DNA of 64,000 bases from Haliotis cracherodii (lineage: Eukaryota). Made by a program: the position numbers and the translations under genes. The stretch spans positions 51,212,001-51,276,000 of the forward strand of contig NW_027266343.1 of the NCBI RefSeq assembly GCF_022045235.1, read 5' to 3'. The notes beneath the pieces were generated by a model that did not search any database, was not told the origin of the DNA, and was given only the letters and a program-made list of their open reading frames with translations. This document shows, one piece after another, positions 1-64,000 of the stretch. How positions within the stretch are numbered: position 1 is the first letter of the stretch; each line of letters starts with the position of its first letter.

Positions 1-340
1 GTCGCCTTTTACGACAAGCTTAGTCGCCTTTTACGGCAAGCATGGGTTGCTGAAGACTTATTCTACCCCGGAATCTTCACGGGAAGTGGCGGGATGGGGT
101 GAGGGAGGGGTGTTTGCTTGCAGTGCTGGGTTTATAGTGCTGTCCGTGAGATACCATGCAACAGTCGGTTTTTTCAGTTTTCCTCGTGGTTGGTGTTGAC
201 AACAAATAGTAATGAAAAGAGATACTGATGACAATAAATATAACACAATGATGACCCTGGTCCGTCCTACAAGTAACGCGTCCCTCATTTATGTTCAGCC
301 ATAGATAGTTTACCAACCTTACCAAAGCTACAATGTTTGG

Positions 341-603
341 TTTGTTTGTTAGTTTGTTTTTTAACGCCGCACTCAGCAATATTCCAACTACATGACGGCG
401 GTCTTTAAATAATCGCGTCTGGACCAGACAATCCAGTGATTGACGCTATATCCACGCTATTTGGATACGATGACATGCATCAACCAAGTCGGCGAGCCTG
501 ACCACCCGATCCCGTTAGTCGCCTCTTACGACAAACATAGTCGCCTTTTTTCGGCAAGCATGTGTTGCTGAAGACCTCTTCTACCCCGGATCCTCACGGG
601 TCC
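341..603 (-). mobile_element. SINE-like family A, full length (another partial copy at 1-82)
   Basis: Reverse complement of GACCCGTGAAGATCCGGGGTAG...GCTGAGTGCGGCGTTAAA(CAAA)n. Confidence 0.85.
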
Positions 604-1962
604 AATGCTTAGTCCTTTGCTTAAGCAAACACCAACAAGTTCTCATTAGCAATTTGCATTTTTATATATTACCTTTGAGGCCTATTTTCTAATTACTTGA
701 GGGATGACAATGCATTTTCCGACAATATTCAACGCCTCACAGCAAGTACCAACCTGGCTTCATATACACTTCCGGACAAAAGAACGTATACACCAAAGTC
801 GATGGTGGCTAAGAATGAAAGGTTAATCCATGGTGATGTATCATTATTGTGTTTTGTAGCCTAGGATGATGTTAATAACGTTTGTAATTTGGGGTCAAAT
901 CCAATTTTCAAGTGTATTCTTTCTTTTGCCCGGTAGTGTATATTCCTTGCGTCATGCAAACGAGGTCTCCTTATACTAGACATTGAATCAAGTAGCGTTC
1001 TTTATGGTTCTTGAAGTGTCTCAGGTAGCTGAAAGTAACAGCTGATTGATTATTAACCAATATCACCCACCAGTTTCTAACGTCAATAATACCAAGATAA
1101 GCTTGATTTATGACGTTCTGAAATCGATTTTCTTCTCTTCCTTTATCCTGAAGTGGCCGTGTTGACGGCAGATTTTCAGCTTCACTAATGTCTAAATATT
1201 CTTTTACAACGTAAAAATAATAACATGGAGATTGCAAAATCAATTGATAGTGTTTGTCACGAATGGGAAAAGAAAAGTTCATGTGTTAGCGCAAACAATG
1301 ACATTTAGGTATTCGTGTTTCCTTCACATAAACATCCCAATCGCTGTGCAGAGTTACGTCCACTAGCAAAGCCAGGATCCGACGAAGTGAAATAGATTCG
1401 CCAGGCCAGTTTTCCCCTGATTATTATCCTTGGTGCGCCATACCCATGCTCGTGGGTTTCACCACATATAGATCTGTGTAAATGAAATAATGTTCAAAGC
1501 GACGTGAAACACAAACCTCTCTACTCTGGGAGAAAGGACGGGTTTCAATGGTTATTGTAACAGTATCGACCTTCGTGTAGATGTCTGAATACTGGTTGTA
1601 TCACATGGTTGTTCTTCAACTGCCATTGCTGCATGGAAATATAGCCATTATAATGTTATAGGGTTCTTAGAGATACCAAAGGCTATTCAAGTACACGTAA
1701 TAAAACATATTGAAATGGGACGATTTGCACTATTGTTAGAATAAACTGAAGCAGGTTTATGGGCAGCATGAATATGCTATGGAAACTCCAATGACGCACA
1801 CTAATGTCCAGGCCCGTGACTCACCGCGACACGTACCTGCAAGCATTGGACACGGCGTGTAAACATACGAATGATTGATAGGCACAAACATATTTCACTC
1901 AATAACATCTGCTGGCACTTTGTGTGACCTGACCTTGTAGATGATTTGTGATGACTGTCTAG

Positions 1963-3380
1963 CATGTCAGTAGCAGTTGGTGATGATGACAACTGTAGAC
2001 ACGTGAGAGTGTTGTCTATTGTCATTTCAGTAGCAGACAGCTGGTGATGATGACAACTGTGGACACGTGAGAGTGTTGTCTATTGTCATTTCAGTAGCAG
2101 ACAGCTGGTGATGATGACAACTGTGGACACTAGAGAGTGTTGTCTATTGCCATGTCAGTAGCTGACAGCTGGTGATGATGACAGCTGTGGACACGTGAGA
2201 GTGTGGTCTATTTCCATGTCAGTAGCAGACAGCTGGTAATGATGACAACTGTGGACACGTGAGAGTGTGGTCTATTGTCATTTCAGTAGCAGACAGCTGG
2301 TAATGATGACAACTGTGGACACTAGAGAGTGTGGCCTATTGCCATGTCAGTAGCAGACAGCTGGTAATGATGACAACTTTGGACACGTGAGAGTGTGGTC
2401 TATTGCCATGTCAGTAGCAGACAGCTGGTAATGATGACAACTGTGGACACGTGAGAGTGTGGTCTATTGCCATGTCAGTAGCAGACAGCTGGTAATGATG
2501 ACAACTTTGGACACGTGAGATTGTGGTCTATTGTCATTTCAGTAGCAGACAGCTGGTAATGATGACAACTGTGGACACGTGAGAGTGTGGTCTATTGCCA
2601 TGTCAGTAGCAGACATCTGGTGATAATGACAACTTTGGACACGTGAGAGTGTGGTCTATTGCCATGTCAGTAGCAGACAGCTGGTGATGATGACAACTGT
2701 GGACTCGTGAGAGTGTGGTCTATTGCCATGTCAGTAGCAGACAGCTGGTGATGATGACAACTGTAGATACGTGAGAGTGTGGTCTACTGCCATGTCAGTA
2801 GCTGACAGCTCGTAATGATGACAACTGTAGACACGTGAGAGTGTGGTCTATTGCCATGTCAGTAGCAGACAGCTGGTAATGATGACAACTGTGGACACGT
2901 GAGAGTGTGGTCTATTGCCATGTCAGTAGCTGACAGCTCGTAATGATGACAACTGTAGACACGTGAGAGTGTGGTTTATTGCCATGTCAGTAGCAGACAG
3001 CTGGTAATGATGACAACTGTGGACACGTGAGAGTGTGGTCTATTGCCATGTCAGTAGCTGACAGCTCGTAATGATGACAACTGTAGACACGTGAGAGTGT
3101 GGTCTATTTCCATGTCAGTAGCTGATAGCTCGTAATGATGACAACTGTAGACACGTGAAAGTGTGGTCTATTGCCATGTCAGTAGCAGACAGCTGGTAAT
3201 GATGACAACTGTAGACACGTGAGAGTGTGGTCTATTGCTATGTCAGTAGCAGACAGCTGATAATGATGACAGTTGTAGACACGTGAGAGTGTGGTCTATT
3301 GCCATGTCAGAAGCAGACAGCTGGTAATGATGACAGCTGTTGACACGTGAGAGTGTTGAATATTGTCATGTCAGTAGCTC
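1963..3380. repeat. 64-bp minisatellite, about 22 copies
   Basis: Unit gccatgtcagtagcagacagctggtaatgatgacaactgtggacacgtgagagtgtggtctatt (starts at 2341 and 2405, for example); no unique spacers. Confidence 0.95.
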
Positions 3381-3922
3381 TCATAAAATCCATACTCACA
3401 CACGTGGCCAATTGTCACCTAATATCAACCTACTCACACACAAACAGGATGCAAGAGTGCCGCAATGCACGAAGATGTTACGCATCACTCCCAGAACCAC
3501 TGGTCGATGCTATATTGGAAAAAGGCGCCCCTGTCAAATGTCAATTGACCAATGCTCGACTTCAACATACACGTGAGAGATGAATCTACACTATTGCCGA
3601 TGAAATGGATTTCCCATAACTAACAACGGCAATGTAATAACGTCTAGATTCACGGATATATTGTCATTGAAATATGAATTGTCACTGCATGAGTTATTCA
3701 CGGAGCATCAGTGACAGCAACAAGTGCATAGACAACACAATACAACATCTCCTTCAGGTTATGTCCCAGTAGGACGCGGATAACGTTTACATCTACTGTC
3801 TCTCAATTGTCTATACATTATGATTGCCTTATAACTGTACCATGGGAAAATACTCTCACACACACAAACATTATTCCTTTTTTCCTCTCTCTCTCCCTCA
3901 CTCTCCCCCCTCTTTCTTTGTC

Positions 3923-4084
3923 NNNNNNNNNNNNNNNNNNNNNNNNNNNNNNNNNNNNNNNNNNNNNNNNNNNNNNNNNNNNNNNNNNNNNNNNNNNNNN
4001 NNNNNNNNNNNNNNNNNNNNNNNNNNNNNNNNNNNNNNNNNNNNNNNNNNNNNNNNNNNNNNNNNNNNNNNNNNNNNNNNNNNN
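3923..4084. other. Assembly gap
   Basis: Run of N. Confidence 1.
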
Positions 4085-5040
4085 ACGTTGTCACGTTGTG
4101 AGCACCCGTCTCTCTGACATCAGCGCTACAAATCTCTTCTCGACACCTTTGTAAGCCCGATTTTGTCTGTCTTCTAATTCTGTCATGGAGGGACAGGCTT
4201 GTTGGACAATAGCTGATGGGTTTAGAAGAGGGGTTTGTGTATATGTGTGAATGTGTTGTGAAGCCACAAGACCGCGCAGCAGTCACGCCTCTGGTGGATG
4301 GAGATTAAATACATGCATATGTATACATCATGTTTAGTTATCCATGTGTTCGCGTCATGAAATAAGATCGCGTGGAATTCTATTTGCTGTGCTTTTTTTG
4401 GAGATATACAATATGTACATATCTTCTGGTAAATATTCCCACGGTAACTCTTTTCAAATACGTTGGAGTGAGTAAGCATCTGGTTGTGACTGTTTTCTGA
4501 TATATTTAGATTGATTCAAGTGATAAAAAAAGAAATATACTTAGCAAACCATGTAATTTATTTCGCATGAAATGTTCTTAACAGTGACCTTAAACACTTC
4601 ATTAAGCACGAAATAGGATGAAATAATCAACACTTGTCCACGGGTCACGCTTCTTCTGTTCGGGTGTAATTATATGGTCAAAATCCTATAAGCTTTCACT
4701 GTAAGGCCGCAGTGGGATAGGTCAAGCGTGGCCAAAACATGGGAAAAGGACAGTGTACATTGTAATATGTTGGTGTATATTAACACCTGCATTGTGTGCA
4801 ACTGACCTCGTTGACCATTGAATCAACAGGGTTAATATACTTACTAGATGTTATGAAGCCACAAGTGGTTGTCGTAAACAATGTCGTAAAGGTGTGCCAC
4901 GTGCAGTTTAATCAGATGTCGTATGGAATGTGTTTGTAGACGACAGATAGTTGTTTATTCAACGTAAACGATATTAACAGATCTTGATGTGTGCGTTGCT
5001 CCACGAGTGCATGAAATATGACAAACAATAAATATATAAA

Positions 5041-5628
5041 GGGAAGAGAATGTATGGATGTCAACTTCTTTATTATGAGGAACACCACGTTTCGGAGTAT
5101 ATGTTTACTCCTTCATCAGGGAAGAGAATTTATGGATGTCAACTTCTTATTTATGAGGAACACAAAGTTTCGGAGTATATACTTATTCCTTCATCAGGGA
5201 AGAGAATTTATGGATGCCAACTTCTTTATTATGAGGAACACCACGTTTCGGAGTATATACTTACTCCTTCACCAGTGAAGAGAATTTATGAATGCCAACT
5301 TCTTTATTATGAGGAACACAACGTTGCGGAGTATAAACTTACTCCTTCATCAGGGAAGAGTATCTATGGATGTCAACTTCTTTATTATGAGGAACACCAC
5401 GTTTCGGAGTATAGACTTACTCCTTCATCTGGGATGAGAATTTATGAATGCCAACTTCTTTATTATGAGGAACACAACGTTGCGGAGTATAAACTTACTC
5501 CTCCATCAGGGAAGAGTATCTATGGATGTCAACTTCTTTATCAGGCCCTGGTGAAGGAGTAAGTGTATACACCAAAACGTTGAGTTCCCTATAATAAAGA
5601 AGATGACACCAATCAATTCTCTTCCTTG
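5041..5628 (-). repeat. 78-bp tandem array (about 6.4 units) plus one inverted unit; Penelope-terminus/hammerhead derived
   Basis: GGGAAGAGAA recurs at 5041, 5119, 5197. The - strand unit contains CTGATGA-A-GGAGTA..TACTCC-GAAA-CGT; inverted copy at 5543-5628. Confidence 0.85.
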
Positions 5629-6416
5629 TGTACATCATATTATGATCAAGATGGCAGTTCAACCGTTCAAACAAGAGTGTTCATTATTCAAAACAGAAGT
5701 TAAACATACAAAGAGTATCAAACTAATTATACTTTTAGGGTGTTTTCATAAAGTCGCCCACGTGTGATATGAATATGCCTGGTGCCTCAGTTCTTTTACA
5801 GTTAAAATACAGCAAGCGATTATATGTATAGATGTTCGGCCATTTACTAGAATTTTCTGATAAACATGACTGATTGCATTGTAATAAAACACATCTGTAG
5901 CAGCGGGTCGGTCACGCGTCTTACATAAACACCGGGATTAGGTATTCATTGCGATCCTCGGGTATGCTATTTTTAAAAAGATGACAAACGAGGGTATGTG
6001 TTAATCGCTGCGACAACGTTTGTTGCGGTCTTTTTAAAAGTCAAAATCACCCGTACCAGAATATGTATATGAGAACATGGTGTGAATAGATCAGCTGTAA
6101 CATGAAGCGGGCGTTTCGAAATGTTTAAATGATGGATGTCAGTGTGTGTCTTTCTTACGATAGCTCACTTCAAATTGATCTACTTTTTATACTTGATATA
6201 GTATCAATGTGATATTAATGTAAATGATGTTTGTTGCACAGTATTTGCCGTGCATATACCATTTCGTTTTGCTATTCTGTACGACCTATTGTTCTATGAC
6301 TTTATATATTATATGATTTTATGTTTAGTGTCTCGTAGGCCATACCTGGTCGGATGTTAGATTTTATTGTTTGTGTACGTGTTTAGTATGAAGTGTATTT
6401 AAAATTTGACATTATA

Positions 6417-6577
6417 NNNNNNNNNNNNNNNNNNNNNNNNNNNNNNNNNNNNNNNNNNNNNNNNNNNNNNNNNNNNNNNNNNNNNNNNNNNNNNNNNNNN
6501 NNNNNNNNNNNNNNNNNNNNNNNNNNNNNNNNNNNNNNNNNNNNNNNNNNNNNNNNNNNNNNNNNNNNNNNNNNNNN
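6417..6577. other. Assembly gap
   Basis: Run of N. Confidence 1.
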
Positions 6578-7507
6578 TTGTTAGTGTGTTCGTTTTAGGG
6601 AGACCGAGTCGGGTGGGGGCAAGTGAGTGAGTGGAGGTGGGGTGGGTGGGGGTGGGGTCGGGGAGGTGAGTGAGAGAGGTGGTGTGGGGGGGATTGTTGA
6701 GTGATTTGGGGAATACTGCATTTAATGAATGTACTTACATGTTTTATAGCTATTCGCGCTGAGAAAAATAGTGACAATGAACTTTGTTAATCTTAATGAT
6801 TAAAAACACGTCATTAAATACTAATCGGGGAAATAGTTTCTATACCTGTGGATTTGTGTACGTAACATATGATCTATCTGTTATAATCATGATCCCTGAC
6901 TCTGCAATTCGACTCAATCCTTATATTAAATTGAGCAGCATAGCCATTGACGTTTCTGTATTATATAGCATGTACAATACCACAGTGGAACGAATTGTCT
7001 TAAACCCCTTCATCGTTGTCAGGGATGAAGGTAAGGGATACGTCATACGAAACACTGATATTGATAAGGCGGCCTGTGAACACTGACCCCGATCGTCAAG
7101 GGTCATGACTGTCAAGTTTTCAATCAGGTGTACATTGCAGTCTATCGGAAAAATCATCACTCGCTTAATTACCTCCCTTGTCAGGCGTTAATCAAACGTG
7201 ATGTCCGCGATGTTTAACGTTAGGATAAGGACAGGGTAAACTGGACGCTCCACTTCGGGGGTCGTTTTATGGGATTACACTGAGGATTAATAGATCATAA
7301 TTATACATGGCTGTCGGAGATGTCACAGGATGTTTTACAATTTATAACCTACGGATGAAGGATAAACAAGTAACGCCACTGTGTTGTATTGAATACTCGT
7401 AGCATCACCATGTGACTGGATGAAGTCTCTATTTCAAAATTAAGATAATCTGTGGTAAATTTTATCTCTAGTCACCGATGCCTTCTGAACCAACTCACAA
7501 GTGGTGA

Positions 7508-7755
7508 GACCCGTAAAGATCCGGGTTAGAATAGACCTTCAGCAACCCATGCTTGCCGTAAAAGGCGACTAAAGGGATCGGGTGGTCAGGCTCGCTGACT
7601 TGGTTGATGCATGTCATCGTATTCCAATTGCGTGTATCGATGCTCATGATGTCAATCACTGGATTGTCTGGTCCAGACTCGAATAGTTACAGGCCGCCGT
7701 CATATAGCTGGAATACGGGTGATTGCGGCGTTGAACAAGAAACAAACAAACAAAA
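7508..7755 (+). mobile_element. SINE-like family A with 10-bp TSD
   Basis: cacaagtggt at 7496-7505 and 7756-7765. Confidence 0.9.
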
Positions 7756-8514
7756 CACAAGTGGTAAACGTCCAAGACTCGAAACGCTTTAGCGCTCACA
7801 AACTATACCGACACGCCGTGAAATAGCTGAACCAATAGCGGCGTTAAACCCAACTTATTCACTCACCCAATGTCGTTTAATAACTACAAGAGGTCCATAC
7901 AAAATTGTTCACTGTCGCTATATATTATATCAGATTTTCAAAACGACCAACTCAGCCCCATGGTACATTTCATTCACTGAGAACTAGTATACAACTTTGC
8001 CGTGCCCTAAGTGATAGTTGATTTGTTTGTAGAGCGCCTACACAGCTTCACGCCTAGGCCCCACGCCCTCGTACGAACCACGCCCGAACACCAAACAGAA
8101 TATGTTTAAGTAGGGTTATGATATTACCCTCGCTGTCCATTTCGATGTCAATAAACGGGTGGTACGATCTAAGAGTTCAATTGCTCATAAAATATTGTCA
8201 AGTGGCACGCCAATGTCTGTGTCGTGATTTATCACCATAATGAGGGGGTACACGTGTTGCGTCATCAATGTTTGAATACCCGATTGATCTGGGAAATATT
8301 TGTATGCCGTCTTTGTGTTCTAACTGAATACGGCTAAGGTCACGAAAGTCGGTTGAGATCGATTCTCATGACATTTATAACATGGGAGACGCAATCCCGA
8401 CCGCGCCTTCGTGATGCAGCGAATTTGACGGGGGAGGGGGGATAGACTTCATGTCGAATCGGTGAGTGAGTTGGGTTTTACAACGCGTAGAACTGTATGT
8501 TTGTCAGAGGTGAG

Positions 8515-8824
8515 ATGAGGTGAAATGGGGTTTAACGTCGCGTCAAAGATTATTGCACATATACAGCGACGTGCAAGCATGTGTGGCTGCTTGTACCAGT
8601 CCGGACTGATGTCAATTGATAGTGCTAGCCTACTGAGATACCATGCCGCAGTTTAACATAAAAATCCCACTCAGACACAGTATACTGACTCCGAGCCAAC
8701 CAGGTCTTGTTTAAGCCCCCTAATGTACCATGTAACAACAAGTACCATCTTTTAACGTGGTGGTGAAATGGGGTTTAACGTCGTGTTCAAGATCATTGGA
8801 CTTACATAGCGGCGTGCATGCAAG

Positions 8825-8901
<77 letters not shown>

Positions 8902-9148
8902 CAGTCAAGTGTGGGTTTTATAGTACCAACGTACTGAGGCACCAAGCCTTGAATTAACATGAATACCCAACACAGACACAGCAAACTAACCCTTAACAGT
9001 CCTCGTCAGTTTATCCCCTTAATGACAAGGGTAACAAGACAGGGTAACAACAAGTACCACGTCTTATGTTTTGTCATGACACTCCAGGAGATCGAACCAC
9101 TCCGCTCTCGGGGTAGACAGTCTATCCACTAGGCCACGGAGGCGGTCT
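8515..9148 (-). mobile_element. tRNA-derived SINE family D (Meta-domain-like), two tandem copies
   Basis: Reverse complement of GACCGCCTCCGTGGCCTAGTGG...GGTTCGATCTCC...GGTACTTGTTGTTACCCTG; related copies at 23095-23330 (-) and 25326-25452 (+). Confidence 0.75.
8828..8900. repeat. (GT)n microsatellite inside a SINE
   Basis: About 36 GT units. Confidence 0.97.
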
Positions 9149-10569
9149 CTTATTTCACGGTGTGTTTGCTAAACGTGGAAGGAAAACCGGAAGTGAGATG
9201 CAGGTTGCAGACATTTTCCACTTTGGTGAAAGCAAAGAGCGGTGTGGTGAAACTTGTATTCGAGCACACGCATTGAAGTGAATGCTAACAATGACGTCTC
9301 AGAAGATTAAAACATATTGGAGAAGGGTAAACCTTTCGTTTTCAAAGGATTTGATTTACATTGTTACATCGTAAATGATGCGTTTCGTAGAATTTTGTTC
9401 ATATTGATGGACGCTAAACGCTGCGGTGTAAGACGTCTTGACAAGAATTGTAGGACAGTTAATGAAGCGGTTATTGAGACTTAATGCATTGAAACGACAC
9501 GTATGAGATATACTGCCTCCCACCAGAGTGATGTACGGTTACCATGGCGGATGTCGGACAGATACCAGATAGTATATAATAATGTTATCGGCAGTATGTC
9601 ATCTTGGCTATCACGTATAGCTTCAGTGGCTGCATTTAAAGTGACCAGAGCGGAAAGATCTGCCATAGACTTGCTCAGGCAGACGGTACCTGATATATGT
9701 ACGGATATTGTAAACATACAAGCTATGTATTCAATATTAACAAGTGTTACAGCTTTATGAAGGTTGTATGGTATCATTTTGTATCTGAAGACATCTGAGA
9801 TTATTTTTATTAAATGAAGTTCCACAGGAGAAAAAGACCCATGTAGTCAACGTATACATTTTATGGCTTTTTTATTCAAAACTATCAGATTTCAGATGTC
9901 AAACGGGTTCTATACTACATTTTATTCAGATGGAGGACCGTGTCACACGGGCTTTTTAAGAAAGTATCTGCATATGATATTGAGAGTATTAAAATATGTG
10001 TGACAACTGCTATACCATTAGGAAGCATGTATTGAAATTTCAAGCGGTGAGTGGAAAAAGCCCTAAGTGTAAGAGCTCACCCATGATGTTCGATCTATCG
10101 CTTTGATGACGTATACTGTAGCACAGAAGTGGCTTGACTTCACTTCTAAATACTTTACATGAGCAAAACTAATTATAAAACATGATACCTACATGGAATC
10201 GATCTTGGCCAATATAAAGTTTAATAGATCTCGTGCATTCTATGTTGTCAACAAGTAAATATAAGCGACAAAACGCGTATCGTGATAATGAGAAATCTTT
10301 CCTAACAGCAGAGTCCATCGTGCAATTCCGACCATATCATGAAGATGTTATATGAATCACTTTCAAATAGTGATGACACCAGGTGTTCGCGATAAGGTTC
10401 GCCTCCGGCGACGCATGTGAATTGTCTGCATCAAAAATAACACACGGGGAAATATTATTCAAGTCAAAGTAGGATATTGCATCGGACAAGGCTATATAAG
10501 TAACTGCAAGGCTTCCCCGAAATCGAAACGAACAAGGGGCACGGAGTATTGTCCCTTGGTATAGTAAAC

Positions 10570-10805
10570 ACCTGAAGATCGATTTAGAATTGGATTCAGC
10601 AACCCATGCTTGTTGTATGAGGCGACTAACGGGGTCGGTGGTCAGGCTCGCTGACCTGGATGATGCATCTCATCATATCCGAAATGCGTTGATCAATTCT
10701 CATGGTGTCAATCACTAGTTTATCTGGACCAGACTCCATCATTTACAGACCGCAGTCATATGCTGGTATATTGCTGAGTGCGGCGTTGAACAACAAACTA
10801 ACAAA
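10570..10805 (+). mobile_element. SINE-like family A, diverged
   Basis: Similarity to the other copies. Confidence 0.75.
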
Positions 10806-10893
10806 AAAACGACCTATATATAGGTATATGTTTTCACTGTGTGCAGTTCATGGCTGCTACTCTGTGTACTAAATGTCTACTTGTTTGTTTCAG

Positions 10894-10971
10894 AGATGGT
10901 TCCGCCATCGCCTGGCATGCTGGAGACAACAGCAAGGCCTGCCAGCCAATAGCGGCTCAGTAAACGACTGA
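10894..10971 (+). CDS. HOPX: Homeodomain-only protein (HOPX-like), last coding exon: RWFRHRLACWRQQQGLPANSGSVND*
   Basis: Acceptor ttgtttgtttcag at 10881-10893, phase 0. The translation aligns without gaps to the human HOPX C-terminus KWFKQRLAKWRRSEGLPSECRSVTD*, with the same stop position. AATAAA at 11239-11244. Upstream exon not found in the window. Confidence 0.88.
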   Translation, partial: RWFRHRLACWRQQQGLPANSGSVND

Positions 10972-11238
10972 CGTCATACATGGATCCCGAACGAGGCTAC
11001 GAAAGCTGAACGAGTTATCGACCTTGCACATCGACTGTGTGTACACGCTTGAAGACTTGTGTTGTGTATTCAACGCTTAATTGTTATTGTTATGTATTTG
11101 TTCCAGGTATTTACGGTTCCTTTTGGAAATTCAGGGAAATTTATTGAGGGCTCTTTTGTGTATGTCTACTGTAAAATATATTCAGCTAATTTATTGACGG
11201 ATTGTGCAGTAGGGGTGAAGTTACAGAGGATAAATGTA

Positions 11239-11244
11239 AATAAA
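11239..11244 (+). terminator. Probable polyadenylation signal of HOPX
   Basis: AATAAA about 270 nt after the stop, followed by a T-rich tract (11267-11295). Confidence 0.5.
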
Positions 11245-12007
11245 AAGCAATTTCAAAGCAATGCGTGATTTATCTTTTTCTTCACATTGCCCTTTTCAAA
11301 GATCACACTGGTGTGATATCTTCTTCATATCACGGCTTTCATTAGTGAACCCGACGAACACGGGTATGGTGCTGACAAACCTAGAAGCATAATCAGGGGA
11401 ATCTGAGATTCGAACCCACGATCATACTTTTTGTTCCTGGCACACACAAGGGACGAAACTCTGTACAGAGAATTGCTATGCCATACACAACTGGGCCATA
11501 CGTGCACCCTTGTGAGAAAAGTAATATGTCAGACATAGCAATTCAATATGTCAGAACAGTTTTGGATCAAATAAATCTACCGCCAGTGTGACAAGATCAT
11601 AGTCGTGGCTGTACAGAGTTGTGCCCCTTAGCTACTAGGATCCGCTAATGTGGGTTTGAATCCTAAGATGCATCTATGATGTTTGTGTTTTCAGCATCAG
11701 GCACGTGCTCGTGGGTGTTACATACAGGTGTGTAAAATGTTGGCCTTATTCTCAAATGATATCAAGCTGACTGACGTCATATTACTGAAATACCGGCAAC
11801 AAGAAGTATCGGTGGTTTGTTTAGTCCTGGGGTTGTGTGTCATCGTGCCCCGTTGACCGTTACTCATGTTTTCAATCACTGGTTTGCGTGGCCTAGACTC
11901 GATTATTTACAGGTCGCCTTGACACAGCTGGGATAAATACTGACTGCAGCTTTAAACGCTAGGTTAATTCTCCTTCTGTCACATTTATGTCTATGCAATA
12001 ATATTCG

Positions 12008-12255
12008 GTTTAGAATAGTCTTCAGCAATCCATGCCTGCTGTGAAAGGCGACTATGACTATTCCGACTGACGGGATCGGGTGGTCAGGTTCGCTGACTTG
12101 GCTGATGCATGTCATCGTATCCCATTTGCGTGGATCGATGCTTATGATATCACTCACTGGATTGTCTGGACAAGACTCGAATATTTACTGGCCGCCGTTA
12201 TATAGCTGGAATATTGCCGAGTACGGCGCTAAACAAACAAACAAACAAACAAAAC
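12008..12255 (+). mobile_element. SINE-like family A
   Basis: Similarity to the other copies; (AAAC)n tail. Confidence 0.85.
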
Positions 12256-12754
12256 CCTGATGTACTGACATGAATCTGTTGCTTGCCGCATGTGGCCTAC
12301 ATTTATTCAGACATGAAACCTTTCTTTTGCTGGCTTCATTATGCATAACAGACACATGAAAACTTTTCCATTATTTAAAACTGAGTTGTTGATGAAACTA
12401 GATATATGTGCAAATACAAGGGTGACTATGAAACAATCAAAACGTGTTTCTCGTGCGCCCGACATGCGTGATGCGTGAGTATTTTGTGGAATGGAAACTT
12501 GTTGGAAGCAGCTGCCAAGACAAACATGAACAAAGTATTATTGCTGGCCACACATTGGCTAATATACCTGAGAAAACGGCGCTGGTTGTACTTGTTGGTA
12601 ACGAGCCGTACTGTACAGAGCCAATTTGACTTAGTGTTGTTTTGTCATCAGCATCAACAACAGATGGTAGTGACTAAACCAGTGCATACACACTCGCACC
12701 CTCAGTGCCAAGTCCAGTCTCGCACAACGTTAGGCTTTGATCAGGGCCGCTTCT

Positions 12755-13226
12755 GCTACCTTCGACCGCCGCTGCTACTACTACGACCGCTGCCGCTTCT
12801 GCTACTACGACCGCCGCTGCTAATACTACGACCACCGCTGCTGCTACTACTACGACCACCGCTGCTGCTACTACTACCACCACCGCTGCTGCTACTACTA
12901 CTACTACGACCGCCGCAGCTGCTACTACAACGACCGCTGCTGCTACTACTACGACCGCCGCTGCTGCTACTACTACTACGACCGCCGCAGCTGCTACTAC
13001 TACGACCACCGCTGCTGCTACTACTACGATCACCGCTGCTGCTGGTACTACTACGACCGCCGCTTCTGCTACTACTACCACGACCACCGCTGCTGCTACT
13101 ACTATGACCGCCACCGCTGCTACTACTACTTGTCCTACTATACTACTACTGCTACTACTACTACTAAAACAACTACTACTACTTCCACTTCTACTACGTC
13201 TACTACGTCTACTACACCTACTACGT

Positions 13227-13257
<31 letters not shown>
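12755..13257. repeat. Compound trinucleotide repeat (ACT/ACG/ACC/GCC/GCT)n
   Basis: Directly visible; accounts for the low-complexity ORFs at 12475, 12674 and 13104. Confidence 0.9.
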
Positions 13258-14504
13258 GTAAGAGGGTGGTCAGGCTCGATGCTTGGTGCATGTTATTGCA
13301 TTCCAGCTGCGTGGATCGATGCGCATGGTGTCACTCACCGGATTGTCTGGTCCACATGGGTACACATTGTAACCACGTGGTGTGTGTGTTATCATACGGT
13401 GTGGGTTGTTGTCCATGTTATAAACCAGTGGTTTCAATTAACCATACTCGACTATTTACAGATCATGGTGCTCAAGCTGTAATGTTGATGAGTGTGGTTA
13501 AAGACATCTTTTTAAATAATCAACTAGTTACAAAGGGCACGAATGCCTACACGTCTAACCTCAGTTGGCTGTGCAGAGGTATATTCTTTAGGCTTGCCAG
13601 AAAGCTATGACCGTGGGTTCGAATCCCAGTTCACTCTGATTACGTTTCTTGGTTTGCCAGCACAGTATTCTTGATCGTGGGTTTCGCCAATGTGGTCAAC
13701 ATATAAGTTCTACATTAATTCGGGTTTTCCTCCCACATCAAGCTGACACGCTGCGATATTACTGAAATACTGTTCAAAGCGGCGTTAAAACAATCTCCCT
13801 CATTCACAAACGTGATGTTCTGAAGAGTATTTGAGACGGTAGTATGTTGTTGTTGTTGTTTGTTGTCTAAGGCCGCACTCCAGCAATATTCCAACTATAT
13901 GACGGCGGTCTGTAATTAATAGAGCCTGGGCCAGACAATCCAGTGATTAGGATACGATGCTATGTATAAATCAAGTCAGCGAGCCTGACCACCCGATCCC
14001 GTTAGTCGCCTCTTACGAACATGACAACGTTACAGTAACACTGTCAGATGTCCCCCGCCGTGTTGTTGCTGGAATATTGCTAAAAGTGGTGTAAAATCAA
14101 ACTCACTCACTCACTGTTTTAATAAAGCACAGTTCACGATATATGTTGGAACCAACAGACATAAAACATCATCCTATCGTAAAACTGTCGGCGATATACA
14201 TCGCCGGTGTCTCAGAGTGCATATTTCAATATCAATCATATACATATCGTCAACGGCTGTCATTTCAAACTACCGTTATGTACCCTTCTGTGCCAGCACT
14301 TCGTGTATGTAGCACTGTCAAGGTTGATGATAACATCTAATAGAGACGGCCAAGGTCACGCCCGGAGAGCACTGCCAGATGGCACAGATACAGAATGACT
14401 TCAGACGCGTGGTGATGTGCTACACTGCGCTATGCTGTAGGCTGTTGGTGTCATTCTTCCTGTCCAACACCTCGATAGGGGATATTTCCGCTGTTTGCTG
14501 TTTG

Positions 14505-14823
14505 ATTGTTTGTGTTTAACGCCGCAGTCGGCAAAATTTCAGTATATGACGGCGGTCTGTATTGTTTGTTTGTTGTTTAACGCCGCACTCAGCAATATTC
14601 CAGGTTAATGACGGCGGTCTGTAAGCAATCGAATCTGGACAAGACAATCCAGTGACTGATATTATGAGCATCGATCTACGCAATTGGGATGCGATGACAT
14701 TCATCAACTAAAACAGCGAGCCTGACCACCCGGCCCCGTAGTCGCATCTGACGACAAGCATAGTCCCCTTTAAAGGAAAGTATGGTTTGCTGAAGACCTA
14801 TTCTACCCCGGATCTTCACGGGT
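14505..14823 (-). mobile_element. SINE-like family A with duplicated tail (partial copies also at 13850-14018 and 15695-15845)
   Basis: Similarity to the other copies. Confidence 0.85.
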
Positions 14824-15845
14824 GCCCCGGTGTTTGCGTGTAGGTTTATAGGTGCTGGACGAATAGGAAGAGACCTATTGGGTATCTCAGTTTGTGGAAT
14901 TGGTTGAATGAACGAATTCGGGTTTTACGTAGTTTTGAACAATTTTATACATTCAATGTGCAAGGAAAGCTAATGTGTCACAGGTGGTAACAGTTTCCCA
15001 CGTTGCTGAAACCAACAAGCACGGAAATGATGCCAGCACAAATGAGATCGAAATCGGCGAAAATGGAGGAGCCGAACCAACAAACAGAAGATCCTGGAAC
15101 GGACAAGGGACGCCACTCTGTATAGCTGGCAAGACGTCTTAAAAACTGCTTTGAAGTTCCCCCAAACCGTGTCGTCATTGTTCTTTTTAGAAAATGTCAT
15201 TGTCGTTGTGACGATACAACGTTGACATAATATGTTATCGAATGTGTATCATTACGTAAACGGGGAGTGAGTGAGTTTGATTTTACGCCGCTTTTAGCAA
15301 TATTCCAGCAACATCACGGCGGGGGGCACCAGAAATGGGCTTCACACATTGTACCAATGTCGGTAACCCAGGTCTTCGGCGTGACGAGCGAACGTTTTAA
15401 CCACGAGGCTACCCCACCGCCCCCATAAACACCGAGATCTGTCTAACGTTACGTTGCGTTTAGCACTAGGCAAGTGATGATCACCGGGCCATGATTCTTA
15501 GGTTTGGCTTTTCATATCATCTTTTAGGAATCAAACTCGGGTCTTCAGTATGTCGAGCCACGTTTAAACCACAAGGCCACTCTACCGCCTCCACACTTAA
15601 CAAGACGTTCACTTATACCAAGGTCAGATTAAAGGGAGACCATGTTGCAAGGTGCGGTGCCAATTGACAGCTTAGTACCAGACATTGTAATATTTGTTTG
15701 TTTGTTTGTTATCTAACGCCGCACTCAGCAATATTCCAGCTGTATGTCGGCGGTCTGTAAATAATCGAGTCTGGACCAGACAATCCTGTGATTGACATCA
15801 TGAGCATCGATCCACGCAACTGAGATACGATGACATGTATCAAGC

Positions 15846-16120
15846 AACGGGTGGCCCAGTCGTCTAAGGCGCCGCGATTCGCTGTGCAGAGTTGCATCCC
15901 TTGGGCACGCCAGAAACCTATGATTATGAGTTCGAATCCCGGTTCGCCCTGATTATGTTTCTAGGTTTGTCAGCACCATACCCGTGCTCATGGGTTTCAC
16001 CGGGGTGGTAAATGTCTGAGACCTGCATCACCTCGGGCTTTCCTCCCACATTAAGCTGACACGCCGCGATATAACTGGAATACTGTTAAAAGCGGCGTTA
16101 AACCAAACTGACTCACTCAC
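15846..16120 (+). mobile_element. SINE family C (tRNA-Leu-like head, V-domain-like body)
   Basis: TGGCCCAGTCGTCTAAGGCGCC A-box region, GTTCGAATCCC B box, GGGTTTCACCG...GGGCTTTCCTCCCAC body, shared tail. Confidence 0.85.
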
Positions 16121-16854
16121 ACTCTCAATTCAGGGTGTTTTTAAGGAAATAAACTCATTAACGTCGTTAAAAATAATGAAATGGCAATCAGAAAATAAGC
16201 ATGTTCGACATTTTCTGACGAACAGAATCGAACAAGTCTTGAACTCGATCCAAACATCGCTGTACTTTTTTGTTTCAGAGGAACCCGCCGAGTCGTTACG
16301 TTAAGTGTTGTTGCAGACTGCAACATCGATTTCTGTCTATATTTAAGTAGTCATGGTTACAGCTTTACACATCTACAGACATTTAACAAATAGTTCCTTG
16401 TTTGTGAGACCACTATTCATGACAATATGTTGGCGAAATCAGGGAGAAAAAGTACTGGCACGTGTTTGATATCAGACGACGTGAAAAGAACGTTTAATCT
16501 TTATAAATTGAATTTTTAGAGCACACGTTTGGCGTGTTGAATTCGACGCCAGCTGTTTCGTAATAAATCATATTTAGATTTGAGTCCCAGCCGGTGCAAT
16601 GACAGACCTTCGGAATGGTAGACACACACACAAAACATCAGCCACGTCACAACAAAAACTTCCCAGCTGTTCCGATACTCTTCACAGTCATTTCACTATA
16701 TTCACGTGAGTTCCTAATTAACTCCAAGGCCATGTCAGCTTTAGGTTTGACGTTTGTTACTTTCTAATAGAAATGTGTTGAAGCTAAGTTAAAATCGATA
16801 TCCGTTTCCATGGTAATCCCTTCAAACCACTGAATACGAGTCTATCTGTCAATA

Positions 16855-17180
16855 AAGGAGCAGACATTATATTTTTAGGGGGGAGGGGTTGTGGATTTTG
16901 GTTTGAGATCAGTATTTTTTTTAAATGTTGAGGAGCTCATTTGTTTACTCCAAAATAAACAGGTGCTTAATTCTATTTTTGAATAAATGGGCGTAATGAA
17001 AAGTACTAATTGTATTCTTTGGACAATATACTGTAGTCTACATGAAAAGGGCTAATGTTTTCCACTTCAGTGCGGGGCATGTGTAAAAACATTAGTAAAA
17101 CAGTGGCTTGATTATTTGTTGAAAAATAATCCCCCACCCCCAAAAAACCCAACGCCTGAAAATATAGTGGTTGCTCCCTA
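16855..17180. mobile_element. Probable Harbinger-type MITE
   Basis: aaggagcagacattatattttt ... gaaaatatagtggttgctccct inverted ends, TAA flanks. Confidence 0.5.
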
Positions 17181-17445
17181 ATAGAGGTTGTATGTAAATT
17201 CGTATATGAAACGTTAGAAATTCGTGAGCAAATCGTGTTCATTCTGGCCAAGCAGGTTACGGAAAGGGGGGAGTGGTGACCAGTGCCGTAGCCAGCCGGG
17301 GGGCAGATAACCCCCCCCCCCCACACACACACACACACACCTCACCCCACCCCACCCCACCCCACCTCCTGGATTTTAATAGAGAACAGTTTTATTTGAA
17401 TCATGAAAATACAAGTTGGGGACAAGTGACACAAATATTTGCGCC

Positions 17446-17481
<36 letters not shown>

Positions 17482-17653
17482 TAAATAGGTAGTTATCGTT
17501 CACACAATTGACAAAGACCGTAGCCCATGTTTCCTCCTCCACCTCCTCCTCCTCATCATCATCATCAGCAGCAGCATTAAATAGGTAGTTATCGTCCACA
17601 CAATTGACAAAGATCGTAGCCAATGTTTCCTCAAAGCGACGTTAATCAGCACC

Positions 17654-17715
<62 letters not shown>

Positions 17716-17842
17716 ACGACATTTTGAGTCCTGTCGTTGTTCCATTCGCCAGAATTATCGGCAGAAACGTTGAACTGCAAGATGACAAGGCCAGGTCTTC
17801 ACCGATTATCTCCGACGAGAAGGCATACGGACATTGGACTGG

Positions 17843-17897
<55 letters not shown>
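17446..17897. repeat. Microsatellite cluster: (CAT)n, a short duplicated segment, two (CT)n tracts
   Basis: (CAT)n at 17446-17481, (CT)n at about 17655-17712 and 17845-17897; attaaataggtagttatcgt... occurs twice. Confidence 0.9.
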
Positions 17898-17900
<3 letters not shown>

Positions 17901-18678
17901 AATGACAACACGTTACAGAGATGACAGATGGTGCCGCGTTAGCGATTACACCAGGTGGTGGCGAAATTGGGAGAGGAAGCGTGAACATTTCTACGGATAA
18001 CAGTAGCGAAATGCTTGATTTCACGCATTTTTCGTGGCTGCCGTCGTGTGAATATTTTATGACTGCTTCAAATGATTGAACATGCATTTTTACTGCTGTG
18101 ATCATGGTGGTGGTGGCGATACACCTGAAGTGTGAGTGTGAGTGTGAGTGAGTATGATTTTACGCCGCGTTTAGCACTATTCCATCAATACCACGGCGGG
18201 GGACACCAGACATGGGCTTCAGACATTGTACGCATGTCGGGAATCCAACCCGGGGCTTCGGCGTGACGAGCGAACGCTTGAACCACTAGGCTACCCTTGT
18301 TCAACTGTTTCCGTAGTATTATTAACACATAGGTGTAACTTTATAACGTCTCTTGCGACGACGCATTTTACTGACGTTGATTCCCAAAATCTCAAAGAAT
18401 TAATTTGTTTGTATATTTCAAATCTCAGGCGAGGACCAAATTTAGTATATCCAGGTTGCATTTATTTTCCAGAGAAGACAAAATAATACACAGGTCTAAT
18501 GGATAAAGGGTCCGCCTTCCATGGCCCATTCTGATCCTTTCCCATTATTCAGAATACTAGATGAGCCTCGTCTAAAAAACTTTAAGAAAGTGTTCCATTT
18601 TATCTGCTTTATTACCACCCCACAAGTTATAATCGTCACATATCAAGTATGGGGGTCAGATGCTTGACAATGTCCATG

Positions 18679-18945
18679 GGACCCGTGAAGATCCGGGGTA
18701 GAATAGGTCTTCAGCAACCCATGCTTGCCGTAAAAGGCGACTATGCTTGTCAGAGACGGCTAACGGGATCGGGTGGTCAGACTCGCTGACTTGGTTGATG
18801 CATGTCATCGTATCCCAATTGCGTGGATCGATGCTCATGATGTTAATCACTGGATTAAGTGGTCCAGACTCGATTATTTACAGACCGCCGTCATATAGCT
18901 GGAATATTGCTGAGTGCGGCGTTAAACAACAAAACAACCAACAAC
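18679..18945 (+). mobile_element. SINE-like family A, full length
   Basis: Close to the within-window consensus. Confidence 0.9.
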
Positions 18946-19190
18946 ATTGACACATGGTTTTGTTATGGAATTACACCATGAATTACCTCCCTTCGACCGT
19001 CAAGCCTGATCAAGACAACCTTGAACATTCCTTTTCACCAAGCTTATTCCTACATACTACATAAGGCAGCAATGGCAATGTGATATTGCATAGTTGGGTA
19101 ATAGTAATTACATTAAAGGTACACCTTTGATATTATGCAGCATTTCTCTAGGAATCACTGCCGAAAGATTGTGTTGTGTGATGTGATACA

Positions 19191-19347
19191 GTGAGTATGG
19201 TTTTACGCCGCTTTTAGCAATATTCCAGCAATATCACGGCGGGGGACACCAGAAATGGGCTTCACACATTGTACCCATGTCGGGAATCGAACCCGGGTCT
19301 TCGGAGTGACGAGCGAACACTTTAACCACTAGGCTACCCGACCGTCC
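19191..19347 (-). mobile_element. SINE family B (other copies at 15266-15422, 18140-18296, 29464-29613, 41001-41090)
   Basis: Reverse complement of the 20044 copy. Confidence 0.9.
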
Positions 19348-20043
19348 CTGATGTGATACAAACGAGAAGCAGTGAAACTTGTTCCAATATGGATTCCTCC
19401 AGCTCCCAATGTTGCCATGTTGGATGGAGGTAAGTCGATTGCAGTGCTCAAAGTTACAATGCACTTGTGGAATGTTTCGAGTCCCGTGATTAAACTTCAA
19501 TACTAAACGGATAATAGAATGTGACGACGTTAACCATGAACTTTAGTGGTGTTTTATTATGTTTAAAACGTATGTCTTAACGTAAGGATACAGATACATG
19601 GGTGAAACAGCCCATCAGTTAGCCTTATCGGGGATTTAGAGGCAGTTAAAGACACTGCTTATTACATATTTCATTTTAAGCATTCTCCATTAAAACACAA
19701 GGTTAGTCTGAAATTCCGCATCTAAGAAAAGACATAAAGTGTGCTCTACTTCCATGTGTCGAGTAACAAAGTGCCCGGAACTATTTTATCGACCAAGAAC
19801 TCGGACTCAAGCTTTTTTGTACTTAAAGTTTAAGAAATGTGAAATGAAGTCACCAAAAGCTGGAGCTGCAGGACTTTTCCACGACATGAAGGGAATGTTG
19901 ACTTTTGAAAAGTTGAAGTCGTCACTCTTGTCTTACAGTCTTGTGGAGAGTTTATTGTCACTCTGAATCTTTGTGCATAAATGTAAACATGCGACGGATG
20001 AGGCAGTCCCACTGGTCTCTTTCATTTCTATTTCAGGTGGGTA

Positions 20044-20208
20044 GGGCGGTCGGGTAGCCTAGTGGTTAAAGCGTTCGCTCGTCACGCCAAAGACCCGGGT
20101 TCGATTCCCGACATGGGTACAATGTGTGAAGCCCATTTCTGGTGTCCCCCGCCGTGATATTGCTGGAATATTGCTAATAGCGGCGTAAAACCATACTCAC
20201 TCACTCAC
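20044..20208 (+). mobile_element. tRNA(Asp-like)-derived SINE family B with 12-bp TSD
   Basis: A box TAGCCTAGTGG, B box GGTTCGATTCC, (CACT)n tail; ttcaggtgggta at 20032-20043 and 20209-20220. Confidence 0.92.
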
Positions 20209-20749
20209 TTCAGGTGGGTAAGTCAGTGGAAGGGAATTGGCTGTTTGACCGTTATTGAATATTAATATCATATCATCGATATACCTGAAGTTTAAGTTGA
20301 ACTTCTTGGTCAAATTCGGCGCCCTTCACGTTTTTCTTCTCTCTGCAGTGTTTCTTTGTACGATAAACAACTCCGACTCGTCGTTTATTTCTTAAATCGA
20401 CGGAGGGTATATATACTGTGTATTATGCCATTATTGTGAACTAGTCAAGAAATAGAGTAAAGAATCCTGTATTTGAGTAATATTTCTTGCATTTATCACC
20501 TGTGAACCTATTTCGGAATGTTCTACATCGCTTGGTTCCAAATTAAAATAAGTGTAGCATCTATTCTGAGACGCCCTCGGGTTTCAGGACACAGTATACT
20601 CATCTCCTACTCAGTATGCTCATCTGCCCGGCACCCAAAGGTGAGTAGCATGCTGTGTCACTTGTTTAGCACATGTTTCCGATCAGAGCTTCAAGCTGCA
20701 TAGAGACGGTTTTTAAAGGTAGATGTTGAAACTCGCCTTCCTGTTATTG

Positions 20750-22740
20750 TACTGAATTCTCTATTGATAACAGGAGCAGATTTGAGTCTTTAATGCACTT
20801 GTATTCGGGCAAATAAGTTTTGACAAAAATCCTGGTCTCTTAAACGAGCCAAGGATCTGAATGTGAATATTGATTATGTTGATGATTGTGAAATGCTTAA
20901 CGGTACAAAAATGAGTGTCAACCAAGCAAAGTGCCCTTTTAAATTGGCCCAGACTCAGCTTTTCAAGTAGAGGCCATCTGAACGACCACTGCTTCGAGTC
21001 TATGTGCAGTGTGTTGAGAAGAAAAGCCCTTACTTCCTTCTGAACAGTGAAACAGAAGGCTTTCAGTTTGCTGCTCAGGACCAGTCACTTCCAACTCGAA
21101 ACCGTCAATGTGGGATTTTGCATCAAAATGTAAATATGAAATGTAGATTATGTATACTAGAATTTAATGAGACTGTAAAATACATTGTCAGTGGATGCCA
21201 AGTTTTGGCACAAACACAGTATCTTAAGGAACATGATGGAGTGGCTCGATCCTTTTATTACAGTCTTCGACATGCTGGTGGATTTGACACAGAGGTCCAT
21301 CCATGGTACGACCCAGAATGTGTAAAAATGGAAAATGATAAATACAAACGTCTTTGGAATAGGCTCGTATACAGCCTCAGACCTATCCAACAAACCTGAT
21401 CTTGTCCTTTTTCATAACTCCAATGAAGTTATTTATAGCCAAGAATTTTCTGTCCCTTTTGACACAAATGTGACTGACAAGATTCAGGAAAAACATGGCA
21501 AATATGCGGACGTCGCTTTCAAAATGTCACTCTTGCACCCAAAGTAACAAGTTGTTCGGCTCCTCACTGTTCTCGGTGCCTTAGGTTTGGTACCACGAGT
21601 AAAAGGCAAATTATTGAAACAGCAGTGGGACAAAGCCATGCCAATGTATGCATACCTGAGTGAACAAAACACCCTGGACCAGCTCCGGCAACTAAAATTA
21701 TATATGCGCCGTTAACCTGGTGAGCTAACTGCCAACGCTCGTCAGGCGTCTTTGCATGAACCCCCAGTTCCAACTGCAGCAGATCTGAAATTGCAAACGT
21801 TCGCATTATTCTCCCTAAATTACCTCAAGCAATTGTCAATGATGACCTACACATGGGCTCACAAAATGAAATTCTGATGGTGGCCTCGAAGATGTTGAGT
21901 TTTCTTCCGATTCCGACCTCTCCTCTGTCAATGAACTTTCTTATGATCCGTTGTAAATTTTGTTAATGTCATTCTATAATCAGATCTCTGATTTACCGAT
22001 TTAGAGACGGAGGCCAATAAAAACAATTTGACCAATCATTTCCACAGAATCAATTTAATAAATAAGAAGACATTATGTCAGTCACTCTTAATGCCGGCTG
22101 TTCTTTGCGTGACATTTACTGTTGCGTGTATGCTGCTGCTGGAACACAGAAGGAACTCAATACAGTTTCCAAAGACAATGAACTACAAAAGGGTAATAAA
22201 CAAAATCATCAAAAGAAAAAATGGTTCCAAAACAAAATAAATGAAACATGCAATGCTATATCCCGGATCGACAATCAATGTCCAAAACACCAAAAATCAA
22301 TTTGGAATAAAATAAAAAATACAAGACAACAAAAGAGAAAATTCTAAATCAAGTTCTTGATTCTCTGATGGCAAAGTTTAAGTTTTAGAAAGAAAAGAAA
22401 GTGGGACAAGAAAAAAAGTTCATTAAACAAAATAAACTGTTCAAATCTTATGATAAACACTTTAACAGGCAATTAAATGCAACCAATGGCAGTGATAAGG
22501 AAAGGCCTGCCATGGACTGATGAAAGGTTTTGGAAACAGCTGTGGTCTATACCCGGCAACTGCAACCTCGAGCAACCTTAGTAGAGGCTTACAATAATAA
22601 TGTACATGACAAAATAAAGTCGCCATTGTGTTTCATTACAACCGGTTGCCTGAAAAGGGTAATTAAAAAGTCCAAATCTAACACAGCGCCAGACCCTGAT
22701 GGCATTCATAAATGTCCAAACGCCATTACTTCACTGTTTA
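20750..22740 (+). mobile_element. Decayed non-LTR retrotransposon with restriction-like endonuclease (R4/Dong-like)
   Basis: ETEGF.FAAQDQSL.TRN, CRLC....ETV..IVSGC..LA...Y...HD.VA (degenerate CCHC), KPDLVL, E.SVPFD.N...K..KY; further downstream an N-terminal region ending in APDPDGIH. Confidence 0.8.
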
Positions 22741-24257
22741 AATTATCTTGTGGATACAGGGGATGTTCCGTCTTCGTTGTCTGATCGAGACTTGAGTATT
22801 TCCAGGCCTCCGTAATACAGCTAGAATTCCATGAGTGGCGCTCAACAACCAACAAACAAACTGTACTCAAGGACAATAACTCGTGTCTGGATACAGGAGG
22901 TTACCGTATAGACGTGTCATGTCACGTTCGTTATGCTGAGTCCCAGATGAGTCTCACTGATCCCGTTATGTCCAAGTTATGTACGTAGCAGCCCAACCCT
23001 TAGTATGACTGACCCTGTGGTGAGGGGAAAAGGGATTCGTGTTCAAGGTTATTGCACTTACATACCGCCCTGCCTTTGTGATTCAGCCAAAGTGATTGAT
23101 TGATGTATTGGTTTTTGTCCATGTACTAGTCTGGATTAATGCCGGTTTTGTCGTGCTAGACCGTGCCGCAGTTTAACATGAATACCAACTCAGTGTACCG
23201 ACACCGAACCGACCAATCTTTTTCTTCCCCTAATGTCGAGCACCACGCAGGGTAACAAGTGCCGTCTTTTAACGTCTTATGGTATCCCGCGAATCGAACC
23301 ACCGACTCCACTACACCAACGAGGTGGTTCTGACCCTGTGGGGATTCCGATGTTTACTAATGGTTTTCGGGCTGTATGTAATACGCAATGACGTCAGAGC
23401 AGTAATGGCGTCACATTTTATCATCGACGTACTGTTAACATCTCAAAGACTTTTGAATTGGGTATTTTGCAGTAATATGGTTGGAATATTGCTACCAGCG
23501 ACAACAGCACCGTACGTCATCATTCACTAACGTTATGATTCAACTGTGAAGGCTATCTATGTTCTCATTTAAACGTTGCAGGCCCCAACTATGTTTCAAA
23601 GTGTGTCGGCACCATACTCGTACTCGTGGGTTTCACCAAAATGATAAACGTCTTAGACCTGCATCACTTCGGACTTCCAAACTGACTCGCCGTGATATTA
23701 CTGGAATTCTGGTCAAAGCGGCGTTAAACCCAACTTAATCACTCACTCACGCTTTATAATGCAGCCGTGGACGCTGTCATTGTTCTGATTAAACTGTGGT
23801 AGGTCGTGGCTATTGGCTGTGTCTCAAGGAATTTGTATTATGAAATAAACTTTGATTTCAAACGTATTCAATGCAGTACAACGTCCAGTTAATTGTTCTG
23901 TTGGAGTTGGCAAAATAAGGTTTCACCTGGAACAAATTACAGCAAAATGTATTTCACCATAATGTATTTCTACAAGGTTCCAAGAACAACATACTAAAAG
24001 TCCGAAGCAATCACAGTTTGGGATATATATCTGATGTGCAATATCCAATATGGCCAATAGTTATCAATATATCTTCCATATTTCAAATGAGGTTCAATCT
24101 ATTATTGAACAAAGCATATATCTTTTTGCAAAAAGGTCATACTAGGTTTCTTAAAAAGTTATTCACGAGGTCTACAGAAGGCTTTGACTATTGACAAATC
24201 TACAAAAATTCAACATGGCCGTCAATTTCAAGATGGGCGGCAAGTTTCCTAAATCCC

Positions 24258-24655
24258 TGGTTCAGGGAAATTTGACAGCAAATCGCAATATAAATCAAAT
24301 TCTTCAACCTCGCCTTCTTCCAGTCGCTGACCGCCAGAGAGAGCTGTTTCAACAGCACAACGCTCTACCGCACACAGCTCGTTTCACGGTAGACTACCTT
24401 CATAATGCCAACATCAACGCTTTGCCCTGGCCGTCGAGATCTCCAGGTCTCAACCCAATCGAACACCTCTGGGATGAACGCGATCGACGTGTACGTCAAC
24501 GTCAGAACACGCCGCAGACACTCCCACAACTGGCCAACGCTTTACAAGCAGAATGGCGCAGAATTCCGCAGGACAGAATTCGTACACTTTTCCAGTCAAT
24601 GCCGAGGAGATTCAGAGCCGTGATTGTTGCCCGGGGCGGTCACACGAGATACTGA
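24258..24655 (+). mobile_element. Tc1-family transposase C-terminal fragment (pseudogene)
   Basis: GNLT, FQQHNA.PHTAR, LPWPSRSPGLNPIEHLWD, SMPRR..AVI.ARGGHTRY; second catalytic D appears mutated to H. Confidence 0.9.
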
Positions 24656-39100: not shown

Positions 39101-40111
39101 TACATCAAACAAGTCAGCGAGCCTGACCACCCGATTCCGTAAGTCGCCTCTTACGACAACCATAGTCGCCTTTCACGGCAAGCATTGGTTGCTGAAGACC
39201 TATTCTACCCTGGAACTTCACGGGTCACATGCCAAGTAGAAAATATGAAATTCGAAATAATGAAGCTGTTGACTGTAGTTCAGTTTCTAGGCATCTGTAT
39301 TACATAAATAGTGAAAATTTTAAAAGTAAAATTTCTGTTATTGTCTGACAATTTATTTATTACCTTAGTGAACTGGACATTCTGTCATGCACCTGAGTTT
39401 GGACAAGAATCTCCAGAAAGATACAAACTGTAACTCGAGATTGTGTAATTTGTTTCAGATCCTGCTAAGCATCGTGTTAATGTGGATGGTATGCGCCGTT
39501 CTCACTGTCACCAACGTCTTCCCCGACGACCCTAGCAGTCTTCGTTACATGGCCAGGACGGACTCTAAGTCGTCTCTGCTATATCTCACTCCCTGGTTTA
39601 TTTTCCCATACCCAGGTATGCAGTCACATAGTTGTCACGAATCTCCCTATTGTCATGTAGGTGACGCATGACCTACAGAAGGCTCTCTGACCCTCCCCAA
39701 AGTAAAGTCGCATAACTGTGCGCAAGGGCAGGCAAGGATGCACGTCCGGTTACTGCCAAAGGACAAGGCTCCGGCCAGCCGACAGTCCCAGCAAGTTTGT
39801 TTCAAGTTATTTTACGCCACTTCGCGTATCTGCTATTCCTATTTTGCTATGTGTGTATGGAATCTGAGCATCGATCTACGCATTTGGGACCGGATGACAT
39901 GCACAAAGCGAGCCTGACCAATCAATGACGTTAGTTGCCTCATACGACAAGCATAGGTTGCTGAAACTGAATTATATGCGAGCGCACACACATACACATA
40001 CGCATACGCACACTCACAACAATGTCTTTGAAACGGGCACCGGGTAGTAGAGCATAGCCCTCCTAAAACAACATACATGATAAATTTATACAAAGCAGCA
40101 ATAAGTGGACC

Positions 40112-40184
<73 letters not shown>

Positions 40185-43100
40185 CTATGGTTTTCTTTTA
40201 CCATTTTGCAGATTTAAGCATTCTGATTAGACTATAAAGTTGTTTATTATAATCGGTAATGTTATCTGGAATCGTTTTGTAAACTGCTTTCTGTTTCTTC
40301 ATAAAAATGTTCATCCACAAGTATGAGCTTTGCCTCATACGTCTTTCGCATCCTCCACAAGGATTCCTTGTGCTGTCACCTAGGGTCATTTCTAAGTTCC
40401 GGAACATTACAGGAACAGATGATATGAAAAATATAAATTGTCAATGCAAGAGAATAACCAACCTTGATTTTTTGCCGAAAATGAATCCACTTGGCGGTAA
40501 GGGCAAATAGTTGTGTAAATAATATGAATGAACGAGTGAAAATCAGTGATGACGCCAGGTTTTTGCGAAAAGGGGAGTGTGAGTATAGGAACAATAAGAT
40601 AGAACTTGTGGTGTGACATTGTGTGTATTGGTCCTGCTGACATCTGCGTTGAATTCCACAACCAATCAGATTATGATCTTGTAGCGTGCTTGTTGTCCTG
40701 TAAGCCACATTCAGATATTGATCCAGATACCAGTCGTTCTTACTCACGGACTGGAATTCGAGGTTTTTAATAGATGGGCGGAATTTAAAAATGAACATAT
40801 GTTACCACAATGGGCTACGGTTGTATTCTCTGACAATGTTATTATTATCATGTAATTATTCGTAATGCTATACCTTGTAACGCCTACGGAGGAATAAAAT
40901 TATATATATAGGATAAGCAAATTGGTTCATCCAGATCTGCCCTTATCCAATTAGGTGAGGGATATAACATACAGCAGTGAAATTAGGTGTATTTAAAGAT
41001 GGGGCGGTGGGGTAGCCTAGAGGATCAAGCGTTCGCTCGTCACTCCGGAGATCCGGGTTCGATTCTGGTGTCAATAATCACTCACTTATTTATTTAGAGA
41101 TGAAATGGGACATTATGATGTTTTCATTTTCTTTCAGGTCAGTTTGGAATGCCAGGTTTTAGCGTGGCTGTGTTTATCGGGTTTAGCGCAGCTTTCTTTT
41201 CATCGTTGGTGGAGTCTGTGGGTGACTATTTTGCTGGATCAAAAGCTTGTGAAGTCGACACTCCGCCAGATCACGCGGTGAACAGAGGAATTTTCATGGA
41301 GGGGCTAGGTGGCCTACTTTCTGGTTCAATAGGTGTAGGGCATGCTACGACGTCCTACAGTGGCAACATTGCAACCATATCTGTGTCGAAGGTAATGTTT
41401 GATAGCTAATAATTAAATTTAATTTATTACGCCTTGTTGCTTGAAAGTATAAAAAATTCAAATGTTCCAAGAATACTTCAAGTTGGCTACTTCCTTTACA
41501 GAATATAATTGTGTGTTTTAAAGCAATGTCCGATAAATCCTGTGTTTGACAGACATTCAGGTTAGGTTAGAAGCAATTCCATACATATTCCCTGAACAGA
41601 CAAGACACTAGATTTACGAATTCAAATATTTTACAATGTTCTTTCATGATTGGAATAGACGACGATACAGCCAGTACTCGAAACGCCTTGCTACGTGTCA
41701 TCTCAAATACAGTTGGAAACGTCTTGTAGGATAAGGACATCCCAATCTCTGTCTTATACTCAAGAAAGTATCTATTCCAGCTAAATGTAAAATCATAACC
41801 GTTTTCTGATTCGATCAAATGGCGAGAGCTCGGTCGTACAAGGTGGCATCTTTGAATGTGGATCTATAATAATATGTGTACGAATGTTGCGCTAGACTCC
41901 ATACACAAGGGTGATGTACATGTGCGTTTGGTTCAGGGGATTAAATCCTCCCTATCTGCCACCACGGAGAGGCGTACGTCATCATCATTATAATTACCAA
42001 CGAGTTTGAATTAGTTTCTGCATACAACGCAAAAAGCCTGGGCACCTGGGCATTTTGAAATAAGCTTCTGATGTGAAATAATGACCTACCGTTTTCCCGA
42101 GTTGATGAAATTCGAATATTTTTTATATGTTCTTGTTGCAGACCGGGAGCAGATCCGTGATGGTCTGTGCTGGAATCATGCTGATTATCTTTGCCATTCT
42201 GGGGAAGTTTGGTGCTGGATTGGCGTCCATCCCCAATCCTGCTTTAGGGGGTGTCCTCATCCCCACGTTAGGGATGCTGGTCTCACTCGGGCTGTCCACT
42301 CTTCGTTACATCAACTTGACCTCGACGAGAAACCTAACAATATTGGGGACGTCAATGTTTGTTGGTATGTTTGTGCCGGAATGGATTAATCTGCATCCCG
42401 ACTTCATCAACACAGGTAAAGTGCTTCACACATATAATTGACACTTCTCATACACGTTACAGAAGTAACTGATTGTTTTGTTATTGAGGGCCCTGCCATG
42501 TGATATTCGGGAGGGATGGGAAGGGGCTGGATTTGTTTGATAAGAATAATCTTTTCCTGAAAATCCTTGAACATTTTTTTCCTTAATGTTTACCCCAAAC
42601 AGAAATATATCGTCGACTGGACTTGCTACACTTTCAGCGAATCCATAACGTTTAGTGTCTTGAAAAGCTGACAGAAAAGATTTTGTGTCAAACAAAACTC
42701 TGATCCCCAAAACATGACAATCTTATGATATAGGTCACTGTGATCTACTTTCAATGAGAAGCACATGCTTGTCGTTACGTTGAATTCCACCTGGGGCCAT
42801 CATATTTGGTTTATATGCTGGATTTGGAATGTTCTTGAAATCTTGGTCATTGGCTTTGATGGCCAAATGCACCCTCAATAATATTATATTCCAAAAGCAT
42901 CAGCAGTTTTCACGATGTATGTATCAATTGATTTGAATTGGTAAGGTTTTGAACGACCTTCATTGAAGGCCAAGGCCACGGGAATGGTCATTCAAAAGAT
43001 GGTTCTGCTTCTTGGCTGACTGAACTGAGTTTGTAAGAGGATGTACTCATGTTTTCAACTAAACATAAACAGGTAGGTAATTGTCAGAAACAGAGGAACA

Positions 43101-44151
43101 GGGTTATTAATTAACCGGGAGTATATGAAAGTTGTTCGGCTCCTTTTCAAAGAAAAATGTGCGTTCCAGGTACATCTTGTATGTGGTTGCAGTAGGCATC
43201 ACGATGTATTTTACCAACGTAATGGTATAAACAATCTTAAAATGCATACTTGTATGGAATTGTTTCTGGCGAATTCTTTAAATGCGAGAAGGGGGAGGGG
43301 CTTCTGTTTTTGCAAGTCCTGCAAACACATCTCTAGTTATATTTTATATTTTACAGGAAACCCCGAAGGGAATGCCATTTTGAAAGTAATCTGTGGTACA
43401 CCGATGTTCCTAGGCGGTATGATTGCTATGATCCTTGATAATACTGTGAAAGGTAAGCACGATTGTGACATGAACAGAAGACTATGGTATTTGTTACAGA
43501 CATTTTATTCAAAGTAAATACCGTCTGGACTTGCTGACTGTAGGTCATAGAACGTCATCGGGGCCAATCGTTGCTCTATCAATTCGATTCTCGACAGGCC
43601 TCTGTCGTACAGCGAGTCTATGTCGGCGGGGTATTGATAATAATCACTCACTCTCTTCAGAGGACGTAAAATTGTTTGGATCAGATCTTCATTTCGTTGT
43701 TAACCATCCTATTGTGTCTGTATTGAGTAAATGTAGATTTACGGCAGGGTCAACAGTAAGACAGGTGTGTAAAGGCGACCTGTAAATAATAAAGTCCAGG
43801 CAAGGCAATTCGGTGATCTGCCCGGTCTGAACCAAATTTCCCGTGATTGTTTCCACGATGTGATTTTGTCTTATACATCTCTGTAATTCAAAGGATACAA
43901 ATATGTTTGTTTCAGGCTCGATTGAGGACAGGGGAATTGCAAAATGGCGGGAGCGTCATGGTGCAGATTCCAGCACTCAAGAAGGAGGTGCTATCTCTTA
44001 CATGCTTCCTTCGTCGGTTGCCTATGGTTGGACTTGTATACCAAGTCTCTACAAGAGGTTAAATATCCTGTCATACCTGCCGTTTATGCCACCGAACAGT
44101 GAAACACATAACTTGAAATACACGCTCGACAAAGATCATGTCATCATCTAG
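30943..44151 (+). CDS. SLC23A: Solute carrier family 23 (nucleobase-ascorbate transporter, NAT/NCS2) gene, 11 coding exons, 623 aa
   Basis: Exons 30943-31131, 32983-33140, 35742-35839, 36287-36387, 37319-37500, 38704-38830, 39459-39615, 41138-41391, 42142-42415, 43357-43452 and 43916-44151 join in frame (1872 nt) with matching phases. Family motifs: LQ|H, RLPIFQGPS, IGPVTVAPTISLIGL, ARTD, PYPGQFG, ESVGDY, HAVNRGIFMEG, STRNL, LDNT. Confidence 0.93.
31200..31468 (-). mobile_element. SINE-like family A, head-to-head with a family C copy (31472-31740)
   Basis: Similarity to the other copies. Confidence 0.85.
32983..33140 (+). CDS. SLC23A: SLC23 exon 2 (HVLLSLSSC...LQTLVGIR)
   Basis: ttttccccag acceptor, AG|gtaaga donor; completes the QH motif. 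Confidence 0.92.
33230..34930 (-). mobile_element. Decayed large DNA-transposon ORF, probably Academ (AcademX)-type, in SLC23 intron 2
   Basis: Frameshifted - strand peptides: DVYPVRT..C....DDWG, EFTQDVHVVEAIYHQYC, AGHNLY, HPEVY..F, TDLVIEKVLM, QRAKWLLSRPAC, GEQH, NPF..D.NLRNIATGV. Superfamily assignment is from recalled motifs, not a search. Confidence 0.65.
33541..33968. repeat. 71-bp minisatellite, about 6 copies, amplified from transposase-coding sequence
   Basis: gatatcctcc recurs at 33611 and 33682; the - strand unit reads TDLVIEKVLM..TTGELTGG. Confidence 0.9.
35742..35839 (+). CDS. SLC23A: SLC23 exon 3 (RLPIFQGPSSSFLPALLAIQNNAEWSCDHVSNG)
   Basis: Not in the ORF track. ttttcggacag acceptor, G|gtttgt donor; conserved LPIxQG and WxC. 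Confidence 0.9.
36287..36387 (+). CDS. SLC23A: SLC23 exon 4 (DTNTYDENNSTISPLNMTETSSLLGLTETEKLQK), N-glycosylated loop
   Basis: ttgcattacag acceptor, AAG|gtagta donor; phases fit exons 3 and 5; N-x-S/T sequons as expected in the SVCT extracellular loop. Confidence 0.8.
37319..37500 (+). CDS. SLC23A: SLC23 exon 5 (LSGSLMAAS...SWEISIA)
   Basis: tgttgcag acceptor, gtaagt donor; YIGPVTVAPTISLIGL. Confidence 0.92.
38300..38520 (-). mobile_element. Decayed Penelope-like RT C-terminal fragment
   Basis: GVFNIHLLRYNRSCS.FQD.......RKLLDQGY resembles the GVYxSQLIRYARACS...KLLxQGY thumb region. Confidence 0.55.
38704..38830 (+). CDS. SLC23A: SLC23 exon 6 (AAVLVLVFTLFLDNVRLPLP...RLFGLLP)
   Basis: catatgccag acceptor, CCG|gtatgc donor; the VxLPLP...LFxLLP pattern of the family. 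Confidence 0.88.
38965..39227 (-). mobile_element. SINE-like family A (further copies at 27710-27885, 37640-37847, 39800-39965, 44195-44380)
   Basis: Similarity to the other copies. Confidence 0.85.
39459..39615 (+). CDS. SLC23A: SLC23 exon 7 (ILLSIVLMW...ARTD...PWFIFPYP)
   Basis: tgtttcag acceptor, G|gtatgc donor. Confidence 0.92.
40117..40181. repeat. (TA)n microsatellite
   Basis: About 32 TA units. Confidence 0.97.
41138..41391 (+). CDS. SLC23A: SLC23 exon 8 (GQFGMPG...ESVGDY...TTSYSGNIATISVSK)
   Basis: ttctttcag acceptor, AAG|gtaatg donor; contains the NAT signature region. Confidence 0.93.
42142..42415 (+). CDS. SLC23A: SLC23 exon 9 (TGSRSVMV...DFINT)
   Basis: cttgttgcag acceptor, G|gtaaag donor; GKFGA, STRNL. 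Confidence 0.93.
43357..43452 (+). CDS. SLC23A: SLC23 exon 10 (GNPEGNAILKVICGTPMFLGGMIAMILDNTVK)
   Basis: ttttacag acceptor, G|gtaagc donor; MFxGG...LDNT. Confidence 0.92.
43916..44151 (+). CDS. SLC23A: SLC23 exon 11 (GSIEDRGIAKW...YLPFMP...HVII*)
   Basis: gtttgtttcag acceptor; GxxEERG..W and YLPFxP tail motifs; TAG stop. Confidence 0.9.
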
Positions 44152-44597
44152 ATAACATCTGTTTACAGCGCAACACCGTGTGGATGTCAGACAGATCTGG
44201 TCTCGTTGTCTGAGCTTTTCATAAGAGTTGGCAAACAGGATCCGGCTCTGTCATCGTACCCCGATGCCTCGAATCGTTCCTAAAATATAAGCTTTCAGTG
44301 ACTGGATCGATTATTTTATACGACGCCGTTATAGAACTGGAAAGTTACTGACTCTGGCGTAAAACAAAATTCACTCACTCACTATTTTATGTAAAACCCT
44401 TTAAGACTTGCTTCAACACAACAACGCTATTTTCCGTTCTTGTTACGACTTTAACATTTTATAAGTGTCGTCATAACATTGTTTCCTCAGTTTTACGCTT
44501 ATACTCGACACACATGTGACGTTTTACTTTCTGGATATTTTGTCAATTTGTAACGCGCCAGTTTCCATTCGTCAAGATACAAGGCGCTACATAAAGG

Positions 44598-44760
44598 AGG
44601 ATATTTCATGTGTCTAGTGAAATATCATGTTTCTCTCATCGAGTGACGGGGGTGGGGGAGATAGTTTTACGAGTGACGTAGCCACGAGTGAAAGTATCTC
44701 CTTTTTCCCCGTCTTGAGACGGGAGAAACATGATATTTCACGGGACACATGGAATATTCT
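44598..44760. mobile_element. Palindromic non-autonomous element
   Basis: atatttcatgtgtc..gtgaaatatcatgtttct is inverted as agaaacatgatatttcac..gacacatggaatat around a cgagtgacgtagccacgagtg centre. Confidence 0.65.
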
Positions 44761-45299
44761 ATATATTATATACTTTTTGTGTAGTTGTTTACCAGGAAAT
44801 TAAATCATTTCATTACAAATGTAAAACCTTGAAACGTAAATTCTCCTTACCTAACACACAGGGACGGGTCACCACCCATTGTATTTGCGACTCAAAAAGT
44901 AGTTTCGTATTTGCAAAGTCATAAAAAAATATAAACAATCGTAACAAAAAAAGATAGGGTCGCGAACATTCTGTATCATACATCATAGATTTGAATATAT
45001 ACAAAATCAACTTTAACAAAAAATATTCTTGAAAACGTCGAGACTGCGTAATAATACACGCTGGCACAGTGAAAAAATGGCAATTTGCGAAACGAACGGT
45101 CTCGAGTGATGAGTTAGTTGAGAAATGTACAATTTATAACAGTTCAACATAAAATACTGTAATGAATGGAAACAAACATAACTGTAAACAAACATAAAAC
45201 GAAGATCGTTTTTAAAAATGGTGGGAAACTTGCTCAAAAGGAAAAATGGTTTGCAAAGGGGAACGCCTAGAAACTACCTCTTTCTTCAAGTATTTAGGT

Positions 45300-46170
45300 T
45301 AATATTTTACATTTTACTTTGTCAATGCATGCAAAGCAAGCCTCGATGCAAACTCAAAAGGTATTAATCGGTGTGTCAAAACAAATTTATACTCTTGGAA
45401 TTATTACTTACAAGACGTTCTTCAAGATATTTGATTTAAAGATAAGTCCGATATCACTATACGGAGCAGAAAAAAAGTACATTTATATGCCTGCAAGTGT
45501 TCTTGTTTATGGTGATTGTGGCAGATTTCCAATGTATATATATTCATATATAAAGGTTATCAAATATTGGTTAAGATTATTAAATAGGCCATGTTATAGG
45601 TTCCCCCCCCCCAAAATGTTATAATATGACGGTACTCTTTGATAAAAATGGAAAAACAAATTGGGTAACAGACGTATAAGACCTGCTGTTTTCCGTTGGT
45701 TAGGGCAATCTTATTTCATTAGATCACTGACACAAAGAATAAACGATATATATTTACAAAATTGGTCTCAATCTGTATCTGAATAAAACAAATATATTTA
45801 TTACAAAATGGTAAAAAATGAATTATATCCCGAACAGTATTTATCTTGTTTAAATGGAAAAAATATTCCGGGTTTCCTAAGCAAGATTCCGAAGTTGTTC
45901 ACGTGGTCTAATGAAACTGGACGTTACACGGGTATTAAACGAGAAGAACGCATTTGTCAATTGTGCGCCCTGAATGACATTGAAGATTGATATCACTTCC
46001 TTTTTATATGCCAATTTTATGCAACATTAAGGGCTAAGTATATATCTGAATATTACCATGTCAATCCCGATTTCTTTAAATTCACATCTCTGTTAAACAA
46101 TGCAAGGTACTTACTTTTACAAAATGTATCTATGTACATTTATCATGCAATGAGACCCCGGAAAAATATT
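45300..46170 (+). mobile_element. Decayed LINE 3' region (RTE-X-like)
   Basis: FD.KISPI.LYGAE, VYGDCGRFPMYI, IKYWLRLL, ETGRY..IKREERICQLC..NDIED.YHF...C. Confidence 0.75.
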
Positions 46171-46182
46171 ATGCCATCGACA

Positions 46183-46698
46183 CTACATCTTCCCGAGGCA
46201 AGAGAGTTAACTGACTTTAAAAGTCCAGTTTCCACCCTTGCCGAACAATGCTGGAATTCCTGGGCTCGATCGTAGAGTCACCAGTGGCAATTACGAGTTA
46301 TGTCCCTTCTATGCCTCTCCTATGGACCAATCAAATGCCACCTCTCGTAACACGTGCCTTTGCTTCAAACGAAACGGCGGCGCCCAGTCATGACGATCTG
46401 ATCGATAATCAAGATATATAGATTGTGATAAAACGAGTCTTACATCGCGAAGTGCATCAAATCACGTGAGCACCTTTATTAAAAACATGAAAAGATTTAG
46501 AAAATATCTGTTGACAACGATTTAGCGGTGAACATGCTTTGCAAATCCTGCAGTCGACCGAAATCTGCATGACTGTTTACGAACCGCATTTCGATTTCGA
46601 AGCACGATTTTGACTCGTTAGTCCTGCCAAAATGACCAGCCCAGGGTGGAAACTAGACTTTTATAGTCAGTTAACTCACTTGCTTCGGGAAAATGTAG
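46183..46698. mobile_element. MITE with about 55-bp terminal inverted repeats
   Basis: ctacatcttcccgaggcaagagagttaactgactttaaaagtccagtttccaccct is inverted at 46643-46698. Confidence 0.8.
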
Positions 46699-48810
46699 AC
46701 TCTACTGCTGTGAATGTACTAATTATAAATGAACTATAGGTCTCTGGCCTCCTCAGTACGGACATAAAGAAATCGAACGGGACCTATTCAAGAGAATAAC
46801 AAACGCCATGAAGCGACATTAACTCCATAAGTGACCATCTGTCATTATTTTGCATTGTCGATGTGGAACTAACGTAAAAACGGACGTCAACAGTTGGTGA
46901 ACGGGCCAGACACTTACGATAAAGGGAGACAATTTGAGGGGAGGTCACTCTTGTATGACAATAGTTCCGTGAAAGTGTTATGTTTCAAACAGTGAAATGT
47001 AAAGTGTTATGTTCACTGCAGTCACATATCAGTTGTTATGTTTACTGAAATGAAAATATCACTTTTCGCAACTTTGGAAAACTCTTTCACACTAATAAAT
47101 CATTAGATGTGCAATTTGAGGAGTTTCAGCTGAGACTTGAACGATGAAAGGTAACTGCTTCATTTTGGTAGTTGGCTTCTTTGTGAGGGTCCGTAGTTCA
47201 GGAATGACCTCTCTCCATACCAATTTTGGTTGAAACTATGGAACCATGAGAAGGCTTTAATTTTCAGAACGAAGTGACCTGGTTGGTTTGCATTTGGACA
47301 GCAGTTAAATAAAATAAAAAACATAAAGTAGCTTGTCAAAAATGTGTGGCGCTTCGACTAATAAACTGACACGGCTTTCGTGAATTGTTACTACGCACTG
47401 AGTTATGATCGGGAGTGTAGCACATCCGACTTCGAACGCTGACAGTTTGGTTTATTTCCAACTCATTTGTGCATATGTCTTTGTGTGACGATACAAATTG
47501 TTAACAATGGTGTTCAGTCATCTTATATAATTATTACGTAGTCCTCATATGTATATTGTGTTTGCTGAACATATTAAGATATGCGTTATTTGATTAATAC
47601 AGTAAATGGTTTGGGAAACTAATTTTCAGATGATTCGATTTTATGTCCACTGACATTCAAGAAAAATATGTAAAAGCGTTTTTTATTAATGTGTTTTTTA
47701 TTAATCCTGGGACGGCCAATAAAAGAATAATAGATACCAGACAAAGTGGCTTATAACTTTGATCTACAATCAGACACGCATTTTAAACGTCAACGCCAGA
47801 GATTAATGAGTCTCGAAGTTTAGCCGAAACAGATTACATATGGCGTGAAAGGAAAAATAGGGATGTAAAGAGGTATGAAAATGCCTTGTAGAGGTCATGG
47901 CATGTGGTAGCATAGCACATCAAGTTGACAAGGGACGTGTCATATACAATATACAGTGTATTTGGTCATTGCTCTCACGCTGGTGTGTAGAGGAGAAGAA
48001 ATACCGGGTATCTAAGGAGGTCAATATGGAGGTCAAGATAATTAGAGTGTTCATCAACCGTCTTGTCTGAATGATGTACATTTTGTTGCGATAAACAATA
48101 AAACCCAGAATTTGCTCCATCTCCTTCGTAGCAAACGCAATTTGTGAGTGAGTTGGGTTTAACTCCGCTTTGAACAGTATTCCAGTTATATCACGGCGTG
48201 TCAGCTTAATGTTCGAGGAAAGGCCGACGTGGTGAAAGTCTAGGATGTTTACCACTTCATGTGCTTGAGATCTGAAGATTCATGTTACGATCCTACACGG
48301 TAAAATTGTAACAATGAACATTATTTGTGTTCTGACATTTAATTTCCTTTCATGTCACACTCTCCTTGTTTTCCTAGACAGTATTGATTCTTACCATTGT
48401 CAAACACAAAATTTCCTTTGATGTTTTGTCAGGCGGAACTACATCCTCCAATATCTACGTGTGATTAATTGAATAAAACACTAACAATGTTTGCGGATAT
48501 TGGCAATAATTATGAAATCGAATCCGTCAATCAACTTTGACTAGTCTTGATCTTAAAAGCCGATATGTTAATACTCGGGGCGACTTATGTACACTGGAAG
48601 GACAATACCATTGGTTTTATGCCCAAGCATCGATTGAATTACAGTCGCGTTCGGAATAGACATTCATTGTACAATTGAAGTGTTGTATCACGCATGTTTG
48701 CTCCAGATTCAAGTGGATATGAAGTTTGAAGTCTAGGTTGTGGATATTCTTAAGCATGACGTTTATTCGTTTTGGCCTGTGTTTGTGGAGTCATCTTTCA
48801 CAATTTGGTG

Positions 48811-49432
48811 ATTTGCTGAAATTTCACTTCGACTCTGACTTTACAGGTGGTGATTTTATTCTTTTGGAAGCCTTCTGTGAACCATCAGACACAAAGCTTT
48901 GACTTTTGCAGACGATTTGCTGAAATTTGACTTCGACTCTGACTTTACAGGTGGTGACTTGATTCTTTTTGAAGCCTTATGTGAACCATCAGACTCATAG
49001 CTTTGACTTCTGCAGACGATTTGCTGAAATTTGACTTCAACTCTGACTTTACAGGTGGTGACTTTATTCTTTTGAAAGCCTTCTGTGAACCATCAGACAC
49101 AAAGCTTTGACTTTTGCAGACGATTTGCTAAAAATTGACTTCGACTCTGACTTTACAGGTGGTGACTTTATTCTTTTGAAAGCCTTATGTGAACAATCAG
49201 ACACAAAGCTTTGACTTTTGCAGACGATTTGCTAAAATTTGACTTCGACTCTGACTTTACAGGTGGTGACTTTATTCTTTTTTAAGCCTTATAAGAACCA
49301 TCAGACACAAAGCTTTGACTTTTGCAGACGATTTGTTGAAAATTGACTTCGAATCTGACTTTACAGGTGGTGACTTTATTCTTTTGAAAGCTTTCTGTGA
49401 ACCATCAGACACAAGGTTTTGACTTTTGCAGA
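48811..49432. repeat. 104-bp tandem repeat, about 6 copies
   Basis: gactttacag recurs at 48837, 48941, 49045. Confidence 0.93.
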
Positions 49433-49919
49433 AGGAATGTTTCTACTGACCAACACCAAAAGCATGTAGACTCCTCTAACTCAAAGGACCGATCATGTTT
49501 CTTAAGCGTTTTTAATTACTTTTTGTTCTGCTAGAAAGTCGTTATACTTCTACTCACGCTTGAAATGTACAGTTACATCAGAGTTGTATTTTACACTGTA
49601 TTAAGAATAGCAGTAATTAATAATGTTTCATGACACTTTTACTTTCTTGAAATACAAAATGCTGAAAAGGTCAGTGTCATATTGAAGATATCAAGACAAA
49701 GTGTTTATTGTGTAATGTCATTGAAGAGGAAAAACTTTATTTTCCATTGTCCATTATATCAAGAATTACGAACTCCTAACATAATTACAGTTCGTAACAA
49801 GGCTGCACCCTGTTTGATGTCACTAACATAGATAATTAAATATTAGATAATTATATAAAAAAATATTTAGATAATGTATTAAAATTCGTTGTAATGTAAT
49901 GTAAATGCAACAATATGTG

Positions 49920-50570
49920 CAACCACTGCAATATGTAATCAGAACTAGAGCTTCCTGTGGCTAATACCACTGCTACCTGTAATCATTATCATTGCTACCT
50001 GTAATTAATACCACTGCATTCTGTAAAGAGGACTAGAGCTACGTGCAATTAATACCACTGCTACCTGTAGTTGTTATCATTGCTACCTGCAATTACTAAC
50101 ACTGCTACCTGTAATTATTATCATTGCTAACTGCAATTACTACCACCACTATATGTAATTTTTATCATTGCTTCCTGCAATTAATACCACCACTACCTGT
50201 AACTATTATCATTGCTACCTGCAGTCAATACCACTGCAGTATGTAAAGAGGACTAGAAACACCTGCAATTACTACCACTGCTACCTGTAATTATAATCAT
50301 TGCTTCCTGCAATTAATACCACCACTATCTGTAATTATTATCATTGGATCCTGCAATTAATACCACCACTACCTGTAATTATTATCATTGCTTCCTGCAA
50401 TTAATACTACCACTACCTGTAATTATAAACATTGCTACCTGCAATTACAACCTCTGCTACCTGTAACTATTATCATTGCTACCTGCAACTAATACCACTG
50501 CACTCCGTAAAGAGGACAAGTGCTACCTGCGATTAATACCACTGATACCTGTAGTTATTATCATTGCTAA
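49920..50570. repeat. Higher-order minisatellite of about 21-22-bp subunits
   Basis: Alternating ctacctgtaattattatcattg and ctacctgcaattaataccactg subunits, periodically interrupted by gtaaagaggactagag. Confidence 0.85.
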
Positions 50571-52539
50571 CATACGACGAAGGCATGAATCTATGGGCAT
50601 GTTTGCAAGGCTTTCTGGTCATTAGAATGATGTGACATTTACATATCTGAACGGTATGAATACAATACTATCCTTATCAGCATAATACCTGCACTGGTGA
50701 TGAATAATTTCCTTCTTCAAGAAGGAATACGTACAGCGTGGACCTATGTTCGGTACGCATTTAGGAATCGTGGGTATAAAACTTTCTGTTGGGTAAATAG
50801 ATGTACACAAGTATGTACCTCAGGTGTGTCCAGTAGTACCTGTGCCGCCAACGATTCCAAACGTTTCCAAGTGTTCTTGACTGTTTATGTTATGTTACGT
50901 TTGAGGTGTGATACAAATCTTACATCCCGAGAAAGAAAGTGAAACATGTTGACCTGGGAACTGAAATATAGATACGTATTATGTTTACATTTGATCAATT
51001 TATATCAAGTCCCTTTGACGTGGAAAAAAAGTGTTTTGGGCAATTAAGTCGGTCTGTTTTGACGCTTATCAGGTTTGACTGGCACTATGTCGGCGAGTTC
51101 TGAGAGACCTCCAAGCTTGAAGCCCTGCATTAAGAACGACTTCAGTTACCTGTCGTTGAAGCGAATTCTATCTGGCTACACGGATTAGTGTAAAGTGTTA
51201 AGAATTTCAGACGTCATTTAAAACAGATGTATTTCTCTGTTAGAAATACAACCAAGATGAGAGAATTGTATATTGAAATACTGCTATACATTGTTGGAAA
51301 AGATGATTATTCTTACATGGTCGACGGTTCCTTTGAATATTCTTCCCATTTGATCTAGGATGATGAACTAAATATATTCCATTATTTAATTGAGAATTGT
51401 ACACAACTAAACGATGCAATTTACTTTTGGATTTGTGTGGGCGGCCAAATATATTTTTAGTAAGGTTAATACTAAGATGACCAGCAGAATCGTATTAATA
51501 AGTATAATTATTTGTTTTGAGTGAGTGAGTTGCGTTTAACGCCGCTTTGAATTAATTGCCAGTATTCAGTTATTTGACGGCGTTCCATAGTGTGGGGTAA
51601 AAAGCCCCATGTGAGGCAGGTCTCTCACGTTTACCCCTTTGTATTTCTTGTATAGAACATAGAAGGATGGTTTAGATTCAAACTTTGGATTACTAGCATC
51701 AAGGAAATTGCACCTTACCTCAAGTACTTTATTCATTTTTATTTTCTGTAATGAGTTTCAAAAATACAAAATGACAAACAACATCTGCTTGTAGAAACGT
51801 ACAAAGTGATTGTTATTCTGTTTTAATTGGTTAGAAAAGCTAATACAAACTTGACCATTTTCGTCTGTGACAAGGGCACTTCTCTCAAACCCATCTCCCT
51901 CAAAACTAGATCATGTCAGCTCTTGCACGTTTTAAGTTCACTGACAGCCATGTCCATCATCCTTGATTTATGACTATATTATTTGACTGCAGTGCCCTAC
52001 TGAACTTTGTCTTGCCAAACAACGTCTCACCAGTCCAGACAATCAGCATCAGTACATCTTTCCCTGTCACTAACCTTTCTCATCTCCGTCCTTTGAGTAG
52101 AAGAATGTTCTACCGATCCTCATTTGTATCATGATGTAACCAATTTAAAAGTTAAATTTAGTCAAGTGTGACATTTCCTCTGTTAAACCAAAGTGTCGTT
52201 TTCTTAATCGGTTAGGAGACACGTACCTGTTCTGACATTTATTTTCAAGGCATTTATTCAATAGTTCTGGTGAGAGTTTCATCAAGTATATGATGTCAGA
52301 ATGGAGGTATTAAAGTTTTCTGTCCATGACACCTAGTGGGGAGATTGATGCCTATCAGTTTAATCCAAAGAACACCCATAGTTAATTTATTTAATTCACG
52401 ACCAACTACCGAGTTAGAATTGGTCCCAAGTAAAAGCCTTTCTAACATAGTAAGAAATCCCTACGAAGAGCAGAGTCCAGTGTTACATACACATGCGTGT
52501 CGTAAGAGGTGGCTCAATGGATTGTGTGGTGTCGCTCTG

Positions 52540-54138
52540 GGCCAACTTGCACAGAACAATCTTAGTTACAATCGATCTTAGGTGGCTACAATCAACCTTA
52601 CAATCACCATACAATTGTCCTATTCCACTTGCACAAACCGATCTTAGCGCGATTGTAAGACGGTTTGGAGTTAAGATCGCGATCTTAGCCAAGACTGAAA
52701 TCTTCAACGGTGGAGGTACGAATATTTTAAACTCCTGTCTACAGTTGTCTGCAAAAGCGCATAGTTTGCTGCGCATACAGTAAGTGGAACCAGTAACGAC
52801 ACGAAACACGTACCTCGCTCCCTCCATCGCACTTTGCAGTTTCAAGAAAGGTCCCAATTATTTGAAGGAAACGATTAATAGAATGAAGGCATATATTCTT
52901 GTCGGCATTAATACTGTCGTGATTTAGGAATTGTTTTCTATTTCAACAAGAGAAATACCTACTCATGTTTTTATTCAAAGTATTGAAATACAAATAAATA
53001 CATTATTTAGTAACACAATTATTATGAAAATTAAAATAGATAATAACAGTATTTCCTAAAACCATAACGCTTAAATGCATGATCGTCATCTATTTGGGGG
53101 AGCTTTTCGTAAAATCCTTAATATATCCCTCATGTTTTCGTTTCGTTGCTACAACAAAGGATGTTATGACTACCATTTCAAAACACAGAAAGACGTGAAC
53201 TTTCAAAAACGCATATACGAGAAATAAGAATGATGAATAATGTTTCGAGAAAGCAATTGTTTATATATATATATATTCACTAGGTATTATTATTATTTAT
53301 TTATTTTAAAAGTGTGAATTTTATTTTTGCTATTTATGGCATATTTTGCAAAAAATTCAAATGTATCATCATGTATATTTGCTTGTTTGATGAAAACTTG
53401 TATTTGTTTTCTTTTAAACTCAGATATTCAACCGTTCGTCCCCGTCCCATTTGATTTTAGATTTAAACATGTATGATTTGCTCTTCAGCTTGTATTTATT
53501 TGTAGATTAATTAAATGATAAACTAAAGACAAAATAACTGACACGAATGTGACCCAAAAGAAATATAGGGGGAGCTCAGCGATTCAACAACATTGATACA
53601 CTGGGTAAGGTAGATTGTACTCTACAGGCTTATACAAAGGGAAACCACTCCCATCTAGAGTATAAACTAAGATTAGCTGCCCTTGATTTATCGAAAGGTC
53701 ACTGACCTTACAAATCGCTTGCGGGACGACTTAGGCTTTTATCCTTCCCTTGTTTAGCGAAAAGGTATGTTGTTTCACATTTCTTTCAGTATTGAGTCGG
53801 ATGGGAATATTCCTTTTAGCTATCGACTCGATATTTACGTGTTTAACTATGGTAATTAACGATATTTCTGACGTAAACCTGTGGTGCGTTCTTCATGTTG
53901 TTAACGTGTTGATTCGAATTATAAAGTTTAACAAAAATAAGAGGCAATGTTTGAACGTAAAGCAGATCCGTAAGATTGGTCAGGACCAATTGTAAGTTTC
54001 GATTGTAGCTTAGAATGATCTTAGCCTACAATCGCTTTGTGCAAGTGGATGACGATAGTAGTCGAAGCCTAAGATCTCGACCTCTCGATCTCGATTTACA
54101 ATAATTGTAGCGCTAAGATCGCTTTGTGCAAGTGGACA
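52540..54138. mobile_element. Non-autonomous PIF/Harbinger-like element inserted in an old family-A SINE
   Basis: Imperfect TIRs GGCCAACTTGCACAGAACAATCTTAG / CTAAGATCGCTTTGTGCAAGTGGACA, subterminal repeats, 3-bp CTG on both flanks. Confidence 0.7.
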
Positions 54139-54749
54139 CTGGACTTGATTGATTGGGTGTTTTGTTACCCCGATCATGGATCGTTGATCTTATTCTTAAT
54201 CACAGACGTGACAGTTTCAGCCTGATTGTTGTGTCATATAAATGTAATATTAGAGCAGCGTTAAACAACAGCAAAACATTTACCACTGTTGATGGCAAGT
54301 GCTGTCCCATCCGGCACAACACAGAAGCCAATGTAACTGATCCAATGATTAATAACTCCGTTCGTCTCGGGAGCGAATTGTGAAGGGTGACTGCCTAGGG
54401 TATAGAGACTATGAGCTAAAGATGACTACCCTGTTAGCAAACATAAAGGCCAATGGAAACTGCAAATTTTAAATCTGAGGCCAACAAACATCTGGAACAT
54501 ATTCACTATTTGTATAGGTAACAAATCAAATTCGTTCCATGTGTGGCAACATTGACGTCAAGAAATCTGTTGGAGCGGTTATGACTGTGCCTGTTAGTGA
54601 AGAAATAATACCGTACCATACTGCTGTACCCACCATCACTACCTCTACAGAATATCATTTCTTAAGTTTCTACATCTTCCAAGTCCAATATATTACGAGT
54701 GAACATAGAAAATATCAATCTCACTTTCATATTTCATCCATTGTGGGGA

Positions 54750-55027
54750 CACGGGTGGCCCAGTCGTCTAAAGCGCCGCGATTCGCTGTGCAGAGTTGCG
54801 TCCCTTGGGCACGCCAGAAACCTATGATTGTGGGTTTGAATCCCGGGTCGCCCCGATTATTCTTCTAGGTTTGTCAGCACCATACCCGTGCTCGTGGGTT
54901 TTACCGAACTGGTAAACGTCTTAGACCTGCATCACTTCGGGCTTTCCTCCCACCTTAAGCTGACACGCCGCGATATAACTGGAATACTGTTAAAAGCGGC
55001 GTTAAACCCAACTCATTCACTCACTCA
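54750..55027 (+). mobile_element. SINE family C, full length (others at 1338-1525, 11335-11507, 11605-11800, 13565-13806, 23600-23750, 32672-32910, 48145-48255)
   Basis: Close match to the 15846 copy. Confidence 0.85.
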
Positions 55028-55853
55028 ATTCATCTGTTGTTCTGCATTTCTGTTGTTTCTGTAAAACAAACTCTATTCTCCATTAGGGAGACGCATGTTA
55101 GTAAAATATATTACGTGCCTTCATCAATTCCCCAGATCCTAAATGCAACCAAACTGCGAAACGATTTCAGAAAGCACAGGACTATATATCTGACTGTACT
55201 GTTGACGCATTGAAGAAACGTGAACACTCTCGTCACGTAAGGATTTCAGTCTGGATCAGGATGTCTGATTCAATGTTTCGCGGAGTCCAATACTGAGATA
55301 CGTAACACCCGCCATCAAACAGCTGATCGTGGAACTGAATGTCTCCTTTCCGTCTTACATTTACATCTTGTGAAACGAAGTAAATTTAATTTGTTTGTCG
55401 CCTGTTACATGCATGGAGGAAGATTGAAAGAGATGTAAGCTAAGCGGTTTGATCGTATTAGTGGTAAAGTGTGATATATTAGCGCCCTCTCGGGATTCCA
55501 CAAGGTCAGTAAAATGGTGAAAGTAATTGGGTTTCTTTGTTTGAGTGGGTGCTTCCTGCCTTACCCTTGCCTTCCCGTGTTTTTTAGGTGAACTTTTGAC
55601 TTGCCTTTGCATGTGTTTCTGATGGGTGCCACCGTGCAGGATACACTCGCTTTTTCGCGGACACCTGGTAGCATCACTCGATTATTTAGAGACCGCCGTA
55701 TAGCTGGAAAATTGCTGAGTGCGGCGTTAAACAACAAACAAAACTTTGAGGAATTTACAACAATCACTATGACGAGGTATGCCTATCTTGCACTCAACCT
55801 GAATCCAGTTACTGGAATGTCAAACCCGGGATTGGTTAAAACAAGAATTGCAG

Positions 55854-57075
55854 TTGAGCAGTCTGCGGATCTGGTGGCTGGCTGTTCCTATGTAGGGAAG
55901 ACTGATGACAAACGGGGCTGTCTGTTGTCGTGGAGGCCGCTCTCAAGGGCTGAGGATGCTGTTGATTGTTTGTTCAACTAGGCTGGTAGGGTAATTGTTG
56001 AAGTTAGTGAATACATGGCGGAGGTGGTTGAGTTCAGTTTTTAGCTGTTGTGGCGTGGAACAGATGTTGACAGCACGTCGGGCTAAGGTGGCGATGATTC
56101 CTCTCTTGATTTGTGGTGGGTGGTTAGAGGAATTGTGCAGATACTGATCCGTATGGGTGGGTTTACGGTAGACACTGGTATGTAGTGTGTTATCGGGATC
56201 TTTCTGTACTCTTACATCTAGGAATGGTAGTTGTCTCTCAGCTTCTTCTTCCATAGTGAACTGCATCCTGGAGTGTTGGGCATTCAGGTGGCTGAGGAGG
56301 GTCTTGGGGTCATGGTCAGGTTGGAGAAAAAGTGTCGTTCAGGAACAGCCAGCCACCAGATCCGCAGACTGCTCAAACACCACGCCAACATTGATACAGT
56401 ATTCCAGAGAGGCAGGACAATCCAGAACATCCTCAGCGCCAATGGCAAGCCCCCTACATCGAAGAAAGAAGACCCAGCTGGAGCCGTATATCACATACAA
56501 TGTGACCGTGGCGACTCCTATGTAGGAGAAACATCCAGGCCCCTACCCATTAGAATAAAAGAACACAAGACCTCAGTACAAAAAAATTACTCAAAATCAG
56601 CCATCTCCGACCACACCCAAACCCACCCCGATCACAACATCCAGTGGAACAACATCAAGATCCTGGCCATCAACCAATCAGACTACAAAATCAGGAAACT
56701 CCTAGAAGCCATCTACATCAAAAGGATCCAGCCAGCAATGAACAGAGACCAAGGCTATTAAATCCCGCCTGCTTACCATCACCTAATTGCTAAATCCCTT
56801 TGTCCATCCAATTAATACAGTGGCTTCCATCATCTCCATCAGTCTGCTTGTTTACTCTGTGTTCATTAGTCATCCACTGGCTTCCATTTAGCTTAATCAC
56901 CTCTCTGTGTCCATCAACTAGTCACTGTAACAACTTAGATGTCAATAAGTGTATATATACCTATGTTGTTTAGCCCTATCCATCAATTGCTTGATAAAGG
57001 TGTTAGGATCTACACCGAAACGTCGCACTAATTGTAATTAAGAAGTTGTTCATCCATAGAACTCGTCTTACTGTA
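55854..57075 (+). mobile_element. Penelope-like retroelement, 5'-truncated and 5'-inverted (RT C-terminus on -, GIY-YIG endonuclease on +)
   Basis: - strand QFTMEEE..QLPFLDV..SVYRKPTHTDQYL..SNHP; + strand GAVYHIQC..SYVGETSRPL..RIKEH..SAISDH..LLEAIYI..MNRDQG; hammerhead-like module at the 3' end. Confidence 0.93.
56984..57034 (+). ncRNA. Minimal type I hammerhead ribozyme of the Penelope-like element (U3-A8 core variant)
   Basis: TGC-TTGATAA-A-GGTGT(taggatct)ACACC-GAAA-CGTC-GCA: stem I TGC/GCA (extendable by CAATT/AATTG), stem II GGTGT/ACACC, GUC cleavage triplet ending at 57024. Confidence 0.7.
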
Positions 57076-58084
57076 TATTTTCTAGTTGTATAAAGTATCA
57101 CAACATACTTTTAATGAATGGCCAATTAAACGATGATACACATCAGGATCGCGGAGAAAGTACAAAATTCGTTCTCAAGGCATAAATCAAGGCACTAATT
57201 CATCCTTCATAAACTTTTTGTGTCTTTCTGCTTAATATATCAACATATTAACGAAAATATGTAATACCTATCAAACAAGTACATGTATCCACAATGTATA
57301 TATATACAGGGTAGGTATTTGCCCACAGCAACACCTGCATAACTGTTTATTCACGCGTGGTGTGGCGGATTCTAATTGACCGACAGCAGGTTTTGTAGAA
57401 TCACCTGTAAATAAGACTGACACTGTAATTAAATACATCGTACTAATGAGAATATGAGAATTATTATAAGAAAGATGTTTCATACTTTCATATTTTCATA
57501 CCAAAAGTGGCAACGCATTTAAAAGTTGCTTTCGTTTTCCTCAATCGCCTTTAAACATAATTCCCATTGGTCAGTTCGACACCGCATATAATTAAATAAT
57601 TATTTCGAGCTTTCGTTAGAATGTGAGATATTCAGCCAGACGTTATGCAGTGAAAGACGAATCGGTTTTTTTCCATTAAGATACGCGCACGTGTACCTGT
57701 ATATTGCATACCTAGTGTCACTTAGTTGCCCAGTGTGATGTATCAACGAGACATAAAATGTAAAAAGGTAAAGAAACTAACTAAACTTTAATGTTGTGGA
57801 AAATAACGCCAATGAATTGGAGTACACGCGCATGAATTCGTATGATAAACTATCAAAACGTTTTGAGAGTTAGGGCCGGGTTCATTAAAGATCGTTACAA
57901 TATGATAAAAGCTAAAATTTGTAAAACTTCTATAAAGTAAACATTCAAATCAAGGCCCTTTTTAAATAGTAATGTAAGGATATAATATAAAGTATATCTC
58001 ACATGATACAATATAATTTGCAAACAATTAGTAAATGCTTTAAAGGGACTGACGGAAGCATGGACGAAATATTTTGATAACGCC

Positions 58085-58705
58085 ACAAATTAGTTGAATT
58101 AAGTAAAACTGAGTTGAATCATGTGTCATGCTTGTAGACACACCTTTCTGCATTTTTGAAACTGAAACTGTTGAGCAAAGGAAAATATTCTCGCCCCATG
58201 GGCCAAACTTTCTCGTCCAGAGCGAAATATTTCAATAACGCCGTACAATAGTTGAATTAAATATGTCATGAAACTTCTAAGAACACCTTTATGTATTTGC
58301 GAAACAAAAGCACAAGTTTTGAACAAAGGAAAATATTCTCGCCAATTGGCCAAACGTTTTCTCGCCAAGGGCGAAATATTTCAATATCGCTATAAAATCA
58401 TAGTACAATAGTTGAATTAAATATGTCATGAAACTTCTAAGAACACCTTTATGTATTTGCGAAACAAAAGCACAAGTTTTGAACAAAGGAAAATATTCTC
58501 GCCAATTGGCCAAACGTTTTCTCGCCAAGGGCGAAATATTTCAATATCGCTATAAAATCATCGAATAAGGTTAAAATGAGTTAAATTTTGTGTCATGATA
58601 CTTGAAAGAACTACATTTATGTATTTGGGAAACAAAAACATCAGTCTTGAGCAAAGGAAAATATTCTCGCCCATGGGCAGGCCCATGGGTAGGCCCATGG
58701 GCGAC
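58085..58705. repeat. About 150-170-bp tandem repeat (about 4 units), probably internal to a DNA transposon
   Basis: caaaggaaaatattctcgcc recurs near 58176, 58324, 58484 and 58652. Confidence 0.8.
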
Positions 58706-58894
58706 ATAGTGTAAATATTAAGTTTTTTAACATTTTCTTTTTCATTTTTTCTTCCTTAGTATGTTCCCATGAAAACAGCATGTTTAATTTTGTAAATAAC
58801 TTTGACCGAGACTGGGCAAAGACCGTAGAGTTTCTTGACTATTGGGTTTCCAGAATCAAAATGGTAATATGCAAATACGACTGTTACGTGGAAA

Positions 58895-60034
58895 TATGTA
58901 AATGGCTGAGACATTGTCAAAAGACGACATTCTCCCACTTTGGCACACGATGGAACATCCAACAAACATATACAAATATAAACTATTTATTAACACATGG
59001 TGACGTCACTGATATTCAGTATATCTTTTAGCACAATCTTGCCTTTTAAAATCAAAAGGAGATTGCATTTGGTAACTGTAGAGTGAGAAATTCAGCGGCA
59101 TAAATGGTCCAACTTTAAAGCCTGTCATAAGTCTTTATAACAACAACCAGACTGTATAAACAAGTTGTTTGATCATGTCTATCTTTGAAAACACCTTTGT
59201 GTTATACTTTAAGAGCATTTTCTTCTGAAAACACACGTCTTTACTTTTAGATGTACGGTTTTTCTGGGAAACCCTTATATAGTTACACATTGTCAAACTG
59301 ATTTGCGCGTGTTTTATTCTTGGTATGAGTTTTGGTTTAAACACGCCTTAAAGGAACACAGTCATCACCATCACTATCACTACTGCTTCATCATGTCAAG
59401 GGCATACTAATGTAGTTAAAGGGTCATCATTGAATGATTATTATATCAATATTCAGGCGTTATCTATAGAAATTGAGATAACAAATTGAGTGATGCTCGT
59501 ATTATTACAAATGCCTTGATAATGAAGTGTACAATTATCAAGATGATATGTTGAAAATAAGAGAGTTCTCTCAAGAAACGCAGTTGCAAATAAAAGCTAC
59601 ATAACCCTTTTCAGAATCATTCGAAACCTCTGCTCGAAGCAAAGACCATTGTACGATTTCGACTTTAATGATCACACGCATGTGCGTAGGAATGACTACC
59701 AGATAGTGATGATACCTGGCGGTTGCCAAAAAGTAAGCGTATCCTGCCCCAACGGTTCCTCCGTCACAAACACATACAAAGACAAGTCAAGAAAGACGAG
59801 AAAACAAGCTGTTGTTCATATGTCAATCATGTTTTCAGAAGATATTGGTGTACTTTAGGCTTTTAACAGATATTACACGCATAAAAAGATGTGAGTATTC
59901 ATAGTGACAGTCCCTTTGTGAGAAGAAACCAATATATGTACCTATCAGTTAGGAAATAAAGCTGTTGTAGTTTATTGTTATTGTGCAGTAAGATAAATAA
60001 AATTTGGGGAGAATAATGTAGTATCTGGGGACTT
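58895..60034 (+). repeat. Segmental duplication, copy 1 (upstream region of the Gly-rich gene)
   Basis: Near-identical to blocks within 62687-64000; the ORF track shows matching peptides at 59135/62766 and 59649/63626. Confidence 0.9.
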
Positions 60035-60561
60035 CTGCAGTATATTCAGCAGAAGCTATTTTCTTGTGAGCAGGCTGCTGTATTACACGGAAACGGTTAG
60101 CATAGTTGACCCCGTGTGGTACAGTGCTACTGCTGTACTGTGGTGAGGCTGTACTAGTGTGTTGCGTCAGTTTTCTGGTCTCTTGTTATGTCGTATCACA
60201 CAGATGCATTATAATGTCTGATGTATGCTGCTCCCACATCATATATTTACTGGATACACCCTTTTCAGGCCGTTATCGAATATTTACTTGATATAGGTTA
60301 AACGTTGAGTATCGAGGACTGTTTGAAATGCAGTTAGACGATGCCAGAGAGAGTGTGTCTGTTTGCCACCTTTATATACGTTGTCTTGTACTTCCTTAAT
60401 CGATGTTCATGTATATCAGCTCGCATGTGTACCCGTAGGGTGATAACCTCGGGCCCTTTGATGCGAAAAGAATGCTTACTTTACACCATTAAACTGAGGT
60501 GCGTTACTTACCTGGAAGTGGCCAGCCAAAGATAAATCAATCACGTATAATTCACAAATGG

Positions 60562-60644
60562 TATATATAAAGGATGGGGGAAATGTTCCATCATCTCTTA
60601 TCTTCACCTGCCGTTGAGACACAGATACGAGTCAAGACCAAACT
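60562..60644 (+). promoter_or_regulatory. TATA box and non-coding first exon of the glycine-rich protein gene
   Basis: TATATATAAAGG at 60562-60573; pyrimidine-rich start region near 60590; donor ACT|gtaagt at 60645; acceptor caatag at 60926, just before the ATG. Confidence 0.65.
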
Positions 60645-60935
60645 GTAAGTACTATTTTAAGGTTTGCTTGTGATATATATGTATACTTTTAATGTTTGAT
60701 TCATCTGCTGCGCATCTGGCTGTTTTCAATCTTTATGTTGAGCTAATTCATAAAAGTACAAATATGTAACATAAAACGTTCTTGTAAATTGGGAAATATA
60801 TGAATGCAGGTGAAAGTAAAACTGATAACATAATTCACAATGAGTGGTGTGAACTGAATTTACCAGATGAGTAACGATAACATGCTATTTCCCTTTCTTG
60901 ACAACGATTTTCACGTTGCTCAATAGATACTCAAA

Positions 60936-61527
60936 ATGATGAAGATAGTCGCCGCTCTTGTTGCCTGCCTGGCTGTTACCGCCTTTGCCGAGCCTACCGG
61001 TCTGTATGGTGGAATTGGCGGGTTGAAAGGAGGACTGGGCGGAATTGGCTACGGAATGGGTGGATTGTACGGAGGCCTTGGAGGTCTGTACGGAGGCTAT
61101 GGAGGTCTGTACGGAGGCATGGGAGGTCTATACGGAGGCGTGGGAGGTCTATACGGAGGCGTGGGAGGTCTATACGGAGGCATGGGAGGTCTGTACGGAG
61201 GACTTGGAGGCTATGGTGGTCTCTACGGCGGAATTGGAGGATACGGAATGGGATTGGGAAAAGGTATTTCACAAAATATGATATCATTTGTTTATCGTAT
61301 CCCACTTTCAGTCTCGTTTGCAAAATTATATAATTTACCTATATGGTATTATTATTTTACGCGACAAAGCTGATGACTTTTACAAAACATCTTTAAAATT
61401 ATTCTCTGCATTCTCTAATATTTGGTTTAGCTTATCATGCAGCTAGTTTCAAGACTTCGTTGTGACTTATCCATATATCCCAACTTTATTCTACTATTTT
61501 TTTGTTTCAGGTATCGGCTATTATTGA
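60936..61527 (+). CDS. Secreted glycine-rich GGLYGGx-repeat protein, 114 aa (coding exons 60936-61263 and 61511-61527; ends ...GLGKGIGYY*)
   Basis: Signal peptide MMKIVAALVACLAVTAFA; 21-nt/7-aa repeats with synonymous variation; donor AAG|gtattt at 61264; acceptor ttttgtttcag at 61510; TGA at 61525-61527; AATAAA at 61593-61598. Confidence 0.88.
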
Positions 61528-62686
61528 GTTATTATCATCTACAGTGTGATGCTGGCTATTTATGTATATTCTCAAACCAATGGAATTGGTTCAATAAAAT
61601 CTTGTCATATTTATTTACGCCTTGAAATTTGTTTGAGAATCTGAAAACTGAATTGAATGTTCACAATGGAAGAGTGATCTATGTTTCTCCATATTGTAAA
61701 CTCTGGACATAGTACGTGTTGTAGACCAATATCCAAGCACTTAAATGATATTGCGTTTTACTTCAAGCTAAGATATCAACTACTGAAATGTGTATTAAGT
61801 TCCTGAGGAAACCGGACATGATGATAAGAGGAGGGATTTTATGCTTGATATATCTCCCACAAAATGTCACTTACCCGAGTTCATGTTTCACGGGAATGTA
61901 TCATTTGGGCTGCCACGAAAGGGTTTGATGGCCATTTGAAGTACCATAATATCTGCAATTGGCTGTCTGTATTTCAATTTGCATTTTAAAAACACGCAGC
62001 GAAACAAATAAGCAGGGGTATCAATTTTGGTCAAAGCGTTCATTAACGGGATCAAGGGGTAGACAGTGTGCACTGTATTGAAATTCAAATGTGTGTGCTG
62101 TCCTTGAAAATGAGCGAAAGTTGTATTCAGAATACAATCTACATGTTGTTATGGCGCTTTGTATAAATAATATCTGAGCTGCTGCAATGAAACAGCGAAA
62201 GCCATGGTGATGTAGAGCATCAAAACAAATGTTGCAAGATTCCTACTGCTTTGGTTAGAAGGGAATGCATACAGTTGGAATTTCCATGACAGTAAAATAT
62301 CTTTACAGTTTATTAATAACACAAACAAAACGATTGAATTCAAAAGTAACTATTAAATACGCTTGTCCGGGTGTAGCTTATCAAACTACAAATTATTTGT
62401 AATTTCCATCAAACATGTACTTCTTGATTTGATGATGCAATTTAACATTTTGCATACTGCTTATGTAATTAATAGGAGAAGTATCTATATAGATATATAG
62501 TTGTGTGTTTATTAACCACCTTCCCTGTAGGCGCTATTTGTAAAATACATATTGATTAAATCAGACCGCGAAGTTTAAGATTCCGAACTGGATTGGTAGG
62601 ATTGAAGATTACAATAAACAAACAAATAGCTAATATATCCCTTTTGTTGGATTACAACGCAAAAGTGACAATCATTTATCAATACA

Positions 62687-64000
62687 AAGGAGATTGCATT
62701 TGGTAACTGTAGAGAGTGAAATTCAGCGGAATAAATGGTCCAACTTTAAAGCCTGTCATAAGTCTTTATAACAACAACCAGACTGTAAAAACAAGTCGTT
62801 TGATCATGTCTATCTTTGAAAACACCTTTGTGTTATACTTTAAGAGCATTTTCTTCTGAAAACACACGTCTTTACTTTTAGATGTACGGTTTTTCTGGGA
62901 AACCCTTATATAGTTACACATTGTCAAACTGATTTGCGCGTGTTTTATTCTTGGTATGAGTTTTGGTTTAAACACGCCTTAAAAGAACACAGTCATCACT
63001 GTCACTACTGCTTCATCATGTCAAGGGCATACTTAAAGGGTAGCGGCGATTTATATTCTTTCTTCTAATGTTTAGAACCAAAGACTCACCCGAAGATTAA
63101 AACACGTTAAAGTGAGTTATTTGCAACAGTGATTAAGTATATATGCAAATGTATGAATGGCTGAGACATTGTCAAAAGACAACATTCTCCCAATCTGGCA
63201 CACAATGGAACTGACGGAGGAGCTCATGAAACACCCAACAAATATATACAAATATAAACTATTCATTAACACCTGGTGACATCACTTATATTCAGTATAT
63301 GTTTTAGCACAATCTTGCCTTTTACACCCAATGAAATCTGTTTCAACAGATAATGGAGCCTGATTTTTCTCTGGCGTTGACGATTTATGTAGTTAAAGGG
63401 TCATCATTGAATGATTATTATATCAATATTCAGGCGTTATCTATAGAAATTGAGATAACAAATTGAGTGATGCTCGTATTATTACAAATGCCTTGATAAT
63501 GAAGTGTACAATTATCAAGATGATATGTTGAAAATAAGAGAGTTCTCTCAAGAAACGCAGTTGCAAATAAAAGCCACATAACCCTGTTCAGAATCATTCG
63601 AAACCTCTGCTCGAAGCAAAGACCATTGTACGATTTCGACTTTAATGATCACACGCATGTGCGTAGGAATGACTACCAGATAGTGATGATACCTGGCGGT
63701 TGCCAAAAAGTAAGCGTATCCTGCCCCAACGGTTCCTCCGTCACAAACACATACGAAGACGAGAAAACAAGCTGTTGTTCATATGTCAATCATGTTTTCA
63801 GAAGATATTGGTGTACTTTAGGCTTTTAACAGATATTACACGCATAAAAAGATGTTGTGAGTATTCATAGTGACAGTCCCTTTGTAAGAAGAAACCAATA
63901 TATGTACCTATCAGTTAGGAAATAAAGCTGTTGTAGTTTATTGTTATTGTGCAGTAAGATAAATAAAATTCGGGGAGAATAATGTAGTATCTGGGGACTT
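62687..64000 (+). repeat. Segmental duplication, copy 2, running off the window end
   Basis: 62687-63032 matches 59056-59408; about 63150-63325 matches 58895-59048; 63387-64000 matches 59410-60034. Confidence 0.9.

Follow-up and report, generated by a model that had tools for sequence, protein, structure and literature searches.

At positions 5041–5628 of the 64,000 nt stretch of the Haliotis cracherodii genome analysed here (the window) there is a minisatellite which is probably the decayed two-armed stub of a Penelope-like element. One of its arms has become tandem, with a 78 nt unit; a restart of the reverse transcriptase (RT) likely seeded this array, its later growth was likely by duplication of the DNA, and no self-cleavage is predicted for it. 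The locus is ordinary, such structures are routine in this genome, and the survey made around it is more useful than the locus itself, which is transposon debris. Two leads outweigh it: the stop of family copies at the 5' edge of the hammerhead and the presence of intact short arrays. The parts of the stub are the following:

5041–5545, minus strand: direct arm, tandem-amplified, with six full 78 nt units and a partial unit
5510–5545, minus strand: partial unit u0, in which six bases from the start of the hammerhead continue at +47/+48 across a 2 nt microhomology, read directly from the sequence
5546–5628, plus strand: inverted arm, which meets the array in head-to-head orientation at the 5' edge of the hammerhead; no intact ribozyme

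Layout of the locus and its parent family

TRF places the tandem repeat at 5040–5541, with period 78, 6.4 copies, 89% matches and a score of 801. A preliminary description, made from the letters alone, had proposed a minisatellite of 78 nt hammerhead modules on the minus strand, and both the repeat and the unit sequence quoted there are confirmed. The minimal type I module which it saw in the unit is also supported: on the minus strand each unit reads as hammerhead core, extra A, 6 bp stem II and GAAA-CGU. It spans from C3 of the hammerhead (+0) to the short 3' end of its family (+78), and it carries no flanking host DNA. The head-to-tail junction joins exactly these two natural boundaries, +0 and +78, with a 1 nt overlap (C); one unit has TTCA ahead of the core. 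The inverted copy which had been described at 5543–5628 does close the array, at 5546–5628. It is 79–84% complementary to every unit and can be followed to about 5635, where it possibly ends with an eroded start of a tail. Compared with the family majority it has 12 changed sites and the array units have 3–7, so that the two arms may be separate insertions. A single tidy event is also disfavoured because both arms end short and no target-site duplication of 5 nt or more is found around the locus at four choices of its boundaries.

Both outer junctions, of the left flank with the array and of the inverted arm with the right flank, are present in contigs of other sequencing runs: two with the same species label (one possibly the source sample) and one with another label. 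An assembly artefact at these two junctions was rejected, since these contigs cross them. The copy number of the array rests on the assembly, as no record spans it whole. The contig with the other label has 43 differences in 787 bases, which makes the insertion likely old. We have also rejected as a gene the stop-free frame of 176 codons at 5032–5562 of the plus strand, antisense to the array; it is likely a by-product of the 26-codon period and has no other support.

Other minisatellites of the window lie at 1974–3378, 33542–33969, 48810–49432 and 49962–50569, with periods 64, 71, 104 and 44; a scan of the window for hammerhead motifs lists none in them. A Thr/Ala-rich low-complexity frame at 12741–13610 lies over a 24–27 nt repeat and may be a mucin-like exon or a plain repeat. 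Two near-identical tRNA-like sequences (20048–20119 and 28477–28548) score above the Rfam cut-off with broken stems and are likely the heads of tRNA-derived SINEs. A frame fragment at 24188–24655 appears to resemble the C-terminus of a Tc1/mariner-type transposase.

The array unit represents the 3' tip of a Penelope-like family, with RT and GIY-YIG, which is abundant in the genome. One 78 nt unit used as query gave 1449 first-look candidates in the 1.18 Gb genome, 40 of which were scored. The core motif with a free spacer of 16 nt has 1140 exact matches in the genome, versus none for a reversed control, and a 22 nt motif from the 3' part of the unit has 1912. The units of the array match their own family at 89–94%. 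Upstream of this tip, longer copies have a non-coding stretch, preceded by a frame in which two cysteines lie between a GIY-type and a YIG-type motif, an arrangement named for Penelope endonucleases in PMC8557442. The same hammerhead lies about 320–390 nt past the end of this frame in 12 of the 19 loci where a frame end was found, out of 20 examined. A HMMER search with the family frame gave 1617 homologues at E≤0.001, and 12 of them, picked by length or top score from 150 listed, were scanned with Pfam. Nine match RVT_1 at E≤0.01 (eight above Pfam's cut-off), one of which also matches GIY-YIG on the matched stretch; another is an ankyrin protein and two have no match. There was no relevant Pfam match in four native frame fragments of the family, nothing relevant in a PDB sequence search and no homologue at E≤1e-10 in a word-seeded search among longer proteins. 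From its motifs, compared by eye with those in PMC8557442, the family appears to be of the EN+ Penelope/Poseidon type. The preliminary description had derived the unit from a Penelope terminus and had set its association with Penelope ends across the genome as a test beforehand; this association is present and favours that origin.

The ends of the family were mapped on contig 1 (to 59 Mb) in 73 loci, which belong to the first 100 among the 1912 matches of the 3' motif and gave 81 arms anchored on their 3' part. These counts depend on one reference copy, some of the upstream ends may be imitated by subfamily indels, and the two arms of a pair are not independent observations. There are two fixed 3' ends, at about +80 and +112: 30 arms end at +77 to +85 and 37 at +109 to +113. 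PMC11167929 links such a tail signature, in which a Penelope-like terminus has an optional tail of 30–40 nt, to two start sites of the RT. At the other side, 35 of the 81 arms have their 5' end at −11 to +6 relative to C3, which corresponds to 4.5 per 100 nt at risk. Downstream, at +7 to +45, there are 23 (0.9 per 100 nt); upstream there are none at −29 to −12 and 23 further up (1.2 per 100 nt beyond −12). A pile-up at the hammerhead cleavage site was considered and rejected: no clear peak is found there (6/81 at +32 to +36, 1.6 per 100 nt vs 0.9 around), and the ends cluster at the 5' edge of the hammerhead. This clustering fits the report of uncut RNA as the main template (PMC11167929). A narrow literature search found no report of the clustering itself, and one may exist.

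A head-to-head inverted arm is found in 65 of 115 sampled loci, five of which also have a tandem part. An exact target-site duplication of 7–14 nt is present in 22 of 53 arm pairs (49 loci), versus 0–4 in 20 shuffles, and all 22 pairs have one short and one tailed arm. These duplications indicate that two-armed stubs are often single insertions, as in PMC3846280, where the duplication is optional for truncated Penelope insertions.

State of the hammerhead

The parent hammerhead was studied in 58 single loci of contig 1; 54 gave an ungapped core and three of other subfamilies were dropped, which leaves 51 copies. They were chosen by the core motif and thus do not test core conservation in the family. 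Position 17 is U in 49 of the 51. Stem I is CAC/GUG, with all three pairs in 37 copies. An unconstrained predicted fold of one parent copy does not take the hammerhead conformation, so that the parent, too, is a putative ribozyme.

The preliminary description had compared the unit with an element at 57036–57064, which belongs to a fragment outside the array:

55943–57064, plus strand: sister Penelope-like fragment, used as comparison element
55943–56338, minus strand: inverted RT-thumb-like piece
56231–56761, plus strand: GIY-YIG-type frame
from 56991, plus strand: minimal hammerhead with U3-A8

The likeness is real, 73% over 66 nt for the element at 56991–57064, but it is a likeness to a sister family, with 674 exact core matches in the genome. 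As a parent of the array this element was rejected: it has U3-A8 and 73% identity, versus 89–94% between the units and their own family. The RT-thumb-like piece is bounded by a perfect 36 nt inverted repeat (55854–55889 and 56341–56376).

Comparison of the families also bears on the covariation of stem II across copies, the second test set beforehand, which likewise favours the preliminary description. Covariation is found between sister families, and hardly within the family, where one double change occurs among 51 copies. The compensatory forms of stem II are GGAGUA/UACUCC, GGAGCA/UGCUCC, GGGGC/GCCCC and GGUGU/ACACC. Stem I is also compensated, CAC/GUG in the parent family versus UGC/GCA in the sister family, and C3-G8 is replaced by U3-A8. 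Two outlying copies (L110 and L114) keep only two pairs of stem II. By its sequence, the parent hammerhead matches the minimal hammerheads of PMC4209133.

The full units of the array, all on the minus strand, have the following state:

5042–5119, u6 (last at the 3' side): no change in core, stem II or GAAA; triplet GUG; mismatch in stem I; terminates at the natural short 3' end
5120–5197, u5: intact core; one mismatch in stem II; ACGU palindrome broken; stem I mismatched
5198–5275, u4: G in place of core A6; triplet GUG; no stem I
5276–5353, u3: GCAA instead of GAAA; triplet GUU; mismatch in stem I; almost a copy of u1, with 3 differences
5354–5431, u2: A in place of core U4; triplet GUG; mismatch in stem I
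5432–5509, u1: G in place of core A9; GCAA instead of GAAA; triplet GUU; mismatch in stem I

None of the six is a complete hammerhead and every one carries a lesion beyond stem I, as had been noticed in the preliminary description. The catalytic core (CUGANGA and GAAA) is intact in u5 and u6 and broken in the other four. Stem II, with 6 bp, is kept in five units, with the extra base after A9 and the G10.1-C11.1 pair. The triplet is GUU in u1 and u3 and GUG in u2, u4 and u6; in u5 the palindrome is broken. A NUG triplet is not cleavable by the hammerhead (PMC3138052). At the junction the 5' strand of stem I (CAC) is replaced by UCC, or by UCA in u4, against GUG, and the middle pair is mismatched in all six units. 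The energy for closing the three pairs of stem I is +4.5 kcal/mol in all units but u4, where it is +4.3; a parent copy gains 1.6.

Stem I is the decisive loss, since the intact core of u5 and u6 and the GUU of u1 and u3 might complement each other across units. It is on stem I that the predicted inactivity depends: in our model neither a monomer nor a cross-unit dimer gives a stable hammerhead without it. In the fold predicted for the entire minus strand, the inverted arm and one unit form a long hairpin. Rfam reports no hammerhead family in the window at E≤1, which counts neither way, as minimal variants are poorly covered. Every copy in the array is damaged and the array is likely an inactive leftover of transposon DNA; the earlier suggestion that its copies are dead is probably right.

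Related arrays and the growth of the array

Head-to-tail hammerhead junctions are found in at least 27 loci of the genome, including this array, with periods of 39–89 nt, so that its unit is not, contrary to the preliminary description, unusually short. They were detected with two consecutive-core patterns, which miss longer periods and degenerate arrays such as a 63 nt array in L134; 25 of the 27 were examined in detail. The junction is unique at every examined locus except one pair, L067 and L223 (C1:73.22 Mb and C7:30.79 Mb), which have the same 72 nt array within a shared segment of over 1 kb with 94% identity. Mobility of the array was rejected for this pair, as the flanks are shared. The unit of L220 (561–1199), about 73 nt long, consists of two hammerhead fragments in inverted orientation to each other.

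We call a unit complete when it has the core, GAAA, a GUH triplet and three stem I pairs (wobble allowed), with stem II and palindrome left unscored. Among the 17 arrays with at least four detected units, nine have no complete unit, six are at least half complete and two lie between. Such arrays grow regardless of the state of the ribozyme, since nine of the 17 have no intact unit. The complete units in the six amount to 24/30, 9/13, 11/16, 6/11, 4/6 and 2/4 of those detected. The first value is that of L064 (940–2349, C1:67.136–67.138 Mb), with 31 repeats of 46 nt, which has GUU or GUA triplets and keeps stem I; all 28 matches of its junction lie at this one locus. Half or more of the units are also complete in L224 (C23:12.88 Mb, 84 nt), L234 (C6:26.43 Mb, 69 nt), L066 (C1:29.19 Mb, 87 nt) and L065 (C1:54.26 Mb, 44 nt), the last from a sister subfamily with covarying stem II. 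The 39 nt hammerhead-core arrays L225 (C45:23.29 Mb) and L238 (C78:22.05 Mb) have no complete unit. Intact siblings such as the 46 nt array are better test objects than the 78 nt array. By eye, the natural short 3' end is the joining point in seven of the 25 examined arrays or dimers. Most of the 25 join at inner microhomologies, which count against an RT restart because DNA slippage also explains them.

The units of the 78 nt array share derived variants in 21 pairs, versus a maximum of 12 in 20000 draws of a null model which ignores mutation hot spots and subfamily polymorphism. G17 is confined to u2, u4 and u6, there are just 3 differences between u1 and u3, and u0 shares two variants with u2. 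The signal of parity is partial: 13 of the shared pairs have the same parity and 8 a different one. Ten of the 21 stem from one loop variant which is also common in the family, so that the period-two pattern rests on the remaining variants. This sharing indicates a stepwise DNA duplication of a mutated dimer.

The origin which we consider probable would start from copies of the family that mostly stop at the 5' edge of the hammerhead and often insert as head-to-head pairs. The RT would have copied from the short 3' end to this edge and restarted at the same 3' end, which would create the first head-to-tail junction and remove the 5' strand of stem I, with the predicted loss of a stable fold. 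The mutated dimer would then have been duplicated at the DNA level to 6.4 units, as the shared variants suggest. The same origin and the same dead state would be obtained if the first duplication took place after insertion, by slippage or repair of DNA over a short microhomology, with no RT restart. The 1 nt overlap and the TTCA before the core of one unit agree with slippage, as does the inner microhomology of most sibling arrays, and the duplication of a whole stub already spanning +0 to +78 would yield this very junction. However, a unit free of host DNA which ends exactly at the short 3' end of the family, an end also used by seven of the 25 sibling junctions, argues for the restart, and we give slippage a real though small chance.

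It is distinctly improbable that insertion itself produced the multimer at full length, the RT going round a single short linear or circular RNA several times, and that the paired pattern came from later conversion. A partial unit at the 5' side of the array, as in L065, L066 and L067, would suit such a process, and rolling-circle copying of ligated RNA of Penelope-like elements (PLE) has been proposed (PMC4209133). Yet units written from one template should diverge independently, and they share nested variants; a cleaved template would start at +34, where 5' ends show no clear pile-up; and a circle with this junction, devoid of stem I, would be unable to recut itself. An active or recently active mini-retrozyme, transcribed, cut by cross-unit dimers into RNAs of 78 or 156 nt and moved by the Penelope enzyme, is very unlikely indeed. 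The tandem layout, the 6 bp stem II of five units and the presence of core and cleavage site intact in different units speak for it, and weak folds might be rescued, given that cleavage by a PLE hammerhead in vitro depended on its protein (PMC11167929). Against it stand the absence of complete units, the hairpin of inverted arm and unit, and the single locus: with a 23 nt junction pattern and up to one mismatch, all three matches in the genome lie inside this array, which is thus not a mobile retrozyme. The only junction known from two loci lies in the shared segment of L067 and L223. The retrozyme reading of the preliminary description is not upheld by the isolated junction, the incomplete units and the variants shared with period two. 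A two-armed stub, seeded by RT restart and enlarged as DNA, remains the origin which we prefer.

A wider conjecture, which we think unlikely, is that the folded hammerhead, and not its cut, stops the Penelope RT. Copying would halt at its 5' edge and restart or invert, seeding dozens of independent minisatellites, and those which keep stem I would be newborn retrozymes. These would be the arrays of 46 nt x 31 (C1:67.14 Mb), 84 nt x 13 (C23:12.88 Mb) and 69 nt x at least 16 (C6:26.43 Mb); the RNAs from their self-cleavage would be shorter than all units described so far, and the 78 nt array would be a stillborn one.

The 27 independent hammerhead junctions come from one Penelope family and its sisters, with and without complete ribozymes. 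This series bears on how retrozymes arise from Penelope termini and on whether minimal hammerheads cut in vivo.

Comparison with known systems

The hammerheads of this family share with the pseudo-LTR (pLTR) hammerheads of PMC4209133 the extra base before stem II, the G10.1-C11.1 pair and a minimal stem III which is palindromic. Also common to both are truncated copies dispersed in thousands, their pairing on opposite strands and the U3-A8 variant in a sister family. They differ in the parent stem I, which has 3 bp here and 4–5 bp in the paper, and in the parent triplet GUU, although the supplements of the paper may show families of GUU type. In the array, moreover, stem I is lost and the modules are 78 nt apart.

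The head-to-head arms and the duplications of 7–14 nt in the family resemble the truncated inverted-pLTR Penelope insertions of PMC3846280, and the two 3' ends about 33 nt apart recall the two RT start sites of PMC11167929. In contrast with those insertions, one arm of our locus is tandem-amplified and it has no duplication or full tail left.

With the animal non-LTR retrozymes (PMC7229834; bioRxiv 10.64898/2026.07.22.740005) the array shares a tandem repeat derived from a pLTR and a type I hammerhead motif in each unit. The tested retrozymes of PMC7229834 differ from it by their canonical hammerheads, monomers of 150–450 bp and linear and circular RNA. The preprint describes units of 51–972 bp, with at most 7 units in 75% of the families and cleavage in one of nine tested dimers. 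The 39 nt arrays L225 and L238 are below the 51 bp minimum of its main text; its supplements may list shorter ones. Its test for an active retrozyme is the presence of two consecutive complete motifs; the array lacks them, and its unit junction is not dispersed. The preprint proposes a local amplification of PLE termini. Our array is such a minisatellite of a Penelope terminus, and the route to it had already been proposed there.

Follow-up and report, generated by a model that had tools for sequence, protein, structure and literature searches.

One of the closest described relatives of the locus analysed here is vertebrate HOPX, or HOP, a member of the Hopx family among PRD-class homeodomain proteins, for which solved structures are available (PDB 1uhs, 2hi3). 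Vertebrate HOPX acts via partner proteins, among them SRF, GATA factors, and HDACs, according to passages of three papers (PMC9179269, PMC12608687, PMC6997107), and does not bind DNA, as stated in the part of the work of Holland et al. consulted here, which also gives an intron at homeodomain position 46/47 as a criterion for HOPX (PMC2211742). The family is still called vertebrate-specific in a passage of one review (PMC6997107). However, a section of Paps et al. 2015 describes Hopx, earlier known only from chordates, in two oysters and a snail, and places its origin at the base of Bilateria (PMC5322547). The idea that invertebrate Hopx is new is therefore not supported, mollusc Hopx having been in print since 2015. 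The passages seen from Barton-Owen et al. contain a single mention of Hopx, next to Lopx (PMC6118893).

The window is a stretch of 64,000 nucleotides from the abalone Haliotis cracherodii (G000:C80:51212001-51276000 of the 1.18-Gb genome). The preferred reading, to which a probability of about 0.85 is assigned, is that the window contains the terminal exon of a Hopx gene that has two coding exons and is transcribed and spliced, and that the product of 80-89 residues is likely a non-DNA-binding co-regulator of transcription factors. The parts of the gene are listed below; positions are those of the window, except for the first exon, which is positioned on the same contig.

G000:C80:51192980-51193171 (L003:980-1171), + strand: Hopx helix 1-2 coding exon, ending at the donor AAG/GTAAGC
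1..10893, + strand: 3' part of the 29,722-bp Hopx intron, which begins outside the window
10872..10893, + strand: AG acceptor with its polypyrimidine tract, in phase 0 at homeodomain position 46/47, seen in the sequence and at the junction in contig X1
10894..10971, + strand: coding part of the last exon, with the remainder of helix 3 (positions 47-60), the Hopx C-terminal tail, and the TGA stop
10972..11261, + strand: 3' UTR, with RNA coverage ending at about 11261
11239..11244, + strand: poly(A) signal AATAAA, some 17 nt upstream of where the RNA contigs end

Positions 10894-10971 of the forward strand translate as RWFRHRLACWRQQQGLPANSGSVND, followed by TGA (25 residues and a stop). The acceptor is pyrimidine-rich and ends with TTTCAG at 10893, and RNA coverage starts at 10892, in agreement with the 25-codon terminal exon behind a strong acceptor that was initially described. 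Since an in-frame stop is positioned 8 codons upstream of 10894, the last exon is not a free-standing ORF. When the 25 residues alone are compared to the PDB (177,635 sequences), two solved HOP chains come first, with E values of 3.2e-4 and 3.3e-4, and the sole other match has an E value of 0.27. Pfam assigns 0 families to the 25-residue exon alone. Primate HOPX (P0132), which matches the human helix-3 residues quoted in the initial annotation, reaches 36.2 bits on the last exon in a tblastn search of the window together with 200 kb upstream of it (264 kb), as compared to 24.3 bits or less in 30 of 30 shuffled-DNA controls. Approximately 92 letters that are absent from the assembly occur at 11157-11159 in the 3' UTR, both in contigs of runs X1 and X3 and in a small number of raw X21 and X22 reads. 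The difference has a 3-base overlap and would be either a deletion in a haplotype or a slip in the assembly.

The partner exon is absent from the 10.9 kb that precede the last exon in the window, as the initial annotation had also found, and is located 18.8-19.0 kb before window base 1. Phase-0 GT donors with at least 40 open codons before them were scored against the helix 1-2 positions of homeodomains. Among 1,122 phase-0 donors in 210.9 kb, the exon ending at C80:51193171 has the top score of 19, versus 13 for the runner-up. By itself this exon reaches 30.8 bits with PF00046 and so passes the cut-off; engrailed matched the exon-1 piece about as well as HOP did. The intervening intron of 29,722 bp is of the GT-AG type, in phase 0, and separates Lys46 from Arg47, which corresponds to homeodomain position 46/47. 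The upstream tblastn search that had been proposed as a check gives matches of hemichordate and locust Hopx proteins to both exons, with E values of 7e-5 or better. Caecilian HOPX has 35 matches in the whole genome, among which the two Hopx exons singly rank only 7th and 19th, though no other match equals their identities (58% and 41%), and their summed score of 45.5 bits comes first, versus 28.9 bits. No second Hopx-like exon pair is present among the 35 matches, which suggests that the abalone genome carries one copy of Hopx. Tandem arrays and simple repeats are found at 1963-3379, 5040-5541, 12700-13300, 33542-33969, 48810-49432, 49962-50568, and 58171-58678, the first three of which are positioned inside or just after the Hopx gene.

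The two exons are joined in RNA data. The stretch is contained in 20 listed runs from 9 studies, none of which is recorded as RNA; a further four runs of raw RNA were included on the basis of their species label. Four runs were aligned to each exon, 5 different runs overall. The X1 contig (1,082 nt, depth 106.1), the RNA status of which is a guess of the tool, corresponds in its positions 326-597 to L003:900-1171 and in its positions 596-861 to window 10892-11157, both with 0 differences. The two letters shared by these segments are an AG that is present on both sides, and therefore the exon join is exact. The RNA junction at 10894 named earlier as a check is thus present, with the helix 1-2 exon continuing directly into the last exon. 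The base-exact position is based on the contig of this one run, and contigs of X3 and X5 stop at the same exon edges. Raw RNA-seq reads of X21 and X22 cover the last exon from 10892 to about 11261 at a depth of roughly 40-75, and no reads from these runs are present at 10817-10878, in the two bins just before it. The first exon is covered by about 30-65 reads of X21 and X22 up to L003:1171, and by 0 beyond L003:1179. Short, SINE-like, high-copy repeats on both sides of the last exon (10600-10816 and 11344-11436) draw thousands of reads, and the pile-ups at these positions come from the repeats. The Hopx gene is real, spliced, and transcribed.

Three in-frame ATG codons would give products of 89, 84, or 80 residues; the first of them closely follows an in-frame stop, which falls within the stretch covered by RNA. 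Translation likely starts at the third ATG, whose context is the best of the three and which agrees with where five other gastropod proteins of 80 aa begin. The spliced frame corresponds to protein P0001 plus the stop and is identical in 89 of 89 residues to RefSeq XP_071090530.1, the model of which starts at the first ATG. The RefSeq protein is named 'homeodomain-only protein-like [Haliotis cracherodii]' and its cluster also holds proteins of H. rubra and H. asinina. Public annotation therefore already includes the gene, contrary to what was first supposed. The large protein search was run with the 55-aa upstream exon as the query, the 32-aa exon being too short, and P0001 was found at 100% identity. 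A genome-wide PF00046 search does not include the Hopx locus among the 150 scored of 354 candidates, which indicates how it can escape homeodomain surveys. In the complete protein (80-89 aa), PF00046 matches residues 28-76 at 43.7 bits, leaving little beyond one homeodomain.

Residues at positions 5, 51, and 53 of the homeodomain contact DNA, with Arg53 making a backbone contact. In abalone Hopx, Arg5 is replaced by Leu, Asn51 by His, and Arg53 by Leu. Because the three residues are missing, abalone Hopx is likely a non-DNA-binding co-regulator. The P0001 search yielded 27 proteins (27 candidates), in which the named ones belong to gastropods, bivalves, and an octopus. Among the 26 close homologues (22 named molluscs and four unnamed proteins), Leu53, the GL tail, and the N-terminal motif I-x-A-x-L-x-P...LP, which occupies the place of the basic arm, are conserved in 26/26, and His51 in 25/26. 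Three read-through fragments of exon 1 (P0002, P0026, and P0027) were excluded from the residue tallies. The loss of Asn51, to which the initial annotation gave weight, does occur in the abalone protein, but it is not the best mark of the family: Asn51 is kept in 5 of 23 named Hopx proteins and Arg53 in none of the 23, making the loss of Arg53 the better one.

It is improbable, although it is the strongest of the alternatives, that the gene is a true Hopx orthologue in which His51 confers an altered DNA specificity, and that in molluscs its product functions as an ordinary transcription factor. In favour of this reading, the near-complete conservation of His51 in the close homologues indicates that the residue is under selection, and five of the 23 named Hopx proteins keep Asn51. 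In contrast, Arg53 is replaced in 23/23 named Hopx proteins and Arg5 in 22/23 (by own anchoring), and vertebrate HOPX with the same residue pattern is described as not binding DNA (PMC2211742, in part). Asn51 is retained in one limpet Hopx, and some Arg residues persist in helix 3, so that weak DNA binding might still occur.

As a non-DNA-binding co-regulator, abalone Hopx would, by analogy to its vertebrate counterpart, enter the nucleus, dock on SRF, GATA, or similar DNA-bound factors, and recruit HDAC-type co-repressors. The conserved end of helix 3, the GLP tail, and the invertebrate N-terminal motif may provide the protein-binding surfaces. The abalone genome contains a MADS gene whose first half reads like that of SRF. 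Another MADS exon, MEF2-like, is present in two nearly equal copies (G000:C1:86375482 and G000:C53:96595), perhaps an unmerged haplotig.

The assignment to the Hopx family, as proposed in the initial annotation, is upheld by the splice evidence, the position of the intron, sequence and fold matches to the PDB, and phylogenetic trees. The full P0001 sequence matches the HOP structures 1uhs and 2hi3 with an E value of 5e-13, and the next single homeodomain has 1e-5. The alignments with both structures run to their last residues, including the C-terminal GLP...SV.D tail, and bear out the initial claim that the loss of Asn51, the W..RLA.WR...GLP tail, and the stop position are shared with HOPX. 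The abalone protein is predicted to take the three-helix homeodomain fold, with helices at residues 28-40, 46-56, and 60-78 in a model with a mean pLDDT of 71. A Foldseek search with the model places the HOP structures 2hi3 and 1uhs first (E values of 3e-4 and 4e-4), with a modest lead over other homeodomains at 3e-3.

In the first tree, 23 named Hopx proteins, including those of the abalone and three vertebrates, are separated from 20 abalone homeodomains by a branch with support of 98/97. After the best homeodomains of 25 of 67 long proteins were added, the Hopx branch has support of 99/98 against 45 outgroups. The homeodomain phylogeny thus groups abalone Hopx with vertebrate HOPX, as had been anticipated; both trees were calculated from the homeodomain only, with the tail excluded, in 60 columns, and their bootstraps are unsettled. 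Within the outgroups, 14 of the 20 rows from the abalone genome lack helix 3, and named Lopx or Zhx rows are absent. These properties of the trees lend some weight to the idea that the gene comes from a different divergent homeobox family, such as Lopx or Zhx, and is grouped with HOPX by long-branch attraction, as do published indications that HOPX is unstable in trees (PMC2211742, in part) and that it is positioned near Lopx in one tree (PMC6118893, in part). However, the Hopx group persisted after the addition of the 25 divergent homeodomains, the protein has homeodomain-only size, and the tail following helix 3 and the stop position, which did not contribute to the trees, independently match vertebrate HOPX. 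Membership in a different family is therefore very unlikely. A chance match or a dead remnant, as might be suspected from an exon of only 25 codons that is flanked by repeats and has no Pfam match alone, is refuted by the splicing and expression of the exon and by an intact 89-codon frame with 60-99% identity across molluscs.

The rest of the window contains several other features. Exons of an SLC23-like (xanthine/uracil/ascorbate permease) gene are positioned at 41119-44148 (+), with open frames from about 39370; two pieces match Pfam PF00860 with E values of 8e-18 and 1e-19. An open frame at 60902-61370 (+) has a signal-peptide-like start and GGLYGG repeats and resembles a glycine-rich shell or structural protein, with no match in Pfam. 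It is flanked on either side by the copies of a local duplication of approximately 96% identity (59055-60034 and 62686-64000). A transposon remnant at 24188-24652 (+) includes a DDE_3 piece of the Tc1/mariner type (Pfam E value of 2.5e-6), and fragments at 55946-56758 and 20971-21396 look retroelement-like by eye and have no Pfam matches.

A search against representative proteins gave 313 matches at E values of 0.001 or lower. Among the 150 listed, 20 were looked up for names, and the named Hopx holders are a barnacle, a tick, two mites, a sea spider, a locust, a psyllid, a tardigrade, an annelid, a hemichordate, a crinoid, and a coral, together with three vertebrates; the remaining five entries have no taxon. 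Most of the named proteins bear the automatic name homeodomain-only protein, and the tick protein has been given the name of other PRD genes. The 12 non-mollusc invertebrate proteins all group with HOPX in both trees; the coral protein is on a long branch and its placement is therefore less sure. Judging from these database sequences, Hopx is present in arthropods, a tardigrade, an annelid, and ambulacrarians, and probably in corals. The tick proteins P0041 and P0178 carry the RefSeq names Rax2-like, Vsx2-like, or Pitx1-like; P0041 has the Hopx tail and groups with Hopx, and hence the RefSeq tick names look wrong. By eye, the N-terminal motif is present in 10 of the 12 non-mollusc invertebrates, the exceptions being the psyllid and the coral. 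It is absent from the three named vertebrates, and the pattern matched one of 20 amniote-type proteins.

The chances are about even that Hopx is an ancient family, which may predate bilaterians, rather than a chordate-plus-mollusc gene with many losses. Its present holders would then be insects, crustaceans, chelicerates, tardigrades, annelids, and ambulacrarians, and probably corals as well, and the invertebrate [A/P]-x-L-x-P...LP motif, which replaces the DNA-binding arm, would serve for the docking of partners and have been lost by vertebrates. Among the open papers searched, none, judged by title or opening of the abstract, deals with arthropod Hopx, and none was found on a wider range of Hopx or on the N-terminal motif; curated databases may already list the genes. 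By itself the locus has little weight, its gene being annotated already and Hopx having been reported in molluscs. If a proper survey traced the family back to the bilaterian ancestor or earlier and established an invertebrate-only motif, the ancestral role of HOPX, a co-regulator in stem cells and heart, could be tested in animals such as oysters, locusts, or corals.

Abalone Hopx shares with vertebrate HOPX the homeodomain-only size, the predicted fold, the intron at position 46/47, the loss of Arg5, Asn51, and Arg53, the W..RLA.WR...GLP tail, and the position of the stop. The two differ at position 51, which is His in the abalone and Gln in vertebrates, and in the N-terminal I-x-A-x-L-x-P...LP motif, which is conserved in abalone Hopx but lacking in vertebrate HOPX. 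Human HOPX is described as having one extra residue inserted between its first two helices; this insertion is absent from the abalone protein and also from caecilian HOPX. Only two of the 23 named Hopx proteins have it, and it therefore marks some vertebrates and not the family. In the passages and the supplementary file 2 matches of Paps et al. (PMC5322547), chordates and molluscs are the sole named holders of Hopx, and abalone is absent. The mollusc proteins described there, from the oyster (CGI_10009529), a pearl oyster, and a snail, belong to the same family and phylum as abalone Hopx; an oyster protein from the P0001 search is 62% identical to it.
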